Notes under the pieces: generated by a model
What the model was told of the DNA's origin: nothing
Databases searched by the model: none
The model's input: the letters and a program-made list of their open reading frames with translations, nothing else
Shown here: positions 1 to 60,221 of the stretch, one piece after another
Layout of the letters: the number at the start of each line of letters is the position of its first letter
Position numbering within the stretch: position 1 is the stretch's first letter
DNA from: Bdellovibrionales bacterium
GTDB lineage: Bacteria > Bdellovibrionota > Bdellovibrionia > Bdellovibrionales > JAMPXM01
Length of the DNA: 60,221 nt
Assembly: GCA_043746635.1 (NCBI GenBank)
Contig: JAYTQQ010000160.1
Coordinates: forward strand, 1-60,221
Direction of reading: 5' to 3'
Translations under genes and position numbers: made by a program

Positions 1-325
1 TCACTGATTTATCAGCAGCTAAGATCGCCGCCGTATCAGGTTTGTCTTTGATGACCTGGGCGATGAATGAAGTCACTTGATCCAGCGAAGTTGGCTTACC
101 ATTGAACGCGATCGATCCGTCGCGACCGATCGAAATATTTAAAGGAGTCGCTGGAGTGGTATCTCCGCTGGCGGCCTTAGGCAAATTGATATCGATACTC
201 GGCTTAAGCACGAGAGGTGCCGTCACCATAAAAATAATGAGCACAACAAGAATAACGTCAACGAGAGGTACAACGTTAATTGCCGAGATCGGTTCGTCGT
301 CTCCACCACCGAGTTGGCCAGCCAT
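1..325 (-). CDS. ExbD/TolR-family biopolymer transport protein (3' end runs off the window)
   Basis: Own translation of the minus strand from ATG at 325: MAGQLGGGDDEPISAINVVPLVDVILVVLIIFMVTAPLVLKPSIDINLPKA... This is a typical ExbD/TolR N-terminus with one TM helix. It starts 2 nt after the stop of the MotA/ExbB-family gene. It is absent from the ORF track because it is truncated. Confidence 0.75.
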   Translation of the reverse strand, partial: MAGQLGGGDDEPISAINVVPLVDVILVVLIIFMVTAPLVLKPSIDINLPKAASGDTTPATPLNISIGRDGSIAFNGKPTSLDQVTSFIAQVIKDKPDTAAILAADKSV

Positions 326-327
326 GA

Positions 328-960
328 TTAAGCCTTCCCTTTATTTTTTGCGTAAGCCACACAAAGCTCTTTTACACTTTCAAGACTTTGCATTTGGCCC
401 TTCACCGCTTTTTGAAAATAGTTGTAAGCAATTACCGCCGGAATCGCAACGACGAGACCGATAGCCGTCGAAATCAAAGCTTCGGCAATTCCGAGCATGA
501 CCGCTTCGTTACCCGCTGTTACGTTGGCGGACAAATCTTTGAAGGCTTTCATGATACCGAGAACCGTTCCGAGAAGTCCTAAAAACGGAGCGTTCGAACC
601 AACCGTTGCTAAAAAATTCAACGAACGTTCGAGGACTGGTTTTTCGATTAGAGCATAAGAATTGAAAATCTCTTCGAGGCCGTTCGCTCCGTTTTCTTTT
701 ACGTGTCTGAGGCCGTAAGAAAGGCCGCGGCCTTCGAGCGAGTCGCGATCCTTACTTAGCTCTTCGAGTTCAGAGAGATTGTTCGACTGAAGAACTTCTC
801 TAAGTCTAGATTTGATTTTTTTGCTCGCTGAAGCCACTTGCCTAAGCGTGAAAAGTCTTTCGAGAATAGTCGCGATGCTAAGGACGCTAAGGGCAACCAT
901 GATCCACAAGATTACTTCGGATCCGCCTTGTGCAATATTAAAAAGTTTCTCTGTGAGCAT
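328..960 (-). CDS. MotA/TolQ/ExbB-family proton channel protein
   Basis: 210 aa with three TM segments and the conserved C-terminal block LATVGSNAPFLGLLGTVLGIMKAF...GIAEALISTAIGLVVAIPAVIAYNYF. It lies directly upstream of an ExbD/TolR-like gene. Confidence 0.85.
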   Translation of the reverse strand: MLTEKLFNIAQGGSEVILWIMVALSVLSIATILERLFTLRQVASASKKIKSRLREVLQSNNLSELEELSKDRDSLEGRGLSYGLRHVKENGANGLEEIFNSYALIEKPVLERSLNFLATVGSNAPFLGLLGTVLGIMKAFKDLSANVTAGNEAVMLGIAEALISTAIGLVVAIPAVIAYNYFQKAVKGQMQSLESVKELCVAYAKNKGKA

Positions 961-1042
961 GAACTCTCCTGATGAAATTATTAGGTCAATAAAGAATTGC
1001 CTTCACTCAATTATCTCTAGAGTGTAAAGATGGGGTCAAGAT

Positions 1043-2911
1043 ATGAATGAAGAGAGCAGTCAAGTTATGGATCTAAAATTAAATGGGCTTTGGTCTTGTT
1101 TAAGTCTGTGCTTCGCAGTCACTCTTTCGTCGTGCTCATTCAATGCGAGCCGATCCCCTTCCATACTTGTGATTATGGTTGATCAACTTGGATTTCATAA
1201 TGTTTCTTGTCTAGAAAACTCAGAAGAAAACCTTAAGACGAATCCTTGGCAGGGGGCTTCTGGCTTTCAAATTCTGTGCAATGAATCTGTTCGATTCACG
1301 CATGCTTACACGTCGTCGACCCTCAGCATGAGTGCAGCGGCTTCGATATTTTCTGCGAAATATCCTCTTGAACATGGTTTGAGGCATAATGGGAATCAGT
1401 TTCTAAGTTCTCAATTTCAAACCGTGGCCGAAGCTGCCATTTCAAAAAATTATCGCACAAGTTTTTTCTCTGGAGGTCCGCCGATTTTCAGGAAGTCAGG
1501 CCTCGGTCAAGGTTTTGAAATTTTCGAAGATAATATTCAAGTTAATTTGAAAAGATTTTATCGTCCGGCGAGCGAGAGCATCAAATTATTTTTGAATTGG
1601 CTAGAACAAGAAAGTTCGAGGCATCCATTTTTTTCGACGCTCTACTTTGCTGATTTGCAATTTGAAGATGTTCCAACGACGAATTCTCTAGGCGAAATTC
1701 GCGAAGCCTCATTTTCAAGTCAAATTGAATATCTCGATGAATCACTAGGAACGCTTTTTCAGGAAATGAAGAAAAAGAAAATTTGGGATTCAACGAATAT
1801 CGTCGTCGTCGGATTATCTGGTCACGGCTCAGAAGAGCGCGAAGATTTGCGGGCGTTAAGTCTCTATAGCGAAGGCACCCATGTGACTCTTTTTGTAAAG
1901 CCAGAGGGTGAACAAAAGAAATCACTCGGAAATTTCGATACGGACATTTCGCTCGTCGATTTGGGCGCTACTCTTTTCGACTGGCTCGGCGGGACCCCTT
2001 CGGTTTCAAAAGAGTCGGCGCTCAAACCTGTTTCTTTCAAAGGTTCATTGAAGGATCGGATTGTATCGGAGCAAAACAAAAGATTTATTCTTTCAGAAAC
2101 GGCTTGGTCAAAATGGAGAAACTTAGGCGAAATCAGATACGCAATTCGAGCTAGCAATCTTCTTGTTTTTAATGATCGAGTACTAAGAGTTTTTGATACG
2201 CTAGAGGATAACACCGAACTGACCAATCTCGGAAAATCGGGCTTTCGAAACGCAGCTCTTCCTACGATTCTAAATTTCTTCACTGACAAAGAGCTTCCTG
2301 GATTTGATCCGCTGACTGCAGAACTAAAATCAAAATTTCTGATCGCGAAAGAGTTATGGCGGGGAGTAAAGCCTAGCAACGAACTTCTGATGCGACTCGC
2401 AGAACTCTCACAGAAGAATCCGCAAGATGCCCAACTCATAAACTGGAGGGCGATTTGGGACATCAGGCTTGACCGTTGGAAGCAGCTCAAGATTCTCGGT
2501 TCGAAAGATTATAATCCCGTTTGGGAATTCGTGGCCCTTAGGAATTTAAACGAAAAGGCTGAGGCGCCGACAGATCCCTGTTTGAACCTCGTAAAAGAAT
2601 ATTCAAACGGTTTATCGAATTTGAATCCCCATGACTGTAAATCAGAAGAATTTATCGATTTGGTCACCTGGCTTGACGACTCCCAATCGCTTTCTCTCAG
2701 GCAAAGAGCGATGGAAAGTTTCTTAAGAATTCACACCGATAAGATTTTGTTCGACCGGGTCGCCGAGCTGAATTATTTAGTCGGAATGACTTGGGACGTA
2801 AGCCTATCGTTTCCGAAAGAGCCATCGATTTCAGATTTAGTTTTGGCCTTGCCCGAGAATAGAAAATATCGACAGATTTTAGTGAAGAGACTTGTCGAAC
2901 TGAGTCTGTAG
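1043..2911 (+). CDS. sulfatase/alkaline-phosphatase-superfamily lipoprotein with a degenerate active-site motif
   Basis: N-terminal lipobox (AVTLSS-C) followed by the sulfatase-like block ILVIMVDQLGFHN...HAYTSSTLSMSAAASIFSAKYPLEHG. The long C-terminal region is unrecognised. The start may be the internal Met at 1067. Confidence 0.6.
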   Translation: MNEESSQVMDLKLNGLWSCLSLCFAVTLSSCSFNASRSPSILVIMVDQLGFHNVSCLENSEENLKTNPWQGASGFQILCNESVRFTHAYTSSTLSMSAAASIFSAKYPLEHGLRHNGNQFLSSQFQTVAEAAISKNYRTSFFSGGPPIFRKSGLGQGFEIFEDNIQVNLKRFYRPASESIKLFLNWLEQESSRHPFFSTLYFADLQFEDVPTTNSLGEIREASFSSQIEYLDESLGTLFQEMKKKKIWDSTNIVVVGLSGHGSEEREDLRALSLYSEGTHVTLFVKPEGEQKKSLGNFDTDISLVDLGATLFDWLGGTPSVSKESALKPVSFKGSLKDRIVSEQNKRFILSETAWSKWRNLGEIRYAIRASNLLVFNDRVLRVFDTLEDNTELTNLGKSGFRNAALPTILNFFTDKELPGFDPLTAELKSKFLIAKELWRGVKPSNELLMRLAELSQKNPQDAQLINWRAIWDIRLDRWKQLKILGSKDYNPVWEFVALRNLNEKAEAPTDPCLNLVKEYSNGLSNLNPHDCKSEEFIDLVTWLDDSQSLSLRQRAMESFLRIHTDKILFDRVAELNYLVGMTWDVSLSFPKEPSISDLVLALPENRKYRQILVKRLVELSL

Positions 2912-2927
2912 ATTCTTCTCTAGTAAG

Positions 2928-3743
2928 CTAGAATACTTCAGGCTTAATTCCGGTTTTGCGTTCAAGCTTTGAAGCGATCGTGTATAGAGTATCCTCGTCG
3001 CAAGCGATGAGACCACTACTTGATGGAGTATGCGTGAGCGTACTAATAAAAACTCTACGAGGCTTCATGAGACCGATCACTTCAATCCACTCTTCGATGT
3101 CTGTGGGCTTCGTATTGTCGAGAGCGCCTTGAACGAAAAAGCTTTGAAGACTTAAATTCTTTACGGATTGAGAGGTCGAAATCAAATGCGATACGGTTGA
3201 ACGTACGAGCGGAGCATTCATCTCTTTTAGCAAACGATCATTTCCGACATCTAATTTGAAAACTATTGAGTCTAAGCGATTTGCGGCTTCAAGAACTTTG
3301 CGTTGATCAAGGTGAGCGCCGTTGGTGAGCAAAAGAGTTTTTGCCGTTGAAAAATATTTTCCACGAAGCTTTAAAATAATTTCGATAGCTTCGGTAAGAT
3401 AAGGATAAAGTGTGGGCTCACCATTTCCTGAAATGTGAATAGCATCGATTTGAACTTTTTGATCAGAGAGTTTTGCAAATTCGTGATCAAGTTGAAATTC
3501 GAGTCCGTCGAGGCTTGCGTAAGGACCATCTTTTTTCACTCGGTTCAATCGCATTTTTGTGCGACCGAGATCACAATATGGACAATCGAATGAACAAATT
3601 TTATTGCCGGTGCCTAAGAGATTAATTCCGAGTGATGAATTAAATCCAAACTGCTTAATGGGACCATAACAAATTCCCATTTGAGTTGGATCAGTATATG
3701 AAAAATCACCGTATTCTTTTTTAAAATCAAAAGCTGCTGACAT
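2928..3743 (-). CDS. radical SAM protein (small, no SPASM-type C-terminal extension)
   Basis: CxxxCxxC cluster motif in ICSFDCPYCDLG, preceded by GPIKQFGFNSSLGINL and followed by ISGNGEPTLYP (SAM-binding GGE-like motif). 271 aa. Last gene of the FHA operon. Confidence 0.85.
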   Translation of the reverse strand: MSAAFDFKKEYGDFSYTDPTQMGICYGPIKQFGFNSSLGINLLGTGNKICSFDCPYCDLGRTKMRLNRVKKDGPYASLDGLEFQLDHEFAKLSDQKVQIDAIHISGNGEPTLYPYLTEAIEIILKLRGKYFSTAKTLLLTNGAHLDQRKVLEAANRLDSIVFKLDVGNDRLLKEMNAPLVRSTVSHLISTSQSVKNLSLQSFFVQGALDNTKPTDIEEWIEVIGLMKPRRVFISTLTHTPSSSGLIACDEDTLYTIASKLERKTGIKPEVF

Positions 3744-3769
3744 TCTTTCTTATCGGCATTCTTTTGTAT

Positions 3770-4456
3770 TTAAAGAGAGAAAGAAATCAGTCCTAGCCAA
3801 AAGGCTAACTGCGGATTTAGTTTAGAAAGTTGCTGGCTCATAAGATCGAGCTCGAATTCGTTTGGATTCAATTGATAGATCTCGCGCGGGAGTTGAGAGT
3901 GGCTGAGCAGAACCAGTTGATCTTCATTTTGTGGCCGAAAGCTATTAATTGTTAGATTTAAACTTGAATCGAGTCCTAACAGCTGATTCGGAAGGCTCGG
4001 CATCAACTCTTCGTCGGCGCTCATATCAAATGAAAGGTCCATCGCGCCGGCGAGGGTAATCACTTGCCTTGATTTGCGGGCGAGCAAGATCTGGGGCTGT
4101 CCGATCTGAATCCAAACGAGTTCTCCGTCGGAGAGCGACATCGTGAAAAGCTCAACCCCGTTTCGATATTCGACATGATTATCTTCACGAAAAATACTTT
4201 CGTTCGCGAGGAGTACGGCGATTCGCAAATTATTCGCCCCAGATGAAAGGCACGATAGTCTCTGAAAGGGAGTTGTCGCCTCGCGATCCTCATTACAAAG
4301 AATGAGGTACTCGAGAATTCGATCGATAGCTTTTTTTCCTGCATCGCGATTCCCCCATGGGGTCGCAACAATTAAAGTTTTATCATCGATGTGAACTTCA
4401 GGTGTAGGCCTAAATTGCTTGCCACTATAAGGTCGGTACGCAAATTTGAAATTCAT
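3770..4456 (-). CDS. hypothetical protein, possible degenerate PP2C-like fold (pseudophosphatase candidate)
   Basis: 228 aa. By-eye alignment to PP2C motifs: TPWGNRDAGKKA vs DGMGGHxAGExA, IQIGQPQILLAR vs VGDSRxYLLR, LLSHSQL vs LCSDGL. The metal-binding Asp positions are substituted. Its start overlaps the stop of the upstream FHA gene by 1 nt (TAATG). Confidence 0.45.
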   Translation of the reverse strand: MNFKFAYRPYSGKQFRPTPEVHIDDKTLIVATPWGNRDAGKKAIDRILEYLILCNEDREATTPFQRLSCLSSGANNLRIAVLLANESIFREDNHVEYRNGVELFTMSLSDGELVWIQIGQPQILLARKSRQVITLAGAMDLSFDMSADEELMPSLPNQLLGLDSSLNLTINSFRPQNEDQLVLLSHSQLPREIYQLNPNEFELDLMSQQLSKLNPQLAFWLGLISFSL

Positions 4457-6426
4457 TAGTGACTTCCGTAGGCTTTTAATTTGCTCTTAGCTTTTCGATA
4501 ATACTCGCCATCGGGACGATCAAGCTCGGTAATCTGTTTCCATTTTTCGAGTGCGCTTTCAACTCTTGAGTTACCCTCGTAAATTGTGGCGGTCGCGAAA
4601 AGCTCTTTGAGTTGGGCATCGAGGTCAGTTCGATATTTTCGAATCAGCGAGTTTACTTTAGAATTGTTTGCATCAATTTTTTGTGCTTTGATAAGTTCGC
4701 CAATCGCCACTTTTAAATTATTTTGGTCGGCGTACTTTTGCCCGGTACGAATATACTCATCTGCTTTTTGAACGAGACTTTGCTTGATCGATGCGATTTT
4801 TCTTGTTGCTTCAGTCTTACGATTTTCAGGATCAGGCAAAGTCGTATGCGACAGTCTTTCGTACGCATCAATTGCGTGTAGGAGTTCACCTTTTGCTTCA
4901 AGACTTCGAGCATGGTTATACATTTCTCGAGCCCGTTGAACGCGTGCTCGATAATCTGCTTTCACGCTTGCACGCTCAGTGGCATCGGAGATGCGCTTGA
5001 GAACCCGATCCTTTTGAATATTAATCTCGTCATTACCTGGATCTAAATTGATGGCCTCTTCTAAGCACTGATCGATGGCTTGTTCTGAAGTTGCCGTCTG
5101 TGAAACTTGATTGCAACGATATAAAATCTCGCTGAGTCGTTTGCTTACCTCTTCGGCGCGCTTACGCTCGCTTTCGATTTTTGCGATTTTTCCTTCGTTG
5201 TCGAGCGCTGTCTGGCACTGGGCCATCAAATTTCTTGAATCTTGATAGGGCTCATCTCCCAGAATTTCTGCAATTTTTTGAAGTTGCGCTTGGGCATTTG
5301 AATATTTACCCTGAAGCAGAAAGTTATTGGCCAAATTATACGAATCAACGACGAGCTGCCTTTGGGCCGAAGATAAATGATCAAACTTATTTGTAGCGCC
5401 CGTTACTTGGTTTGCGTCATCTTTTTTCTTGTTTCCATCGCTGAATATAAATAGACCAAAGATGATAACGATCACGATGGCCGCGTAAACTAAAAGCTTC
5501 TTTTTGCTTTGATCGGGTTGTCGCGTATGCGAAAGAGAATTCATGCCTTGATAGTGAAGAGGAATCGCTCCGCCATCTCCCGCATAAGATCCAGGCATGA
5601 AGCTTGGGTGGAGATACGCGGGCTCTTTTTCAATTATCAATGCAGGAGAATTGATGAAATTCTCAGATAAACCTTGAATACGCTCTTTGAAGCTTGGATC
5701 TCTTAATTCAAAGTGAATCGTTAGCGACTGGACCGAAATGATGTCACCACTCTTTAGAGGCAGGCGCGAAGAAACGCGTCCGCCATTGATGAGAGTACCA
5801 TTCGAACTTCCAGCGTCGGTAATGTAGTAGATATCTTCTTCGAAATCGATTCGAAATTGTTTGCGACTTGCGGTTGCATCTTTAAGAACGATTGAGCAGT
5901 TTTCGTCGCGCCCAGCGATCCAGGATTTACCCTCAAGTCTTAGAACTTCATCTTGTTGATTTGGTCCAGAGATACGAAGGTAAGGAACCCCGATGAAAAC
6001 TCCTGCGGAGGTAATTTCGTTGTCGCCCTGAAAATTTTCATCGAATTCTTGTGGCACCTCAGTCGGAATAATCGCGAGGGCTTTCGAGAACGTTTGCGGT
6101 TCTATTGCGGCTTCCTCTTTGTGTTGTGAATCTTCGAGAGCAATAAAATCATAAGGAGAAAGCTTAAACGCATCGTGTACCGTTAGCGTAAATCCTGTTG
6201 AGGGCTGTCCGTCTTTGGTTAAATTTCCAAATTTTGAAAGCACTTGCACATGCCAAGAATCATCAACAAATTGAATTTTAAAATGCTGACGAGAAATCCC
6301 CGGAAGATCATCGAGAACGATATCGCACGTCGGAGCACGACCAACGACATACTCGCGCCCTGGCCCTGGCTCTAGCATGAGCTCTCTAAATTCACTACCA
6401 TGTTTTCGAATTTTTATCTTTAACAT
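4456..6426 (-). CDS. membrane protein with two N-terminal FHA domains and a C-terminal TPR/coiled-coil region
   Basis: FHA 1: YVVGRAPTCDIVLDDLPGISRQHFKIQF. FHA 2: WIAGRDENCSIVLKDATASRKQFRIDF...SSNGTLINGGRV. One TM helix (LLVYAAIVIVIIFGLFIF), then helical repeats. Confidence 0.85.
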   Translation of the reverse strand: MLKIKIRKHGSEFRELMLEPGPGREYVVGRAPTCDIVLDDLPGISRQHFKIQFVDDSWHVQVLSKFGNLTKDGQPSTGFTLTVHDAFKLSPYDFIALEDSQHKEEAAIEPQTFSKALAIIPTEVPQEFDENFQGDNEITSAGVFIGVPYLRISGPNQQDEVLRLEGKSWIAGRDENCSIVLKDATASRKQFRIDFEEDIYYITDAGSSNGTLINGGRVSSRLPLKSGDIISVQSLTIHFELRDPSFKERIQGLSENFINSPALIIEKEPAYLHPSFMPGSYAGDGGAIPLHYQGMNSLSHTRQPDQSKKKLLVYAAIVIVIIFGLFIFSDGNKKKDDANQVTGATNKFDHLSSAQRQLVVDSYNLANNFLLQGKYSNAQAQLQKIAEILGDEPYQDSRNLMAQCQTALDNEGKIAKIESERKRAEEVSKRLSEILYRCNQVSQTATSEQAIDQCLEEAINLDPGNDEINIQKDRVLKRISDATERASVKADYRARVQRAREMYNHARSLEAKGELLHAIDAYERLSHTTLPDPENRKTEATRKIASIKQSLVQKADEYIRTGQKYADQNNLKVAIGELIKAQKIDANNSKVNSLIRKYRTDLDAQLKELFATATIYEGNSRVESALEKWKQITELDRPDGEYYRKAKSKLKAYGSH

Positions 6427-6431
6427 GTTAG

Positions 6432-7568
6432 TTACTCATCTCCCTTAACGTAAGTATCGCAAACGCGCTTCAACGAAATTGCCTCTTTGTAACGTAGATC
6501 ACTTTCATTTCGAATTTCTATCAGTACCTTTTCAAGTGCGGCTGAACAACGTGGATACATCTGCTTCTCATGATATTGTTTTCCCAGCTCAAGTTGGGAA
6601 GCAATAAATTCTTCGCGCGAGCGAAAAGCATATTCACGGTATCTGCCCGCAAGTTTATGCGTGGGATCAATTGCGAGTGCTGTTTCAAATGAGCGAATGG
6701 CCCTTGAGTATTGGCGCTGACTGTAATCGCGAAAGCCTTCTAGATAGTGCTTATTCGCTTCAACGTACTTCGTATGTTCTTCTACTGAGCTGAATTTTTT
6801 GGTTCCGAAATATTCGGTGAAGAGTCCGAGAGAATCTTCGAAGTCTTTGGTCGCTGCTTGAAAATCTAGTTTTAAGAATTTTTCGCTTCCGTTCATGAGC
6901 TTCTTGTTGGCTTGTTCATAATGAGCTTTTGCATCGGCAGAATCAAGCTTCTTAACCGCGATATCTTCTGCGGACTGTGCTTCGGCTCTCTTGATTTCGG
7001 CATCAATTTTGTCTTGATTCCGAGTGGTCGCTTCAATTATTTTTGGGGCTGAAGAAGTTGATAAAAAGTACACAAGCCCACTTAAGAGAATTGTCGCGAC
7101 AATATAGAATGTGACTTTGCTACTTCCACCTTGTTGTTTGCCCTTATTTGATGAGCGAGGTCGTCCCGGCACGCCAGGAGATCTCATCGGCAAATTTGGA
7201 TTTACTACCTGCAAGTGTTGTCCTTGGGGATTTGCCTGAACCATTTCGGCTTTGAACAGAAAAGTCGTGTCGCCAAGTTCAATCGTATCTCCGTGTTTCA
7301 GTTCGACGGAGCTGACTTGGTGTGAATTGACGAGAGTCGTTTTCTTCGAGCTTAAGTCTTCGATGGATATACGGTCGTGGAGAACGTGAATGACGGCTTG
7401 TTGGCGACTACATTTTCCGTCTGGTAGAACGATATGGCATGAAGGATCCCGACCAATCAACACCTTCGGTGGAATAATCTGAAACGAAGCCCCGCGATCG
7501 GGACCATTCGTAATCGTCAGAGTCACTCTGACTTTTGTTGCCTGTAAATTTACCGCTGAAGAAGACAT
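6432..7568 (-). CDS. membrane protein with an FHA domain and a TPR-like region
   Basis: VLIGRDPSCHIVLPDGKCSRQQAVIHV...TTLVNSHQV (FHA), a Pro/Gly/Ser-rich linker, a TM helix (FYIVATILLSGLVYFL), then a TPR-like C-terminus (AIRSFETALAIDP). Confidence 0.85.
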   Translation of the reverse strand: MSSSAVNLQATKVRVTLTITNGPDRGASFQIIPPKVLIGRDPSCHIVLPDGKCSRQQAVIHVLHDRISIEDLSSKKTTLVNSHQVSSVELKHGDTIELGDTTFLFKAEMVQANPQGQHLQVVNPNLPMRSPGVPGRPRSSNKGKQQGGSSKVTFYIVATILLSGLVYFLSTSSAPKIIEATTRNQDKIDAEIKRAEAQSAEDIAVKKLDSADAKAHYEQANKKLMNGSEKFLKLDFQAATKDFEDSLGLFTEYFGTKKFSSVEEHTKYVEANKHYLEGFRDYSQRQYSRAIRSFETALAIDPTHKLAGRYREYAFRSREEFIASQLELGKQYHEKQMYPRCSAALEKVLIEIRNESDLRYKEAISLKRVCDTYVKGDE

Positions 7569-7571
7569 TAC

Positions 7572-9230
7572 TTAATGACCCCCTTCAGTTTGATTTTTAT
7601 GAATAGTGATAACGAAGTAAACGGGCTCTGCCACCGCGAAAACTGCACGGCCCGAAATGGTATGTTCGATTCCGTCAAAGGGAATTTGGCTGAGAGCCTT
7701 CTCGTCTGGTTGCGCTCTGAGGCTATGAATCAGCTGAATAATATTTTGTCTCAGCGCAGGATCTGAAAGTTCGGAAATGAGCAAGCCCGTCAAAACCAGG
7801 TTTGAGTTGATGAGTTTGTCGAAAGCCTCGTTGACCGAAATTATTTTCGAATCAACCGCAGAAATAGCCATTGCTGGATTATCAATGATCGAAATTAACT
7901 GCACGGCCTCATTGTGTCGCTGTTGAAAGTTAACCTGAACAGCTTCTGAACCTCCAGCGTTTGCCACACGAGTAAGGGTGCTCGACATATTAGATACGAG
8001 GCGATTTAAAATAGGGTATTTATAATCAGTTTGAACATTATCGTGACCATCTCTGAGCGCTTCATCAAGTTGTTCATTAAGCTGTAATATAGGATGCTCG
8101 ATGATTCTCATAAGTAAGAAGTAAAGCAAGAATCCAAATATAAGAGAGATCGCAAAAGTCTCAACGAAGAGACTAAATGTCTGCTCGGTACGAATGCCAA
8201 CGGCCGATAAGTCGTAGATCACGATGGCGTAAGCGATCGCCGTCTGTTCGCCTCGACCAGCGTCGTATGAAATAATAGGTGTGCTTGCTCCGATGAGCGA
8301 GTGTCCGAGAGATTTGTGAAATTCTTTTCCTTCGCGGCGAGCTTCCCTAAAGAAAGAATTCTCGGCATCTTGTTGTCGTAAATTAACGGGAGCAATGACG
8401 TGGCCATCCTTCGCCGAAATGATCGCAGCGACAGACACTCCATCCTCGATTTCGGCAGTTCGGGTGCTCACAGAAACTTCGAGATTGTCGATGACGGCTT
8501 GACGATTATTTTGGGCAAGACCACGAGCAATCGTGACCGCTCGTCTCGTGCTCTCAGCTTCAATGGTATGCGAAATCGTTGTCGTCATGGGAATCGTCGC
8601 GAGTGAGGTCACCATGAAAATAAACACGACAATAAAAATACCGATAACCCAGCGAAACTCGATCGACTGGGCAAATGTATAAACTCCCGGAAGCGCAACA
8701 GACTCAACATAATTTTCGAGAAGAGTTTTCAGATTTTGAAAGAAGTCTCCATTGTTTTGAGGCGCTGGCTGATGCTCTTCAGTATGAGCAAACTGATTTG
8801 CGCTCATATAAGGATTGAGTTGATCTTGCATCTGCGGTGCCGCACTTGAATTCCACGTTGGAATTTGAGGGGCATCGTATTCTGGACCTGGGCCGAGCGG
8901 AGGACGGTTTGCCTTTTGATGATGAGAGAGGAGTGCCACATCTGGAAGTTTCAAAATATCGATGAGGATATCTTTCAGCGCAATCTTATCACCGATATTC
9001 ACGCGTTGATTTTGAATCTTCACGCCGTTTACAAAAGTACCGTTGCGTGAATTCAAATCACTTAAGATAATCTTGTCGTCAGTCAAAAAAACCTGGGCGT
9101 GTTCTTTCGAAACACCATTTGATTGAATTTTAATTTCGCACTGAGGAGCACGACCAATCGAATTCTTACCCATTTTTAGTGGGTAGATTTGACCAGCTTG
9201 TGCGCCGCTCAGAATTCTAATCGCCCACAT
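7572..9230 (-). CDS. FHA-domain sensor-like membrane protein (FHA, TM, periplasmic domain, TM, HAMP, PAS-like; no output domain)
   Basis: NSIGRAPQCEIKIQSNGVSKEHAQVF...SRNGTFVNGVKI (FHA). Two TM helices flank about 150 aa. HAMP-like RIIEHPILQLNEQLDEAL. PAS-like IIDNPAMAISAVDSKIISVNEAFDKL. I use the ATG at 9230 (GGAG 9 nt upstream); the track start at 9245 is a TTG. Confidence 0.8.
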   Translation of the reverse strand: MWAIRILSGAQAGQIYPLKMGKNSIGRAPQCEIKIQSNGVSKEHAQVFLTDDKIILSDLNSRNGTFVNGVKIQNQRVNIGDKIALKDILIDILKLPDVALLSHHQKANRPPLGPGPEYDAPQIPTWNSSAAPQMQDQLNPYMSANQFAHTEEHQPAPQNNGDFFQNLKTLLENYVESVALPGVYTFAQSIEFRWVIGIFIVVFIFMVTSLATIPMTTTISHTIEAESTRRAVTIARGLAQNNRQAVIDNLEVSVSTRTAEIEDGVSVAAIISAKDGHVIAPVNLRQQDAENSFFREARREGKEFHKSLGHSLIGASTPIISYDAGRGEQTAIAYAIVIYDLSAVGIRTEQTFSLFVETFAISLIFGFLLYFLLMRIIEHPILQLNEQLDEALRDGHDNVQTDYKYPILNRLVSNMSSTLTRVANAGGSEAVQVNFQQRHNEAVQLISIIDNPAMAISAVDSKIISVNEAFDKLINSNLVLTGLLISELSDPALRQNIIQLIHSLRAQPDEKALSQIPFDGIEHTISGRAVFAVAEPVYFVITIHKNQTEGGH

Positions 9231-9567
9231 ATAGCTCGTCTCCAATATCGACCTTGTTTGCTTTCAATGTCCCAGCAGGAAGTTCAATGACTGAGCTTGC
9301 TCGCCAGACCATTGGAGAAAGTCTCCAAGGTTTCATATTTTCAAGGGTCCTCTGCACTTTCATATTCTTATCTACAAAGATGGTATCAATTGCGAAATTC
9401 ATAAAACAGGTATGGACACATCGGGTATTATCGAAAAATATTGCCGACCCTGGTTGCATCGACTGATCAAACATCAAGCCTTTAAGCTTCGAAAAATAAT
9501 TATCAGCAAATCGCAGGGACGCTGCAATCTGAGAGTCTGATTTTGATCTGTTCAAAAGCTTCTTCAT
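9217..9567 (-). CDS. DUF192-family protein
   Basis: Motifs KGLMF...ALD-like FAIDTIFVDKNMKV...IELPAG are characteristic of DUF192 (COG1430). ATG at 9567; the track start at 9582 is a TTG overlapping the upstream gene. Confidence 0.65.
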   Translation of the reverse strand: MKKLLNRSKSDSQIAASLRFADNYFSKLKGLMFDQSMQPGSAIFFDNTRCVHTCFMNFAIDTIFVDKNMKVQRTLENMKPWRLSPMVWRASSVIELPAGTLKANKVDIGDELYVGD

Positions 9568-9571
9568 TTGG

Positions 9572-10471
9572 TTACTTTCCAAACATCATATTGAGTGCTA
9601 CCGGTGCAAAAACCATGATGAACACTGCCGGCATAATAAAAATAATCATAGGGATCAAAATCGCTTGCGAAGCTCTCGCTCCTGCTTTCTCTGCACGGAC
9701 GAATCTCTCCATGCGCATCTGAATCGATTGTTCTTTCAAAACCTTCACGACACTCGCTCCGGTACTTTCTGAATCTACTATGACATTCACCAGAGAATTT
9801 ACTTCGTTGAGATCAATTCGCTTAGCGAACGATTTCAATGCATCGATACGCGAACTTCCGATCGCGATATCTTCGAGAACGCGACTAAACTCCATTGCGA
9901 GAACGCTATCGTCGGAAGACTTCTCGACGATTTTTTTCATTGCGCCTTGAAGATCGAGTCCTGCTTCTGCGGCGAGTGACATGAGATCGACAAAGAAGGG
10001 AAGATCCATCAAGATCGAGCGTTGGCGCACGGTACGTTGCGCGTTCGCATGCATTCTCGGAACATAAAATCCAAAAGGAATAATCGCGAAAATAATAAAA
10101 TACGAATATCCAAGTTGGAGCGAGAAATTAAGTAGCGCACACAGCACCGGAAACATAATTCCCCAAAGAATTTGGAGAGCGATAAATTCATCAACGTTTA
10201 ATTCTGCCGCTAGACCCGAAGTTGAAATCAACTGTTCAATTTTTTTACGATAGTTTACGTTTTTGTATCGCATAGCGTGCGACAAAGTAAATTGGTGAGC
10301 TAGCTGTCTCGAGAATTCGATGATTTGTGATTTTGATTTTACCGGTGCGCTTGCGGATGCCCATTGCAACGATTTCTGTTCTTCGTTTTTTGCGAAGAGC
10401 GCAGATAGGATTCGGTAGACTGCAAAGCCGAATACCAAAATTCCGACGTAGAGTTTGATATTGCTTCCCAT
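9572..10471 (-). CDS. type II secretion system F-family protein (TadB/TadC-like pilus platform protein), orphan
   Basis: T2SSF-type block LPFFVDLMSLAAEAGLDLQGAMKKIV...STGASVVKVLKEQS plus N- and C-terminal TM helices. The ATG at 10471 is preferred. The track start at 10507 is a GTG that would overlap the divergent maf start. Confidence 0.7.
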   Translation of the reverse strand: MGSNIKLYVGILVFGFAVYRILSALFAKNEEQKSLQWASASAPVKSKSQIIEFSRQLAHQFTLSHAMRYKNVNYRKKIEQLISTSGLAAELNVDEFIALQILWGIMFPVLCALLNFSLQLGYSYFIIFAIIPFGFYVPRMHANAQRTVRQRSILMDLPFFVDLMSLAAEAGLDLQGAMKKIVEKSSDDSVLAMEFSRVLEDIAIGSSRIDALKSFAKRIDLNEVNSLVNVIVDSESTGASVVKVLKEQSIQMRMERFVRAEKAGARASQAILIPMIIFIMPAVFIMVFAPVALNMMFGK

Positions 10472-10501
10472 GAATGGCCTTTCTGTGGTGTAACTAAATC
10501 T

Positions 10502-11104
10502 ATGCACACGCTGATTTTAGCTTCCGGGTCTCCACGCAGAAGAGAGCTCCTCGAAAGAGCGGGCTTTTTATTTTCAGTACACTCTATTCAAATATCGGAA
10601 ATTCCGAACAAAAACCTAAGCTTGCCGAAGCAAATTGAGGATCTCGCGAAGCAAAAAGCCTATGCTTTAGTCGAGTCGGATATGTATCCGAAGTTGCACA
10701 CTAATTTGGTGCTATCCGGAGACACGCTCGTGGTCTTGGATGGCGAAGTTCTAGGCAAGCCGCTAGACCTTGATCAGTCGAGAGAGTTTTTGGAGAAACT
10801 TTCAGGACGAAAGCATAGCGTGATCACGGCGATTTGTTTTTTAGAGCCATCACAAAAACGTGAAGTTGTGGCTCATGAAGAATCGTTTGTTCATTTTCGG
10901 AAGCTCACTGAACAACAAATTTCTAGTTATGTTGCGAGTGGTGATGGTCTTGATAAAGCAGGCGCTTATGGGATCCAAACTCTCGCCGAGGGATTCATCG
11001 AAAAAATCGAAGGCAACATTGACAACGTCATGGGACTTTCAGTTTCACTGGTTGAAAAAATTCTAAAAGAAAATAACTGGCATGTCGATCGCCGAAAATC
11101 TTAA
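10502..11104 (+). CDS. maf: Maf-family nucleoside triphosphate pyrophosphatase
   Basis: LILASGSPRRRELLERAGF...DKAGAYGIQ, the canonical Maf signatures; 200 aa. Confidence 0.9.
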   Translation: MHTLILASGSPRRRELLERAGFLFSVHSIQISEIPNKNLSLPKQIEDLAKQKAYALVESDMYPKLHTNLVLSGDTLVVLDGEVLGKPLDLDQSREFLEKLSGRKHSVITAICFLEPSQKREVVAHEESFVHFRKLTEQQISSYVASGDGLDKAGAYGIQTLAEGFIEKIEGNIDNVMGLSVSLVEKILKENNWHVDRRKS

Positions 11105-11789
11105 TAAACTGAAACGCCAGATCTCTGAAGCTTGCGTGAAGGCGGGTCGCTCTGCGCAGTCGTGTTCACTCATCGCGGTTTCAAAAACAAAACCTGTTGC
11201 GCAAATTTTAGAAGCGGTGAACGCGGGTCAAAATGAATTTGGTGAAAATTACGCTCAAGAGGCCTTGGTGAAAATTTCAGATGCTTTTTTAATCGCAAAA
11301 CCTTTGCTGTGGCATTTTATCGGGAATCTGCAAAGCAATAAGGCCCATCAAGTTGTTGCTCATTTTTCTCTTATTCATTCGGTCGATCGACTATCAATTG
11401 CTCAAGCTATTTCTAAAGAAGCTCAGAAAAAAAATCTCGTACAAAATATTTTAATGCAAATAAATGTTGGCGATGAAGAATCGAAATCTGGAATCAGTAT
11501 CGTCGACGCGCCGAAACTTTTAGAACAAATTCTTGAGCTCAAAAATATACGCCTTTGTGGTTTGATGGGTTTACCTCCGCTGGTCGAGGATATTTTTGAG
11601 CAGCGTTCTTACTTTCGAATTTTGCGAGAATTCATGAAGAATCACTCTGAAAAATTATCTGATAGCCAAAAATCAGATTTTAAGATCTTATCTATGGGGA
11701 CGACTCATGATTTTGAGTCAGCCATTTTTGAAGGAGCAACTCACGTTCGAATCGGCACAGCCATATTTGGAGCAAGGGAAGTTCAGTGA
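11082..11789 (+). CDS. yggS: YggS-family pyridoxal-phosphate homeostasis protein
   Basis: LIAVSKTKP...FGENYAQE...WHFIGNLQSNK...SMGTTHDFESAI...VRIGTAIFG. Typical YggS/YlmE length (235 aa). Confidence 0.9.
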   Translation: MSIAENLNKLKRQISEACVKAGRSAQSCSLIAVSKTKPVAQILEAVNAGQNEFGENYAQEALVKISDAFLIAKPLLWHFIGNLQSNKAHQVVAHFSLIHSVDRLSIAQAISKEAQKKNLVQNILMQINVGDEESKSGISIVDAPKLLEQILELKNIRLCGLMGLPPLVEDIFEQRSYFRILREFMKNHSEKLSDSQKSDFKILSMGTTHDFESAIFEGATHVRIGTAIFGAREVQ

Positions 11790-12616
11790 CCAAAAATAGA
11801 AAAATCGGATTTATCGGCCTCGGCAACCTCGGCCAGGCCATCGTCAAAGCATTGATTGAAAGTAAAACCTACGAAGCTTCGCAAATTTTCGCGACTAACC
11901 GCTCTGCCGGAAAATTAGCAAAAATGAAAGAGCAGTTCGGTATCAACGGATGCAACACGAACGAAGAGCTCGTTGAAAAATGCGATACGATTGTTTTAGC
12001 AGTGAAGCCTCAAGACCTCGTGCAGGTGCTTGAGCCAATTGCTTCCTTTTTTTCTCGCGAACATCTCGTTGTCTCTCTTGCGGCAGGGTTTTCGATCAAA
12101 ACTTTGCAAAAACTTTTACCTGAAGTTGCCGGAATCGTCAGGGTAATGCCTAACACTCCTGCAACGATTCGCAAAGCAGTCGTCGGTTACTGTTTGGGAC
12201 CAAAGGCTTCAGCATACGAAGCGCAGGTCACCGAAATTTTTCAACCACTTGGGCTTCTCGTTCCAGTTCCTGAGGGAGAATCTTTTGAAGCCCTAACGGT
12301 TTCATGCGGAAGCGGTACCGGCTTCGTTCTCGAGTTCATGGAGTACTGGCAAGAATGGCTTGAAGAACATAATTTTGAACCGAAGCTCGCACGCGAAATG
12401 GTCGTGCAAACTTTTTTAGGAGCCGAGATGCTTGCCGAAAAAACTCCTGAAACTTCTCTCGTCGATCTTCAAGACAAGGTGGTTTCAAAAAAAGGTGTCA
12501 CCTTTGCGGGCCTTCAATCCATGCGTGAACTCGAAATCGAACGGGCTTTAAGATACAGCTTTGAGAAGGCAGTTCTAAAAGATCAAGAAATTGCACGGAC
12601 AACGGAACAGCAATAA
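11786..12616 (+). CDS. proC: pyrroline-5-carboxylate reductase
   Basis: KIGFIGLGNLGQAI Rossmann motif...VRVMPNTPA...SGSGPAF-like GSGTGFV. GTGA start/stop overlap with yggS. Confidence 0.9.
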   Translation: MTKNRKIGFIGLGNLGQAIVKALIESKTYEASQIFATNRSAGKLAKMKEQFGINGCNTNEELVEKCDTIVLAVKPQDLVQVLEPIASFFSREHLVVSLAAGFSIKTLQKLLPEVAGIVRVMPNTPATIRKAVVGYCLGPKASAYEAQVTEIFQPLGLLVPVPEGESFEALTVSCGSGTGFVLEFMEYWQEWLEEHNFEPKLAREMVVQTFLGAEMLAEKTPETSLVDLQDKVVSKKGVTFAGLQSMRELEIERALRYSFEKAVLKDQEIARTTEQQ

Positions 12617-12814
12617 AGCAGTCAGGCTCGCGATCCAGTGTTAGCGGTCGTGCTCTCATTTCTCTACACAGAAATCATTGGGAAAATCTATTTTCGTCGC
12701 AAATTTTAGTTCCTAGCCCTTGGTCTAGAAAATGAATCCATTCTTCTAAGCCAGTAAAAAGTCGGTTAGCCTAAAGACTGAGGTACCTCGTACCTTCAAA
12801 ATTCAGGAGGAATA

Positions 12815-13615
12815 ATGAGAATCGCGCCAATCGATATTGCCCACAAAAACTTTTCTAAGAAATTCATGGGCTTTGACTCAGAAGAAGTGATCGAATTTTT
12901 GCGAGAGATGGCCGACCAAATGGAAGAACTCATCCGCGACCGTAACTCGCTCAAAGAAACACTCAGAGAAAAAGAACTTAATATTTTAGAGTACCGTGAG
13001 CGCGATGAAACTCTCAAAACAACGATCACAACCGCAACTCGCATGGCAGAGCAAATTCGCGTCGATGCTGAACGTGAAGCAAAACTCATCATGCATGATG
13101 CAAATCAAAAAGCCGAAATGATCGTGAAAGACGCTCGCGATTCACTCAAGCGGATCTATCAAGAAGTGGGCGAAATGAAACGCGCACGCATTCAGTTTGA
13201 AGCTAATTTGCGTTCAATCGCTCAAGCTCATTTGGCGATGCTCGATCAGAGTCACCAGATTATGCCAGACTATCAAAATCAAAATATGAATTGGGGCATG
13301 GGCCAACAGCCACAACAACCTATGCAGCAGCCTATGCAACAACCCATGCAGCAGCAGGCTCAATCCGTTCAGCAAATGCCGCTTCAAAATAACCAAAGCG
13401 TCGCGGCTCAACACGCTCAACAGATGGCTCAGCAAAAAGCGAATCAGCAACAACAACAGCAGGGCACTTATAATTTTGGAGCGCAGACCACAGGTCAGAC
13501 CATCAGCACGGGCTATCCTGTGAACGGCATGCCTCAGAAACCTCAAGGTAATTTGGCAGCAGCGACAAATCCTGCGGGAAAAGTGAATCCGAATCGCCCG
13601 ACAACGGGTCTTTAA
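12815..13615 (+). CDS. divIVA: DivIVA-domain protein with a Gln/Pro/Met-rich low-complexity C-terminus
   Basis: N-terminus MRIAPIDIAHKNFSKKFMGFDSEEVIEFL is the DivIVA lipid-binding motif, followed by a coiled coil. The tail contains QQPQQPMQQPMQQPMQQQ. Strong SD (caggagga) 4 nt upstream. Confidence 0.85.
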   Translation: MRIAPIDIAHKNFSKKFMGFDSEEVIEFLREMADQMEELIRDRNSLKETLREKELNILEYRERDETLKTTITTATRMAEQIRVDAEREAKLIMHDANQKAEMIVKDARDSLKRIYQEVGEMKRARIQFEANLRSIAQAHLAMLDQSHQIMPDYQNQNMNWGMGQQPQQPMQQPMQQPMQQQAQSVQQMPLQNNQSVAAQHAQQMAQQKANQQQQQQGTYNFGAQTTGQTISTGYPVNGMPQKPQGNLAAATNPAGKVNPNRPTTGL

Positions 13616-13616
13616 T

Positions 13617-13656
13617 CTCTTTTTTAAAAAAACTTTCGGCCGTTAAAAGCCGAGAG
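13617..13656 (-). terminator. rho-independent terminator of the dienelactone hydrolase gene
   Basis: On the minus strand: CTCTCGGC-ttttaacg-GCCGAAAG (8-bp stem with one G:U pair) followed by TTTTTTT. Confidence 0.7.
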
Positions 13657-13664
13657 CACCCGAA

Positions 13665-14447
13665 TTAAAAAGTTTCAGCGAACATATTTTTCATAGCATT
13701 GACGGCTCTGCGATCTGCTTTCTCGTTGTAAGCAGCACCTTTTGAATTATCGTTGCCGGCTGCTTTTTCGGTGAAGCTATGAACGGCTCCGCCAAATTTA
13801 ACCAGCTGCCAATCGACTTTTGAATCTCGCATTTCTTTTTCGAACGCCATCAAATCTTTTGGTTTCTCGAACGGATCATCACCGCCGTGAAGAGCTAATA
13901 TTTTTGCTTTGATGTTTTTGCCGTCAGCAGGAGTTGGGCTATCAAGCCCTCCGTGAAAGCTCACCACGGCCAAAAGCGGAGCCCCACTTCGAGCAAGTTC
14001 AATCACCGAAGTGCCGCCGAAGCAGTAACCAATGGCTGCTAACTTCGAAGTGTTGACCATTTTATTTTCTTGCAACATTTTGAGACCCGCGTTCATACGT
14101 GCACGCAAAGTCTTGCGATCCGTTTTCATCGCGGTTGCGAGTTTGCCAGCTTCAGCTTGATCTTTTGGGTGAACATCTTTGCCGTAAGGATCAGCTTCGA
14201 AAGCAACGTAACCCATTTCGGCAATCATGTCGGCTTTACGATCGGTTTCGTCTGTGAGGCCCATCCAGTTAGGAGCAATTAAAACTCCAGGGCGCTTTTC
14301 TGTTTGAGAGTCGTCGTAAACCAAGACTCCTTCGAGTTTCGTTGAGCCTTCTTTGTATTCGATTTTCTTGTGAACGATTTTCGCTTGGGCCGCCGAAGCC
14401 ACGACGACGGTGACGACCGCAGCGCTAAGACCTTTGACTAAAGACAT
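13665..14447 (-). CDS. secreted dienelactone hydrolase-family protein
   Basis: Signal peptide (VVVASAAQA), then a DLH-like core with nucleophile motif IGYCFGG and C-terminal HGGDDP...GAVHSF. Confidence 0.8.
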   Translation of the reverse strand: MSLVKGLSAAVVTVVVASAAQAKIVHKKIEYKEGSTKLEGVLVYDDSQTEKRPGVLIAPNWMGLTDETDRKADMIAEMGYVAFEADPYGKDVHPKDQAEAGKLATAMKTDRKTLRARMNAGLKMLQENKMVNTSKLAAIGYCFGGTSVIELARSGAPLLAVVSFHGGLDSPTPADGKNIKAKILALHGGDDPFEKPKDLMAFEKEMRDSKVDWQLVKFGGAVHSFTEKAAGNDNSKGAAYNEKADRRAVNAMKNMFAETF

Positions 14448-14509
14448 ATGGCATCTCCTTGGTGTTTTGTTTTCTTAATTAAATCAGAATCAAACCACAG
14501 ACCAATCGT

Positions 14510-15772
14510 TCAAGCGTGAATTTCTGTACCAATTCTTTTGGCGAGAAGAAAAAGCATAAATGCCGCAACGAACGCGAGTCCCGATGCAAAAAGAAAAGGC
14601 GAATTTTTTGCGAATTGTTCATAAAAAATTCCACCGATGATGGGGCCAAGAATACGTCCGAGTGAGGCGAGTGAATTCGTTACACCCATAACGAGACCTT
14701 GTTCATCAGAAGAGGTCAGTTGACTGATCAAGCCTAAATTGGGGGGACGCATGAGTCCGTTACCAACAGCTAAGATTGTCATCACGATTCCCATGAAGAA
14801 TATGGTTTGGCTGAAAGCAATTCCTGCGAGTGATATGGCGAAGAGAACGAGTCCGATCATGAGAGTTCTGGTTTCGCCTAGGCGTGGCATCCATTTGCGA
14901 ACAAAATATCCTTGAGTCAAAACCATCAAAACACCGACGTACGCGAACCCGTAGCTGGCTTTTTCCATGCCCCAGCCAAAATGATCGTACATATATGGAA
15001 ATAGCATCGACTCCATTTGGGCCATCGCGAGTCCGCTTAAGAAAAATATAATCATGAGTTGGCCAGAGAGTGGTCTCAATAACTCCTGAAATATTCTGCG
15101 AAACCGATTCGTACGGAGTGTGGGTTCATTTTCTGAAGCGGCGTGGAGAGTGTTTCGACTCTCTGGAAGTTTGAAGTAAGCAAAAATAAAATTTCCGAGG
15201 CAAAGTGCCGCAGCTCCTAGAGAAGAAAAACTTTTGCCGAAGGGAGGCGCTTGGCCAATATGTTCGCCGACGATTGAAAGAAGGCCTCCCATCAACGGAC
15301 CAAAAATAAAACCGAGGCCGAACGCCGCTCCTAGGAGTCCCATTCCTTTTGAGCGATTTTCCTTTGTCGTTACGTCGGCGATGTAAGCGTGAGTTGTCGA
15401 GATGTTGCCACCAAAAATACCTGCGAGCGCGCGAGCAACAAAAAGAAAACTCAGCGTCGTCGCAAAGGCGAACATCAAATAAGACAGTAATCCGCCGAGG
15501 AGACAAATCAAAATCACTGGACGCCGGCCTATTCGGTCACTCATCGAACCCCAAAAAGGAGAAAACAAAAATTGCGTGAGCGAATAGATGGCCATCAGCC
15601 AGCCAATTTCGACGGCAGACGCGTGAAACTGACGAGCCAAATACGGACTCAAAGGAATAATGATCCCGAAGCCAATGAGATCAATAAAAACCGTAATGAA
15701 GATAATTACGAGAGGAGACTTTTTCTGTTTCACTGTTTTGCACCACAGCTTTCGATGAAGAATTAATGACAA
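14510..15772 (-). CDS. MFS transporter (TetA/TCR-like drug:H+ antiporter family)
   Basis: 12 predicted TM segments. MFS motif A GSMSDRIGRRPVIL. DHA1-like motif GGLLSIVG. The start is uncertain (possible GTG at about 15733). Confidence 0.85.
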   Translation of the reverse strand: MSLILHRKLWCKTVKQKKSPLVIIFITVFIDLIGFGIIIPLSPYLARQFHASAVEIGWLMAIYSLTQFLFSPFWGSMSDRIGRRPVILICLLGGLLSYLMFAFATTLSFLFVARALAGIFGGNISTTHAYIADVTTKENRSKGMGLLGAAFGLGFIFGPLMGGLLSIVGEHIGQAPPFGKSFSSLGAAALCLGNFIFAYFKLPESRNTLHAASENEPTLRTNRFRRIFQELLRPLSGQLMIIFFLSGLAMAQMESMLFPYMYDHFGWGMEKASYGFAYVGVLMVLTQGYFVRKWMPRLGETRTLMIGLVLFAISLAGIAFSQTIFFMGIVMTILAVGNGLMRPPNLGLISQLTSSDEQGLVMGVTNSLASLGRILGPIIGGIFYEQFAKNSPFLFASGLAFVAAFMLFLLAKRIGTEIHA

Positions 15773-15800
15773 CAGATCATAGGACCTTTAAATTGTAAAG

Positions 15801-16826
15801 ATGATCAAAAAGATTCTCATTTGCGCTGTGTTCATATTCGTTAAGCAAGCTTCTGCAGCTCCCATTAACGAAGTGCCTCCTGGGCAATGGCGCGCTGATT
15901 TCTGGCGTTTTAGTTTTTTGACTGATTACTTTACGACCAACGCAAACTTATCTTCGAGTGGAATTAAAACATTCAATTCACTTCCGGCGGGGAACAAACT
16001 TCAAGTATACGAACTTCGCCCGAAACTGCGATACAACTTAACGAATCGCGCATCTTTCTACGTCGGAGGCGGAGTTGTCGACGTCAGCGCCACAACGGCA
16101 AGTATTGGCAGAACCAACTCAAACGTCACCGAAACTTTTGCAGGCATGGATTATATTTTGGCGGGACAATATTCAAGACTCGTCGGAGAAATTGAAGGAT
16201 CTTATTCGACCTCTCGCTACAGCATTACCGATACCAATGCGCTTCTCAGCGATGGCGCTGATTTCGTTCGTGCTCAACTTTATTTTTTTCGTCCTACATC
16301 ATTCGGAAATCCATTTTTTCATTTCGGCGTTCAGTATCGAGATCAAGGTTATTCTCAGCTCGGCCTTTATGGGGTAGGTTACGAAAAGCCAATCGGACAA
16401 AGTTTTTTAATTGGTCTAGGCGCCGAGGGCGAATTTAGTTTTATTTCAGATCAAAACACACAACTTTACCGAACGAACTTAACCGACGCAACCATGGGCG
16501 GAAGTCATTATTTCGGTGCTTATAATCCTTCTTTTACTGAGGGACGACTCTGGGCCGGCTACAAACCTGAACCAGGCTGGCAGATGAAATTGGGATATGC
16601 TCAAACTTTTCTCGGAACGAATGCAGCTTACGGTCAGAGCGTTTTTTTAACCTTCTCGATTAATTTTGATCCTCGTGCAGATGCTGAAGGCTTTGCAAGA
16701 TTTCGTCAGAGCAAATCGTCGGCGCGTAAAAAAGGTCAAAAAGATATCAACGATTTCGAGCCTGAACCGCAAAATATCAATCCCGATCTTTTCAAAGATG
16801 AACAGCGTTTCGAGCCACTCGAATAG
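15801..16826 (+). CDS. putative outer-membrane beta-barrel protein
   Basis: Signal peptide (FIFVKQASA), alternating-hydrophobicity strands, barrel-like end SVFLTFSINF, then a charged C-terminal tail. Confidence 0.5.
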   Translation: MIKKILICAVFIFVKQASAAPINEVPPGQWRADFWRFSFLTDYFTTNANLSSSGIKTFNSLPAGNKLQVYELRPKLRYNLTNRASFYVGGGVVDVSATTASIGRTNSNVTETFAGMDYILAGQYSRLVGEIEGSYSTSRYSITDTNALLSDGADFVRAQLYFFRPTSFGNPFFHFGVQYRDQGYSQLGLYGVGYEKPIGQSFLIGLGAEGEFSFISDQNTQLYRTNLTDATMGGSHYFGAYNPSFTEGRLWAGYKPEPGWQMKLGYAQTFLGTNAAYGQSVFLTFSINFDPRADAEGFARFRQSKSSARKKGQKDINDFEPEPQNINPDLFKDEQRFEPLE

Positions 16827-16936
16827 AATCCTCTGAAAAAATCCTTTGAAAAATCCTTGAATAGGCCGAAAATTGCAAGTTTGTCTCGCTCGCAGTCACC
16901 CATGTGCCGCGTACTCCATTTTAAGACCGGATGAAC

Positions 16937-16952
16937 TGGCATTCCTTTCGCT
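16937..16952 (+). promoter_or_regulatory. weak sigma-54-like -24/-12 element
   Basis: TGGCAT-tcctt-TCGC with correct GG-N10-GC spacing, about 45 nt upstream of the ATG at 16995. The -12 region departs from TTGC. Confidence 0.25.
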
Positions 16953-16994
16953 ATGACCTAACGAACGACCACTCAGCTAAAAAACGGACTATAT

Positions 16995-17213
16995 ATGAAA
17001 TATAAAATCAGCTCAGCCGCATTTCTCTTTTTGGGAACCCTCGTGGTCACTTTGTTTCTTCAAGTTTCTCCTTCGCGATCGAGCGCCAATTTAAACGGTG
17101 CCGATCAAGCTCTTCCTAACGCAGAGCTCGAGATAGAAGCGGTCGACCAAGTTCAGGAAATTAACGAACACAACTTCAAAAACTTCGATATCCCGACGAG
17201 CACTGAAGAATAA
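16995..17213 (+). CDS. small secreted hypothetical protein
   Basis: 72 aa with an N-terminal signal-like segment (AAFLFLGTLVVTLFLQV) and an acidic C-terminal half. Confidence 0.4.
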   Translation: MKYKISSAAFLFLGTLVVTLFLQVSPSRSSANLNGADQALPNAELEIEAVDQVQEINEHNFKNFDIPTSTEE

Positions 17214-17283
17214 CCTTACGAAACACTAGTTGTTTCTGATCCTCCAGAAGTGATAGTCTATCACCGACCACGGGAGATCTATC

Positions 17284-19977
17284 ATGAGCGAAACAGAGAA
17301 TAATTCAAATCCATTAAGTGATCGATACGCGCCGACCGAAGTCGAGACCCGCATTTATCAGTGGTGGGAAACGCAAGGTTATTTTAAAGGTGTCGATCAA
17401 TCGACGAAACCTCCATACAGTATTATTCTGCCTCCGCCGAACGTCACGGGACATCTTCATTTAGGGCATGCACTTGATCACACGATTCAAGATGTGTTGA
17501 TTCGCTTTAAAAGAATGATGGGTTTTAATGCCGTTTGGATTCCGGGAACGGATCACGCTGGTATCGCGACTCAGTCAGTGGTTGAACGCGAACTTAAAAA
17601 AGAAAATATCAATCGCAAAGAAATTGGACGCGAAAAATTTCTCGAAAAAGTCTGGGACTGGAAACGCCAATACGGCACTCGCATCTACGATCAAATGAAA
17701 CGTCTCGGTGATTCGTGCGATTGGGATCGTCAGGTTTTTACACTAGATGAAAGTGTCAGCCGCTCGGTTCGAAAAGTTTTCGTTGATCTCCACAAGCGCG
17801 GACTCATTTACAAGGGTACCCGTTTGATCAATTGGTCGTGGCCTCTTGAAACGGCGATCAGCGATCTCGAAGTTGAACACAAAGAGACCAAAGGTACTCT
17901 CTTCAATATCGATTACCCGATCGAGAATAGCGATGAAGTCTTAACCGTTGCGACGACTCGCCCAGAAACAATGCTCGGTGATACCGCAGTGGCGGTTCAT
18001 CCTCAGGATGAGAGATATAAAAAATATATCGGTAAGCACGTTGTCTTGCCACTGACCGATCGTAAAATTCCGATCATAGCTGACGACTACGTCGATAAAG
18101 AATTTGGTACCGGAGTAGTGAAGATCACTCCAGCACACGATTTTAACGATTACAACGTGGGTGTCAGACATAAACTCGCGATGATTAATCTCATCAACAA
18201 AAACGGAACGATGAATGAGAACGCTGGTAAATACCAAGGCCTTAAGATTCAGGAAGCCCGTAAGCAAATCGTTATTGATCTCAAAGAAATCGGACGTCTA
18301 TCAAAAGAAGAAGTTTATAAACATTCAGTCGGTTACTGTTCTCGTTCGGGCGCAGTGGTTGAGCCTTTCTTGAGTGAGCAATGGTTCGTTCGTGTCGCCG
18401 GTCTTGCCTCAGCCGCTATTTCGGTTGTTGAATCCGGCACCATTCAGTTCGAGCCAGAATCATGGATGAAAACTTATCTGCACTGGATGAGCAACATAGA
18501 AGACTGGTGTATCTCTCGTCAGTTATGGTGGGGTCACCGTATTCCCGCTTGGACTTGCGAGAATCAACATTTAACGGTGACCGAAACGGCTCCGACGAAA
18601 TGTGCCCATTGCAACAGTATCAAACTTTCGCAAGACGAAGACGTACTCGACACTTGGTTTAGTTCGGCTCTTTGGCCTTTCAGCACCATGGGATGGCCAC
18701 AAGATACCGAAACGCAAAAAACTTTTTACCCGACGAATGTTCTCGTTACGGGCCACGATATTATTTTCTTCTGGGTTGCCCGCATGATCATGATGGGACT
18801 CGAATTTAAGAAAGATGTTCCGTTCAGAAAAGTCTACGTTCACGGTTTGATCCGCGATGCCGAAGGCAAAAAGATGTCGAAGTCTTCGGGCAATTCGCTC
18901 GATCCGGTTGAGCTCATTAACGAGTACGGTGCCGATGCTCTCAGATTTACGTTGATGGCTCAAATTGCCGGCGGTCGCGATCTTAAATTTTCAGAGTCAC
19001 GTCTCGAAGGCTACCGCAACTTCATGAACAAAATTTGGAATGCGACTCGATTTTCTTTGACGGCTCTTGCTGATTTTAAAGTGCCGGCAGAGAGAGTGAA
19101 GGCACTGCCGAACGCGATTGATCTGTCGATCCCTGATAAATGGATTATCTTTCGCCAGTCTCAAGTTGCAAAAGTTGTTGAAGAAGCTCTCGACGAGTAT
19201 CGTTTTTCAGATGCGGCCAATGCGCTCTATGCCTTCGTGTGGAATGATTTCTGCGACTGGTACCTTGAACTTGTAAAACCAATTATTTACGGTGAACCAT
19301 CAAGCGAGCGAACGGCAACCCAACTGGTTCTTGCACAAACTCTCAACCGGATCATGAGATTCTTGCATCCGTTTACTCCCTTCATCACTGAAGAGCTCTA
19401 TCATAAATTGCCGATTCGTGGTGATGCGCTCATCATTGATCAATATCCGACGTTGAGAAATGATAAAGCTTGGTACTCGGTTGGTAACAAAGAATCCGCT
19501 TTCGAAATGGAACTCGTAAAAGAAGTCATCACCGCCATCCGAAATATTCGTGGCGAAAATGGAATCAAACCAGGTGTTCAGTTGAAGGTTCGTTTGGCTC
19601 CGCTTGATGACCGAGTTCAAAAAATCCTCGGCGAAAATAAAGTTGTGATCATGCGACTTGCTCGCCTCAGTGATTGCGAAATAGCGGTCGGTGGTAATTT
19701 ACAAAAATGTGCGCTAACGCCGGTGCGACTGTCAGACGCCGGAGTCGACGTCATTGTGCCGCTTGAGGCTGTTGTCGATATCGAAGAAGAAGTAAAACGG
19801 ATTAACAAATCTGTTGAGAAAATTCAAAAAGATATTGCGATGCTAAACGCTAAGCTCAACAACGAAAACTATGTGAAAAATGCACCCGAAGACATAGTAG
19901 CTGCTGATAAAGTTTTAGTTGCGCAGTTCACTGCCCAAGTCGTCAAACTTCAAGATTCACTGAGCCGGCTAGCCTAA
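17284..19977 (+). CDS. valS: valine--tRNA ligase
   Basis: 897 aa with HIGH motif (PPPNVTGHLHLGHAL), KMSKS motif (KMSKSSGN), editing domain and C-terminal coiled coil. Confidence 0.97.
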   Translation: MSETENNSNPLSDRYAPTEVETRIYQWWETQGYFKGVDQSTKPPYSIILPPPNVTGHLHLGHALDHTIQDVLIRFKRMMGFNAVWIPGTDHAGIATQSVVERELKKENINRKEIGREKFLEKVWDWKRQYGTRIYDQMKRLGDSCDWDRQVFTLDESVSRSVRKVFVDLHKRGLIYKGTRLINWSWPLETAISDLEVEHKETKGTLFNIDYPIENSDEVLTVATTRPETMLGDTAVAVHPQDERYKKYIGKHVVLPLTDRKIPIIADDYVDKEFGTGVVKITPAHDFNDYNVGVRHKLAMINLINKNGTMNENAGKYQGLKIQEARKQIVIDLKEIGRLSKEEVYKHSVGYCSRSGAVVEPFLSEQWFVRVAGLASAAISVVESGTIQFEPESWMKTYLHWMSNIEDWCISRQLWWGHRIPAWTCENQHLTVTETAPTKCAHCNSIKLSQDEDVLDTWFSSALWPFSTMGWPQDTETQKTFYPTNVLVTGHDIIFFWVARMIMMGLEFKKDVPFRKVYVHGLIRDAEGKKMSKSSGNSLDPVELINEYGADALRFTLMAQIAGGRDLKFSESRLEGYRNFMNKIWNATRFSLTALADFKVPAERVKALPNAIDLSIPDKWIIFRQSQVAKVVEEALDEYRFSDAANALYAFVWNDFCDWYLELVKPIIYGEPSSERTATQLVLAQTLNRIMRFLHPFTPFITEELYHKLPIRGDALIIDQYPTLRNDKAWYSVGNKESAFEMELVKEVITAIRNIRGENGIKPGVQLKVRLAPLDDRVQKILGENKVVIMRLARLSDCEIAVGGNLQKCALTPVRLSDAGVDVIVPLEAVVDIEEEVKRINKSVEKIQKDIAMLNAKLNNENYVKNAPEDIVAADKVLVAQFTAQVVKLQDSLSRLA

Positions 19978-20066
19978 AAGCTGCCGGATCCTGGCTCACT
20001 GGCTAAAAGCTCTTCAGTGGCAATTCAGGCGAGACCTAAAATCTCAATAAATTCGGTGGTTTAATT

Positions 20067-20082
20067 TGGTACCACGTTTGCT
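20067..20082 (+). promoter_or_regulatory. sigma-54-like promoter upstream of the C1 peptidase gene
   Basis: TGGTAC-cacgt-TTGCT, one mismatch to TGGCAC-N5-TTGCW. The -12 GC is only 16 nt before the ATG at 20097. Confidence 0.45.
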
Positions 20083-20096
20083 TTATAATCTCTCGA

Positions 20097-21401
20097 ATGA
20101 ACCATCCCGAAAATCTCTCTTTCTTTAATCGTTTCTCGCCCTTCTACCTCTTCGCGATTCTATTTTTCGCGTTTAGCATTTCGCAGAATATTGAGGCCCG
20201 TGACATCAACACCTGCGATAGTTTATTCCTAACCGAGAGCAACGCCATGAAAGGGCATTTCGTTGCGGTTCCTGGCGGAATCTCGCACGGAACCATCCAC
20301 AATCAAAAAAGCGGAGAAGATTGTTGGGCTCACGCTTTTACGGGCGTCATCGAAGATGTTTACCGAAAAAATCATGGTAAAAATATCAATCTGTCTCCAG
20401 AGTACGATCTCTTTTGGCATGTGTATCTTCAGGTGAAACAGCACTCACAAAAATTTTATTCGCTTCGCAAAGACACAGAATCAAAGCCGTTGACCGAAAA
20501 AGAAAAGAAAGACCAGGAAGTTATCGATAAAGCTTACGGACTTTCGAAATCACGAAAGGTCGACGTCAATCAAGGTTTTCAAATCGATATCGGCGCGACG
20601 GGCGCGGAAGCCATCGCGAAAGTTAATTTCTCTGGTGTCGTACCGAGAGCCCGCTTTGATCAGCGTATTTCAACGGATGATCTCGAACAAAAGTTAGAAA
20701 GAGGGCTTGGTCATTTCGTCGGAAATTATCTGATGAAGTCAGGAAATTTAGAGAAGTACGCAGCAAAGTTTAACGATAAAGACGGCGTGAACACGGCACT
20801 CTTCAATGACCTTGTCGAATCGCTTATGAAACACGAACATTTTCTGACCGAAATTCCCTTAAGACCCGATGATGAATTTGTTTACAATAATCGAAAATCG
20901 ACTCCAAGAAAATTTTTGACTGAAGTCATGCAATTTAAATCCGAAGATTACGAAGCGATTCTGACGACTCCAAAAACTCAAACGCTTGCGCTTGAAGCGG
21001 TTGCTGATTCGATTCGAAACTACGAACTACCCGTCGCTATCGGCATCAACGTATTTGGAACCGACGACCAGTGGAGTGATCAAGTCAACGCCGGTCTATT
21101 TTCGCTTAAGCTCTGTAAAGGCTGTAAGCTCATTACGGGTGGGCACGAAATCATCGTCGTGAATTATCTTTTCAAAGAAAAGATCAATCGACCTACGGCT
21201 CTTATCGTTCAAAATTCATACGGCCGTTTAGGAAATCGCGATATTAATGGCGATATCGCGAAGTCTCCGACAGAGGCTGGGTTTTATATTATCACCCTTG
21301 ATTATCTCAACAATGCAGAAGCAGACACTGCTTGGGATATGCTTCTGGCAAAGAGCACCCTCAAGGGCAATTTGAAATACAAAGATCTCATTCCTGAATA
21401 G
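20097..21401 (+). CDS. secreted papain-like (C1 family) cysteine peptidase
   Basis: Signal peptide. Catalytic Cys context NQKSGEDCWAHAFTG (Q...CW.F pattern). His context GGHEIIVVNY. VQNSYG resembles the NSWG motif. Confidence 0.65.
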   Translation: MNHPENLSFFNRFSPFYLFAILFFAFSISQNIEARDINTCDSLFLTESNAMKGHFVAVPGGISHGTIHNQKSGEDCWAHAFTGVIEDVYRKNHGKNINLSPEYDLFWHVYLQVKQHSQKFYSLRKDTESKPLTEKEKKDQEVIDKAYGLSKSRKVDVNQGFQIDIGATGAEAIAKVNFSGVVPRARFDQRISTDDLEQKLERGLGHFVGNYLMKSGNLEKYAAKFNDKDGVNTALFNDLVESLMKHEHFLTEIPLRPDDEFVYNNRKSTPRKFLTEVMQFKSEDYEAILTTPKTQTLALEAVADSIRNYELPVAIGINVFGTDDQWSDQVNAGLFSLKLCKGCKLITGGHEIIVVNYLFKEKINRPTALIVQNSYGRLGNRDINGDIAKSPTEAGFYIITLDYLNNAEADTAWDMLLAKSTLKGNLKYKDLIPE

Positions 21402-21403
21402 AA

Positions 21404-22387
21404 CTATTTGAGTAATCCAATTTCGCGAAGACGTTGCATTAAAAAGTCTTGCGAAGTGATGTCTGGATATTTTGCTCCGGCACCTTTGCAAGAGGGCAAA
21501 CAGCTCAGCATCGCATCTGGATTGGGGTGGATAAAGAAAGGCATTGAATAGCGATCCGTTTTGGAATCGACCGGATTCACCACTCGGTGAGTCGTCGAAG
21601 GAATTACGTCATTCGTTAAACGAGCGAGCATATCACCAGCGTCGACAATCAAAGAGTTTGGATCTGATTCAATATCAAGCCAAGTACCATCGTGATCTTT
21701 CAGCTGCAGCCCGCTCGCCGTTGCGCTCACTAAAATAGTTATGAAATTAATGTCTTCATGAGCTGCAGCACGAATACTTCTTGGATCTGCTCCTTCAGGA
21801 ATGGGCGGGTAATGAAGTAAACGTAAGATCGAATTTCCGTCGCTGGCCATTGAACTTAAAAATCCTTTTGGGACATCAAGCGGAGCCGCGAGAGTTTCAA
21901 GTAAGGTCCGACCTGTTTGATCGAGAGCTTTATAAATTTTCGTAAAGACTTCTTTGAATTCTTTTACTTCGGCGGGCCAAATATTTTCAAAATAATATTG
22001 CTCGTAACGATGACCCTTGGTGATTTCGCGACCAACATGCCAAAATTCTTTTAAATCAGAGATCGGATTATTCTTTGCGTGCTCAGTCCCAAAAGGAGTG
22101 TAGCCACGTTGAAAACCATTATTGAAAAGTGCGTATTTATTTTTTGTGTCGACCGGTAAAGCGAAAAGCTCTTGCATGAGTTCGTAAGCTTTTTTCAAAA
22201 GGCTGACTTCGACATTGTGATCTTTTAAAACGATGAAGCCGTAATCTTTGAGTCCGAGAAAAAACTGATCTATAAAACGAGCGCGCTCGGTGAGACCGCC
22301 ATGCAAATAGGTACCCAGACTTAGTTCAGGGACTTTGCGCGAAGAATTCATTGGCATTGACTTAGCGGTATTTAGAGCTGTTTCCAT
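21404..22387 (-). CDS. 2-oxoglutarate/Fe(II)-dependent oxygenase (isopenicillin N synthase-like family)
   Basis: HYPPIP...AAHEDINFITIL (HxD) ...STTHRV (distal His and Arg). 327 aa. Confidence 0.8.
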   Translation of the reverse strand: METALNTAKSMPMNSSRKVPELSLGTYLHGGLTERARFIDQFFLGLKDYGFIVLKDHNVEVSLLKKAYELMQELFALPVDTKNKYALFNNGFQRGYTPFGTEHAKNNPISDLKEFWHVGREITKGHRYEQYYFENIWPAEVKEFKEVFTKIYKALDQTGRTLLETLAAPLDVPKGFLSSMASDGNSILRLLHYPPIPEGADPRSIRAAAHEDINFITILVSATASGLQLKDHDGTWLDIESDPNSLIVDAGDMLARLTNDVIPSTTHRVVNPVDSKTDRYSMPFFIHPNPDAMLSCLPSCKGAGAKYPDITSQDFLMQRLREIGLLK

Positions 22388-22458
22388 AAATCTCCCTCAA
22401 GACTAGGTTTTAAGCATCTACATTTTTACTGGACGCACTGACCTTTAATCAAGCGATT

Positions 22459-23190
22459 TTATTTCTTGAAATCCGGAATGAGGTCGGTAACGACAGCGAC
22501 TCCGTCACGCATTTGAAAAACAACATTAAAGTCTTCAAGGCAAAATCCATATTCGCTCATGTAAGGGTCTGGATTCTCTACTGTTCCCTTATAGAAGTTG
22601 GGCCTTGGATCAAGCTCCAGAGTTTGCTGAATGAGACTCTTCAATTCAACTTGTGAATGATACTTTGATTTTTTTGCATAGATCTCAATTTTTGAAAGAA
22701 CCCGGACTTCAAATTCGACAGAAAGGCGCTCGATAGGCTTCGCCGTGAGCCAGCCTTCAGTTGCAGCGGCTATAGCGTCGAAGCTAGGTAAGTAAGGCTT
22801 CAGATCAAGGATTGGAGTGCCTTCGATGAAATCGACTCCACCGACGAGAAGTTCACTGCCTTTGATTTCAAGAGTTTGAACCGCCGACAGTCCGATAGGA
22901 TTTGGCCGATGCGGTGAGCGTGAAGCGAAGACACCGATTTTTTCTCCACCGAGGCGTGGAGGATGAATTTTATTTTTGATCGTCTTATTGGTGTTTTGGT
23001 GAAATACGAAGACGACCCATAAATGCGAAAAGCCCTCAAGACCCTCGAGGGCTCCGCGAAACTCGTCGTGAATGATGAGTCTCGCACGAGCCAAAGGCAC
23101 GAGGCCTGGCTGGCGAGGAGTTCCGAATCGCTCTTTAAAACATGATTCGACAAACCCGATACTTCTAAATTGGTACGAGTTTGTCTTCAA
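22459..23190 (-). CDS. trmO: tRNA (N6-threonylcarbamoyladenosine(37)-N6)-methyltransferase TrmO
   Basis: FGTPRQPGL...HLWVVFVFH...RSPHRPNPIGLS...GTPILDLKPY, the YaeB/TrmO signatures. Confidence 0.85.
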   Translation of the reverse strand: MKTNSYQFRSIGFVESCFKERFGTPRQPGLVPLARARLIIHDEFRGALEGLEGFSHLWVVFVFHQNTNKTIKNKIHPPRLGGEKIGVFASRSPHRPNPIGLSAVQTLEIKGSELLVGGVDFIEGTPILDLKPYLPSFDAIAAATEGWLTAKPIERLSVEFEVRVLSKIEIYAKKSKYHSQVELKSLIQQTLELDPRPNFYKGTVENPDPYMSEYGFCLEDFNVVFQMRDGVAVVTDLIPDFKK

Positions 23191-23192
23191 AA

Positions 23193-23468
23193 TTACTGAC
23201 CATCTAAATCGGCATCAGCCGGCTTTTCAGAAATATCTTTAAAGTCGATCGTAATTCTTTGATCTTGCGGAGTAAAAGAATAAATTTGTGCGCTTTTATC
23301 ACGCTGACACCAGCCGACGCCTGAATCGCAATACATCGCAGAACCTTCTGGAGCCTTGCCGGAAATCATCGCTGGCTGTGAACCAAAGCTTACCTTTGGA
23401 GAAGTTTGGGCCCTCGCAATTTGAACCGAAATGAGCGCGAAACTCAGAGATAACAATTGAATTTTCAT
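23193..23468 (-). CDS. small secreted hypothetical protein
   Basis: The ATG at 23468 has AAGGTGA 5 nt upstream. Signal peptide MKIQLLSLSFALISVQIARA. Its stop lies 2 nt before the trmO start. Confidence 0.5.
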   Translation of the reverse strand: MKIQLLSLSFALISVQIARAQTSPKVSFGSQPAMISGKAPEGSAMYCDSGVGWCQRDKSAQIYSFTPQDQRITIDFKDISEKPADADLDGQ

Positions 23469-23593
23469 ATCGTTCACCTTTTTTGTCAGAGACAAAAATT
23501 GTTTCGTCTCAGTAAGTTTTATCATCCAAAAATGACTGATGAGCTTTTGGATGTGATGACTTAAGGCTTAGCAAGGGAGATACCAGCAGAGCG

Positions 23594-24211
23594 CTACCAC
23601 CACGCAGAGTAAATGTAATAATTATAATTGTAGTAAGACGGATAATAGAAAGTCGGCTGGTAATACCAGTAAGAATAATTCGAATAATAGGTTGGAAGAT
23701 AATTATAGCCGCCGTAGTTCACGCCATAATTCGGGTAGTAGTAATGATTATAATTGTATCCACCGTTTCCATAATAGTTTGGATAGTTGCAGTAGCCGCA
23801 ACCGTAGTTGCCGCCGCGATAGTAATCCGCAGTGAGCTGAACCGTTTGTTGCTGCCCAGAAGCTACAAAATCTTTCGGCTGTTGAACAAAGTAAGAGCCC
23901 TGTTGAGCTGTCGGGTAGCCTTGACTCCCAGAGATGACTTGAGCGCTATTTACCGACTGCCAATTTTGCTGATTCGTCGCGAACTGTGAAAAGTTTTGCT
24001 GAGAAGGGACCATATCGAGATTCACGTATTCAGCAATCGCTGGGTTTTGTTGATTCACCCTAACGACAACTACTTTTGAAGTTGCGGGACCCGTTTGTTG
24101 TTGTTGGCCGTATTGGTTACCCATGGTGCTTTCAGGGCTATGGTTACAAGCGGTCAGTAGTTGCACGATAAGTACGACGGCAAATATGAGAGACACTTTT
24201 TTCACGGTCAA
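23594..24211 (-). CDS. lipoprotein with a Gln-rich middle region and an extreme Tyr/Asn/Gly-rich C-terminus
   Basis: Lipobox LLTA-C. The C-terminal ~80 aa read YYRGGNYGCGYCNYPNYYGNGGYNYNHYYYPNYGVNYGGYNYLPTYYSNYSYWYYQPTFYYPSYYNYNYYIYSAWW. Confidence 0.6.
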   Translation of the reverse strand: MTVKKVSLIFAVVLIVQLLTACNHSPESTMGNQYGQQQQTGPATSKVVVVRVNQQNPAIAEYVNLDMVPSQQNFSQFATNQQNWQSVNSAQVISGSQGYPTAQQGSYFVQQPKDFVASGQQQTVQLTADYYRGGNYGCGYCNYPNYYGNGGYNYNHYYYPNYGVNYGGYNYLPTYYSNYSYWYYQPTFYYPSYYNYNYYIYSAWW

Positions 24212-24303
24212 ATCCTCTACTCGGAGAAAACGTTTATTTGAGTGAGGAATTAATCCAGAATATTTTATGAAGCAAAGAAATTTTCGAGGCGTGTTTTTTT
24301 TAC

Positions 24304-26190
24304 CTATTCGACCGTTACTGATTTAGCGAGGTTCCTTGGTTGGTCGACATCATACTCGAGTGCCCGCGCCACATGATAAGCCAAAAGCTGGAGCGGAATC
24401 ACCTCAAGGAGAGGGTTTACGAACCAATCCGCTTCAGGAAGAGAGAGATAGTATTCACTCAAGTCTTTGAGCTCTCGGCAATCTCCTGTGCCGATCGAGA
24501 TGATCTTGCCACCACGAGCTTTTGCTTCTTGAAGGTTGCTCAGGGTCTTTTCGAAATGCTTATCCCTCGGGGCCACCATCACAATCAGCATACGCTCATC
24601 GATCAAGGCAAGCGGGCCATGCTTCATTTCGCCGGCTGCATATCCCTCGGCGTGCATATATGCGAGTTCTTTGAGTTTTAGAGCCCCTTCCATCGCGAGG
24701 GGGTAGCTGATCCCTCGTCCCATGTAGAGAAGTCCCTTGAACGATTTGAAAGTCTTCGCCGCTTCAGCGAAGAACTTATCGTAGGAGAGCACGGCCTCCA
24801 TTTGGGAGGGGGCCGCGAGGAGCGCGTGGAGATTATGTTTTTCTTGATGCTCGGTCAATTGGTCGCGAGACTTTGCAATCTGCAATGCAAGTAAATTAAA
24901 GACGGCGAGAGTCGCGACGAAAGCTTTGGTGCTAGCGACCCCAACTTCGGTGCCGGCGTTCAAGTACAAGTGGCCTTGAGCCTCACGGTCGATGCTCGAG
25001 TGCTGAACGTTCGTGATGCTGAGGGTGATCGCCCCGCACTGTTTTGCGAGTCTTAAAGCCGCGAGGGTGTCGGCGGTTTCGCCACTTTGGGAGACGACTA
25101 CCACCATCGAATTTTTAGGAATAACGGGATCACGGTAGCGAAATTCACTCGCGATGTCGACTTCGACCGGGAGCTTCGCAAAATTCTCGATGAGGTATTC
25201 GCCCACTTGCCCGGCGTAAAAGCTCGTGCCGCATGCGATGATGAAAACGCGCTCGATATCTTTAAAAACTTGTTGAGTCTTAGCATTATCTTTTTTGGAG
25301 TCGAGCTTCGGGAGTTGTTCGTAATTATCGGCAGAGAAGCCGAGGCCCGTGAGTTGCACCTGCATTTTATCGAGATCAATGTGGGGAGCGAGGGCGCTCG
25401 CAACCGCGCGGGGCTCTTCGAAGATCTCTTTGAGCATGAATGTGTCGTAGCCCGCTTTTTCAATAACTTTCGCGTTCCACTCGATGAGGTGAGGTCTACG
25501 CGTAACGGGTTTGAAGTCAGCGTCAAATACTTTAAACTGAGTGCCACGCACCTCAACAGTCTCGAAGTCTTCGAGGTACATAATATTTTTTGTGTATTCA
25601 ACGATTGCTTGAACATCGCTTGCGATCACCACTTCTTTTGGACTTACGCCCAAAATCAAAGGAGGACCATTTTTAAAAGCAACGAGAGTATCTGGTTGGT
25701 TTTTGCAGACGACGACGATCGAGTAAGCGCCACGAAGCTTTGGTAAAATATTATGCACTGAAGTGAGAAGGTTTTGAGTTTTTGCGATATCACGCGCGAT
25801 CAAATGCGCGACCAGTTCAGAGTCGGTGTCAGACGAAAACTTGACTCCCTCTTTCGCTAGCTTTTCTTTAATCTCTTGGTAATTTTCGATGATTCCGTTG
25901 TGAACGAGACTCACGCCATCAACCGAATGGGGATGGGCATTGCGTTCGCTCGGAACTCCGTGAGTGGCCCAGCGTGTGTGACCAATGCCGATGTGGCCAT
26001 CGAACGTTTCGTGTTCGAGTTTCTTTTGGAGTTCAGAAAGTTTTCCGGAGGCTCTGACAACTTTGAAATTACCGTGATCGAGAATTGCCACTCCGGCAGA
26101 ATCGTATCCACGATATTCTAATTTTTTGAGTCCGTTGATGATGACATCTTTTGGGTTATGAGGACCCCAGTAACCTACGATTCCACACAT
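24304..26190 (-). CDS. glmS: glutamine--fructose-6-phosphate aminotransferase
   Basis: MCGIVGY N-terminal nucleophile, two SIS domains, C-terminal ...NLAKSVTVE. 628 aa. Confidence 0.97.
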   Translation of the reverse strand: MCGIVGYWGPHNPKDVIINGLKKLEYRGYDSAGVAILDHGNFKVVRASGKLSELQKKLEHETFDGHIGIGHTRWATHGVPSERNAHPHSVDGVSLVHNGIIENYQEIKEKLAKEGVKFSSDTDSELVAHLIARDIAKTQNLLTSVHNILPKLRGAYSIVVVCKNQPDTLVAFKNGPPLILGVSPKEVVIASDVQAIVEYTKNIMYLEDFETVEVRGTQFKVFDADFKPVTRRPHLIEWNAKVIEKAGYDTFMLKEIFEEPRAVASALAPHIDLDKMQVQLTGLGFSADNYEQLPKLDSKKDNAKTQQVFKDIERVFIIACGTSFYAGQVGEYLIENFAKLPVEVDIASEFRYRDPVIPKNSMVVVVSQSGETADTLAALRLAKQCGAITLSITNVQHSSIDREAQGHLYLNAGTEVGVASTKAFVATLAVFNLLALQIAKSRDQLTEHQEKHNLHALLAAPSQMEAVLSYDKFFAEAAKTFKSFKGLLYMGRGISYPLAMEGALKLKELAYMHAEGYAAGEMKHGPLALIDERMLIVMVAPRDKHFEKTLSNLQEAKARGGKIISIGTGDCRELKDLSEYYLSLPEADWFVNPLLEVIPLQLLAYHVARALEYDVDQPRNLAKSVTVE

Positions 26191-26198
26191 TTTTGCCT

Positions 26199-27602
26199 CT
26201 ATTTAACATCAGGATCTGGAAGCTCATCATCTTTTTTCATGAAGCGAGGAGCAATGCCGACTTTGTTTTCTTGGCGCGCCCGCGCGATCGCGAGCGACTT
26301 CTCGGGAACATCCTTTGTGATGGTCGAACCACTTGCGATCAAAGAGTCGTTGCCGATTTCGACGGGTGCCACAAACTGGGTATCGCTACCGACAAAAACA
26401 CGATCGCCAATTTTAGTTCGATATTTCTTTTTATCGGCGGCGTAATTACAAGTAATGGTGCCGCAGCCGATGTTCACGTCTTCGCCGATACTCGCATCGC
26501 CAAGGTATGAAAGGTGACCGGCTTTTGAGCGTGCTCCGAATTTTGTTTTCTTAAGTTCAACGAAATTTCCGATGTGGGCTTCGACGCCAATTTCAGAGCC
26601 TGGTCTAAGATGGGCGTAGGGCCCGATCGACGCACGAGCCGAAACAATGGCCTGCTCCATATAGGTGCCGGCCTTAATGTGAACGCCATCGTCGATACGC
26701 GTGTGGGCGATATAACAATTCGGTTCGAGAACGCAGTAAGCCCCGATTTGGGTACGGCCTCTCAGGTAAACTCCTGGATAGAGCACGCTGCCGGGACCAA
26801 CGAAACATTCTTCTTCGACGTAAGTCGTTTTTGGGTCGATAAACAAAACGCCCTCGGCCATAAGCTCTTCGCGTTTACGTTTAAACAAAACTCCCGTTGC
26901 GGTTGCGAGTTCGAGTTGGTTGTTCACGCCAAATGCGACGTGTGGCTTTGTTTTGATCGCTACGATCTTCTCGCCCTCATTCTTACAAACTTCAATCAGG
27001 TCGGTGAGATAAAATTCTTGTTTTGAGTTTTGATTTTTGATTTTCGGTAAATATTCGGTGAGAACTTCAGACTTAGTAACGTAGATGCCGCTGTTAACCT
27101 CGCGAATTTTGAGAGTATCTCCGCCGGCGTCTCCGGTTTCGACGATCGAATGAAGTTCACCTTGATGTCTGACAATACGACCGAGACTGCCCGGATTTTT
27201 AAGTTCGGCAGTGACAACAGCAAGCGCGCACGAGCTTTCATGAAACTCCGTGAGAATTTTTTCGATATCTTTGGCCAAAATTAAAGGGTGATCGCCATTC
27301 AAGATGAGTACTGTCCCTTGAAAAGTTTTTGGTTCCGCCGCCTTCACGGCATCGGCAGTGCCGAGCTGTTTCGTCTGGACGAAACAGCTGACGCCCATGG
27401 GCTCAACGACTTTTCGAACAAGACTTTCACCATGCCCGAGTACGATTCTGATTTCGTTTGCCCCGGCGGCCTTTGCCGCATCGATGACTTTTTTAATCAT
27501 CGGAGTGCCGGCGACAGGATGCAGGACTTTAGGCAAGGGAGATTTCATTCTCGTCCCTTTACCGGCTGCTAAAATGATAACTGAAAATTCTTTTTTTGTC
27601 AT
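26199..27602 (-). CDS. glmU: bifunctional UDP-N-acetylglucosamine diphosphorylase / glucosamine-1-phosphate N-acetyltransferase
   Basis: ILAAGKGTRMKS nucleotidyltransferase motif plus C-terminal left-handed beta-helix hexapeptide repeats. Lies 8 nt upstream of glmS. Confidence 0.95.
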   Translation of the reverse strand: MTKKEFSVIILAAGKGTRMKSPLPKVLHPVAGTPMIKKVIDAAKAAGANEIRIVLGHGESLVRKVVEPMGVSCFVQTKQLGTADAVKAAEPKTFQGTVLILNGDHPLILAKDIEKILTEFHESSCALAVVTAELKNPGSLGRIVRHQGELHSIVETGDAGGDTLKIREVNSGIYVTKSEVLTEYLPKIKNQNSKQEFYLTDLIEVCKNEGEKIVAIKTKPHVAFGVNNQLELATATGVLFKRKREELMAEGVLFIDPKTTYVEEECFVGPGSVLYPGVYLRGRTQIGAYCVLEPNCYIAHTRIDDGVHIKAGTYMEQAIVSARASIGPYAHLRPGSEIGVEAHIGNFVELKKTKFGARSKAGHLSYLGDASIGEDVNIGCGTITCNYAADKKKYRTKIGDRVFVGSDTQFVAPVEIGNDSLIASGSTITKDVPEKSLAIARARQENKVGIAPRFMKKDDELPDPDVK

Positions 27603-27659
27603 TGGCCAAGCCTAATCGCAACTCGACAACTTGGTCAAGATTCGAGTACTCTAAGCGAA

Positions 27660-28340
27660 ATGATTTTCTCTCAAGATTGTTGGATAAAAACATCACTCCG
27701 AACTTGTGTGTCACTCTGCGCACAGAGTGAACTTGCGCACCTCAATAATCCGATCATTCTCATCGGCGGAGTTCACGGTGATGAGCCCGAAGGCGTACAC
27801 CTGGCTCGTGAAACCCTGCGCTGGCTGCGCTCTCAAGATCAATCTGAAATGACCGACTGGGTGGTGATTCCTTGTTTGAATATCGATGGATTCAATCGCA
27901 AACAGCGAGTGAACTCAAATGGAGTCGATCTGAATCGAAATTTTCCTTCTCGGGATTGGTCTCCAAAATTTGAAAAAGAACGCTACTTCCCAGGAGAAAA
28001 ACCCGGAACAGAGCTTGAAGTAAAGGCCCTTGTGAGTTTGATCTCAAGTCTTCAACCGAGACTTCTTATTCACTGTCATTCATGGCAACCTTGTATTGTG
28101 TATACTGGCGAGCGCGGCCGCCACGACAGTGAAAGACTTGCGCGTAGCTCTGGATACAAGGCGCAACCTGATATTGGTTACGCAACGCCCGGCAGCCTTG
28201 GTCAGTACGGCGGTTTCGATATCGATGTTCCGGTGATTTGCATTGAAGAACAAGAACAACTGACGAATTATTCTAAAATTTGGCCGCGGTTTGAAAGTGC
28301 GATGAAAGAAATTTTCACAGATCGATCGGATCGTAAATAA
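27660..28340 (+). CDS. M14-family zinc carboxypeptidase/amidase (MpaA-like), cytoplasmic
   Basis: GGVHGDEPEG (HxxE zinc site) ...NIDGF...GVDLNRNFP...HCHS. No signal peptide. Confidence 0.7.
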   Translation: MIFSQDCWIKTSLRTCVSLCAQSELAHLNNPIILIGGVHGDEPEGVHLARETLRWLRSQDQSEMTDWVVIPCLNIDGFNRKQRVNSNGVDLNRNFPSRDWSPKFEKERYFPGEKPGTELEVKALVSLISSLQPRLLIHCHSWQPCIVYTGERGRHDSERLARSSGYKAQPDIGYATPGSLGQYGGFDIDVPVICIEEQEQLTNYSKIWPRFESAMKEIFTDRSDRK

Positions 28341-29026
28341 TGTTTCATACTCTTATTTTTGACTTAGACGATACTCTTCTCGACACGAGCCGATTACTCA
28401 TTCCGCAGGCGGAGAGAGAATCTTGCATGGCGATGGTCAAAGCAGGCCTTTGTGCTGATCTCGAAACTTGCTTGCGCGTTCGAAAGAAATTAATCAAACA
28501 GAACTTAAGAACCCAAATTTTTGAAGCGACCGTAAATGAGCTTGGTGTTCGAGAAGGAATAAATTCGGTCGAAGTCGCAAAGGCGGGCAGCCGCGCTTTT
28601 TACGAGCGTGAAGTCGAGAGCGATATTTACCTTGAGCCCGAAGTGATGCGTTTACTCGAGAAAATGAAATCCAAATACGAATTATTTCTGGTGACGGCAG
28701 GATCAGTTAAAACCCAAAGGCAAAAAGTCGAAATTCTAAAGATTGCTCCGTTTTTTAAGAAACTGATTTATGTTGATCTGTCGATCGGGCAAACCAAGGC
28801 CCAGGCTTTTCAGCAGGTGAGTGAGCTCAGCAAAACTCCGCCCGAAAATATCTTAAGTATCGGCGATCGTATCGATACAGACGTCGCGGGTGCAAAAACC
28901 TTAGGAATGAAAACCTGCTGGGTTGTAAAAGGTGAGTTTGCAAAACTGATACCTCTGACGCCCGTTGAAGAGCCTGATTTTCGGGTCAAGCAAGTGACCG
29001 AAATCGAGACCGTATGTCAGCTGTAA
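28340..29026 (+). CDS. HAD-superfamily hydrolase
   Basis: Motif I LIFDLDDTLLDT, motif II LVTAGS, motif IV SIGDRIDTDVAG. TAATG overlap with the upstream gene. Confidence 0.8.
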   Translation: MFHTLIFDLDDTLLDTSRLLIPQAERESCMAMVKAGLCADLETCLRVRKKLIKQNLRTQIFEATVNELGVREGINSVEVAKAGSRAFYEREVESDIYLEPEVMRLLEKMKSKYELFLVTAGSVKTQRQKVEILKIAPFFKKLIYVDLSIGQTKAQAFQQVSELSKTPPENILSIGDRIDTDVAGAKTLGMKTCWVVKGEFAKLIPLTPVEEPDFRVKQVTEIETVCQL

Positions 29027-30915
29027 GACCAAGCGTTCTCATCATTTCGCATCCTGAGCCAAGCCAGGTTCACTTCGGAGCCGAATTCTTAGATAACCTC
29101 GAAGACCTTAAAAAGAATTTAGAATCTCATCATTTTCGCGTCGTGATCTATCCGACGCATCTTTTTAAGAAAAAAGAAAATCTAAAATACCTCGATATTC
29201 TCGAGGAGAATTTAAAAAACAGCCAAAAAATCTTGATTCATGACTGGCACACGGCGGAGTCTTCTAAAATTTTGTCTCGCATCATCAACCAAAGAAATCT
29301 TTTTAAAATATTACCTGATTTTTTACAAGACGAATTTGAGCTGAGCGTGCAGGGCGCATTAGCCGAGTACGATCTCGACCAACAAAACTTGAAATTAGTC
29401 GAACTGATAAATGAACAAAATGAAAATCTAAAACGTATTTCTCAAGAACTCGAAATTCGAGTGGAGAAGCGCCAACAACTGCTTGAAGAAAGTCGAAAAA
29501 AGCTACTTCTCACAAATAAGCGCCAGCAGTCTTTGCACTTATGCCTCTTCGCGGTTCACCGGGCAAATTCGATTGCGGAGCTTGAAAGTCTCCTCAACGA
29601 AGCCTTAAAAGAAACTCTTTCGCTCATTTCAACTCGTATCTTTTTTAAAAATTTTGCGAACATTCACGAACAGCAGTTTACCCAGTTCTCTTTGCATAAA
29701 GCTCCCATCATGAGCGAGCAACAAATATTTGGATTCATTTATTTTATTCGTGATTTGAAAATGCCTTTTCAAAGAGACGAAATTTCTTTCTTGGCGAAAG
29801 TGATCAAAGCCGTTTCGCTCGCCATCGACCGGCTGACCAAGCTCGAGCAAGCCGAGATATTTAAACAAGAATGGGATGCGACTTTCGACGCTATTCTTCA
29901 GCCCGTCAGTCTCGTCGACGAAAATTACCAAGTCTTGAGGGTGAATAAAACTTTTGCCGATCAAAGTAAAACCACCGCGAATGATATTATCGGGCGTAAA
30001 TGTTATGAAGTCTTTTTAGGTAAGAAACGTCCTTGCCGTAATTGCCAACTCGGGCACAGTTTTCGACTCGACCCTTTGAGAACACGTGATGGTCAAAACT
30101 CCGTCTTCGAAGTTTTTAGCCAAAACGTCAATCTCCCGAACCAAACTAAATCAGTTTACGTGAACATGTATAAAGACATGAGCACCCGCTTACGGTTCGA
30201 ACGTCAGATCGTTGAGAGTGCCAAGATTGCCGAACTCGGTATCATTGGCAGTAGCATTGCCCACGAACTCAATAATCCGGTGGGCGGGATTATATCGTTC
30301 TTGCAGCTCATCAAAATGGATCTTAAAGGTGACGAAAATTTTTACTCCGATATTATCGAGATGGAAAAGGGCGCTCTTCGCTGCAAAGACATCATTCAAA
30401 ATCTATTGGGCTTTACACGTAAATCCGGAATGGAAGAACTTGATCGAGTCGATTTCAAAAAAATTGTTTCGCAAGTTTTAAAAATTGTCGAGATCCAAAC
30501 GAGATCTCAGGGTTTAGTTATTCATACCGAGATGATTGACGAAGATGCCATTATCAATGGCCGCAGCACCTTTCTCTCGCAGGCGTTGCAAGAGATTCTC
30601 AATCAGGGCATGAGCTCATTTAAGACAGAAGAAAATGGCGCAGCGATCTTTCGCGGAGAGATTTCGCTTAAGCTTCTCTCTGATGAAAACGAGTTTAGAG
30701 TTGAAATTCTTTTCGTTAAAAAGCCGAACCTACAATCGATCATAAAATCAGGACTAGTCGCTGAAAAAGACGATGCTGGTCTGGGAATGGCATTCGATAT
30801 AATCCGCGAGCATGGCGGAGAGCTCGAGTTTTTGACCCCCGACGATCATCAGATCCTGGCAAAAATTTCCGTGCCGAAAATTTCTCTAAATGAAGACGAA
30901 TCTCTGCGATCTTAG
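29014..30915 (+). CDS. cytoplasmic sensor histidine kinase (pseudo-receiver-like N-terminus, coiled coil, GAF-like, PAS with Cys cluster, HisKA, HATPase)
   Basis: H-box GSSIAHELNNPVGGI. PAS region with KCYEVFLGKKRPCRNCQLGH. G2-like box GLGMAFDIIREHGGELEF. No TM helices. 13-nt overlap with the HAD gene. Confidence 0.85.
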   Translation: MSAVRPSVLIISHPEPSQVHFGAEFLDNLEDLKKNLESHHFRVVIYPTHLFKKKENLKYLDILEENLKNSQKILIHDWHTAESSKILSRIINQRNLFKILPDFLQDEFELSVQGALAEYDLDQQNLKLVELINEQNENLKRISQELEIRVEKRQQLLEESRKKLLLTNKRQQSLHLCLFAVHRANSIAELESLLNEALKETLSLISTRIFFKNFANIHEQQFTQFSLHKAPIMSEQQIFGFIYFIRDLKMPFQRDEISFLAKVIKAVSLAIDRLTKLEQAEIFKQEWDATFDAILQPVSLVDENYQVLRVNKTFADQSKTTANDIIGRKCYEVFLGKKRPCRNCQLGHSFRLDPLRTRDGQNSVFEVFSQNVNLPNQTKSVYVNMYKDMSTRLRFERQIVESAKIAELGIIGSSIAHELNNPVGGIISFLQLIKMDLKGDENFYSDIIEMEKGALRCKDIIQNLLGFTRKSGMEELDRVDFKKIVSQVLKIVEIQTRSQGLVIHTEMIDEDAIINGRSTFLSQALQEILNQGMSSFKTEENGAAIFRGEISLKLLSDENEFRVEILFVKKPNLQSIIKSGLVAEKDDAGLGMAFDIIREHGGELEFLTPDDHQILAKISVPKISLNEDESLRS

Positions 30916-31104
30916 ATACTTGTCTTCTGTTCATTTTTTTCTGAGCATTTTAATCAAGCAAAACTAGATGTCCTGAAACCCGCTCTAGGACCAATTTTTT
31001 GACGGGAGACTTTGACGCCGCCAAAAAATCGTTTACCATAAAAGAGTATTCAAAAAGGATTTCTTTGATGGAAGTCCGAAAGAACCCCAGGAAGGGATGC
31101 TTTG

Positions 31105-32508
31105 ATGAAGTTGCAAAGAATCTTGATTGTAGACGACGAATCATCACTCAGGACTGCGCTCTTTCGCGTCCTCGACCGTCAAGGCTACCAGGTGATCACT
31201 GCTACGAACTGTAAAGAGGCCGAGCAGCTCTCGCAAAGCGATCTGGCTATTGATCTGGCTCTTATTGATTTAAAACTTCCAGATGGCGATGGCATCGAGC
31301 TCATGCAAGCTCTTAAAACTTTGCATCCAAATATTCAGGTCATTATATTAACCGGTTTCGGAACCATCGAAACGGCAGTTCGGGCTACCCAGTGCGGAGC
31401 TTTTCATTTCGTGCCAAAACCATTCAATATGGAAGAGCTTAATTCTCTCGTTGGTCGTGCTCTTTCTCATAAAACTCTCCAGCAAGAAAATTTACAACTT
31501 CGCTCGGCGCTCTCAAAAAAATATCGCTTCGACAATATCATTGGGCAGAGTGATGAAATTCGCCGAGTCCTTCAGATGGTTGAGCGCGTGGCTGATTCAG
31601 ACTCCACCGTTTTGATCGCTGGCGAAAGCGGAACCGGAAAAGAACTCGTTGCGAAAGCGATTCATTACAATTCGAATCGCGCAGCAAAGGCATTTGTGCC
31701 AATCAATTGCGGAGCGATTCCGAGTGAGTTATTAGAGAGTGAACTTTTCGGTCATATTAAAGGTGCTTTCACCGGTGCGGTTGCAAATCGCGTTGGTCGT
31801 TTTGAACTTGCCAGCGGCGGAACTATTTTCTTAGACGAAATCGGCGAGCTCAGTCTGAATCTTCAAGTAAAGTTGTTACGGGTTTTACAAGAGCGAAAAT
31901 TCGAACCCGTCGGAAGTGCGAAAACTCAGAACGCCGAAGTACGTGTGATCGCTGCGACAAACGTGAATCTCGAAAAAGCAGTAGCGAAAGGCCTATTTAG
32001 AGAAGACCTTTATTATCGTTTGAACGTCATTCCGATAGAGATTCCGGCGTTGAAGCAAAGACGTTCTGACATTCCAATTTTGCTCCATCATTTTATCGCG
32101 CATTTTAACAAAACAAAGAATCGCAACATCACCGGAATTTCTTCAGAAGCTCTTCAGTGTTTATTTGAATATGCTTGGCCGGGAAATATTCGCGAGCTCG
32201 AAAATTTGGTTGAACGCTTAGCGATTCTCAAAGGCGAAGGCTTAGTCGATGTCGCCGATCTTCCGGCCCAGTATAAGATTGCAGATGAATCCGATCTAGG
32301 AATGGGCGCGGGTCTCTCGTTACCAGAGCTCGGAATGGATTTTAATTCAGCCGTCGACGCTTACGAAAATGCATTGATCATGCAAGCTCTCGAACGCACC
32401 GGCTGGAATCGCAATCAAGCTGCGACTCTTCTCAAACTCAATCGCACAACGCTTGTTGAGAAGATTAAGAAAAAAGGTTTACGTCCGCCGCCAGAAGCAT
32501 CGGCTTAA
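31105..32508 (+). CDS. sigma-54-dependent response regulator (NtrC family)
   Basis: Receiver (ILIVDDE...DLKLPDGDG), AAA+ core with Walker A GESGTGKE and the sigma-54 contact loop GAFTGA, C-terminal HTH (NRNQAATLLKLNRTTL). ATG at 31105; the track start at 31102 is a TTG. Confidence 0.93.
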   Translation: MKLQRILIVDDESSLRTALFRVLDRQGYQVITATNCKEAEQLSQSDLAIDLALIDLKLPDGDGIELMQALKTLHPNIQVIILTGFGTIETAVRATQCGAFHFVPKPFNMEELNSLVGRALSHKTLQQENLQLRSALSKKYRFDNIIGQSDEIRRVLQMVERVADSDSTVLIAGESGTGKELVAKAIHYNSNRAAKAFVPINCGAIPSELLESELFGHIKGAFTGAVANRVGRFELASGGTIFLDEIGELSLNLQVKLLRVLQERKFEPVGSAKTQNAEVRVIAATNVNLEKAVAKGLFREDLYYRLNVIPIEIPALKQRRSDIPILLHHFIAHFNKTKNRNITGISSEALQCLFEYAWPGNIRELENLVERLAILKGEGLVDVADLPAQYKIADESDLGMGAGLSLPELGMDFNSAVDAYENALIMQALERTGWNRNQAATLLKLNRTTLVEKIKKKGLRPPPEASA

Positions 32509-32523
32509 GTTTCAAAGGCAGCT

Positions 32524-32545
32524 CGGCGCCCCCGGCTCTGCGCCG
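32524..32545 (+). other. GC-rich hairpin just downstream of the response-regulator gene
   Basis: CGGCGC-cccccggctct-GCGCCG (6-bp GC stem) inside an unusually GC-rich ~70-nt patch. No T-tract follows, so terminator function is uncertain. Confidence 0.35.
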
Positions 32546-32734
32546 GCTAGGCACTTGGCACCCAAGCGTTTCACGGTCGGGATCATCCCTTGATTCAATC
32601 GTCTCGAAATGAAGCAGTTTATTTTATAGCGCCTTATTTTATTCAAAACGTTGATTTACGCAACATATGTCCTATTTCTTGTCGCTTTTAGGTCTGTTCT
32701 TGTCATCTTTTCAGGTACTTAGCCTAAGGTCCCG

Positions 32735-32750
32735 TGGCACTTTGTTTGCT
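32735..32750 (+). promoter_or_regulatory. sigma-54 promoter (-24/-12)
   Basis: TGGCAC-tttgt-TTGCT, an exact match to TGGCAC-N5-TTGCW. It lies 28 nt upstream of the ATG at 32778 (SD AAGGTG) and directly downstream of an NtrC-type activator gene. Confidence 0.7.
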
Positions 32751-32777
32751 CTATTAGAGTACAAAGGCAAGGTGTGA

Positions 32778-33392
32778 ATGAACAGAGCTAAAGGATTGAA
32801 AGTCTTAAATTTCATAGTAGGAATCCAGCTCTTATCAGCTCAGCTTTTCGCGAGTATTCCGAATCGCGATCAGGGCGTTGCCATCGATTTTAGCCTCACA
32901 AGTTCTTACTCTCAAAATGGCATTGATTTTAGTCGCATTGGCCAGGTTTTTCCGTATGAGGATATCTCTTACGCCGATGTTTCACGTCTTGTTCCGACGG
33001 ATATTCCGGCGACGGCATCAGGCGGCCAAGTGGCTTCTCAAATTGCCGATAAAGGCATGCAAGCCTATTTCAATTCTGATTCTTTCAAATCAACTAGCAT
33101 TGGTAAAACTTCTCACAGCGTTGAAAAGTCATTGAAGCAAGACGTGACGATTGGTGGATCTGAGCCAGATGCTATAAAACATAATTTCAGATTCAATATG
33201 CAAGCCACACAAGCCAAAGCCATGCTCGACTACACCGGCTATACAAATGCACAGCTCTCTTACAAAGCTTCGGGGCAAGAACTCAATCTCGAAATTTTTC
33301 GCCAACTCACTCAAAGCATGAAAATAGCATACAACCATATCAATAATCCAACCGATCAACGTGATGTCGTCAGCCTCAAGTTCGGTTTTTAA
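32778..33392 (+). CDS. secreted hypothetical protein, possible small outer-membrane protein
   Basis: 204 aa, signal peptide (IVGIQLLSAQLFA), ends in ...VVSLKFGF (OMP-like C-terminal Phe). No family recognised. Confidence 0.6.
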   Translation: MNRAKGLKVLNFIVGIQLLSAQLFASIPNRDQGVAIDFSLTSSYSQNGIDFSRIGQVFPYEDISYADVSRLVPTDIPATASGGQVASQIADKGMQAYFNSDSFKSTSIGKTSHSVEKSLKQDVTIGGSEPDAIKHNFRFNMQATQAKAMLDYTGYTNAQLSYKASGQELNLEIFRQLTQSMKIAYNHINNPTDQRDVVSLKFGF

Positions 33393-34639
33393 TTTTTTCC
33401 GATGTCCTTTCGAAAATGCATTCCGACAGACTCAATCTTTGAAGCTAAATCGTAAGCCTTCGCGCGAGAGTCTACGCGAGTAGAAGCAATTCCTAGAGCG
33501 TTGAGAACGCGTCCGCCGCTGGTAACCCACTCGCCTCGATCATTGCGACGAGTGCCCGCGTGCAATAGATATTGCGACTCAGACGCCTCGGTAAAACCCT
33601 CAATCAAAACATCTCTTTTTGGATTTTCCGGATAATTTTCTGCGGCTAAGACAATGCAGGTCGCAAATAGATCTAGATGCCATTTGAGAGAAGGTACGAC
33701 TCCGTTGGATATTTTTAAAAAGACGTCTGCCCAATCTCCGTCGAGGAGTGGCAAGATCACTTGCGTCTCAGGATCTCCGAAGCGGGTATTAAATTCGAGA
33801 ACGCTCGGCCCATCTTTGGTGATCATGAGGCCGATGAAAAGAACTCCGCGGTAAAAAAGATTTTGATTTTGAAGTTCATTCATCGTTGGGGCCAACACGA
33901 GCTCACGAATTTGAGCTTCAAGGCGAGCGTCGATTTTCATTGGGGCCGTCGTACCCATTCCTCCGGTATTGGGGCCTTCGTCGGCATCTCTGAGGCGCTT
34001 ATGATCTTGCGCCAGGGGCAAAGTCTCGTAGCTCACACCATTCGTCAGGACCAAATAGCTAAGTTCATATCCTGGAGAAAATTCTTCAAGCAACGCTCGG
34101 GAACCCGCGTCTCCTAAAATTTTGTGAACAAATAAATCTTCAGCGGCCTCTTTTAAACTATCGAGGGTCTTGCAAATGTAGACCCCTTTACCTGCGGCAA
34201 GACCATCTGCTTTTAAAACATAAGGTGAATTCGTTAATGTGGCAGCCTTGGCTACTTCGGCGACGGAACTTACGATCCAAGACCTCGCCGTCGGAATTTT
34301 TGCCTTGAGCATAAATTCTTTTGAAATGATCTTGCTCGACTCAAGCTCCGACGCTCTTTGGCTCGGCCCAAATACTTTTATATTTTTGGTTCGCAAGAAA
34401 TCACTGAGGCCTTCAGCTAAAGGAACTTCTGGACCGATCACGACGCATGCCACTTTTTCTTTCAAGGCGAATTCTGCTACTTCGGCATGATTTTGGGGAG
34501 AGATTTTTTGGCTGACGGCAAATTCATTCATGCCGTCACTTCCTGGAATTGCGAAAATCTTTGAAACAAGGCGAGACGCACTGAGCGCTCTGGCAATCGC
34601 ATGTTCTCTGCCGCCGGACCCAATAATTAAAAAATTCAT
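33389..34639 (-). CDS. purD: phosphoribosylamine--glycine ligase
   Basis: MNFLIIGSGGREHAIA...ATP-grasp core...GPNTGGMG...RFGDPETQ. 416 aa. Confidence 0.95.
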   Translation of the reverse strand: MNFLIIGSGGREHAIARALSASRLVSKIFAIPGSDGMNEFAVSQKISPQNHAEVAEFALKEKVACVVIGPEVPLAEGLSDFLRTKNIKVFGPSQRASELESSKIISKEFMLKAKIPTARSWIVSSVAEVAKAATLTNSPYVLKADGLAAGKGVYICKTLDSLKEAAEDLFVHKILGDAGSRALLEEFSPGYELSYLVLTNGVSYETLPLAQDHKRLRDADEGPNTGGMGTTAPMKIDARLEAQIRELVLAPTMNELQNQNLFYRGVLFIGLMITKDGPSVLEFNTRFGDPETQVILPLLDGDWADVFLKISNGVVPSLKWHLDLFATCIVLAAENYPENPKRDVLIEGFTEASESQYLLHAGTRRNDRGEWVTSGGRVLNALGIASTRVDSRAKAYDLASKIESVGMHFRKDIGKN

Positions 34640-34744
34640 GCACCCAAGATCGCTTTTTGAATGGTCTTAAGTCAACACGAGATTGACGAGTTTCGCTAGA
34701 CAACTTACGCTATCCAACAGAGATCATTTAGACACAAGGAATTT

Positions 34745-35929
34745 ATGGAAAATATTGTTATTGTATCAGGTCAAAGAACTGCTTTTGGTGCATTCGGCGG
34801 ATCACTCAAAGATGTCGGAGCAACCGCTCTTGCCGTCGCCGCGAGCAAAAAAGCGATGGAGCAAGCAAACGTTAAAGCGACCGACATCGATCACGTCGTA
34901 TTCGGAAATGTCGTGCAGAGTGGCGCAGATGCGATCTACGTTCCTCGGCATATTGGTCTCCATTTAGGAATACCGGTGGATGTTCCCGCGTTGGGACTCA
35001 ACCGACTTTGCGGAAGCGGATTTCAAGCCTGGATCAGTGCCGCGCAAATGATTTTGACTGGCGAAGCAAATGTTGTCTTAGCGGGCGGCACTGAGCAGAT
35101 GTCGCAAATTCCATACATTTTGCGTGGAGCCCGTTTTGAAGGTTACCGCATGGGCAACGTTCAAGTCGAAGACTACCTGACGACTGCTTTGACAGATTCT
35201 TATTCGAATACAGCGATGGCGATTACGGCTGAAAATCTTGCAGAGAAATATGATATCTCTCGCAATGCGTGTGATGAGTATTCTTTTTTAACTCAATCTC
35301 GTTGTGCTGACGCTCTTAAGAAGGGATATTTCTTAGAAGAGATTGCGGCGGTTGAAGTGACCAATAAAAAAGGAACCGTGCAAGTGTCTCTCGATGAGCA
35401 TCCAAAACCAGATATCCCGATGGATAAAATTAAAAACTTAAAACCACTCTTTAAAAAAGATGGTCGAGTTACGGCGGCGACCGCATCAGGAATCGTCGAC
35501 GGAGCAGCCGCGAGTATCTTGATGACCGAAGCAGAGGCAAAAAAACGAGGTCTGAAACCTCTCGCAAAAATATTGAGCTGGGCATCGGTTGGATGTGATC
35601 CAAAAATTATGGGAATAGGCCCTGTCGGCGCCATTAAAAAAGCGCTCGCGAAAGCAAATATGACCCTTAAACAAATGGATCTTGTCGAAGTCAACGAAGC
35701 ATTTGCCGCACAATTTTTATCGGTCGAAAAAGAATTGGGTCTTGATCGTGCGCGTACGAACGTCAATGGTGGCGCGATCGCGATTGGTCACCCTCTCGCC
35801 GCGAGCGGAACGCGTATCATGAATCATCTTATGTACGAACTCTCTCGTAGAAATGCAAAATATGCAGTCGGCAGTGCTTGCGTAGGCGGCGGTCAAGGCG
35901 TTGCGATCGTGATTGAACGAATGACTTAA
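34745..35929 (+). CDS. acetyl-CoA C-acetyltransferase (thiolase II)
   Basis: NRLCGSG (active Cys), NEAFAAQ, NVNGGAIAIGHPLAASG, GSACVGGGQG. 394 aa. Confidence 0.93.
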   Translation: MENIVIVSGQRTAFGAFGGSLKDVGATALAVAASKKAMEQANVKATDIDHVVFGNVVQSGADAIYVPRHIGLHLGIPVDVPALGLNRLCGSGFQAWISAAQMILTGEANVVLAGGTEQMSQIPYILRGARFEGYRMGNVQVEDYLTTALTDSYSNTAMAITAENLAEKYDISRNACDEYSFLTQSRCADALKKGYFLEEIAAVEVTNKKGTVQVSLDEHPKPDIPMDKIKNLKPLFKKDGRVTAATASGIVDGAAASILMTEAEAKKRGLKPLAKILSWASVGCDPKIMGIGPVGAIKKALAKANMTLKQMDLVEVNEAFAAQFLSVEKELGLDRARTNVNGGAIAIGHPLAASGTRIMNHLMYELSRRNAKYAVGSACVGGGQGVAIVIERMT

Positions 35930-35947
35930 AAAAGGAAAGTAATCTCA

Positions 35948-36751
35948 ATGGAATTGGTTGAAAACTCATTTCGTCTTCAAGATCGCACAGCCATCATTAC
36001 GGGTGAGTGCGAAAGCATTAACCAAGCAATCGGTCGCAAGCTGACCCAGCTCGGAACTGACGTTGCGTTTATTCATACCCATATCGATCGCTCTCAAAAA
36101 TACTGTGAGCAGCTAATGAACAATCATGAGGTAAACGATAAATACGGTAAAGCAATTGCGATCAAAGCAGATTTTAGTAAACCCGGAAGTTATCAGGACA
36201 GTATTTCGAAAGTTGCCGAAAGCTTTGGCGGAGCCGACATTCTCATCGATAATATGTCGACCAATAAACTCGAATTTTTCAAAGATCTTAAATTTTCAGA
36301 TTGTTTAGATCCTATGATTGAAATGAATTTAAAAGCTCCACTGTATTTTACTCACGCGGCTCTCAGATTTTTAGAAAGTCGCAAACGTGGTCGAGTGATT
36401 TATCTTTTGCCTGATTTGGCCCGCATGGGACTCGCGCAGAACTCATTGCTTGCTGCGACTCGCACGGGCCTCGTGCACTTTGCAAAATCGCTCGCCCGTG
36501 AAGTTCAGGGGAGCAATATCACCGTGAACTGTGTAGCGAGCGGTCTCAGCGAAGAATTTTTACTCGGCATGAATCCTGATACCAAAAGCTTGCAGGCTTC
36601 GCTCGAAATTGCGCAAAAGAAATTGCCTGACGCCCAACTCATGGATTCAGAGCGTATCGCTAATCTCGTCGCTTTTTTAGCGAGTCCACTCGGCTCCGGA
36701 ATTACCGGCCAAACGATCGCCGTTAATCAGGGCATGTCGATGATGTCGTGA
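35948..36751 (+). CDS. SDR-fold protein with degenerate cofactor and catalytic motifs
   Basis: Classical SDR length and layout, but TGxxxGxG reads TGECESIN, NNAG reads DNMS, and the Ser...YxxxK region reads LLP...LAATR. Confidence 0.65.
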   Translation: MELVENSFRLQDRTAIITGECESINQAIGRKLTQLGTDVAFIHTHIDRSQKYCEQLMNNHEVNDKYGKAIAIKADFSKPGSYQDSISKVAESFGGADILIDNMSTNKLEFFKDLKFSDCLDPMIEMNLKAPLYFTHAALRFLESRKRGRVIYLLPDLARMGLAQNSLLAATRTGLVHFAKSLAREVQGSNITVNCVASGLSEEFLLGMNPDTKSLQASLEIAQKKLPDAQLMDSERIANLVAFLASPLGSGITGQTIAVNQGMSMMS

Positions 36752-36849
36752 GCGCCTTAGCACAAGTTAAAGCACGCAGAGTACCAAGAAGTATTTGTTG
36801 ATTTGTGGCTCGAATCATTCAAAATAGTAAAAACACATTGGAGATCCTC

Positions 36850-38022
36850 ATGAAACCTTACAGTGCACCTGACTTTTTTGATATCGACGCTCATCTTTCT
36901 GAAGACGAACGTATGGTTCGCGATTCAATGAGGCAATTTGTGTCGAAAGAAATTGTTCCGATTATTGATGACCATTTCATGAAAGATAGTTTTCCTAAGC
37001 ATCTCGTTCCGATGCTCGGCGAGATGGGAACTTTCGGCTCGACTATTCATGGTTACGGTTGCGCCGGTCTTAACTACACAAGCTACGGTATCATCATGCA
37101 AGAACTTGAGCGCGGAGATAGTGGTCTTCGAAGTTTCGTGAGCGTACAAGGCGCTTTGTGTATGCATCCGATCAATGCTTTCGGTACTGAAGAACATAAG
37201 AAGAAATATTTACCCAAGATGGCAAAGGGCGAGCTCATCGGCTGTTTTGGTCTGACCGAGCCCGATTTCGGATCGAACCCTGGCGGCATGATCACCACCG
37301 CTAAAAAAGATGGAAGCAATTATGTTTTGAACGGTTCAAAGATGTGGATAACTAGCGGGGGGATCGCTGACCTCGCGATCGTATGGGCAAAAGTTCCCGA
37401 TGATAACAACAAAATTCACGGATTTATAGTTGATCGCGATTCAAAAGGATTTAGCACCAGAGATATCCACAAGAAATTTTCTCTTCGTGCTTCGGTTACT
37501 TCTGAACTTATCTTTGAAGACTGCAGAGTGCCGGCGTCGAATATGCTGAACGTGACCGGCCTCAAGGGGCCATTCTCTTGTCTCAACAACGCTCGTTACG
37601 GAATTTCTTGGGGAGCTCTCGGGGCTGCACAAGCCTGCTACGACGAAGCCCTTAACTATGCAAAAACGAGGATTCAATTTGATAAACCTATTGCCAGCTT
37701 TCAACTCGTTCAGGCGAAACTTGTCGACATGTTCACCGAGATTACAAAAGGGCAGTTGCTGGCTCTTCATCTCGGTCGAATGAAAGATCAGGATAAAGCC
37801 ACTCCACAGCATATTTCGATGGTGAAGATGAATAACGTGTCGCAAGCTCTGCGTATCTCGAGAGTTGCCCGCGATATACTAGGAGCTTCAGGTATTACTC
37901 ATGAGTACCAAGTCGGTCGTCACATGATGAATCTTGAGAGTGTTAACACCTACGAAGGAACCGAAGATATTCATCGATTAATCTTAGGAGAGCACATCAC
38001 CGGAATTCCTGCTTACAAATAA
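36850..38022 (+). CDS. gcdH: glutaryl-CoA dehydrogenase (acyl-CoA dehydrogenase family)
   Basis: N-terminus DFFDIDAHLSEDERMVRDSMRQF is typical of GCDH. Also GCFGLTEPDFGSNP...YEGTEDIH. The ATG at 36850 has GGAG 8 nt upstream; the track start at 36805 is a GTG. Confidence 0.85.
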   Translation: MKPYSAPDFFDIDAHLSEDERMVRDSMRQFVSKEIVPIIDDHFMKDSFPKHLVPMLGEMGTFGSTIHGYGCAGLNYTSYGIIMQELERGDSGLRSFVSVQGALCMHPINAFGTEEHKKKYLPKMAKGELIGCFGLTEPDFGSNPGGMITTAKKDGSNYVLNGSKMWITSGGIADLAIVWAKVPDDNNKIHGFIVDRDSKGFSTRDIHKKFSLRASVTSELIFEDCRVPASNMLNVTGLKGPFSCLNNARYGISWGALGAAQACYDEALNYAKTRIQFDKPIASFQLVQAKLVDMFTEITKGQLLALHLGRMKDQDKATPQHISMVKMNNVSQALRISRVARDILGASGITHEYQVGRHMMNLESVNTYEGTEDIHRLILGEHITGIPAYK

Positions 38023-38023
38023 A

Positions 38024-38224
38024 CTAAGCAGACAACCAATCAGCGAATCGATACGATTCGCTATGTTCTTTGCAGTCACTGCAAAACAAAGTAAATTTAG
38101 AAGCTGAATAAAATCTTTCACGACAAATCGAGCAAGTTTTTGTCGATGAAGTTCTTAACTTCTGAACGTTATCTCGGCGAAAAGTTTTGGTGTTTACTTG
38201 GTTTTCTTTATGTTGATGATTCAC
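38024..38224 (-). CDS. small zinc-ribbon-like protein
   Basis: 66 aa with CSIC...(15 aa)...CSDC (C-x2-C/C-x2-C). GTG start preceded by AGGGGGA. A sigma-54-like promoter lies upstream. Convergent with gcdH with a 1-nt gap. Confidence 0.45.
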   Translation of the reverse strand: MNHQHKENQVNTKTFRRDNVQKLRTSSTKTCSICRERFYSASKFTLFCSDCKEHSESYRFADWLSA

Positions 38225-38271
38225 TGAATCCCCCTTAGTTATTTACTACGAACGTTTCAATACACAAACAT

Positions 38272-38287
38272 TGCAGCGCGGGTGCCA
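38272..38287 (-). promoter_or_regulatory. sigma-54-like promoter for the zinc-ribbon gene
   Basis: Minus strand reads TGGCAC-ccgcg-CTGCA (one mismatch in the -12 element), about 48 nt upstream of the GTG at 38224. Confidence 0.45.
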
Positions 38288-38470
38288 AAGTCTTTTTCGT
38301 TGCTAAGTGCCCAAATTCAGAGAATCAAAATTCAAATATGCTTTTTTAAGCAGTAAACCGGCCGTCGTTTTGGGGCAATGTGGGACAGGTCTAGCGTCAG
38401 TTCGACGGTCAGTCTTTTGCATCGCAAATCATCACAGGTTTGTGCAACAATATTTTTGATGGGGGGTTTT

Positions 38471-38965
38471 ATGGATGCATTTCAAAAAATACTTAGTAAA
38501 TGTCAAGATATCCAAGCTCAAAGTATTTCTCCGATCGCGAGTGTTGAGCTCGCGCTCGAAAAAATGGATGCGGGTGATTTAGGGGCCTTGCTTGTGATGG
38601 ATTTTTCTCACCTCGTCGGAATTTTCTCGGAAAGAGATTACGCGCGAAAGATTTTACTCAAGGGAAAGTCTTCACTGACCACGCCCGTTTACGAGGTGAT
38701 GACAACCAATCTCATATCGGTGACTCCTGATTATGGTTTGACCGAGTGTCTGGCCCTCATGGCATCATGTCGTGTTCGACATCTACCGGTGGTGGATAAT
38801 AATAAAGTGATAGCACTCTTGGGAATCGAAGATATCGCATTCGCTCTCATTGATAATAATGAATTTTTAATCGACGAACTGACAACTTACATTACCGGAT
38901 CTCATGATTTTAAAAATGAAAATCCAAAGCTATCGCACATCTTTGAAACACTTGCGCACCATTAA
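38471..38965 (+). CDS. CBS-domain pair protein
   Basis: Two CBS repeats (LGALLVMDFSHLVGIFSERDYARK; VRHLPVVDNNKVIALLGIEDI). ATG at 38471; the upstream extension in the track looks non-coding. Confidence 0.8.
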   Translation: MDAFQKILSKCQDIQAQSISPIASVELALEKMDAGDLGALLVMDFSHLVGIFSERDYARKILLKGKSSLTTPVYEVMTTNLISVTPDYGLTECLALMASCRVRHLPVVDNNKVIALLGIEDIAFALIDNNEFLIDELTTYITGSHDFKNENPKLSHIFETLAHH

Positions 38966-38980
38966 ATGAAACGACTTTCT

Positions 38981-39018
38981 GCCGGGCAGGTCGGGGAATT
39001 TCGGTGCCTGGCTTTTTT
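38981..39018 (+). terminator. rho-independent terminator after the CBS gene
   Basis: GCCGGGC...(18 nt)...GCCTGGC stem (one G:U pair) followed by TTTTTT. Confidence 0.6.
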
Positions 39019-39146
39019 GCTCTTTGTTTTTTAATTCGTCTTATTTCGGAAGCTTATGACTCAAAAAACCTTGGCAGAGACTTTGCTAATTATAACAAGT
39101 GTGAGTTTTAGGGATATTAACAAAGTTCCAACCAAGGAGAATTTAA

Positions 39147-39350
39147 ATGGTTAACAAAAACCAAGACCAAAGAAACACGATGAATAAAAAGAATGATGAT
39201 AACCGTGGTAATCGCGCACAAGGAGTCGATCCTAAAGCTCCAAAGATGGATCAAGGTAAGTCTGATTTGAATAGTAAAAATACCAGCGATCAAAAAAAAC
39301 CTAAAGCGGATATCGGCTCGGGAATGTCAACAAACCAAAAACGCTCATAA
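39147..39350 (+). CDS. small hydrophilic, Lys/Asn/Gln-rich protein (likely disordered)
   Basis: 67 aa. Strong SD AAGGAGA 7 nt upstream. No hydrophobic core. Confidence 0.45.
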   Translation: MVNKNQDQRNTMNKKNDDNRGNRAQGVDPKAPKMDQGKSDLNSKNTSDQKKPKADIGSGMSTNQKRS

Positions 39351-39373
39351 GAGATAAAAAGAAAGAACGTCCC

Positions 39374-40057
39374 ATGAAAAGCTTTAAAAAAATCCTCACG
39401 GTATTCGTTTCTCTCAGCGCGTTTTCGACTCTCGCTTTTGCGGCGGATCGTCCAGAACTTATTTCTAAAGCAAATGCTGCTGCAGGGGTTCTGAAAGACA
39501 CACTGGCAATTGCAGATAGAGGTATTCCACGTGGCTTACTTGAGAACGCAAAATGCGTTGCGACTATTCCAGATGTTGTCAGTGGCGGTATCGTGTTCGG
39601 CGCTCGTTATGGCAGAGGACTTGTCTCTTGCCGAGTGAATGGTGAGTGGAGCAAACCTTCATATTTGACAATCGCTGGCGGTAGCTGGGGACTTCAAATC
39701 GGAATCGAAAAAACAGATGTCGTTCTCGTATTCGTGAACCAAAACGCCCTCGAGCGTTTGTCTCATGATAACTTCACCATCGGTGGAGACGCTTCGGTTG
39801 CCGCTGGGCCACTCGGAAGAGATGCGCAAGCAGGTACCGACTATAAATTGGGTAGCGAGATTTATAGCTACTCAAGAAGCCGCGGTTTATTCGCAGGCTT
39901 AACATTCAGCGGAAGCGCACTCACAACAGATACCGATGCAAACACAATGGCATATGGCCATGTAGTGGCGGCACACGATTTGTTGATGACTCCTGCTTCA
40001 ATGGTTGCGGATAGTCCAGATGTTTATGCACAGGCATTAGCAAAAGACGTTCGCTAA
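39374..40057 (+). CDS. secreted SYLF (DUF500/Ysc84-like) lipid-binding domain protein
   Basis: Signal peptide (LSAFSTLAFA), then the SYLF-type core GGSWGLQIG...IYSYSRSRGLFAGLTFSGSAL. Confidence 0.7.
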   Translation: MKSFKKILTVFVSLSAFSTLAFAADRPELISKANAAAGVLKDTLAIADRGIPRGLLENAKCVATIPDVVSGGIVFGARYGRGLVSCRVNGEWSKPSYLTIAGGSWGLQIGIEKTDVVLVFVNQNALERLSHDNFTIGGDASVAAGPLGRDAQAGTDYKLGSEIYSYSRSRGLFAGLTFSGSALTTDTDANTMAYGHVVAAHDLLMTPASMVADSPDVYAQALAKDVR

Positions 40058-40068
40058 TCATAAGTGAA

Positions 40069-40102
40069 GGGCCAATGGAGCAATCTATTGGCCCATTTTT
40101 TT
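40069..40102 (+). terminator. rho-independent terminator after the SYLF gene
   Basis: Perfect 8-bp stem GGGCCAAT-(10 nt)-ATTGGCCC followed by ATTTTTTT. Confidence 0.85.
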
Positions 40103-40127
40103 AATGTTATTTTAAAGAGAGAATAAA

Positions 40128-40349
40128 ATGAAAAATAAAGCACCAAAATTAGATCCGGAGTTAGATCAAAACTCAACTTCTGGTTTATTAAATGAAGACG
40201 GGCATATTGAAACTCAAATTCCTGAAAGCCAAGGCGATTTAGCAGATCGTGCCGACAACGAAATCGAAAGTGATTTGCAATGGCGTATTGAAATGATTAG
40301 ACGTGCGAGCCGAGAAGATTATTTGAAAAGAATGCAGAATAAAGAGTAG
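40128..40349 (+). CDS. small acidic hypothetical protein
   Basis: 73 aa, a weak SD, no recognisable motif. Confidence 0.35.
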   Translation: MKNKAPKLDPELDQNSTSGLLNEDGHIETQIPESQGDLADRADNEIESDLQWRIEMIRRASREDYLKRMQNKE

Positions 40350-40384
40350 TTCAGTGTACCGAAAGTCGAAATCCGTTTTGATAT

Positions 40385-41680
40385 TTATAACGAGCGCTCG
40401 ATTAAAATTTTTCTGGCGCTAGAGTATTTCTCAGGTTCGACGTAAAGTCTTTCGATCCTACGAGTCTCTTCGTATTTTTGAAAAATTTGGGTGCAGTCTT
40501 CGATCGGCACTGGCTTTTCTAAAAAATCCAAATGATCTACAACATAAATAGTCGGTGATTTCTGGTGAGGTTGGGGAGTGTGGTACTTTGAAAGTCTGGC
40601 CTTCGAACTCGCAATGATCACGTCCATACCCTCGGCATTCAAGACACGCTTAATCTCTTCAGGCCTCTGAGTTTCTTCGACTGAATGAAGTTCGAACAAC
40701 ATTTTATAAGGCTTATGCTCGGTAATTCTTCGCGCCCAAATATTTTCAACCTTCGCGAGATGTTCATACAGTGAATAATCCGTAAACTTCACGTAGTCTT
40801 CAATGTTAGAAGGTAAAAAATATTTGCAATCAGGAGAAGTCAAATAGCGATTGAGCATCTCTTCGTAAATAATACTTTTATGATGAAAGTAAACCATCAA
40901 GTACATGTGGTGACGAGACAGTAGAAAATCATCAAAAGTGTAAAGAGCTCTTCGATCCAGTGCTAAAAATACTTTTGAATCTTTAATGTGGTGAGTGAGA
41001 TTTCCGAGAAGCCAGGTCAGCTCAAACTTTCCGTAAGAGGTTCCGCAGAAGTAGGCATCTCGTTCGAGATAATCCATGCGATCGACATCGAGTTCAGAGC
41101 TTACGATTTGGCTGAGGATAGGCCTAAAATCAAGTGACCCGTCGATGAAGAAATCATCTTTCGCGGGAAGACTTTGATCAATCAAGCAAGCGATATAATA
41201 GGGGTCAATATCTGGGAACTGCTCACGCAAAATTTTCGTGAGGCTTGAATCCGTCAAAAGTTTAATCGAATAATCTTCGTGCGAAGCTTTCGCATTTTCG
41301 TCATACGGGTGCAGTCTTTTATCATAAACTTTAACATTGAGAGATTTAATTGAAGGCATGACCTCTTCGGTCGTGTGACTCAAAGGACCATGACCGATAT
41401 CATGCAAAAGGGCGCCGAGGCGAAGACACTGCTTGAGCCTTGCGCGAACGTCTGCTCTTGAAAAATGGAAAGTATCAAAAATCGACTCAAAAGCTTTGCC
41501 ACTCAGGTGCAAAACACCGAGCGAGTGCAGGTAACGATTGTGAGTCGCTCCCGGAAATGCAAATTCAGCGAACCCAAGCTGCTTAATGAGTCGAAGCCGC
41601 TGAAATGCCGCACTATCCAGCACCGGAATTTCGCGTTCATCAAGCTCAAGGTTTTCGTGAATGGGGTCTTTAATATCCAT
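40385..41680 (-). CDS. HD-domain phosphohydrolase (dNTP triphosphohydrolase/SAMHD1-like family)
   Basis: NRYLHSLGV...LLHDIGHGPLSH...DVDRMDYLERD, the HD...D signature of the dGTPase-like family. 431 aa. Confidence 0.8.
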   Translation of the reverse strand: MDIKDPIHENLELDEREIPVLDSAAFQRLRLIKQLGFAEFAFPGATHNRYLHSLGVLHLSGKAFESIFDTFHFSRADVRARLKQCLRLGALLHDIGHGPLSHTTEEVMPSIKSLNVKVYDKRLHPYDENAKASHEDYSIKLLTDSSLTKILREQFPDIDPYYIACLIDQSLPAKDDFFIDGSLDFRPILSQIVSSELDVDRMDYLERDAYFCGTSYGKFELTWLLGNLTHHIKDSKVFLALDRRALYTFDDFLLSRHHMYLMVYFHHKSIIYEEMLNRYLTSPDCKYFLPSNIEDYVKFTDYSLYEHLAKVENIWARRITEHKPYKMLFELHSVEETQRPEEIKRVLNAEGMDVIIASSKARLSKYHTPQPHQKSPTIYVVDHLDFLEKPVPIEDCTQIFQKYEETRRIERLYVEPEKYSSARKILIERSL

Positions 41681-41837
41681 AGCTTTTAGTTTGTAGTCGA
41701 GCCCGGGCTCCTAAGCAATGAGGAGACTCAAAAATCGAACAATGCGGCGCTGCTTTCTCGAAATCTCAAGTTCCAGACTTGAGTAAGCTCGCGAGGCTAG
41801 ATATGTTCTGATGAGAATGAGCAGGAGGGCTTAAAAG

Positions 41838-42632
41838 ATGAAACCATACTCAGACCTTGTCCAAAAAATTATGGCTGAAGGAGACGAAAAGTCAGATCGT
41901 ACTGGCACCGGTACGCTCAGTCTTTTTGGTCACCAAATGCGTTTTAATCTGGCAAATGGCTTTCCATTGCTGACAACTAAAAAAGTGCACCTCCGTTCGA
42001 TCATCGTTGAGTTGTTATGGTTTTTAAGAGGCGACACCAATATTCAATTTCTCAAAGATCATAAAGTTTCGATTTGGGATGAATGGGCAGACGAAGCCGG
42101 AAATCTTGGGCCAGTTTATGGTGAACAGTGGCGTTCATGGAAAACTTCTGACGGTGAACCGATCGATCAGATCACAAATGTCATAGAAGAAATTAAAAAT
42201 AATCCTGATTCGCGTAGACTTCTGGTCGTGGCCTTCAATCCAGGAGAAGTTAAAAAGATGGCACTTCCACCGTGTCATGCATTTTTTCAGTTCTACGTTT
42301 CAAGCGGTCGGCTCTCGTGTCAGCTCTACCAGAGATCGGCAGATGTTTTCTTGGGAGTTCCGTTTAATATTGCGAGCTATGCACTTCTCACGATGATGGT
42401 GGCGCAAGTGACGGGACTTCAAGCGGGTGAATTTATTCACACGTTAGGAGATGCGCATTTATATAAAAATCATCTCGATCAGGCGAAGTTGTTACTCACT
42501 CGTGAAGAGCGACCGCTTCCTACAATGAAAATAAATTCAGAAATAAAATCCATTTTTGATTTCAAGCTCGAAGATTTTACGCTTGAAAATTATAATCCTC
42601 ACCCAGCCATTCGTGCAGAAGTTGCAGTATGA
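41838..42632 (+). CDS. thyA: thymidylate synthase
   Basis: DRTGTGT...[12 protein letters not shown]...[21 protein letters not shown]. 264 aa. Confidence 0.97.
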
Positions 42633-43123
42633 TTTTATCTTCTATTGCAGCCTGCGGATCCAATCGCGTGATGGGAAAAAATGGTGGTTTACCTTGGGAT
42701 ATTCCAGAAGATATGGAGTATTTTAAAACGAAGACCAAAGGCCATATCATCATCATGGGTCGAAAAACTTTCGAATCCTTCGGCGGAAAACTTTTGCCAA
42801 ATCGACTGCACGTGATTCTGACGAAACAAAAAGATTTTTCTTTTCCCGGCACTTACGTTTTCAATGAGCCCCTGCAGGCATTGAGATTTTGTGCCGCCCG
42901 CGTGAACGGCTGGGACGATGAAGTCATGTGTATTGGAGGTGCTGAAATTTATGGATTGATGCTTCCTTATACGAACCGAATTTACCTCACAGAAATCGAT
43001 GCGGCTTTTGAAGGTGATACTTATTTTCCGGAATTCAGTCGAGACGAATTTACCGAAGTGAGCCGAGACCCACGCTTGGGTCCGCCGCCATTTTCTTACG
43101 TTATTTACGAAAAAAGGAATTAA
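42629..43123 (+). CDS. folA: dihydrofolate reductase
   Basis: [18 protein letters not shown]...[10 protein letters not shown]...IGGAEIY. ATGA overlap with thyA. Confidence 0.93.
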
Positions 43124-43126
43124 AGA

Positions 43127-43450
43127 ATGAAACTACTTTTGATTTTGGCCTTGCTCACGACACCGCATTTAGCAAGGGCTGACGAAGGTTCGGCAGAATC
43201 AGCGCGCAGCTCTGAAAATTCTCCCGTCATTCCGGCAGCGGAAGGGGAGGGCGAACTTTCTCTCGATACAGAATCTCCGGCACGCAGAATAAAGACTGTT
43301 CCGGGAACGAAGCAACTCAATGCCCTCTGTAAGGCGGATAGTAATCCTGAAGTTTGCAAAGAGAACACGAAAGCTGATTTGAAAAAAATGGCCGCTAAAA
43401 AGAAAAAATCGAAAGAGAAGATAGTTTCTCCTCCAGGCGAAACTCCCTAG
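43127..43450 (+). CDS. small secreted hypothetical protein with a Lys-rich C-terminus
   Basis: 107 aa with signal peptide MKLLLILALLTTPHLARA. Lies 3 nt after folA. Confidence 0.45.
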   Translation: MKLLLILALLTTPHLARADEGSAESARSSENSPVIPAAEGEGELSLDTESPARRIKTVPGTKQLNALCKADSNPEVCKENTKADLKKMAAKKKKSKEKIVSPPGETP

Positions 43451-43483
43451 TACTCTGGCTAGAAACTTATCTGTCAGAGTACT
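43449..43483. terminator. hairpin between convergent genes (candidate bidirectional terminator)
   Basis: Perfect 9-bp inverted repeat AGTACTCTG-(17 nt)-CAGAGTACT overlapping the TAG stop at 43448-43450. No clean T-tract. Confidence 0.4.
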
Positions 43484-43492
43484 AACCAGCGT

Positions 43493-44353
43493 TTATTTTT
43501 GGCCGCAGTTCTTTTCAAGTTCTTTTAAAAAATCATTTCGGAATTCTTCTTGGTGAGGTCCGTTGAAAGCCATCGTGTGTCCGTGACCCGGCACAGAGTA
43601 AAAAATCTTTGGCTCTTTCGCCTCGTCAAAGATATCGCGACTATTTTCAATACCCACAACAGGGTCGTCTTCGCCGTGAAAAATCACAAGCGGTGTCGGA
43701 GCCAACTCTGAAATATGATTTTGCGCAGAAGAGGATTCTCCGACCAGCACATAACTGAGGCCTTGAAAGGGCCACAAAAACCAATGTTTCGCCATCATTC
43801 TCTGCGCGACCTTTCGGTAAGACCGAAAGGTGCTTTCGACGGTGACCATGCAGATTTTGATACCTTTGTTTTTTGAGGCCGTATACATCGCGATATTGCC
43901 GCCAAGGCTCTGACCAAAAATAATAAGAGGTACCGACGGATCTTTCGCCGCCAACCATTCGAGTGCTTTCGTTCCGGCATCGGCCGTGGTTTCGCGGCTC
44001 GGGTTGCCTTCGCTTTCACCATAACCTGGATAGTCGAAAATGAAAAAGTCATAGTTTTTTTGAAGGATCCAGTAGAGTGCAAAAAAGTGCGAAGTACGAT
44101 TTTGGGCATTTCCGTGAAAGAATAAAATTTTACCGCGCGGCCTTTTGGTTTCACCTGATGCTTTAAAGTACCACCCAAAAAATTTTGTGTTATCGTTTGT
44201 CTTTAGTTCCACTTGTTCGGGTTTGATATCTAATTTTTGAACATCAACGTAGACCCGACTATCCGGAAAATAAAATAGTCCTCCGCAAGATTGCAAAAAT
44301 AAAAAATAAAAAATCAAAAATGCGAGCTTGCTCTGTTTCATTTTATTTACCAT
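43493..44353 (-). CDS. alpha/beta hydrolase lipoprotein
   Basis: Lipobox FLQS-C, HGN oxyanion motif (FFHGNAQN), nucleophile elbow GQSLGG, C-terminal HGEDDP...GHGH. Confidence 0.8.
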   Translation of the reverse strand: MVNKMKQSKLAFLIFYFLFLQSCGGLFYFPDSRVYVDVQKLDIKPEQVELKTNDNTKFFGWYFKASGETKRPRGKILFFHGNAQNRTSHFFALYWILQKNYDFFIFDYPGYGESEGNPSRETTADAGTKALEWLAAKDPSVPLIIFGQSLGGNIAMYTASKNKGIKICMVTVESTFRSYRKVAQRMMAKHWFLWPFQGLSYVLVGESSSAQNHISELAPTPLVIFHGEDDPVVGIENSRDIFDEAKEPKIFYSVPGHGHTMAFNGPHQEEFRNDFLKELEKNCGQK

Positions 44354-44408
44354 ACTTATGGATATCTTAATCTGACATGGTGTTGGATTCTATTTATAAG
44401 GAGAATTT

Positions 44409-44858
44409 ATGAAATTAGTCATCGCATTTCTTTCTGTCTTGGCATGTGTAGGCACTGCAAACGCAACTGGCATCAAAGGTGCTGGTTCTTACGGTACTGC
44501 AGGTTGTGGTCTCGGTTCTATGGTTTTCGGAAATGAGGCTGGTGGAATTCAAATTCTCGCTGCCACTACAAACGGCACAGTTGGTAGCCAAACTTTCGGT
44601 ATCACTTCTGGTACTTCAAACTGCGGTAATGGCGCGTTTGCAAAAGCTGAAGTGAACAGCTTCATTCAGTCAAACACAGCTTCTCTTGAAAACGACGTTG
44701 TTCGTGGCCAAGGCGAAACTTTGAGCACATTGAATAACATGCTCGGTTGTGACTCTCAGTTCAGCGGCGTTCTTCAACAGAACTACAAAAACGTTTTCAC
44801 AAATGGTGCAGCAAACACTGACAAAATCGTTGCTCTTTCTCAATCTTGCCGCGGCTAA
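44409..44858 (+). CDS. secreted DUF3015-like protein
   Basis: 149 aa with a signal peptide. The Gly/Thr-rich core YGTAGCGLGSMVF...AATTNGTVGSQTFGITSGTSNCG matches my recollection of DUF3015. Confidence 0.5.
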   Translation: MKLVIAFLSVLACVGTANATGIKGAGSYGTAGCGLGSMVFGNEAGGIQILAATTNGTVGSQTFGITSGTSNCGNGAFAKAEVNSFIQSNTASLENDVVRGQGETLSTLNNMLGCDSQFSGVLQQNYKNVFTNGAANTDKIVALSQSCRG

Positions 44859-46744
44859 GATTTTTCATTTCTATGAGCCTCACACTAGTGGGGCTTTCTT
44901 CTCGAGCTCAAGACTTCAATTCCGTGGTTCAGCGAGCACGTAATGAAAGGTGGGCCGAAGATATTCAGTGGCTCAGACTTCTACAGTATCAATCTGATTT
45001 TTATATCATAACGAAGAGCCAAGCGGGTTCAGATAAATTTTTCTTAGATCCTAAAGGATCAAACCATCCCGATTTAGAGCTTTACGCGACCATTCGAGAT
45101 CTCAGCGCAAATACTCGTACCATCAAATCTCGTGACGGTAAATTTACCGACGTCGTCTCCTGCATTTTTCCGGCGAGAAAAATGTGGTTAGAAAAAAAGA
45201 GTGGCGTGAAGTTTCCTACTCCGCCCTGCGATCGCTACGATCGTTTCAAAGAAATTCTTCAGGCGAAATCTCTGACTTATGTTTTTTCATCTTATTATTT
45301 GAATAATCCATCTTCTGCATTTGGGCATACTTTTTTAAGAATCAACAAAGGACCTTCGGCAAGAGACGGTGAGCGGTACGACCTAGAGGATTACGGAATC
45401 GGCTATGCAGCTCTGCCGGTTTCGAGTAATCCGATCGTTTATTCCGTTCTAGGTATTTCAGGACTTACGCCTGGGGTCTTCGATATTAATCCTTATTATT
45501 TTAAAGTGCGTGAATACAATGATTTTGAATCACGTGATTTGTGGGAGTACGACTTGGGTTTTAATCCTGAAGAGGTTGATTTAATCGTCGCCTTCTTCTG
45601 GGAAGTTTCGGACGTCAATTTTAACTACCATTACTTTTCACAAAACTGCTCTTACCGTATCCTTGCGGCTCTCGAGGTGGCGCGCCCTTCACTCCATCTC
45701 ATTGATGACCTTAAGTTACATGTCATGCCCGGAGATACCGTGCAGACTCTCTATAGAGTGCCAGGCTTAGTGACAAAGATTCACTACCGACCTTCTGCAC
45801 GCATGACGTTTCGAAATCGTTTCGAGCAACTTCCTGATGATTTGAAAGAAAGAATTCAAAAGTTTGCGGTCGATGAGTCTCCTTCTAATCTTATTCAAAA
45901 TTTGTCGAGCTCGCAAAAGGTCGGCGTTCTCGACACGGCGATGGATGAAATTGATTTTCTCTACCCAAAAGATATTGCCGGTAAAACCGGTAAATACTCA
46001 TTGAAAAAAGAAGTTCTCATCGACCGGGCGGAGGTCGGGGTGACTTCGCTACCCCTTGAGATGAAAATTCCCTGGAGTGAAGCCCCTCACGATGCTCATG
46101 GATCTCGCAGGCTCGGCGCAGGCATTCGGCATTGGCAAAATGATGATACCGCGACCTTAGTCAGTATGAAATTTGCGCTTCACGATTTGCTCGACGAAAA
46201 GTGGGGCTACCCACCGACGGCCCAAATTACGATGGGCGATTTTGCGCTTAGTTTCAGACCGCATCAATCTTCAATCGAAAAAGCCATCTTTTTTGAAGTG
46301 ATCTCATTAGCACCGCTCGATGATTTTATGAAAAGTCCTTCTTGGAGACTCAAAATTTCAAACGAACGCGGGTATGAAAATAATTGCATCGGTCTATGTC
46401 ATTGGACCGAGCTCAGTGGCGGCATCGGTCTCACGAAAACCTTGGTTCGTTCATTAGATGTCTCACTATGGCTAAGAGCTAATTCAGAATATAATGTCGA
46501 CTTCTCAAATGAAGCTCTCAGGATAGGTGCGGGTCCCGCAGCGATGCTTCGCTGGAATCACGGAATTTTTTCTCTCCTCGGCGAAAGTTACTATCGCTAT
46601 GACTACAAAGGGGCGGCGAAGGAGTTTCGTCAGAATTCTATTGGAGCGCAGCTGACTCCGCAAAAATCATGGGCGTTGAGAGCGAGTGCTCAAGATTCGA
46701 ACTCGCAAACAATTTTTGATACGCAATTATTTTACTATTATTAG
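44846..46744 (+). CDS. DUF4105 (Lnb N-terminal-like) domain protein with a C-terminal beta-barrel-like region
   Basis: SAFGHTFLRIN and NCSYRIL blocks are typical of DUF4105. The C-terminal ~200 aa have alternating strands and end ...TQLFYYY. The TTG start at 44846 gives a plausible signal peptide; an alternative ATG is at 44873. Confidence 0.55.
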   Translation: MPRLRFFISMSLTLVGLSSRAQDFNSVVQRARNERWAEDIQWLRLLQYQSDFYIITKSQAGSDKFFLDPKGSNHPDLELYATIRDLSANTRTIKSRDGKFTDVVSCIFPARKMWLEKKSGVKFPTPPCDRYDRFKEILQAKSLTYVFSSYYLNNPSSAFGHTFLRINKGPSARDGERYDLEDYGIGYAALPVSSNPIVYSVLGISGLTPGVFDINPYYFKVREYNDFESRDLWEYDLGFNPEEVDLIVAFFWEVSDVNFNYHYFSQNCSYRILAALEVARPSLHLIDDLKLHVMPGDTVQTLYRVPGLVTKIHYRPSARMTFRNRFEQLPDDLKERIQKFAVDESPSNLIQNLSSSQKVGVLDTAMDEIDFLYPKDIAGKTGKYSLKKEVLIDRAEVGVTSLPLEMKIPWSEAPHDAHGSRRLGAGIRHWQNDDTATLVSMKFALHDLLDEKWGYPPTAQITMGDFALSFRPHQSSIEKAIFFEVISLAPLDDFMKSPSWRLKISNERGYENNCIGLCHWTELSGGIGLTKTLVRSLDVSLWLRANSEYNVDFSNEALRIGAGPAAMLRWNHGIFSLLGESYYRYDYKGAAKEFRQNSIGAQLTPQKSWALRASAQDSNSQTIFDTQLFYYY

Positions 46745-46855
46745 ATTTTGTTAAACGCGCTCCTGCAGCGGTATTCCCGGCAATCGGCGGCTGCTTGCCA
46801 GTTGCTCGTTTGACTGACCAAAAGTCTAGAACTTCTCACAATGAGATAATAATTC

Positions 46856-46882
46856 TCAAGTCTCACAATGGGGCACCGAATA
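46856..46882 (+). promoter_or_regulatory. possible sigma-28 (FliA) promoter of the first flagellin gene
   Basis: TCAAGTCT-N11-ACCGAATA versus consensus TAAAGTTT-N11-GCCGATAA (6/8 and 5/8 matches), about 90 nt upstream of the ATG. Confidence 0.3.
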
Positions 46883-46930
46883 GCTTTATGAAAGTTAGGT
46901 TCGCCCATTGAGCTTAGTATGAGCTCCCAA

Positions 46931-46949
46931 TCACATCTGAAAAATGTGA
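46931..46949 (+). promoter_or_regulatory. 5' leader hairpin immediately upstream of the flagellin SD
   Basis: Perfect TCACAT-ctgaaaa-ATGTGA stem-loop, 9 nt upstream of AAGGAGGAGGA. Confidence 0.3.
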
Positions 46950-46973
46950 TTTGTCTTCAAGGAGGAGGATTGT

Positions 46974-47822
46974 ATGGGTTTACGTATTAATACAAACACG
47001 GCTTCGATTAACGCCCAAAGAAATTTGGTTGGAACGAAAATGGGTTTGGACAAGAGTTTAGAGAAGTTGTCTTCGGGTTACCGAATCAACAGAGCCGGCG
47101 ATGATGCTGCAGGGTTAGCGATTTCAGAAAACTTGCGAGCACAAACACGCGGACTCAAACAAGCATCACGAAATGCTCAAGATGGAGTATCGTTAGTACA
47201 GGTCGCTGAGGGCGGCTTGAACGAAACGAGTACGATTCTGATCAGACTTAGAGAGTTAGCTGTACAAGCTGCCTCTGATACGATCGGACCTGTCGAGAGG
47301 CAGTTTCTGAATGTGGAGTACGATCAGCTCGTTTCGGAGATTGATCGAATTTCTGCAGGTACCGAATTTAACGGGACACCACTCTTGAGTGGTACCGGTT
47401 CGATTCTCGACTTTCAAGTCGGTATCAGAAACGATCCAAATATCGATCGATTATCGTTTGATGCTTCGAAAGCAGATTCAAACTCTGCCGCACTAGGGGT
47501 TAACCTCACAAGTGTCGCCGACAAAGCATCAGCGCAAAATAGTTTAGCGGCAATCGATTCTGCTTTAGTGAGTGTGAGTGCAATGAGGGCCGATTTTGGA
47601 GCCATCCAAAATCGCCTTCAATCGACTATCTCAAACATCGCGATTTCAGTTGAGAATCTCTCGGCTGCAAATTCTCGAATCAGAGATACAGACGTTGCCG
47701 AAGAAACAGCTGAATTAACAAGAAACAACATCTTGTTACAAGCTGGAACTTCAGTACTCGCTCAAGCGAATCAAAGCTCGAATGTAGCGTTGACGTTATT
47801 GAATAAGACATTCCAGGGTTAA
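46974..47822 (+). CDS. fliC: flagellin (short type, no large variable domain)
   Basis: MGLRINTNTASINAQRNL...LSSGYRINRAGDDAAGLAISE...C-terminal IQNRLQSTISNI...AANSRIRDTDVAEETAELTRNNILLQAG. Confidence 0.95.
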   Translation: MGLRINTNTASINAQRNLVGTKMGLDKSLEKLSSGYRINRAGDDAAGLAISENLRAQTRGLKQASRNAQDGVSLVQVAEGGLNETSTILIRLRELAVQAASDTIGPVERQFLNVEYDQLVSEIDRISAGTEFNGTPLLSGTGSILDFQVGIRNDPNIDRLSFDASKADSNSAALGVNLTSVADKASAQNSLAAIDSALVSVSAMRADFGAIQNRLQSTISNIAISVENLSAANSRIRDTDVAEETAELTRNNILLQAGTSVLAQANQSSNVALTLLNKTFQG

Positions 47823-48055
47823 TAATCTTTAACTCTCCCCGCGAATAGAGTGTCTTTTTAATTAAGGACGCTCTACGAAATGGGTAAGCACGAAGTCTAA
47901 CGGCGGCGAAGCTCTTGAATTAAGAGCGAATGCGCGCGGTAAGTCTCTGCATGCTGAAAAGAATTCTGTTTCCTGCTCATCGGAGTAGCCATCAAAAGCT
48001 GCTCCGATATTAAGTAGAGAAGCTTACAATTTGATCTTCGGTCCTTCTACCCAAG

Positions 48056-48083
48056 AATCGCATTCTCTGCGATTTTCGTTTTT
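48056..48083 (+). terminator. rho-independent terminator about 235 nt downstream of the first flagellin stop
   Basis: Perfect 7-bp stem AATCGCA-ttctc-TGCGATT followed by TTCGTTTTT. Coordinates may be off by 1 nt. Confidence 0.65.
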
Positions 48084-48128
48084 CTCAATTCAAATTTACA
48101 ATTCATTTAATAAAATAGGCGATCTCAT

Positions 48129-48149
48129 GATAAACTAAATTAGTTTATC
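48129..48149. repeat. perfect 21-bp palindrome (candidate operator)
   Basis: GATAAACTAA-A-TTAGTTTATC in an AT-rich stretch, 217 nt upstream of the second flagellin ATG. Confidence 0.6.
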
Positions 48150-48349
48150 AATATATTTTTATTTCTAGACTTAGATTTCCTGCAAATTGTCCCGAGTAGA
48201 CAAATGAGATAGTTTGTTTTTTTAGTGAGAGCAAGGTCGCTCTTACGCAAGCTTCTTAAGGCACGAAAGTGCTTTTAAAAAACCGCGGTTCATGATGAGC
48301 CCGTAGTGATTTTCATATTGAGAGTCACACCATCAAGGAGGATAGAGCC

Positions 48350-48364
48350 ATGCAGGGAGGATGA
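48350..48364 (+). promoter_or_regulatory. 4-codon uORF (MQGG) abutting the second flagellin start
   Basis: ATG CAG GGA GGA TGA has its own SD (AAGGAGGA, 7-nt spacing). The uORF codons contain the SD of the flagellin gene (AGGGAGGA). Its stop ends 1 nt before the ATG at 48366. Confidence 0.35.
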
Positions 48365-48365
48365 T

Positions 48366-49199
48366 ATGGCATTAAGAATTTCAACGAACATTGCGGCTTT
48401 GAATGCGCAAAGAAGTTTAACGTTGACCCAACACGGTACCGAACGTTCGATGGCGAGATTAAGTTCTGGATTCAGAATTAATCAAGCTGCCGATGACGCG
48501 GCTGGTTTGGCAATCAGTGAAAACTTGAAGGCGCAGATCAGAGGCTTGAGACAAGCATCTCGAAATAGTAATGACGGTATTTCGCTTGTTCAAGTAGCAG
48601 AGGGCGGACTCAACGAGGTTTCAAATATGTTGATTCGCTTACGAGAACTTGCAATTCAAGGATCTTCAGACACTGTCGGAGATACTGAGAGAAAGTTCAT
48701 CGACGTTGAATATCAACAGCTCAAGTCAGAGATTCAAAGGATCTCTGAAGTAACGACTTTTAACGGTCGTGACTTGCTGAACGGCACGGGTGGAGTCATT
48801 GATATTCAAGTCGGAACCCACAACGACGTATTTAAAGATCGCATATCTTTTAATGCTTCGGCTGCGAACTCGACTCTCGATTCTCTCGGGATGACGGCAG
48901 AAAGTACGGCGACGAAAGAAGCCGCACAACAGTCTTTAGATGTGGTGGATCGTGCTTTGACATCGGTGAATGCAATCCGGGCTAACTTCGGAGCCATGCA
49001 AAACCGTTTGCAATCAACGATTCAGAACTTAGCAATTTCGGACGAGAACTACAGCGCTGCGAATTCGCGTATCAGAGATACGGATGTTGCGGCAGAGACT
49101 TCTGAGCTTATGAGAAATAATATTCTATCTCAAGCAGGCGTGTCGGTCTTGTCACAAGCCAATCAGATGCAACAGGTAGCTCTTAAGTTGTTGGGTTGA
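48366..49199 (+). CDS. fliC: flagellin (short type), second tandem copy
   Basis: MALRISTNIAALNAQRSL...LSSGFRINQAADDAAGLAISE...MQNRLQSTIQNL...AANSRIRDTDVAAETSELMRNNILSQAG. ATG at 48366; the track start at 48306 is an upstream GTG extension. Confidence 0.95.
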   Translation: MALRISTNIAALNAQRSLTLTQHGTERSMARLSSGFRINQAADDAAGLAISENLKAQIRGLRQASRNSNDGISLVQVAEGGLNEVSNMLIRLRELAIQGSSDTVGDTERKFIDVEYQQLKSEIQRISEVTTFNGRDLLNGTGGVIDIQVGTHNDVFKDRISFNASAANSTLDSLGMTAESTATKEAAQQSLDVVDRALTSVNAIRANFGAMQNRLQSTIQNLAISDENYSAANSRIRDTDVAAETSELMRNNILSQAGVSVLSQANQMQQVALKLLG

Positions 49200-49280
49200 T
49201 TTTGTTTTCGTGAGTTATTTTATTCAAATTTTTTTTGGGCTGCTAAGGTTGGCAGCTCATTTCTCAACACGGAGGTCTTT

Positions 49281-49367
49281 ATGATCGTCACAGTTTCAGA
49301 GTGGACAGGTTCCCTCTTTATTACGGCACTTTTTGGTAGTGTTATTTTATTCGGACTCATCGTTTAG
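49281..49367 (+). CDS. candidate 28-aa hydrophobic membrane peptide
   Basis: MIVTVSEWTGSLFITALFGSVILFGLIV, with GGAGG 5 nt upstream of the ATG. It lies between the flagellin stop and the strong hairpin. Below the ORF-track length cutoff. Confidence 0.3.
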   Translation: MIVTVSEWTGSLFITALFGSVILFGLIV

Positions 49368-49374
49368 AAAATTT

Positions 49375-49431
49375 GGTACCTGGCACTTTTTGCGGACTCA
49401 CTATGTTCGCAAAAGGCGCCAGGTACCTTTT
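49375..49431. terminator. long hairpin terminator (probably bidirectional)
   Basis: GGTACCTGGCacTTTTTGCG-(13 nt)-CGCAAAAggcGCCAGGTACC, followed by TTTT on the plus strand. It sits between the plus-strand flagellin unit and the minus-strand ubiB unit. Confidence 0.75.
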
Positions 49432-49433
49432 AC

Positions 49434-49649
49434 TTAAAATATTGAGAGATAGTTCACGTCGAAAATATCGAAATGTTTACCTGAATCAGATTTTACAATC
49501 ACTTTCAATGTGCGGCCTTGGCCAGCAACCAGTGAAAATGATGAATTTCCGAGATCGCTTTTCGTGTTTGGATAAAGCACTGAACGTCCGTCTTCGCTAA
49601 GAACATCAAAATTTGAACAATTTTGAACTCTAGAAAAGTTAAGCGTCAT
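49434..49649 (-). CDS. hypothetical 71-aa protein downstream of ubiB
   Basis: The only evidence is the ORF and its position between ubiB and the terminator. No SD or family motif was recognised. Confidence 0.25.
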   Translation of the reverse strand: MTLNFSRVQNCSNFDVLSEDGRSVLYPNTKSDLGNSSFSLVAGQGRTLKVIVKSDSGKHFDIFDVNYLSIF

Positions 49650-49727
49650 AGAATTGCCGTAACCAGATAAATAAACCTGTCCGCCGCAGTCTTCAAGAGT
49701 GGCTTGTTTTCTTCCAAAGAGTCACTC

Positions 49728-51398
49728 CTACTTCTTAATATAATTATAGAATGCCAGAAATCCAAAGAGCGTCGCTAGCAAAAACTGCAAGCCGCTCACG
49801 ATTGGCATATTTGCGATGTAAGGTCCGTGGTCGATGAACAGGGTAAACGAACCCGCAAGAATCAGCGCACCAATGATCAGCCCTAAAAAAACAATGTTAG
49901 AACCAGTTTCGACGGAGCGTTTGAGATCTTCAACCTCTTGAACACTTATCTTTACAGCAAAGTCAGGATGATTTAATTTTCGAATGAGCTGTTTCATTTG
50001 TCTTGGCAAGTTGTAAAGCAAACCGCCAACATCTTGACCAAGTAAAGTGAGGTCTGCCTTCACTTGCTGCGGTTGATAGCGATCTTGAACAATCTCTTTC
50101 GAGAACTCAATCGCGTGTGGGAGTAAATCAAAATCTTTGGCCAGCAAACGACCCATACCTTCAACGGTCACGATCGATTTAAAAAACATCATGAGTTCAG
50201 TCGGAATAACCAAACGATGTTTTGCCGCAATCTGGGTGGTACCCATAAGAAGGCGTCCGAGATCGACGTTTTTCATCGACAGACCAAAGTGAGGAGCTAA
50301 AAGATTTTGAAGATCTCGCGCAAACTCATCAACATCGATCTGGTCATTATAGGGGGCAATCTCGACATATTCATAAGCGAGACGTTCGTAATCTTCGGCG
50401 TAAAGGCATACGAACATATTGGCGATTGCCGATTGGGTACGACGATTGACTCTCCCGACGATTCCGAAATCGACGAGGCCAATCTGATTATTCGGTAGAA
50501 TAAATAAATTACCGGCATGGAGGTCGCCATGAAAAAGTCCGTCGCGAAAAACCATTTTGAAATAAGTGCGAACTCCGATACGCATCACTTCAAGAGGATC
50601 AACTCCCTCTTGCTTGACCGAAGCGGGTTGACTCAGCGGAATACCTTTGAGCATCTCTAGAACGAGAACTCGCTTGCCCGAATATTCAAAATACACTTTT
50701 GGAATTTTAACCGAAGGATCGTTCTTAAAATTCTCGGTAAATCGACGAATATTATTCGCTTCGATAACGAAATCGGTCTCGAGTTCGAGATTTTTGAAAA
50801 ATTCGTCAACGATGCCGACGGGGTTAAAGGGTCTTGTCTCGGGTACGTAGTTTTGTAAAAGATCAGCTATGAAGTATAAAATGCCGATGTCGTTTTTGAT
50901 AACTTCGACGATTCCGGGGCGTTGAACTTTTACGACAACGTCAGTGCCGTCGAGTAATTTTGCGCAGTGCACTTGCGCGATACTCGCGGCCGCAAGCGGA
51001 TGGGGATCGAGCTCTAAGAAAACATTCTTAATTGGAGTATTAAATTGGCGTTCGATCACTCCTTCGATTTTATCAAAGCTAATCGTAGCCACTTGGTCAT
51101 GCAGCTTTTTAAATTCGTCGACAAACTCTTCGGGTATTAAATCAGGACGAGTTGCTAAGAGTTGTCCGAGTTTAACGAACGTAGGTCCGAGTTCTTCAAA
51201 ACACATTCGAAGACGCTCGGGCGCAGAATATTTATCAACATCAATTTGGGTAAAACGCTCGAGAAGAAAACGGCCGAGCTTAATCTTTTCGGCGACGTTT
51301 TGGAAACCGTTTCTTGCGAACACGGCCACGATCGTCCTCATCCTTGCCGCGTTTTTTAGTGTGTTCCCCAGGCGTCTCGGACTTCTCTTGCTGGCCAC
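49728..51398 (-). CDS. ubiB: ABC1/UbiB-family atypical kinase
   Basis: ELGPTFVKLGQLLATRPDL...AAASIAQVHCA...VVKVQRPG...HGDLHAGNLF...VDFGIVG, with two C-terminal TM helices. The start is uncertain: 51398 or Met-20 at 51341. Either overlaps the rnr 3' end. Confidence 0.9.
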   Translation of the reverse strand: MASKRSPRRLGNTLKNAARMRTIVAVFARNGFQNVAEKIKLGRFLLERFTQIDVDKYSAPERLRMCFEELGPTFVKLGQLLATRPDLIPEEFVDEFKKLHDQVATISFDKIEGVIERQFNTPIKNVFLELDPHPLAAASIAQVHCAKLLDGTDVVVKVQRPGIVEVIKNDIGILYFIADLLQNYVPETRPFNPVGIVDEFFKNLELETDFVIEANNIRRFTENFKNDPSVKIPKVYFEYSGKRVLVLEMLKGIPLSQPASVKQEGVDPLEVMRIGVRTYFKMVFRDGLFHGDLHAGNLFILPNNQIGLVDFGIVGRVNRRTQSAIANMFVCLYAEDYERLAYEYVEIAPYNDQIDVDEFARDLQNLLAPHFGLSMKNVDLGRLLMGTTQIAAKHRLVIPTELMMFFKSIVTVEGMGRLLAKDFDLLPHAIEFSKEIVQDRYQPQQVKADLTLLGQDVGGLLYNLPRQMKQLIRKLNHPDFAVKISVQEVEDLKRSVETGSNIVFLGLIIGALILAGSFTLFIDHGPYIANMPIVSGLQFLLATLFGFLAFYNYIKK

Positions 51399-53841
51399 TC
51401 ACTTGCCCTTTTTTCGAAGCGTACTTCTTCGACTTGTCATACTTTTTCTGTTTTTTTGAATCGTTTCGATCATCTGGTTCTTTTTCAGTATCGTCCGCCT
51501 GAAGTTTAAAATCAATCTTTCCGGCCTCGATGTCAACGCCAGTGACAAAAACTTGGATCGGGTCGCCGATTTTGAATTTTGCTTTGGTGCGTGAGCCCAA
51601 AAGCAGAAGCATTTCTGGATCAAAAGTGAAACGGTCATCACCTAAATTTTCTACTTTAACTAAGCCATCGACATCAAAGGCTCTCAAGTTCACGAAAATC
51701 CCGAAGCGGGCGACGGAGCTGATAACTCCATCGAATTTTTCGCCAACAAATTTCTGCATGAAGCGGGCTTTTTTAATCGATACGAGTTGGCGCTCGGCCT
51801 TCACGGATCTCTGTTCGCAAGCGCTGAGCATACTCGACGCGGTGGCGAGTTGATCGTCGTTTAAGGCCCAGCTTTTGTATTTAGGCATCAGCATACTTTT
51901 TAATAAGCGATGCGCGATCAAATCAGGATAACGGCGAATCGGAGAAGTAAAATGCGAGTAATGAGAAAAGCCTAATCCAAAGTGGCCTAGGTTTTGCGAA
52001 CTGTACTTCGCTTGGTTCATGGCCCTCAAAGTCAGCATACTTAAAATCTGCTGCTCGGGTTTGCCTTTAAAGCTTTCGAGTGTCTTTGAAATTTTCGTCT
52101 GAAGACGATCTTTTCCGGTGAGAGAATTTTTAGCTCCAAAGTTCCATAAGAATTTTTGAAGATCGGCAATTTTTTCTTCGTTGGGTTCTTCATGAATACG
52201 GTAAATACCCGGTATGTTTTTTTCGCCCAGAAAACGACCGACCGAAACGTTTGCGGCAAGCATGAGTTCTTCAATCAAGCGGTGAGCGAAAAGTCGTTCC
52301 GATTTAATGATGTCAACCGGTTCTCCCGCCTCGTTGACAATGACTTGAGTCTCCGGAATTTCGAGATCGAGTGAACCTTCGCGAAACCTTTTGGCCATTA
52401 AAATCTTGGCGATGTCTCGGCAATTTTTGATATTGCTCTCAATGTGATTCAAATGACTTGGAGTTTTGCCATCCAGAATTTCTTGAGCTTGGCCGTAGGT
52501 GACGCGGGCTTTTGATTCCATGACGGCTTCATAGAAATCGTGACTAAAAATGTTTCCTTGAAAATCCATCTGCATTTCACAAACAAAACAGAGCCTCGCA
52601 ACTTTGGGCTTCAGAGAACATAATTCGTTCGACAAAGCCTCTGGTAACATTGGCACCACAAAATTAGGAAAATAAACGCTTGTCCCTCGTTCGTAAGCAT
52701 CGTCATCGATTGAAGATCCCGGCTCAACGTAATGACTGACGTCCGCGATAGCGACCCAAACTCGAAAGCCTTTGCCATCGATTTCGGTGTAGACGGCGTC
52801 ATCGAAATCTTTTGCAGTTGCTCCGTCGATGGTGATGAGATTTTTATCGCGAAGATCAACTCTTCCGGCGATATCTTTTTCACTGACGTAAGGAGAGAAG
52901 GCCTTAGCTTGCTCTAAAGCCTTCGGCGAAAATTCAAAAGAAATATTATGCAAATGAATCACGCGGGTAATATCGTTTAGTGGATCTTCGGAGTCTCCGA
53001 TGATGCTGACAACATGGCCCGTGAAATCTTGATTGCGACCCGGGTAGCTCGTGATCTCAACGACCACGATTTCGCCTTCTTTTGCTCCCATAGAATCTTC
53101 GGTACGAATACGTAAGTCGGATCCCCAATGGCGATTTTCATCGAGAATAACTCCGTATTTCACGTCGACTGGCAAAAACTTGCCGACAACTTTTTTAACT
53201 GCGCGAGCAAGAATCTCAACAACTTCTCCAGAAAGACGTTCTTCATTTCTTGATTTATGAACGATGACGCGAAGGCGATCATTGGTCATAATTGAGGTCA
53301 TAAACTGTCTTGAAATATAGACATCGGGATGTTTTGGATCGTCAGGAATGAGAAAGCCATAGCCATCGGGATGACACTTAATAATGCCTTCAACGTATTT
53401 GAGTCCGTCGAGATGCTTATTCTGAACAACTTGAATTTTATCTTCTGTTGGACGCTTTTGATTCGAACTCGGTTTTTTAAAAGTCGGCTTAGAGGTATTC
53501 GACTTTGTCTGTGTTGGTTTCGGCGCATTCGTCGAGGGAGAAGATGAAATAGAAAATGTTGGTCTCGGTGCGAGTTTAGCCATGAGGCCGCCGATGGCAC
53601 TTTTGCCTTTTCCACCTAGGGAACTCAAGGTTCTGACGGAGCTCGAAGATTTAATTCCTTCTCGTAAGGTATTGCCGATGGGCTTGGCACTTCCGCGAGA
53701 AAAAGTTTCGGATGATTCTTTGCGATCGTTTTCAGAATTCGCTTTTCGAGAATCATTTCGTGATGGATTGTGTTCAGACTTGCCTGAATCTGAACTCTGG
53801 TTGCGCGACTTTTTGCTGCCCTTGCGATGAGGTTTCTTCAT
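51280..53841 (-). CDS. rnr: ribonuclease R with long basic low-complexity N- and C-terminal extensions
   Basis: Cold-shock/OB region, RNB core (ITIDGATAKDFDDAV...VYFPNFVVPMLPE...HFGLGFSHYSHFTSPIRRYPDL), S1 domain (FDGVISSVARFGIFVNL), Lys-rich tail. Confidence 0.93.
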   Translation of the reverse strand: MKKPHRKGSKKSRNQSSDSGKSEHNPSRNDSRKANSENDRKESSETFSRGSAKPIGNTLREGIKSSSSVRTLSSLGGKGKSAIGGLMAKLAPRPTFSISSSPSTNAPKPTQTKSNTSKPTFKKPSSNQKRPTEDKIQVVQNKHLDGLKYVEGIIKCHPDGYGFLIPDDPKHPDVYISRQFMTSIMTNDRLRVIVHKSRNEERLSGEVVEILARAVKKVVGKFLPVDVKYGVILDENRHWGSDLRIRTEDSMGAKEGEIVVVEITSYPGRNQDFTGHVVSIIGDSEDPLNDITRVIHLHNISFEFSPKALEQAKAFSPYVSEKDIAGRVDLRDKNLITIDGATAKDFDDAVYTEIDGKGFRVWVAIADVSHYVEPGSSIDDDAYERGTSVYFPNFVVPMLPEALSNELCSLKPKVARLCFVCEMQMDFQGNIFSHDFYEAVMESKARVTYGQAQEILDGKTPSHLNHIESNIKNCRDIAKILMAKRFREGSLDLEIPETQVIVNEAGEPVDIIKSERLFAHRLIEELMLAANVSVGRFLGEKNIPGIYRIHEEPNEEKIADLQKFLWNFGAKNSLTGKDRLQTKISKTLESFKGKPEQQILSMLTLRAMNQAKYSSQNLGHFGLGFSHYSHFTSPIRRYPDLIAHRLLKSMLMPKYKSWALNDDQLATASSMLSACEQRSVKAERQLVSIKKARFMQKFVGEKFDGVISSVARFGIFVNLRAFDVDGLVKVENLGDDRFTFDPEMLLLLGSRTKAKFKIGDPIQVFVTGVDIEAGKIDFKLQADDTEKEPDDRNDSKKQKKYDKSKKYASKKGQVSGQQEKSETPGEHTKKRGKDEDDRGRVRKKRFPKRRRKD

Positions 53842-53975
53842 TGAATAAACGCTATCATAAGCTCAACGGCAATGACAACACGAACTCTTAAGTGCGCCCA
53901 GTCCTCATATTCAGCAAGAGAGATTGCTTTTTGTACTCAAACTGGGGTAAGTTTCGCTAGTCAGTCATCCTAAGT

Positions 53976-54062
53976 GCCCAGGTGGTGGAACTGGTAGACA
54001 CGCGTGGTTCAGGTCCACGTGTTCGAAAGAACTTGCAGGTTCAAGTCCTGTCCCGGGTACCA
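53976..54062 (+). tRNA. tRNA-Leu (anticodon CAG), class II with a long variable arm
   Basis: Folded by hand: acceptor GCCCAGG/CCCGGGT (one A:C mismatch, one G:U pair); D arm GTG-GAACTGGTAGA-CAC; anticodon stem CGTGG/CCACG with loop TTCAGGT; variable arm GTTC-GAAA-GAAC; T arm GCAGG-TTCAAGT-CCTGT; encoded ACCA end. Confidence 0.92.
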
Positions 54063-55723
54063 AATGTCAAAGTATTCGAACCTAAATTTCTAGATAATTT
54101 TGCACCGTGCCCACCCTTATCACCTAAGGAGTGGGCAGTCTTTTTTAAAGCGATTTCTCTCTGATAATGGTCGTTATCGACAATATAATGGATCTTAAAT
54201 GAGTTGATCCCCACTTCAATCTTTCGCACGAATTTCTGCGCTAGTTGCTTCTTTTGCGTGATGTCTAAGCTTTGAGTTACAAGCTTGCGATAGTTGGACG
54301 CAAAATTCTCAAATGTATCCAATCCGACGATTCGACTTAGACTTCCGACTCCTTCATTTTTAAACTTCAGTAGTGTTTCTTCGTTGTCTTTATTAATGAG
54401 TTGTAGCTTCTCCAATTGTTTATAAATTGGAGCTGCCGAGACGCCTTTAGGAAGTTCAGAGAGACGCTCAGAGAGAGCATCGATCTGGCTTGAGACGCCG
54501 CTGATTTTGGCCTTAAATCTTTCGGCTTCTTTGAGTTTTGGATTTACTTCATGTCGCGACTTCACCTTCACGAGCATACGCCTGACAAATTCTTCGTCAT
54601 TTAAAAATTCAGCGAGTTTGGCCCAAGCCGCAGGCTCTAGCTTTTTTGCGGCAACACGGTGTGGTTCACATTCAAAAAGTTTTTTTGTTAGCGTTGAATC
54701 TCGTTTTGTCGCCCAGGCGTGTTCGTAATAACCAACCTTCGAGGTATTTCCGGTTGCAGACTTTCCAACCATATTGCTACCACAGCTTTGACAGACCACT
54801 AGGCCAGAAAAGAGGTAGGGCATTCGACCTTTTTTATGTGGCTTGTAGCGTCTTCGATTTTTATCGAGCATCTGACCGGCACGAGTAAAAGTAACCTCGT
54901 CGATGATCGGTTCCCAAACAGCCTTCGACTCCTTTTTCTCTCCTTTATGCTTATACGCTTTGATGCCGAGATAAGCTTTGTTACGAAGCATTGCTTGAAG
55001 ATTGTCGACTGTGAAGTGACCGATTCGCTTGAACCTTCCACCGCTTTCCGTTTCTCGCTTTAAAGAGTAACCGTTACTATTAAGCCAAAGAGCTGCATGA
55101 GAAAGACATCCTTCTCGAATGAACGTCGTAAAGGCTGCTCGCACGAGCTCGGCCATCTTTGGCTCAATCTCTAAGAAGCCGGGCTTATCTAAGATCTTTC
55201 GGTATCCGATCGGAATCATTCCACCGTTGTAGAGTCCACGATTTGCGCGGGCGGCGAGATTGGCTTCGACCCGCTCTGAAGTCTGCTTTCTTTCAAATTG
55301 AGCGAGATTCATCAGTTGAAACAGAACCATTTCACCAGCCGCAGTTGTCGTATCAAAATCTTCTCTAAGACTCGAAAACATGCAGCCGTGCGCTCGCATA
55401 AGGTCCCACATTTCAACGAAATCCCTAATGCTGCGAGAAAGACGCGAAATCTCCGTTACCATGATGAGATTTATTTCGCCGCTTCTTATGGCGCGAAGCA
55501 ACTCTTGAAGTTTTGGCCTACGCATGTCTTTTGCCGAAATACCGGCATCCGTGTAGATGCCACAAATCTCGCCGAAAGAATTCATTCGATTTTTATAATC
55601 GACGGCTTGCCTAAGACGATCTTCTTGATTTCTGATGGAGCCTTCAGGATTTTCGGCCTGTTCCTCGGTACTGACTCGGATATAAAATCCAATTTTGAAT
55701 TTTATATTGTTTTTATTATGCAT
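54041..55723 (-). CDS. large serine recombinase (integrase)
   Basis: Resolvase catalytic domain (IGFYIRVSTEEQ...ISRLSRS), recombinase domain, zinc ribbon (CQSCGSNMVGKS...YYEH), coiled coil. ATG at 55723. The last 6 codons plus the stop are antisense to the tRNA-Leu 3' end. Confidence 0.9.
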   Translation of the reverse strand: MHNKNNIKFKIGFYIRVSTEEQAENPEGSIRNQEDRLRQAVDYKNRMNSFGEICGIYTDAGISAKDMRRPKLQELLRAIRSGEINLIMVTEISRLSRSIRDFVEMWDLMRAHGCMFSSLREDFDTTTAAGEMVLFQLMNLAQFERKQTSERVEANLAARANRGLYNGGMIPIGYRKILDKPGFLEIEPKMAELVRAAFTTFIREGCLSHAALWLNSNGYSLKRETESGGRFKRIGHFTVDNLQAMLRNKAYLGIKAYKHKGEKKESKAVWEPIIDEVTFTRAGQMLDKNRRRYKPHKKGRMPYLFSGLVVCQSCGSNMVGKSATGNTSKVGYYEHAWATKRDSTLTKKLFECEPHRVAAKKLEPAAWAKLAEFLNDEEFVRRMLVKVKSRHEVNPKLKEAERFKAKISGVSSQIDALSERLSELPKGVSAAPIYKQLEKLQLINKDNEETLLKFKNEGVGSLSRIVGLDTFENFASNYRKLVTQSLDITQKKQLAQKFVRKIEVGINSFKIHYIVDNDHYQREIALKKTAHSLGDKGGHGAKLSRNLGSNTLTFGTRDRT

Positions 55724-55928
55724 CTGTTCCCGTTCTTTCTGCCGCAAGCGGCGTTAAAAGTTCGGGAGCTAAGATTTTTTTCTCGGAGAGCTGGCAGAAA
55801 TAACTATACACAAGGTCTGTCCACTCATCAAGAATTTGTTCATATTCTTCTTCGCGAACCTGAAAATATTCGACTTCAATTTTTTCAAAAGGCGCGACAA
55901 AACGTGTGCGACGTTTGGGTTTACGCAA
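55716..55928 (-). CDS. small hypothetical protein translationally coupled to the recombinase (RDF or regulator candidate)
   Basis: 70 aa with a TTG start. Its stop overlaps the recombinase start in the octamer ATGCATAA. Confidence 0.4.
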   Translation of the reverse strand: MRKPKRRTRFVAPFEKIEVEYFQVREEEYEQILDEWTDLVYSYFCQLSEKKILAPELLTPLAAERTGTDA

Positions 55929-55986
55929 TGAATTGCTCCAATATTAAATTGTTTGAAACGAAAATTTTGAGTGAGGACGTAATGCT

Positions 55987-56469
55987 TTAAATAGGCTCAG
56001 GGGCGGAGAGATTGTCTTCAGGTGAAGTCGCAGATTTTTTTAGACGCCTTCGCTTTAACGTCTTGGACTGGACCGCGTTCGACGTATGATTTATTTTGTC
56101 TGTAACTGCGAGCTCAACGCTTCGAAGTTGAGCCTGTAACTCAGCCACACGGGCTAAATTCTTGTCGGCCAGCGCAAGTTTTATTTGCGGCGTGATCCAG
56201 GCGATATGCTTGAGCGGATCGTAATTTTCCGTACGAATCTGCAAACATTCTTTTGGTAAAAACTCGTCTCTATGGGCACGAATCAAAAAGTTAACGACAT
56301 CAGATCTGCTTAGGGACAGAAAGCCTTTTGATGACTTTTTAATTTGAGCAATCCAAGAATCGAGTTTGTCGCACTCAGCTTTACCAAGACTTGCTCGTTC
56401 AATTTGCTTCGAGGACTTTACTGCTTTTTCATGCCCATCAATATTCATAGGGCCGGTTACCGACTCCAT
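55987..56469 (-). CDS. hypothetical element protein
   Basis: The ATG at 56469 has AGGAGA 4-5 nt upstream. 160 aa with a basic C-terminus (KTLKRRRLKK). No family recognised. Confidence 0.45.
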   Translation of the reverse strand: MESVTGPMNIDGHEKAVKSSKQIERASLGKAECDKLDSWIAQIKKSSKGFLSLSRSDVVNFLIRAHRDEFLPKECLQIRTENYDPLKHIAWITPQIKLALADKNLARVAELQAQLRSVELAVTDKINHTSNAVQSKTLKRRRLKKSATSPEDNLSAPEPI

Positions 56470-56684
56470 GTTGTCTCCTGCTCGATCCGGTACATGTTGT
56501 GGCCTTCGACCCACTCACGGCCGCCGCTGCGAATCTCAGGAGGAATGAAAATCTTCTTTACTGTGGGCTTTAGTAGTTTCGGCTGCTCAGTCTGTGAGGG
56601 CTCCGTCGGTTTTGTTTTATTGAAAGAAGCGCATCCGCTGAGCTCAAGACAAAGTAGCAGGACAATCAATTTAATTGAACGCAT
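56457..56684 (-). CDS. small lipoprotein of the element
   Basis: MRSIKLIVLLLCLELSG-C lipobox. AGGAG lies 6 nt upstream of the ATG. 75 aa. Confidence 0.5.
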   Translation of the reverse strand: MRSIKLIVLLLCLELSGCASFNKTKPTEPSQTEQPKLLKPTVKKIFIPPEIRSGGREWVEGHNMYRIEQETTWSR

Positions 56685-56747
56685 GACTAACTCCTAAATG
56701 GTTGAAATAGAATTTAAGAAATTTTTGAAAAATCAAAGCTGAAGAAG

Positions 56748-56787
56748 TGAAATAAAAAGGCCTGAAAAGTGAGAATGCAATTCAGGC
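56748..56787 (-). terminator. rho-independent terminator after the 299-aa gene
   Basis: Perfect 7-bp stem GCCTGAA-(14 nt)-TTCAGGC, followed on the minus strand by CTTTTTATTT. Confidence 0.6.
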
Positions 56788-56850
56788 TCGAGATACGAAT
56801 TTTTGAATGAGATATACGGGGGCATACTCAGTTATGAATTGAGTCCGGGA

Positions 56851-57750
56851 TCAAGTTCGAGAAGGCCTTGATTTTCCAAGGACTTTGTTTGGGTCGTAAT
56901 GGACGTTAAACATTGCAGTTCCCTGTATATCTCCAATATATTTCCCGTATGGGTCACCTATCAATCCCCTTATATTCTCTCGAATAGTGAATAGGTTATC
57001 TGACCGATCGTTCTTTATGTGAGCATCCCACCCAAGCTTGAGATAATCCTTCAAGTCCACAAATAGATGATAGTTTGGCGAATCATCTTTACTACAGGCT
57101 TTTGCGGTGAGAATTTGATCCTTCACCTTCTGATTTCCGACCAACCAGTATACTCGGTCGACATTTCGAATCATCTTGTAAAACCTGATGATCGACTCGT
57201 ATCTCGCAACACTCTTGGCGGTAAGTTCAATCTCATAGGCGAGTACCCATTGCTTACGATCGGACTCAATCAAAGTATAACCGTCTGACCTATGGTCGTT
57301 GATCTGTGGCACCCAAGGAGGGTAATATTCCACTGACCTTCGCCTTAGTTCTTGTTCAGTAAAAAACTGAACATTTGAAAACTTGTACTTTGACCATTCA
57401 CCTAGGTGAAATGCCAAGACGTTACGATCATGCCACCAATTTTCAGATAAGTAACCTTCTTCTGTAAGTTCACCAAGGGATTCTCGAATAGTGTTAAAAC
57501 CTAAATCAGTGAGATGCCAGGCTGTGAAGCGGTATTGTTTGCTCGATGTTGCTTCGACCAAGTCATGACGGGCTAGTCGTTCCAATGCCTTGTAAGCTGA
57601 GTACGCTGAGCCTGGTTTGACAACAGCTTCATAAACGGAGGCTGTGGATGCAATTTTCCATCGCCATAAGAAATGCATTATTTCCGTATCGCGATCGCTC
57701 ATATAAAAGCAATTGCCACGAAAGCGATTCGCACTTTTTGCGTCACTCAT
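56851..57750 (-). CDS. winged-helix protein, possibly replication-relaxation family
   Basis: N-terminal wHTH-like segment (DTEIMHFLWRWKIASTASVYEAVV...AYKALERLARHDLVE). It sits next to an FtsK-type ATPase, as in replication-relaxation modules. The call rests on pattern recollection only. Confidence 0.35.
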   Translation of the reverse strand: MSDAKSANRFRGNCFYMSDRDTEIMHFLWRWKIASTASVYEAVVKPGSAYSAYKALERLARHDLVEATSSKQYRFTAWHLTDLGFNTIRESLGELTEEGYLSENWWHDRNVLAFHLGEWSKYKFSNVQFFTEQELRRRSVEYYPPWVPQINDHRSDGYTLIESDRKQWVLAYEIELTAKSVARYESIIRFYKMIRNVDRVYWLVGNQKVKDQILTAKACSKDDSPNYHLFVDLKDYLKLGWDAHIKNDRSDNLFTIRENIRGLIGDPYGKYIGDIQGTAMFNVHYDPNKVLGKSRPSRT

Positions 57751-57784
57751 TTCATACCTCGTAATATTTTAAGATTTTAAAGTT

Positions 57785-59143
57785 TCAAGAAAATTTGTAG
57801 GTTTGGATTTCTTCGAGCTTGGGTCCGAACTTCCAAACTGCACGACCCTTAATTTCCGGATTGAGCTCAAAGGCTCTCTTGGTTCCAAGTGCCGCAACAC
57901 TCGATGCTTGATTCGCCATTGGAAAGCAAAGCACTCCTGGTAAATTCGACTTAACGGTTTGATCAAAACTAGAAGAATCTGGCTTTTGAGTTGCGACAAT
58001 AAGGTGAATGCCTGCGGCGCGGCCCTGACGCGCAATTCGATTAGCTGCGGCCTTTGCTTTTACGACCATTTCTTTATCGAGGCCAGGTTCAGTAGAATAA
58101 AGCTGTGCCATTTCATCAATGAAAATATAGGTTCGCTTTTCAGTAGTGGTCCTCTTCTCGAATGGACCAGCACTTCTCTTGAGCTGAGCCTTGAGGTACT
58201 GATCAAAATCACTTACGCCAAGATTTTTAAAGGTATCAAGTCTAGTCGCAAGTTCTGTACCGAGTCTTGTAAGTTCGGCAATGGAAGCAGCCGACCCCTC
58301 ATGGTAGCTAATATTGTCATGCATATTATCGATTCGGGATTTAAGATCAGAACTCTCCATGCCGCCTTTAAAATCTAGAAAAATAATTTGAGCTTCTTTG
58401 TTGTTGCTTGAAACAATCGACGACGCCATTTTCATAAAATTGGATTTCCCGCCGCCTGATTGACCCGCAACTAAAATGTGCGCAACATCTCTGATGTTAA
58501 CCTTGATTGGCCCTTGGTGACTTAGTCCAATCGGAATATCGCCGTCGGCATACTGCTCGGGGTTTTCTAACAAGGCGACTTTGTCGAGGTCCTTGGTAGT
58601 GTATAGGATCTCAATTTTACTTTTATCACCATCTTCTTGATACATTTTCACGATTGAGAAATTTAAAACATTCTCAAGTTTTTCACGAGCAGTATTGAAT
58701 TCCGAAAGAGTAATGCCGTGAGTTTTAAGCTTTAGGCATCTTAAATGTTCATCAACCTCGATATCCTCAACAAGGGCCGGGTATTTGCCAACGCATTTTA
58801 GTTTTGCCGCCTCAAAGGCTACTTTGAGCTTTTCAAGAACAGAATTTCGCTCAACGACTCGAACCATCCCCCAAACCAGCCAGCCAGAGAACAACAGAAA
58901 GTATTCAAGAAAACTTCGCATAGATCCTGTTACGTGAGAGCTTTTACCAAAGAGTCCGAGAACCCATTGATCAAATCTCAGGTGGAGTAACAACGACGTA
59001 GCGATTCCAGCATAACAATATTTGTGCGCGGGAATTCTGTCCTTACAAACGCCCATCACAATTTCTTTTATTGCAGTCCATAAAAACTTCCATACATAGG
59101 TAATTCGGTCGAGATAATCAAAATTTCCAATTGGTTCATTCAT
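57785..59143 (-). CDS. FtsK/SpoIIIE-family DNA-translocase-type coupling ATPase
   Basis: N-terminal TM helices, Walker A VAGQSGGGKSNFM, Walker B YIFIDEMAQL, FtsK signature GRAAGIHLIVATQKPD. I use the ATG at 59143 (MNEPIG...), which overlaps the upstream stop in ATGAATGA. Confidence 0.8.
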   Translation of the reverse strand: MNEPIGNFDYLDRITYVWKFLWTAIKEIVMGVCKDRIPAHKYCYAGIATSLLLHLRFDQWVLGLFGKSSHVTGSMRSFLEYFLLFSGWLVWGMVRVVERNSVLEKLKVAFEAAKLKCVGKYPALVEDIEVDEHLRCLKLKTHGITLSEFNTAREKLENVLNFSIVKMYQEDGDKSKIEILYTTKDLDKVALLENPEQYADGDIPIGLSHQGPIKVNIRDVAHILVAGQSGGGKSNFMKMASSIVSSNNKEAQIIFLDFKGGMESSDLKSRIDNMHDNISYHEGSAASIAELTRLGTELATRLDTFKNLGVSDFDQYLKAQLKRSAGPFEKRTTTEKRTYIFIDEMAQLYSTEPGLDKEMVVKAKAAANRIARQGRAAGIHLIVATQKPDSSSFDQTVKSNLPGVLCFPMANQASSVAALGTKRAFELNPEIKGRAVWKFGPKLEEIQTYKFS

Positions 59144-60050
59144 TCTTAGATCCTTCTTTCTTTTTTGGTTCATCGAATAATAAATAAAACTCTGTTCCCC
59201 GTTTGACTTCGATAATGTTCGGAGCATTTTTCATTTCGTCCATATAACTTTGACTTTGATCGAGAGCTGCTTTTGACGTCCCACTTAAGGCAGCGTCTCT
59301 CAGTGAGCGCTTCCGTTCGTAGGCAAACATTGACCCACTGGTGTCTTGTAGGCCATCGGCCATACCACCAAGAAGTCCGAAGCCCATTGCCGCCGCCATT
59401 TTTTTGCTTTTGGTTCCAACAAACGAACCCTTTAAACCTTGAATCTTGTCGGAGAGATCAAAGGCCTGGGCTCTAATCGGAATACTTTCGCCATTTGGAA
59501 AAATCACTTTTGTGAATTCAACAAAAAGTCTCTCCTCCGTTGATTTGCCGCTTCCAAATAGTGTTGCGTGCTCAGGGATCAATCTCTCACCATCGACAAT
59601 AATGGGAGATGTCAGTTTCGCTTTGACGATTCCGTTTGTGGCGCCACTTTCCAAAATGGCCATTGCTTCACTTCCGACTGGGATCTCACTCGCACCGCTT
59701 AGAGAAAAAACCCTTATCCCACCCAGAGCTGAGACTTTGACAGGCACTTTTTTGATGCGATTAATGAGATCTTGCTCGGTCTGAATTTTAGAGTCGATAA
59801 CAGGCAAAACACTTGAGATAGCTGGAGTCGAAAATTCTTTCGACCGCAAGTCGTTCAAATCCGATCTTTTGCTAAAAAATATGAAAACACCAATCAGACA
59901 TGCTGCGGGTAATGCCATACCCTTTGCAAATTTTGAGTTGAGTGTAAACTTAAAGCCGTTCCAACTCCTAAAGTACGAGCTCTGTCCCCAACGGTAAGTC
60001 TTGCCCAGTCGTTCAATGAAAACTTCTGTGGGTTTAGTTTCTTCATTCAT
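59136..60050 (-). CDS. VirB10/TrbI-like conjugal transfer protein
   Basis: Bitopic (TM helix ACLIGVFIFF). C-terminal block GSEAMAILESGATNGIVKAKLTSPIIVDGERLIPEHATLFGSG...RLFVEFTKVIFPNGESIPIRAQAFDLSDKIQGLKGS resembles the VirB10 beta-barrel domain. ATG at 60050. Confidence 0.55.
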   Translation of the reverse strand: MNEETKPTEVFIERLGKTYRWGQSSYFRSWNGFKFTLNSKFAKGMALPAACLIGVFIFFSKRSDLNDLRSKEFSTPAISSVLPVIDSKIQTEQDLINRIKKVPVKVSALGGIRVFSLSGASEIPVGSEAMAILESGATNGIVKAKLTSPIIVDGERLIPEHATLFGSGKSTEERLFVEFTKVIFPNGESIPIRAQAFDLSDKIQGLKGSFVGTKSKKMAAAMGFGLLGGMADGLQDTSGSMFAYERKRSLRDAALSGTSKAALDQSQSYMDEMKNAPNIIEVKRGTEFYLLFDEPKKKEGSKNE

Positions 60051-60221
60051 CAAACTTCACCTGGAACTGTGACTCCTTCGGATCTCTTACAATAAGAATA
60101 TCGTCGCCGTGCGATTTAACAGCGATCAAATCAAAGGCACACCTACGCTCATCAAGGTACACAACGACGTTTGTGTGACCATCAGGTTTGAGAGCCTTGA
60201 TGATCAAATCGTTTTTGATTT
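60043..60221 (-). CDS. C-terminal fragment of a possible VirB9/TrbG-like protein (5' end off the window)
   Basis: Own translation: ...IKNDLIIKALKPDGHTNVVVYLDERRCAFDLIAVKSHGDDILIVRDPKESQFQVKFDE*. Beta-rich with a T-N-V-V-V...F-D-L pattern. Its stop overlaps the next start in ATGAATGA. Confidence 0.3.
   Translation of the reverse strand, partial: IKNDLIIKALKPDGHTNVVVYLDERRCAFDLIAVKSHGDDILIVRDPKESQFQVKFDE

What the first reader, a model, noticed from the sequence alone, without database searches (positions are those of the whole stretch)
2928..10507. Seven-gene operon combining an orphan TadC-like protein, DUF192, four FHA domains on three membrane proteins, a PP2C-like pseudoenzyme and a radical SAM enzyme
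Seven minus-strand genes are packed with junctions from a 14-nt overlap to a 26-nt gap: 9572/9567, 9217/9230 overlap, 7572/7568, 6432/6426, a TAATG overlap at 4456, and 3770/3743. They therefore very probably form one transcript. The T2SS-F/TadC-like protein has no pilus ATPase, pilin or secretin partner in the window. The three following membrane proteins carry four FHA phosphothreonine-reader domains fused to TPR/coiled-coil or HAMP-PAS modules. No Ser/Thr kinase, active phosphatase or enzymatic output domain is present. The last two genes are a PP2C-like protein lacking its catalytic Asp residues and a small radical SAM enzyme. I do not recognise this combination as a described system. It could be a phospho-dependent envelope scaffold or signalling assembly.
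Basis: partly seen in the sequence, partly recalled or inferred. Interest (0 to 1): 0.75.

Follow-up and report, generated by a model that had tools for sequence, protein, structure and literature searches.

The report
Bdellovibrio-type tadC predation operon
This gene cluster is the counterpart, in an uncultured Bdellovibrio-like predator, of a published operon (Bd0470-Bd0475) that encodes the TadC pilus-platform protein plus five accessory proteins needed to kill prey, so it is a known though mechanistically unsolved system and not a new one.

Summary
Seven tightly packed minus-strand genes carry the predicted domains. These include a PP2C fold in the sixth protein, which no sequence library detects, and a HAMP-PAS sensor half in the first FHA protein.

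The interpretation as an undescribed system does not hold. Gene order, protein lengths, domain architectures and the DivIVA-ProC-YggS-Maf flank match the Bdellovibrio bacteriovorus HD100 'tadC locus', Bd0470-Bd0475. All six genes there score as predation-defective in Tn-seq. Bd0474 binds Bd0075, and TadC sits at the invasive pole. Myxococcus kilH (tadC) also lies next to FHA and FHA/TPR genes.

Across 76 Bdellovibrionales genomes, genes 1-6 always keep the same order, with overlapping or near-abutting junctions. The radical SAM gene is missing in 19 of 64 informative loci, so it is an optional neighbour.

New details from this work:
- The PP2C-fold protein family never has Asp at the positions I align with three PPM metal ligands (141 representatives).
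- Gene 3 is an FHA domain fused to a WalK-like sensor without a kinase.
- Only two of the four FHA domains keep the full phosphothreonine-binding triad.
- Two near-invariant 'E-x-T' threonines are candidate phosphosites.

Verdict: new member of a known kind, of moderate interest.

The parts
9572..10471 (-). Gene 1: TadC, the inner-membrane platform subunit of the Tad / type IVc pilus. It has a single T2SSF domain. The ORF is open up to a GTG at 10507, but the ATG at 10471 is the likely start.
   Evidence: Pfam T2SSF 7e-15. Homologues are 299-302 aa and JGI names them 'tight adherence protein C'. A GAAAGG motif lies upstream of the ATG. Hydrophobic segments are present. The gene call in the ENA contig gives 299 aa.
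9217..9567 (-). Gene 2: a small DUF192 (COG1430) protein. This copy has no hydrophobic N-terminus.
   Evidence: Pfam DUF192 3e-17. No hydrophobic segment. It lies directly after tadC in 47 of 47 loci. The HD100 counterpart Bd0471 matched the DUF192 structure class by Phyre2. DUF192 also sits next to Tad genes in Erysipelotrichales (PMC12786226).
7572..9230 (-). Gene 3: an N-terminal FHA domain, a disordered linker, TM1, a periplasmic alpha/beta sensor domain, TM2, HAMP-like helices and a PAS-like domain. There is no DHp/CA kinase module.
   Evidence: Pfam FHA 4e-17. AF2 model with pLDDT 81. Foldseek top hit is WalK (9a5d_A), E = 2.8e-12 over 381 columns; the FHA domain resembles FhaA, GarA, OdhI and DgcB. 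NCBIfam HK_WalK is weak, E = 0.006. PAS_9 gives E = 0.11 but spans the full model length. GR, SxxH and NG are conserved in at least 90% of 51 orthologues.
6432..7568 (-). Gene 4: an FHA domain, one TM helix (about residues 150-174) and a periplasmic TPR-like domain.
   Evidence: Pfam FHA 1e-17, TPR_2 below cut-off. One hydrophobic segment. The FHA Asn loop is degenerate in the window copy, and the His is not conserved across the family. The HD100 counterpart Bd0473 is 386 aa and is predicted to bind Bd0475 (PMC12034629).
4456..6426 (-). Gene 5: tandem FHA domains, one TM helix (about residues 307-333) and a large periplasmic TPR / helical domain.
   Evidence: Pfam FHA in two stretches, 2e-28. 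One hydrophobic segment. FHA2 keeps R/S/N; FHA1 lacks the Asn. T139 in the inter-FHA linker is invariant in 64 of 64 orthologues. The architecture equals that of Bd0474, which has two cytoplasmic FHA domains and a periplasmic TPR domain and binds Bd0075.
3770..4456 (-). Gene 6: a 228-aa soluble protein with a PP2C/PPM fold that lacks the metal-binding aspartates, so a predicted pseudophosphatase.
   Evidence: No Pfam or NCBIfam hit. AF2 pLDDT 86.7, pTM 0.87. Foldseek matches PstP, tPphA and PppA at E about 1e-11. hhalign places T32 and H186 opposite PstP D38 and D191. In 141 family representatives none of the four commonest residues at these positions is Asp. The family is small, with 385 representatives. 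Bd0475 is also 228 aa, and Phyre2 gave '91% serine phosphatase'.
2928..3743 (-). Gene 7: a small radical SAM enzyme with a CxxxCxxC core and no SPASM or twitch extension. It is a frequent but optional downstream neighbour, not part of the conserved core.
   Evidence: Pfam Radical_SAM 7.5e-11. C50, C54 and C57 are invariant. No NCBIfam family comes near its cut-off. The best PDB profile hits are QueE (E = 0.023) and TYW1 (E about 0.06). It is absent in 19 of 64 loci that have both gene 6 and the sulfatase gene, and the median gap after gene 6 is +42 nt. In L080 it overlaps gene 6 by 4 nt.
10472..10501 (.). A 30-nt divergent spacer between the tadC start and the maf start. The operon's promoter must therefore lie at least partly inside maf.
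   Evidence: Sequence read directly and ORF table. The sigma-70 consensus scan shows no enrichment over shuffles.

Best explanation
This is the 'tadC locus' of a Bdellovibrionales predator. It is the counterpart of B. bacteriovorus Bd0470-Bd0475.

Gene 1 encodes TadC, one of the two inner-membrane platform subunits of the Tad (type IVc, Kil-like) pilus machine. In Bdellovibrio that machine is essential for prey attachment and invasion, and the rest of it is encoded elsewhere in the genome.

Genes 2-6 are lineage-specific accessory proteins co-translated with TadC. Three are inner-membrane proteins. Each exposes one or two FHA domains to the cytoplasm. On the periplasmic side, gene 3 carries a WalK-like sensor and genes 4 and 5 carry TPR/helical scaffolds; gene 3's HAMP- and PAS-like modules follow its second membrane helix, on the cytoplasmic side.

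Proposed mechanism (inferred):
- The three proteins assemble around the TadB/TadC platform at the invasive pole.
- They read envelope or prey-contact cues in the periplasm. Bd0474's TPR domain binds the TPR protein Bd0075.
- They pass those cues to the cytoplasmic face of the machine through phosphothreonine-dependent FHA contacts.
- This licenses the step after attachment, that is prey killing, rounding and invasion.
- The kinase is encoded elsewhere. A PknG-like kinase, Bd3148, is also predation-essential in HD100.
- Gene 6 cannot dephosphorylate. It acts as an adaptor or phospho-acceptor that docks on the gene-4 FHA protein.
- Candidate phosphosites are the near-invariant T61 of gene 6 (a D-x-E-x-T-S/T-P-F loop, which I recall as similar to the GarA/OdhI ETTS motif) and T139 of gene 5.

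The radical SAM gene is an optional neighbour.

Shown: the architectures, synteny and translational coupling (this work), and the predation phenotypes and the Bd0474-Bd0075 interaction (literature). Inferred: the physical link to TadC, the dependence on phosphorylation, and the nature of the signal.
For: Identity
- The order is TadC, DUF192, FHA-sensor (552 aa), FHA-TPR (378 aa), 2xFHA-TPR (656 aa), then a 228-aa PP2C-like protein.
- This equals the published Bd0470-Bd0475 operon: Bd0473 is 386 aa, Bd0474 is about 673 aa with FHA domains at 2-100 and 134-241 and TPR at 363-673, and Bd0475 is 228 aa.
- The upstream DivIVA-ProC-YggS-Maf block corresponds to Bd0464 and following genes.

Functional linkage
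- Genes 1-6 lie in one order in all 44 loci where the contig spans them, down to 26% identity for gene 6.
- Median junctions are -1, -14, -4, -1 and -1 nt.

Predation role
- Tn-seq fitness is 0.002-0.03 for each of Bd0470 to Bd0475.
- Bd0470::tn fails to attach. Bd0474::tn attaches but neither kills nor rounds prey. Both mutants are complemented.

Link to Tad
- TadC is essential and polar, and tadC is separate from tad locus 1 and flanked by FHA/TPR/PAS genes.
- M. xanthus KilH, the reciprocal best hit of Bd0470, is adjacent to MXAN_4649 (FHA, PrgH-like) and MXAN_4648 (FHA+TPR).
- DUF192 is adjacent to Tad genes in Firmicutes.

Phospho-dependence
- The FHA domain of gene 3 and FHA2 of gene 5 keep Arg, Ser and Asn in at least 90% of orthologues.
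- Structurally they resemble pThr-binding FHA domains.

Pseudophosphatase
-.
- A Bd0473-Bd0475 contact is predicted with ipTM 0.60.
Against: - I could not obtain HD100 or Myxococcus sequences. Orthology to Bd0470-Bd0475 therefore rests on architecture, lengths, gene order and flanks, not on a reciprocal best-hit test.
- The whole neighbourhood, from ProC to ExbB/ExbD, is also syntenic in this order. Conserved order alone is thus weak evidence of shared function, although the overlapping junctions are stronger evidence.
- The Bd0474 mutant phenotype (attaches) differs from the TadC mutant phenotype (does not attach).
- The operon has no kinase, and two of the four FHA domains have degenerate pThr-binding residues.
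- The Bd0473-Bd0475 prediction has only ipTM 0.60 and has not been tested.
- The residue mapping for gene 6 rests on an hhalign alignment of low probability (2.7%, E = 0.017) plus fold matches, not on superposed coordinates.
- No transcript data exist for this organism.
Confidence: 0.6

Rival explanations
1. A phospho-independent structural ring. The three FHA-TM-periplasmic proteins form a fixed inner-membrane collar around the Tad platform, as SctD (YscD/PrgH) does in type III secretion or EssC's tandem FHA domains do in type VII. In this reading the FHA domains are plain protein-binding modules and no kinase is involved.
For: - All four FHA regions also match Pfam Yop-YscD_cpl, at 1e-15 to 1e-25.
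- MXAN_4649 was matched to PrgH by HHpred.
- The topology, with FHA in the cytoplasm, one TM helix and a periplasmic domain, is that of SctD.
- The gene-4 FHA and FHA1 of gene 5 have lost the Asn or His of the pThr pocket.
- The window has no kinase and no active phosphatase.
- The only phosphatase-like protein is catalytically dead by sequence.
Against: - The FHA of gene 3 and FHA2 of gene 5 keep the full Arg/Ser/Asn triad in at least 90% of 51-64 orthologues. YscD-type FHA domains lack this triad, to my knowledge.
- Their closest structures are pThr-dependent FHA domains: FhaA, GarA, OdhI and DgcB.
- Gene 3 carries sensor modules (Cache-like, HAMP, PAS) that suit signalling better than a static ring.
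Confidence: 0.2
2. An independent Ser/Thr-phospho signalling module that merely sits next to tadC. For example, it could control gliding arrest, c-di-GMP levels or cell-cycle entry after attachment, with no physical role in the Tad machine.
For: - Bd0474::tn attaches normally whereas tadC::tn does not.
- The entire region is syntenic in this order, so adjacency is partly inherited.
- A review proposes that FHA proteins in kil clusters couple prey contact to motility arrest (PMC12428579).
Against: - Overlapping or abutting junctions from tadC through gene 6 in all loci argue for co-translation and fixed stoichiometry.
- The same TadC-FHA-FHA/TPR adjacency occurs in the distantly related Myxococcus kil cluster 2.
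- DUF192 recurs beside Tad genes in Firmicutes.
- Complementing the Bd0470 and Bd0474 mutants needed similar induced expression.
Confidence: 0.12
3. One reading: a previously undescribed seven-gene system in which the radical SAM enzyme is an integral output or maturation enzyme, for example modifying a pilin or one of the FHA proteins.
For: - The radical SAM gene follows gene 6 in 45 of 64 informative loci.
- It overlaps gene 6 by 4 nt in one lineage (L080).
- Its Cys triad and GNGEP motif are conserved.
Against: - It is absent in 19 of 64 loci, with gene 6 then abutting the sulfatase gene, and it is displaced by 0.6-3.3 kb in four others.
- No Bd0476 entry appears in the supplementary data sets of the HD100 Tn-seq study that list Bd0470-Bd0475.
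- The six-gene unit is already published as an operon.
Confidence: 0.05

Closest known systems
B. bacteriovorus HD100 tadC locus / operon Bd0470-Bd0475 (Duncan et al. 2019, PMC6561027; PMC12034629; bioRxiv 10.64898/2026.07.08.737194)
   Same: - The same six genes lie in the same order, with matching lengths and domain architectures: TadC, a DUF192-like protein, an FHA protein, an FHA protein of about 380 aa, a 2xFHA+TM+TPR protein of about 660 aa, and a 228-aa phosphatase-like protein.
- The upstream DivIVA block is the same.
- tadC is separated from the remaining tad genes.
   Different: - The window comes from an uncultured relative. TadC identity to the nearest frequently sequenced lineage is about 59%.
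- Direct sequence orthology to HD100 was not tested.
- A radical SAM gene follows here, and its presence in HD100 is unknown.
- The window's DUF192 protein has no signal-like N-terminus, whereas Bd0471 was noted to have a signal sequence.
Myxococcus xanthus Kil system, cluster 2 (MXAN_4648-4652; Seef et al. 2021, PMC8460266)
   Same: - A TadC homologue (KilH, the reciprocal best hit of Bd0470) lies directly beside an FHA protein (PrgH-like) and an FHA+TPR protein.
- It is a Tad-derived machine used for contact-dependent predation.
- FHA domains are over-represented in the clusters.
   Different: - In Myxococcus, kilH stays next to kilG (tadB) and kilB.
- No DUF192 or PP2C-like gene is listed there.
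- The ATPase itself carries an FHA domain.
- Homology between the Bdellovibrio and Myxococcus FHA proteins was not tested here and was not reported in that paper.
Pseudomonas aeruginosa H1-T6SS threonine phosphorylation pathway (PpkA kinase, PppA PP2C phosphatase, Fha1)
   Same: - An envelope nanomachine is gated after cell contact by an FHA protein together with a PP2C-fold protein.
- PppA is among the best structural matches of gene 6.
   Different: - There is no kinase in the locus.
- The PP2C-fold protein lacks its metal ligands.
- The FHA proteins are membrane-anchored sensors, not a soluble adaptor.
T3SS inner-ring protein SctD (YscD/PrgH/EscD)
   Same: - The topology is a bitopic N-terminal cytoplasmic FHA domain, one TM helix and a periplasmic domain.
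- Pfam Yop-YscD_cpl matches all four FHA regions.
   Different: - The periplasmic parts are TPR or Cache-like domains, not ring-building motifs.
- Two of the FHA domains keep a canonical pThr pocket.
- NCBIfam SctD scores are far below its cut-off.
WalK-type sensor histidine kinases
   Same: Gene 3 residues from about 170 to 550 superpose on the TM, extracellular sensor, TM, HAMP and PAS half of WalK.
   Different: The protein ends after the PAS domain, with no DHp or catalytic ATPase domain. It carries an N-terminal FHA domain instead.
Canonical tad/flp loci (Aggregatibacter tadZABCDEFG, Caulobacter cpa)
   Same: A TadC-type, single-T2SSF-domain platform protein.
   Different: No flp, tadV, rcpCAB, tadZ, tadA, tadB, tadD, tadE, tadF or tadG is nearby. 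The accessory genes here are absent from the canonical loci.

Membership tests
Bdellovibrio tadC operon (Bd0470-Bd0475) | The first gene is a TadC-type protein with a single T2SSF domain, encoded away from tadB, tadA, rcpA and flp. | tested here: met
   Pfam T2SSF 7e-15. Homologues are named tight adherence protein C. No other tad genes occur in the 60-kb window.
Bdellovibrio tadC operon (Bd0470-Bd0475) | The downstream order is DUF192-like, FHA, FHA (about 386 aa), 2xFHA+TM+TPR (about 673 aa), then a 228-aa phosphatase-like hypothetical protein. | tested here: met
   Searches compared with the published descriptions. The window lengths are 116, 552, 378, 656 and 228 aa.
Bdellovibrio tadC operon (Bd0470-Bd0475) | The genomic flank contains DivIVA (Bd0464) and the ylm-type genes upstream. 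| tested here: met
   DivIVA at 12815-13615, Pfam 1e-35. ProC, YggS and Maf follow. The same arrangement occurs in L080. Bd0464 is DivIVA and is listed just before Bd0470.
Bdellovibrio tadC operon (Bd0470-Bd0475) | Reciprocal best-hit sequence orthology to the HD100 proteins. | not testable with these tools
   HD100 sequences could not be retrieved. The genome scan returned only MAGs, the homologue lists are capped at 120, and the cluster look-up gave no names.
Bdellovibrio tadC operon (Bd0470-Bd0475) | The genes are required for predation. | not testable with these tools
   This is known only for HD100/109J (Tn-seq). The window organism is uncultured.
Canonical Tad/Flp pilus locus | TadA/CpaF ATPase, TadB, Flp pilin, prepilin peptidase and RcpA secretin are encoded in the same cluster. 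| tested here: not met
   None was found among ORFs of at least 200 aa in the window or within +/-10 kb in 44 related loci.
PPM/PP2C Ser/Thr phosphatases | The PP2C alpha-beta-beta-alpha sandwich fold. | tested here: met
   The AF2 model (pLDDT 86.7) matches PstP, tPphA, PppA, MspP, SpoIIE and RsbX at E 5e-12 to 1e-8, with TM 0.55-0.72.
PPM/PP2C Ser/Thr phosphatases | Metal-binding aspartates, numbered D38, D191 and D229 in PstP (the DGxGG, SDG and DN motifs). | tested here: not met
   hhalign places ATPWG opposite ADGMGG and LLSHS opposite LCSDG. In 141 family representatives, position 32 is T/F/I/S, position 186 is R/H/S/G, and positions 219-220 are F/W; Asp is not among the four commonest residues at any of them. 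The D229 equivalence is my own manual mapping and is not covered by the hhalign alignment.
PPM/PP2C Ser/Thr phosphatases | Sequence-level membership (Pfam PF00481, PF13672 or PF07228). | tested here: not met
   No Pfam or NCBIfam hit at E <= 0.01. The PDB profile search found no PPM. An exhaustive HMM search found only 385 representatives, and the 150 listed are nearly all about 220-250 aa, with some shorter fragments.
Phosphothreonine-binding FHA domains | Conserved Arg (beta3-beta4 loop), Ser (beta4-beta5 loop) and Asn (beta6-beta7 loop) in the pThr pocket. | tested here: met
   Met for the gene-3 FHA (GR, SKxH, SxNG) and for FHA2 of gene 5 (GR, SR, SsNGT), each in at least 90% of orthologues. 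Only partly met for gene 4, where the window copy has Lys in place of the Asn, and for FHA1 of gene 5, which has no Asn.
Sensor histidine kinases (WalK-like) | A sensory half of TM, extracytoplasmic sensor, TM, HAMP and PAS. | tested here: met
   Secondary structure and topology of the AF2 model. Foldseek hit to WalK at 2.8e-12 over 381 columns.
Sensor histidine kinases (WalK-like) | DHp (HisKA) and catalytic HATPase_c domains. | tested here: not met
   The protein ends at the PAS-like domain (552 aa). There is no HisKA or HATPase_c hit even at E = 10.
T6SS threonine phosphorylation pathway | A Hanks-type kinase (PpkA) and an active PP2C (PppA) encoded with the FHA protein. | tested here: not met
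   No Pkinase domain occurs in the window; the only kinase-like protein is an ABC1/UbiB type at 49728-51398. The PP2C-fold protein lacks its metal ligands.
Anaerobic sulfatase-maturating radical SAM enzymes (anSME) | A SPASM domain with auxiliary clusters, and a partner sulfatase with a C/S-x-P-x-R motif. | tested here: not met
   Gene 7 is 271 aa with only the core Cys triad and no NCBIfam family near its cut-off. On reading the neighbouring sulfatase-family protein I found no CxPxR motif.

The most novel reading that the evidence does not exclude
The five accessory proteins could form a kinase-less 'pseudo-signalling' collar on the Tad platform. In this reading:
- A sensor-kinase-derived protein (gene 3) has swapped its kinase for an FHA domain.
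- A PP2C-derived pseudophosphatase (gene 6) has become a phospho-acceptor or decoy. Its near-invariant ETTS-like loop (T61) is read by the operon's own FHA domains.
- T139 of gene 5 acts as a second switch.

Together these would gate the change of the predatory Tad pilus from attachment to invasion. That would be a new class of accessory ring for type IV filament machines. It would be shared in rudimentary form with the Myxococcus Kil system, and it would tie DUF192 to Tad biology across phyla.
Probability: 0.2. Interest if true: 0.65.

Novelty: new member of a known kind. Interest (0 to 1): 0.35.

Why it matters
How a predatory bacterium turns prey contact into invasion is still unresolved. 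The Tad pilus is essential for that step, and this operon contains the only Tad platform gene that is physically linked to candidate sensors.

Three results narrow the hypotheses that can be tested in the tractable HD100 strain:
- The six-gene unit is fixed across the order, with overlapping reading frames.
- Its phosphatase-like member lacks the catalytic metal ligands throughout the family, by sequence.
- One FHA protein is a sensor-kinase remnant.

The tests that follow are FHA pocket mutants, T61 and T139 phosphosite mutants, and searches for kinase partners such as the PknG-like Bd3148.

As a genome-scan finding it is not a discovery of a new system. The operon, its predation phenotype and its FHA/TPR content are already in the literature.

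Tried and rejected
- **HD100 and Myxococcus sequences for a direct orthology test.** The single genome scan returned only MAGs. Homologue lists are capped at the best 120 and were filled by closer MAG proteins. A look-up of ten 228-aa representatives gave no names. P0221, seen on 73 contigs, turned out to be another uncultured lineage.
- **Sequence-level detection of the PP2C relationship.** Pfam, NCBIfam and a profile search of PDB sequences found nothing. hhalign against PstP and tPphA gave a colinear but statistically weak alignment (probability 2.7%, E = 0.017). I use it only with the fold match.
- **Promoter and terminator consensus scan of 2500-11200.** Counts equalled those in shuffled sequence, so it is uninformative.
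- **Annotating the rest of the window through contig look-ups.** One ORF was not on record and the other returned only a short contig. I replaced this with Pfam scans.
- **Radical SAM enzyme as a maturase for the neighbouring sulfatase.** Rejected: there is no SPASM domain, the protein is too short, the sulfatase-family protein has no CxPxR motif, and the sulfatase persists where the radical SAM gene is absent.
- **Assigning the radical SAM enzyme to a subfamily.** Only generic core matches far below the cut-offs were found.
- **DUF192 literature.** Only one relevant paper turned up, on a Tad-adjacent DUF192 in Erysipelotrichales.

Full report
**1. The observation**

The junctions are a 4-nt gap (9572/9567), a 14-nt overlap (9217/9230), a 3-nt gap (7572/7568), a 5-nt gap (6432/6426), a 1-nt overlap at 4456 and a 26-nt gap (3770/3743).

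Pfam confirms T2SSF, DUF192, four FHA stretches on three proteins with sub-threshold TPR, and Radical_SAM. It finds nothing for the sixth protein and no HAMP or PAS in the third.

Hydrophobicity gives two membrane segments in gene 3, one each in genes 4 and 5, and none in genes 2, 6 and 7.

Gene 1 most likely starts at the ATG at 10471 (299 aa). A GAAAGG motif lies upstream, homologues are 299-302 aa, and the public gene call agrees. That leaves only 30 nt between the divergent tadC and maf start codons.

**2. The two domain calls that sequence libraries could not check**

*Gene 6.* I aligned 30 homologues (A1) and predicted the structure, which gave pLDDT 86.7 and pTM 0.87. Foldseek against the PDB returned only PPM/PP2C phosphatases at the top: PstP, tPphA, the T6SS regulator PppA, MspP, SpoIIE and RsbX. 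E-values ran from 5e-12 to 1e-8 and TM-scores from 0.55 to 0.72. A profile search of PDB sequences saw none of these.

To map the catalytic residues I first checked a recalled PstP sequence against 2cm1; it was 100% identical. I then ran hhalign of A1 against PstP plus tPphA. The alignment is statistically weak (E = 0.017) but colinear over 171 columns. It places 'VATPWG' opposite 'LADGMGG' and 'LLSHS' opposite 'LCSDG'.

An exhaustive HMM search of 1.84 billion representatives found a small family of 385 members. The 150 listed are nearly all about 220-250 aa and match over their full length, apart from some shorter fragments. In 141 of them, the positions equivalent to PstP D38 and D191 are T/F/I/S and R/H/S/G, and the position I map by hand to D229 is F/W. 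Asp is not among the four commonest residues at any of them.

*Gene 3.* A model built on 30 homologues (pLDDT 81) shows the following layout:
- FHA domain, residues 1-95
- disordered linker, 99-159
- a membrane helix
- a periplasmic alpha/beta domain, about 215-345
- a second membrane helix
- HAMP-like helices
- a PAS-like domain, 435-545

The best PDB match is the sensor kinase WalK over 381 columns (E = 2.8e-12). The FHA domain matches phosphothreonine-dependent FHA domains: FhaA, GarA, OdhI and Bdellovibrio DgcB. The protein ends after the PAS domain and has no kinase module.

**3. What the locus is**

The literature identifies it. In B. bacteriovorus HD100, tadC (Bd0470) is encoded apart from the main tad locus. 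It is essential, forms a focus at the invasive pole, and is flanked by genes with FHA, TPR and PAS domains (bioRxiv 10.64898/2026.07.08.737194).

Duncan et al. 2019 describe Bd0470 as lying upstream in an operon with Bd0474, an FHA protein. The tadC mutant fails to attach. The Bd0474 mutant attaches but neither kills nor rounds prey. Their Data Set S5 gives Tn-seq fitness of 0.002-0.03 for every gene from Bd0470 to Bd0475. It annotates Bd0471 as matching the 'hypothetical signal peptide protein' structure, which is the DUF192 fold, and Bd0475 as '91% serine phosphatase' by Phyre2.

PMC12034629 states that Bd0470-Bd0475 form one operon. It gives Bd0473 as a 386-aa FHA protein. Bd0474 has two cytoplasmic FHA domains and a periplasmic TPR domain that binds Bd0075 in a two-hybrid assay. 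Bd0475 is a 228-aa hypothetical protein predicted to bind Bd0473, with ipTM 0.60.

The window's genes 1-6 match this description in order, in length (299, 116, 552, 378, 656 and 228 aa) and in architecture. The upstream DivIVA-ProC-YggS-Maf block corresponds to Bd0464 and following genes. I could not retrieve HD100 sequences, so reciprocal-best-hit orthology remains untested.

**4. Conservation**

A profile of gene 6 retrieved 76 loci from species-representative genomes, all of them Bdellovibrionales MAGs. tblastn of the window proteins shows genes 1-6 in the same order and orientation wherever the contig reaches. That covers 44 complete loci, down to 26% identity for gene 6.

Median junctions are -1, -14, -4, -1 and -1 nt. 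This points to translational coupling.

The radical SAM gene behaves differently. Its median gap is +42 nt. It is absent from 19 of 64 loci that contain both gene 6 and the downstream sulfatase gene, and it is displaced by insertions in four. In one lineage it overlaps gene 6 (L080).

The surrounding genes, ProC to ExbB/ExbD, are also syntenic. Gene order alone is therefore weaker evidence than the overlaps.

**5. Wider parallels**

In Myxococcus xanthus, KilH is the reciprocal best hit of Bd0470. It lies next to MXAN_4649 (FHA, PrgH-like) and MXAN_4648 (FHA+TPR). The Kil paper and a 2025 review single out the FHA proteins as candidate contact-signalling components of unknown function.

A DUF192 protein is also consistently adjacent to Tad genes in Erysipelotrichales and Helcococcus.

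**6. Mechanism**

The rest of the window holds housekeeping genes, flagellins, a HisKA/NtrC pair and an integrative element. It has no tad genes, no Hanks kinase and no active phosphatase.

Across orthologues, the FHA of gene 3 and the second FHA of gene 5 keep the Arg/Ser/Asn phosphothreonine pocket in at least 90% of sequences. The FHA of gene 4 and the first FHA of gene 5 are degenerate.

Two threonines stand out:
- T61 of gene 6 is conserved in 138 of 141 representatives. It sits in a D-x-E-x-T-S/T-P-F coil, which resembles the GarA/OdhI ETTS autoregulatory motif as I recall it.
- T139 of gene 5 is conserved in 64 of 64 orthologues, with Glu or Asp at position -2. It lies in the otherwise variable linker before FHA2.

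My best-supported reading is that genes 2-6 form an inner-membrane sensing and scaffolding module of the predatory Tad machine. It would couple periplasmic cues to the cytoplasmic side by FHA-phosphothreonine contacts, with a trans-encoded kinase. The PknG-like Bd3148 is also predation-essential. The pseudophosphatase would serve as adaptor or phospho-acceptor.

The main rival is a phospho-independent SctD-like ring. A merely co-located signalling module is less likely, and an integral role for the radical SAM enzyme is unlikely.

**7. Verdict**

However, the system is already described, down to the phosphatase-like hint for Bd0475 in a supplementary table.

The increments from this work are:
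- the family-wide loss of the PPM metal ligands;
- the recognition of gene 3 as a WalK-like sensor without a kinase;
- the six-plus-one structure of the cluster;
- the uneven conservation of the FHA pockets;
- two candidate phosphosites.

I rate it a new member of a known kind, with moderate interest (0.35).

Noticed in passing
window 53976-60053: A tRNA-Leu(CAG) gene at 53976-54062 overlaps the end of a large serine recombinase gene (54041-55747, minus strand). An FtsK/SpoIIIE-family gene (57785-59227) and a TrbI/TraM-like conjugation gene (59136-60053) follow. This looks like an integrative conjugative element inserted at the tRNA, running off the window end.
   Followed up: no
window 10472-10501: The start codons of tadC (minus strand) and maf (plus strand) are only 30 nt apart. 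Both divergent promoters must therefore overlap the neighbouring coding sequences. In relatives L080-L083, Maf and YggS are fused into one 446-aa protein. In the window they are separate genes that overlap by 23 nt (11082-11104).
   Followed up: partly
window 3770-4456 (gene 6, residue T61) and 4456-6426 (gene 5, residue T139): Two threonines are almost invariant, each with an acidic residue at -2. T61 is kept in 138 of 141 representatives, in a D-x-E-x-T-S/T-P-F coil. T139 is kept in 64 of 64 orthologues, in the variable linker before FHA2. They are candidate phosphosites for the operon's own FHA domains.
   Followed up: partly
window 1043-2911 and 328-960: A 622-aa sulfatase-family (alkaline-phosphatase superfamily) protein lies convergent with the operon, followed by ExbB/ExbD. 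On reading its sequence I found no C/S-x-P-x-R formylglycine motif. The block is conserved next to the operon in nearly all related loci.
   Followed up: partly
L045 about 8279-10001; L032 about 10672-13993; L063 about 10675-13302: Some relatives carry insertions of 1.7-3.3 kb, either between genes 5 and 6 (L045) or after gene 6 (L032, L063). I did not examine their content.
   Followed up: no
window 46974-47822 and 48306-49199: Two tandem flagellin genes (Flagellin_N plus Flagellin_C).
   Followed up: no
window 29014-30915 and 31102-32508: A HisKA-containing sensor protein, with no HATPase_c hit at 1e-5, lies next to an NtrC-type sigma-54 response regulator. The pair is about 20 kb from the tadC operon.
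   Followed up: no
window 49728-51398: An ABC1/UbiB atypical kinase-like protein. It is the only kinase-fold protein found in the window and is not a Hanks-type Ser/Thr kinase.
   Followed up: no

What the first reader, a model, noticed from the sequence alone, without database searches (positions are those of the whole stretch)
53976..60221. Integrative conjugative-type element at tRNA-Leu with an unusual module mix
Directly after tRNA-Leu(CAG) the strand bias flips to an unbroken minus-strand block. It holds a large serine recombinase, a coupled 70-aa ORF, a 160-aa ORF, a lipoprotein, a replication-relaxation-like wHTH protein, an FtsK/SpoIIIE-type ATPase with TM anchors, a VirB10/TrbI-like protein and a VirB9-like fragment. 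FtsK-type translocases with replication-relaxation proteins are typical of Gram-positive elements, whereas VirB9/VirB10 are diderm T4SS envelope parts. tRNA-adjacent integration is usually the domain of tyrosine integrases, not serine integrases. No canonical relaxase is visible in the part within the window. The element continues past 60221, so any cargo is unseen.
Basis: partly seen in the sequence, partly recalled or inferred. Interest (0 to 1): 0.7.

Follow-up and report, generated by a model that had tools for sequence, protein, structure and literature searches.

The report
Conjugative element beside tRNA-Leu, Bdellovibrionota
The block after tRNA-Leu is a real integrated conjugative element from a widespread, apparently undescribed family in predatory Bdellovibrio-like bacteria, and it pairs a Gram-negative DNA-transfer channel with a motor protein, a candidate DNA-nicking enzyme and a serine integrase that are not normally seen together.

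Summary
tRNA-Leu(CAG) at 53976-54062 is followed by an unbroken minus-strand block. It encodes a large serine recombinase, a coupled 70-aa ORF, a 160-aa ORF, a lipoprotein, a winged-helix protein, an FtsK-type ATPase, VirB10/TrbI and a VirB9-like fragment.

On the parent contig the block continues with VirB8/6/5-like genes, VirB4, TraL, a TrbC pilin, sigma-r4-like regulators and a sensor module. It spans at least 18.2 kb and the far end is not assembled.

The same backbone occurs in more than 20 Bdellovibrionota loci, with tyrosine or serine integrases swapped in at the same position. This is an ICE family.

- **Relaxase:** the winged-helix protein is a remote MOB_C (Replic_Relax) relaxase candidate. 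It combines a wHTH with a restriction-endonuclease-like domain.
- **Coupling protein:** the FtsK-like ATPase is TcpA-family. The literature confines that family to Firmicutes systems.
- **Recombinase:** it belongs to a clade of more than 100 members. Their 3' coding end carries a conserved DNA motif, an inverted T-arm mimic, that abuts tRNA 3' ends. The ORF finishes in antisense tRNA.

Verdict: a new variant of a known kind, of moderately high interest. Transfer, nicking and excision are inferred, not shown.

The parts
53976..54062 (+). tRNA-Leu(CAG). Its 3' end forms the host-side (B) half of the junction with the element.
   Evidence: ARAGORN. The same tRNA lies next to RNase R in three related MAGs.
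54037..54087 (.). Candidate attL. It comprises the tRNA T-arm and acceptor 3' strand (54037-54062) plus the conserved 25-nt element-side motif AATGTCAAAGTATTCGAACCTAAAT (54063-54087). On the recombinase strand this motif reads GGTTCGAATACTTTGAC. The crossover is inferred to lie about 5 nt inside the tRNA 3' end, near 54057-54058.
   Evidence: At 0-2 mismatches the motif was found only beside tRNA 3' ends in 1.38 Mb of loci, plus one displaced copy beside the 27-nt tRNA fragment in L013. GTTCG always starts 19 nt from the tRNA end, in 5 loci at 4 different tRNAs. The tandem array L132 shares only TTGGTGCCC between its two junctions. An alternative crossover at 54087 follows from the L012 breakpoint.
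54041..55723 (-). Large serine recombinase of 560 aa. Its last 6 codons and stop lie in the antisense of the tRNA. The 8 codons before them (GSNTLTFG) translate the conserved att motif.
   Evidence: Pfam Resolvase + Recombinase + Zn_ribbon_recom. RVSTEEQ motif. NCBIfam nearest families are CcrB and XisF. The clade has 120 homologues at 52% identity or more, and 105 of 121 carry the tail motif.
55716..55928 (-). 70-aa ORF translationally coupled to the recombinase. It is a candidate directionality or accessory factor.
   Evidence: It overlaps the recombinase start by 8 nt. tblastn found it only in the window's element and L014. Similar small ORFs sit directly upstream of the serine recombinases in L078 and L080 and L128, L131 and L132. 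It has no family hit. The function is inferred.
55987..56469 (-). 160-aa conserved backbone protein of unknown role, possibly a relaxosome accessory protein.
   Evidence: It is conserved in position in most loci of the family. It has no family hit.
56457..56684 (-). 75-aa lipoprotein, a VirB7/TrbH/TraV-like candidate.
   Evidence: Lipobox LSGC. Weak hits to TrbH (E=0.007) and TraV (E=0.04). It is conserved in the family.
56851..57750 (-). 299-aa protein with a winged helix and a PD-(D/E)xK-like nuclease domain. It is a remote MOB_C (Replic_Relax) relaxase candidate.
   Evidence: The AlphaFold model has pLDDT 91. The N-terminal domain matches MarR/MecI folds. The C-terminal domain's best matches are BamHI, FokI, MspJI and BsaWI, all weak, with E about 0.03. 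Invariant residues are D156, E173, E175 and K179. NF041423 MobC_subf gives E=4.5e-5 over residues 152-213. 23 of 47 relatives hit it, best 2.8e-10. The gene sits immediately after the coupling ATPase in 21 of 22 loci.
57785..59143 (-). TcpA-family (FtsK-like) coupling ATPase of 452 aa.
   Evidence: Pfam FtsK_SpoIIIE, with no VirD4-type domain. The best solved relative is pCW3 TcpA (6o1w/x/z) at E=7e-21, against FtsK at 8e-11. NCBIfam nearest families are EssC, EccC, TraB and FtsK.
59136..60050 (-). VirB10/TrbI-like protein of 304 aa with an N-terminal transmembrane segment.
   Evidence: Pfam TrbI 78.8 bits, above cut-off, and Transposon_TraM 31 bits. Transmembrane segment at residues 41-59.
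60043..60221 (-). C-terminal part of a short (126 aa) VirB9-like protein. The gene runs off the window end.
   Evidence: Translation. The full protein comes from the parent contig. CagX gives E=8e-4 and TIGR02781 VirB9 gives E=1.2e-5, both below the curated cut-offs. Its position between the VirB8-like and VirB10 genes is conserved.

Best explanation
This is the tRNA-proximal 6.2 kb of an integrated conjugative element at least 18.2 kb long. It belongs to a conserved family in Bdellovibrionota.

Proposed working (the gene content is shown; the steps below are inferred):
1. A large serine recombinase, perhaps with the coupled 70-aa protein, recombines the element with the 3' end of a tRNA gene. 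The host half-site is the T-arm and acceptor strand. The element half-site is an inverted T-arm mimic lying inside the recombinase's own 3' coding end. The crossover is about 5 nt inside the tRNA, and the element restores the tRNA's last bases.
2. After excision, the 299-aa winged-helix/restriction-endonuclease-like protein acts as a MOB_C-type relaxase at an unidentified oriT.
3. A TcpA/FtsK-like ATPase acts as coupling protein in place of VirD4.
4. DNA leaves through a compact VirB-like channel for a two-membrane envelope. Its parts are a TrbC pilin, TraL/VirB3, VirB4, a VirB5-like secreted protein, a 6-TM VirB6-like protein, a bitopic VirB8-like protein, a short VirB9, VirB10 and a lipoprotein. 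There is no VirB11.
For: **Gene content and domains:**

**Parent contig:** the window is positions 5500-65720 of a 77.7-kb contig. The T4SS genes continue beyond 60221.

**Family:** the same gene order is seen in 21 of 22 loci of 6 kb or more that encode the 299-aa protein. The VirB4 has 674 relatives at E<=1e-5, and the 120 best listed are all 50-69% identical over full length or more. Where a source names the organism, it is Bdellovibrionales, Pseudobdellovibrionaceae or Oligoflexia.

**Mobility:**
- The integrase position is filled by a tyrosine integrase in 16 loci. It sits at tRNA-Asp, at tRNA-Leu(TAA) or at no tRNA. It is filled by a serine recombinase in 5 loci.
- At this same RNase R-tRNA-Leu site, one related MAG is occupied (L014). 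One has only a 223-bp recombinase remnant (L013). One has no recombinase within 0.6 kb (L012).

**Relaxase candidate:**. PMC5357655 equates PF13814 with MOB_C. PMC12857230 states that MOB_C TraX has an N-terminal winged helix and a restriction-endonuclease-type active site.

**Coupling protein:**

**Attachment site:**
Against: - The far end of the element is not assembled. Both assemblies stop at the same place, so neither attR nor the element's size is known.
- No excised circle or clean empty site was seen. L012 keeps the 25-nt element-side motif.
- The relaxase link is far below the curated cut-offs (22.9 bits against 200). The fold matches are weak, with E about 0.03 and TM about 0.3.
- No oriT was found.
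- The VirB3, VirB5, VirB6, VirB8 and VirB9 calls rest on below-threshold hits, topology and gene order.
- No mating-pair-formation typing (CONJscan) or phylogeny could be run.
- All sequences are metagenomic. No transfer has been observed.
Confidence: 0.8

Rival explanations
1. The block is a decayed or domesticated element. On this view it is a chromosomal type IV secretion locus that no longer excises or transfers, or one that serves another purpose such as protein secretion or DNA release.
For: Remnants occur at this very site in relatives (L013, L012). Insertion sequences hit the recombinase tail elsewhere (L128). No excision product was seen, and the far end is missing. There is no compositional contrast with the host.
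Against: Every backbone ORF is intact and tightly packed, with overlapping starts. The catalytic serine and the Walker motifs are present. Two independent assemblies give identical proteins. The backbone is conserved at 30-75% identity across many loci with swapped integrases and different sites, which requires recent mobility in the family.
Confidence: 0.12
2. The crossover lies 25 nt downstream of the tRNA, near 54087. On this view L012 is a true empty attB, a 40-bp imperfect palindrome ATGTCA...TGACAT. The conserved motif and the last 15 recombinase codons would then be host DNA.
For: Identity between the window and L012 is 100% over 42 bp and stops exactly 25 nt past the tRNA. The L012 flank has no ICE similarity and no ORFs.
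Against: The same motif, at the same 19-nt spacing, follows four different tRNAs in distant genomes. It is encoded at the C-terminus of 105 of 121 recombinase homologues. At 0-2 mismatches it was found nowhere away from a tRNA 3' end or a displaced tRNA fragment in 1.38 Mb. That fits an element-borne site, not host flanks. In the tandem array L132 the two junctions share only TTGGTGCCC, inside the tRNA end.
Confidence: 0.2
3. The 299-aa protein is not the relaxase. It could be a repressor or a defence or partition nuclease. DNA processing would then be done by a gene in the unseen part or by a helper element. Alternatively, the FtsK-like ATPase moves double-stranded DNA as Streptomyces TraB does.
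For: The HMM and fold evidence is below threshold. The winged helix resembles MarR/MecI repressors. The solved TcpA structure resembles FtsK, and double-strand transfer has been suggested for it (PMC12857230). NCBIfam also lists plasmid TraB among the ATPase's matches.
Against: The below-threshold MobC hits fall on the invariant acidic core and recur in 23 of 47 relatives, down to E=2.8e-10. The gene is invariably next to the coupling ATPase, the usual relaxase position. No other relaxase-like protein is present in the 18 kb seen. A full VirB4-based channel is present, unlike TraB systems.
Confidence: 0.2

Closest known systems
Firmicutes MPF_FA conjugation modules with a TcpA coupling protein (pCW3, Tn916, ICEBs1)
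   Same: The coupling ATPase is FtsK-like and is closest to pCW3 TcpA among solved structures. The gene order is compact: coupling protein, relaxase, small ORFs, integrase.
   Different: Those systems occur in single-membrane bacteria. They lack VirB9 and VirB10 and almost always pair TcpA with a MOB_T (Rep_trans) relaxase (PMC3548315). Here the host has two membranes, VirB9-like and VirB10 genes are present, and the relaxase candidate is MOB_C-like.
MOB_C relaxases (pAD1 TraX, CloDF13 MobC; Pfam Replic_Relax PF13814; NCBIfam NF041423)
   Same: An N-terminal winged helix plus a restriction-endonuclease-type catalytic domain. Below-threshold matches fall on the catalytic core (PMC12857230).
   Different: It scores far below the family cut-offs. 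tblastn finds no plasmid-borne relative. The motif is D...ExE...K, as in BamHI, rather than a clear (D/E)xK. In streptococcal elements MOB_C pairs with VirD4 and never with TcpA (PMC5357655).
Minimal VirB/VirD4 (type IVA, MPF_T-like) systems of Proteobacteria
   Same: The gene order is pilin, VirB3-like, VirB4, VirB5-like, VirB6-like, VirB8-like, VirB9, VirB10, coupling protein. TrbC and TrbI score above the Pfam cut-offs.
   Different: There is no VirB11, VirB1 or VirD4. VirB4 scores best against the F-type TraC model, and the VirB3 analogue against TraL. VirB9 is only 126 aa.
Large-serine-recombinase islands (SCCmec Ccr, the Anabaena XisF element, streptococcal IMEs and ICEs with serine integrases)
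   Same: The domain architecture is the same. CcrB and XisF are the nearest named families. A small coupled upstream ORF is present.
   Different: The target is the 3' end of tRNA genes, which is normally the territory of tyrosine integrases. The element-side half-site lies inside the recombinase's own coding end. The reading frame is closed by antisense tRNA sequence.
tRNA-targeting tyrosine-integrase islands
   Same: The integrase gene sits at the tRNA-proximal end. Sister elements of this same family use tyrosine integrases at tRNA-Asp and tRNA-Leu(TAA).
   Different: The enzyme family is different, and there is no long direct repeat of the tRNA 3' end.

Membership tests
Integrative conjugative element (ICE) | A site-specific recombinase at one end, next to the integration site | tested here: met
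   A serine recombinase abuts the tRNA-Leu 3' end.
Integrative conjugative element (ICE) | A VirB4-based type IV secretion system plus a coupling ATPase | tested here: met
   VirB4/TraC of 800 aa lies just beyond the window. The TrbC, TrbI and FtsK_SpoIIIE proteins are present.
Integrative conjugative element (ICE) | A relaxase | tested here: inconclusive
   Only a remote MOB_C-like candidate is present. No other relaxase is seen in the 18 kb available.
Integrative conjugative element (ICE) | Two defined boundaries (attL and attR) | tested here: inconclusive
   attL is located to within 0-26 nt of the tRNA end. The contig ends before attR.
Integrative conjugative element (ICE) | Variable presence among related genomes, or the same element at other sites | tested here: met
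   L014 is occupied, L013 holds a remnant and L012 lacks the recombinase. The backbone occurs at other tRNAs and at non-tRNA sites.
Integrative conjugative element (ICE) | Excision and transfer | not testable with these tools
   This needs read-level junction analysis or mating assays.
Large serine recombinase (integrase) | Resolvase + Recombinase + zinc-ribbon domains with a catalytic serine | tested here: met
   All three Pfam domains score above cut-off. The RVSTEEQ motif is present.
Large serine recombinase (integrase) | att sites that are imperfect inverted repeats around a central dinucleotide, with no long attL/attR repeat | tested here: inconclusive
   No long repeat was found. The T-arm and its mimic sit at 24 and 19 nt from the tRNA end. 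The reconstructed L132 attP is most symmetric inside the shared 9-mer, at 12 of 26 positions, which is modest. Symmetry scans of attL were uninformative.
TcpA-family coupling protein | An FtsK/SpoIIIE ATPase domain closer to TcpA than to FtsK or VirD4 | tested here: met
   FtsK_SpoIIIE at 60 bits, with no VirD4-type Pfam hit. TcpA gives E=7e-21 against FtsK at 8e-11, and TrwB is not matched.
TcpA-family coupling protein | N-terminal membrane anchor | tested here: inconclusive
   There are two moderately hydrophobic stretches, at about 47-65 and 79-97, with Kyte-Doolittle scores of 1.1-1.4.
TcpA-family coupling protein | Placement inside the TcpA clade in a phylogeny, or a match to the CONJscan t4cp2 profile | not tested
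MOB_C relaxase (Replic_Relax PF13814 / NF041423) | A match to the family model at its curated cut-off | tested here: not met
   NF041423 scores 22.9 bits against a cut-off of 200. PF13814 is hit by 1 of 47 relatives at E=0.009 and by 1 of 10 distant relatives at E=0.0013. Below-threshold hits occur in 23 of 47 relatives, best 2.8e-10.
MOB_C relaxase (Replic_Relax PF13814 / NF041423) | An N-terminal winged helix plus a PD-(D/E)xK-type catalytic domain with conserved acidic residues | tested here: met
   The models have pLDDT 91 and 89.5. MarR/MecI folds match the N-terminus. Restriction endonucleases are the top matches for the C-terminal domain, though weak. D156, E173, E175 and K179 are invariant.
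MOB_C relaxase (Replic_Relax PF13814 / NF041423) | Site-specific nicking at a cognate oriT | not testable with these tools
   No oriT was identified. This needs biochemistry.
MPF_FA (the Firmicutes TcpA-using transfer apparatus) | A single-membrane apparatus without VirB9/VirB10 outer-membrane core proteins | tested here: not met
   TrbI/VirB10 scores above cut-off and a VirB9-like protein is present. The hosts are Bdellovibrionales.
VirB/VirD4-type (MPF_T) system | VirB2-VirB11 plus a VirD4 coupling protein | tested here: not met
   VirB2, VirB4 and VirB10 are met. VirB3 and VirB9 are below threshold. VirB5, VirB6 and VirB8 rest on topology and gene order only. No VirB11 or VirD4 is present in the 18 kb seen.

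The most novel reading that the evidence does not exclude
Bdellovibrionota carry a so far unclassified conjugation system. In it a TcpA/FtsK-type motor and a MOB_C-like nuclease feed a stripped-down two-membrane VirB channel. That would break the rule that TcpA coupling proteins are confined to Firmicutes. The system is inserted by a large clade of serine integrases specialised for tRNA 3' ends. Their element-side site is a T-arm mimic embedded in the integrase's own coding end, so the integrated and excised forms encode different C-termini, with the stop codon donated by the tRNA T-loop.
Probability: 0.4. Interest if true: 0.8.

Novelty: new variant of a known kind. Interest (0 to 1): 0.65.

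Why it matters
**Conjugation classification.** Current schemes state that all Gram-negative T4SSs use VirD4-type coupling proteins. They also state that TcpA is restricted to a subset of Firmicutes systems paired with MOB_T relaxases (PMC3548315, PMC12857230, PMC5357655). A widespread family that joins a TcpA-like motor and a MOB_C-like nuclease to a VirB9/VirB10 channel would need a new class. It would also bear on whether TcpA-type motors move single- or double-stranded DNA across two membranes.

**Gene flow in predators.** The family is a candidate route of gene flow in predatory bacteria that are being developed as living antibiotics.

**Genome engineering.** Serine integrases that recognise the near-universal tRNA T-arm would be attractive tools, because suitable landing sites would already exist in most genomes.

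Tried and rejected
- **Direct repeats of the tRNA junction as attR.** No repeat of 12 nt or more exists in the 16 kb of the element held in L001 and searched. TGGTAC sites inside the element fall in coding regions.
- **Exact-protein look-ups of RNase R for an empty site.** Only the same element was found.
- **L012 as a clean empty attB with a 40-bp palindrome.** This was first favoured. It was demoted once the 25-nt motif proved family-wide and element-linked.
- **tblastn of the 299-aa protein against plasmids.** Only one chance-level hit was found.
- **Fetching CloDF13 MobC for a direct profile comparison.** The record's annotation and reading frames were unusable.
- **The 22-bp palindrome upstream of the sigma-like gene as a conserved oriT or operator.** It is not conserved in other loci.
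- **The tRNA-Asp 3' repeat as the far end of the sister element L048.** None was found within 20 kb.
- **Viral contigs for close recombinase relatives.** All were 41% identical or less over the best segment and uninformative.
- **Symmetry scans of attL.** These were uninformative.
- **Recombinase homologues lacking the tail motif as possible excised forms.** One (P0420) has an ISL3 insertion in the tail. Another (P0416) ends 30 nt before a contig end. Others look truncated.
- **Literature searches for a described Bdellovibrio ICE of this type.** Nothing was found in the open-access library.

Full report
**1. What is in the window**

ARAGORN finds a single tRNA, tRNA-Leu(CAG), at 53976-54062 on the + strand. 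From 54041 to the window end every sizeable ORF is on the minus strand.

Pfam gives these assignments:
- The 560-aa protein (54041-55723) has Resolvase, Recombinase and Zn_ribbon_recom, all above the curated cut-offs. It also has the RVSTEEQ catalytic-serine motif.
- The 452-aa protein (57785-59143) hits FtsK_SpoIIIE at 60 bits. Walker A and B motifs are present.
- The 304-aa protein (59136-60050) hits TrbI at 79 bits.

Other features:
- The 70-aa ORF overlaps the recombinase start by 8 nt.
- The 75-aa ORF has a lipobox.
- The last fragment (60043-60221) is the C-terminus of a 126-aa protein with below-threshold VirB9/CagX matches.

The strand bias does not flip at the tRNA, because UbiB and RNase R just upstream are also on the minus strand. 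G+C does not change across the junction.

**2. Extending the sequence**

The window is positions 5500-65720 of a 77,743-bp metagenomic contig. A second assembly carries identical proteins.

Beyond 60221 the operon continues with these genes:
- a bitopic 183-aa protein, VirB8-like by topology and position only
- a 305-aa protein with six hydrophobic segments, VirB6-like
- a 223-aa protein with a signal peptide, VirB5-like by position
- an 800-aa VirB4 (TraC-F-type model 3e-90, VirB4_CagE 2.5e-59)
- a 104-aa TraL/VirB3-like protein (E=4e-6)
- a TrbC/VirB2 pilin, above the Pfam cut-off
- three small ORFs and two sigma-70-region-4-like proteins

Further upstream lie a histidine kinase, a YcaO-like protein, an SBP_bac_5 protein, an 80-aa protein and the C-terminus of an NtrC-type regulator. 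The contig ends there.

A sister element (L048) has the same sensor module in the same place. The element therefore runs past the contig end, is at least 18.2 kb long, and has an unseen far boundary.

**3. It is a mobile family**

The 299-aa protein has 48 close relatives. Where a source names the organism, they come from Bdellovibrionales, and none has a Pfam domain. A full HMMER scan finds 1,280 cluster representatives. The VirB4 has 674 relatives at E<=1e-5, and the 120 best listed are all 50-69% identical over full length or more.

I annotated 22 loci of 6 kb or more by tblastn with this element's proteins. In 21 of them the order is conserved: TrbC, TraL, VirB4, p223, p305, p183, VirB9, TrbI, TcpA-like, 299-aa protein, lipoprotein, p160, integrase.

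The integrase slot varies:
- Sixteen loci have tyrosine integrases. Three sit at tRNA-Asp with an HTH_17 excisionase-like gene, three at tRNA-Leu(TAA), and the rest next to no tRNA.
- Five loci have serine recombinases: the window's element and L014 at tRNA-Leu(CAG), L074 at tRNA-Val, L078 at tRNA-Glu and L080 at tRNA-Ala.

At the RNase R-tRNA-Leu site itself, three related MAGs (RNase R 85-86% identical) differ:
- L014 is occupied by the same recombinase at 82% identity.
- L013 retains only 223 bp of the recombinase 3' end.
- L012 has no recombinase within the 0.6 kb available.

The genes are not fixed at the site.

**4. The 'missing' relaxase**

AlphaFold models of the 299-aa protein are confident, with pLDDT 91 for the whole protein and 89.5 for the C-terminal 199 residues.
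- The N-terminus is a winged helix of MarR/MecI type.
- The best PDB matches of the C-terminal domain alone are all PD-(D/E)xK nucleases: BamHI, FokI, Cap4, MspJI, BsaWI and PaqCI. The scores are weak, with E about 0.03 and TM about 0.3.
- The family has invariant D156, E173, E175 and K179 on the expected strands. This D...ExE pattern is like that of BamHI, which I recall from my own knowledge.

NCBIfam's 'MobC family replication-relaxation protein' model hits residues 152-213 at E=4.5e-5. It also hits 23 of 47 relatives, the best at 2.8e-10. All these hits are far below the curated cut-off.

PF13814 Replic_Relax is the MOB_C relaxase family (PMC5357655). MOB_C TraX has an N-terminal winged helix and a restriction-endonuclease-type active site (PMC12857230). 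The protein therefore works like, and is probably remotely related to, MOB_C relaxases. Formal membership is not established. Its gene sits immediately after the coupling ATPase in 21 of 22 loci.

**5. The coupling protein**

The ATPase has no VirD4-type domain. Its best solved relative is the pCW3 'DNA translocase coupling protein' TcpA (6o1w/x/z) at E=7e-21. FtsK follows at 8e-11, and TrwB is not matched. NCBIfam lists EssC, EccC, TraB and FtsK.

Published surveys make three relevant statements:
- TcpA homologues are found only in Firmicutes and almost always with MOB_T (PMC3548315).
- The VirD4 family includes the coupling proteins of all Gram-negative T4SSs (PMC12857230).
- TcpA never accompanies MOB_C in streptococcal elements (PMC5357655).

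Here a TcpA-like protein sits where virD4 normally sits. It lies after a VirB10 gene that scores above cut-off, in a two-membrane host, and next to a MOB_C-like gene.

**6. The serine recombinase and the tRNA**

The recombinase ORF ends inside the antisense of the tRNA, with its stop at 54041-54043. It has 120 listed homologues at 52% identity or more.

The C-termini of these homologues follow a pattern:
- 105 of 121 end with G-S-x-(T/S)-L-T-x-G followed by a variable tail.
- 68 stop exactly five codons after that glycine.
- About 60 different five-residue tails are seen.

The tails are antisense translations of tRNA 3' ends. TGG is the antisense of CCA, and ACT-TGA is the T-loop antisense that supplies the stop.

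At the DNA level the motif is GGTTCGAATAnnTTGAC.
- Its GTTCG starts 19 nt from the tRNA end in the window, L014, L128, L080 and L074, which cover four tRNA species.
- At two mismatches or fewer it occurs only beside tRNA 3' ends in 1.38 Mb of loci, plus one displaced copy beside the tRNA fragment in L013.
- It is an inverted mimic of the tRNA T-arm, GGTTCRA, which by tRNA geometry starts 24 nt from the 3' end.

Conservation across hosts and tRNAs implies that the motif belongs to the element. It would be the P' half-site, and the peptide motif is its translation.

In L132 a second element has inserted at a tRNA-Leu(TAA) that was already occupied by another serine-recombinase island. Its two junctions share only TTGGTGCCC, which covers the last 8 nt of the tRNA plus one base. 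That 8-mer occurs nowhere else in 21.7 kb. The reconstructed attP is most symmetric about a centre 5 nt inside the tRNA, although the score of 12 of 26 positions is modest.

A centre 5 nt inside the tRNA would put the T-arm motif at 19 nt on the host side and the mimic at 24 nt on the element side. This matches the 5-bp register difference between attB- and attP-type half-sites described for serine integrases, which I recall from my own knowledge.

I therefore favour a crossover near 54057-54058, with the element restoring the tRNA's last bases. The alternative is a crossover at 54087 with L012 as a clean empty site. It rests on the exact 25-nt homology breakpoint and is kept as a rival at about 0.2. 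On the favoured model L012 is a solo half-site or remnant.

A small ORF directly upstream of the recombinase recurs in the serine-recombinase loci examined. tblastn similarity to the 70-aa ORF was found only in L014. It is a candidate directionality factor, by inference only.

**7. Mechanism: shown and inferred**

Shown:
- the gene content
- conserved synteny
- integrase swapping
- site polymorphism
- the tRNA-linked recombinase tail motif
- TcpA-type and MOB_C-like affinities

Inferred:
- excision and integration at the tRNA 3' end
- relaxase activity of the 299-aa protein
- the coupling role of the TcpA-like ATPase
- the channel roles of the unmatched small proteins
- control by the sensor and sigma-like modules

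Nothing here shows transfer.

**8. Novelty and score**

Searches of the open-access library found no description of this family or of a Bdellovibrio ICE of this kind. Absence from that library is not proof of novelty.

Each part belongs to a known kind: ICE, large serine recombinase, TcpA, MOB_C, VirB. What is new is the combination, the host phylum and the tRNA-directed serine integrase with a self-embedded attachment half-site. I rate it a new variant of a known kind, with interest 0.65.

Noticed in passing
L013 860-1351 (related MAG, same RNase R-tRNA-Leu site): A 223-bp remnant of the recombinase 3' end is followed by a 27-nt copy of the tRNA-Leu 3' end, then 180 bp of unrelated DNA, then the intact tRNA. 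This is the signature of a later insertion into the same tRNA that has since been mostly deleted.
   Followed up: partly
Beyond the window: L010 4811-4865 (window-extended coordinates 67380-67434): A perfect 22-bp palindrome, TTTTGACGAGATCTCGTCAAAA, with an imperfect second copy 28 nt downstream, lies in the 359-bp gap upstream of the sigma-r4-like gene. It may be an operator or oriT. It is not conserved in sister elements.
   Followed up: partly
Beyond the window: L010 1-4626; also L048 2321-7877: A sensor module sits upstream of the transfer genes in two elements. It comprises an NtrC-type regulator, an 80-96-aa protein with a signal-peptide-like N-terminus, an SBP_bac_5 peptide-binding protein, a YcaO-like protein and a histidine kinase. 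It may provide peptide-signal control of transfer, which recalls the pheromone-binding proteins of pAD1-type plasmids.
   Followed up: no
L071 1936-4880; L128 2219-5635; L131 2905-6320: L071 has the relaxase-like protein, lipoprotein, p160 and a tyrosine integrase but no T4SS or coupling gene. L128 and L131 have unmatched small ORFs (147-152 aa, 260-264 aa, 64 aa) and a serine recombinase of this clade, also without T4SS genes. They may be mobilizable derivatives of the family.
   Followed up: no
L128 5600-7023: An ISL3-family insertion sequence sits in the variable linker of a homologous recombinase, just upstream of the conserved tail motif and tRNA-Leu(TAG). It truncates the protein.
   Followed up: yes
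L132 6795-11759 (3.9-Mb contig, GCA_963852775.1): Two different large serine recombinases lie in tandem at one tRNA-Leu(TAA). Each has a small upstream ORF and neither has T4SS genes nearby. The inner recombinase also ends against what looks like the displaced tRNA 3' end.
   Followed up: partly
window 51280-53841 (-): RNase R has long Lys/Ser-rich N- and C-terminal extensions. The longest ORF is 853 aa and the called gene is 767 aa, so the start is uncertain. The UbiB gene overlaps its 3' end by about 120 nt.
   Followed up: no
Contig end (window-extended coordinate about 72244): Two independent assemblies of this population break within about 70 bp of each other, inside the NtrC-like gene. 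This suggests a repeat or strain variation at that point in the element.
   Followed up: no
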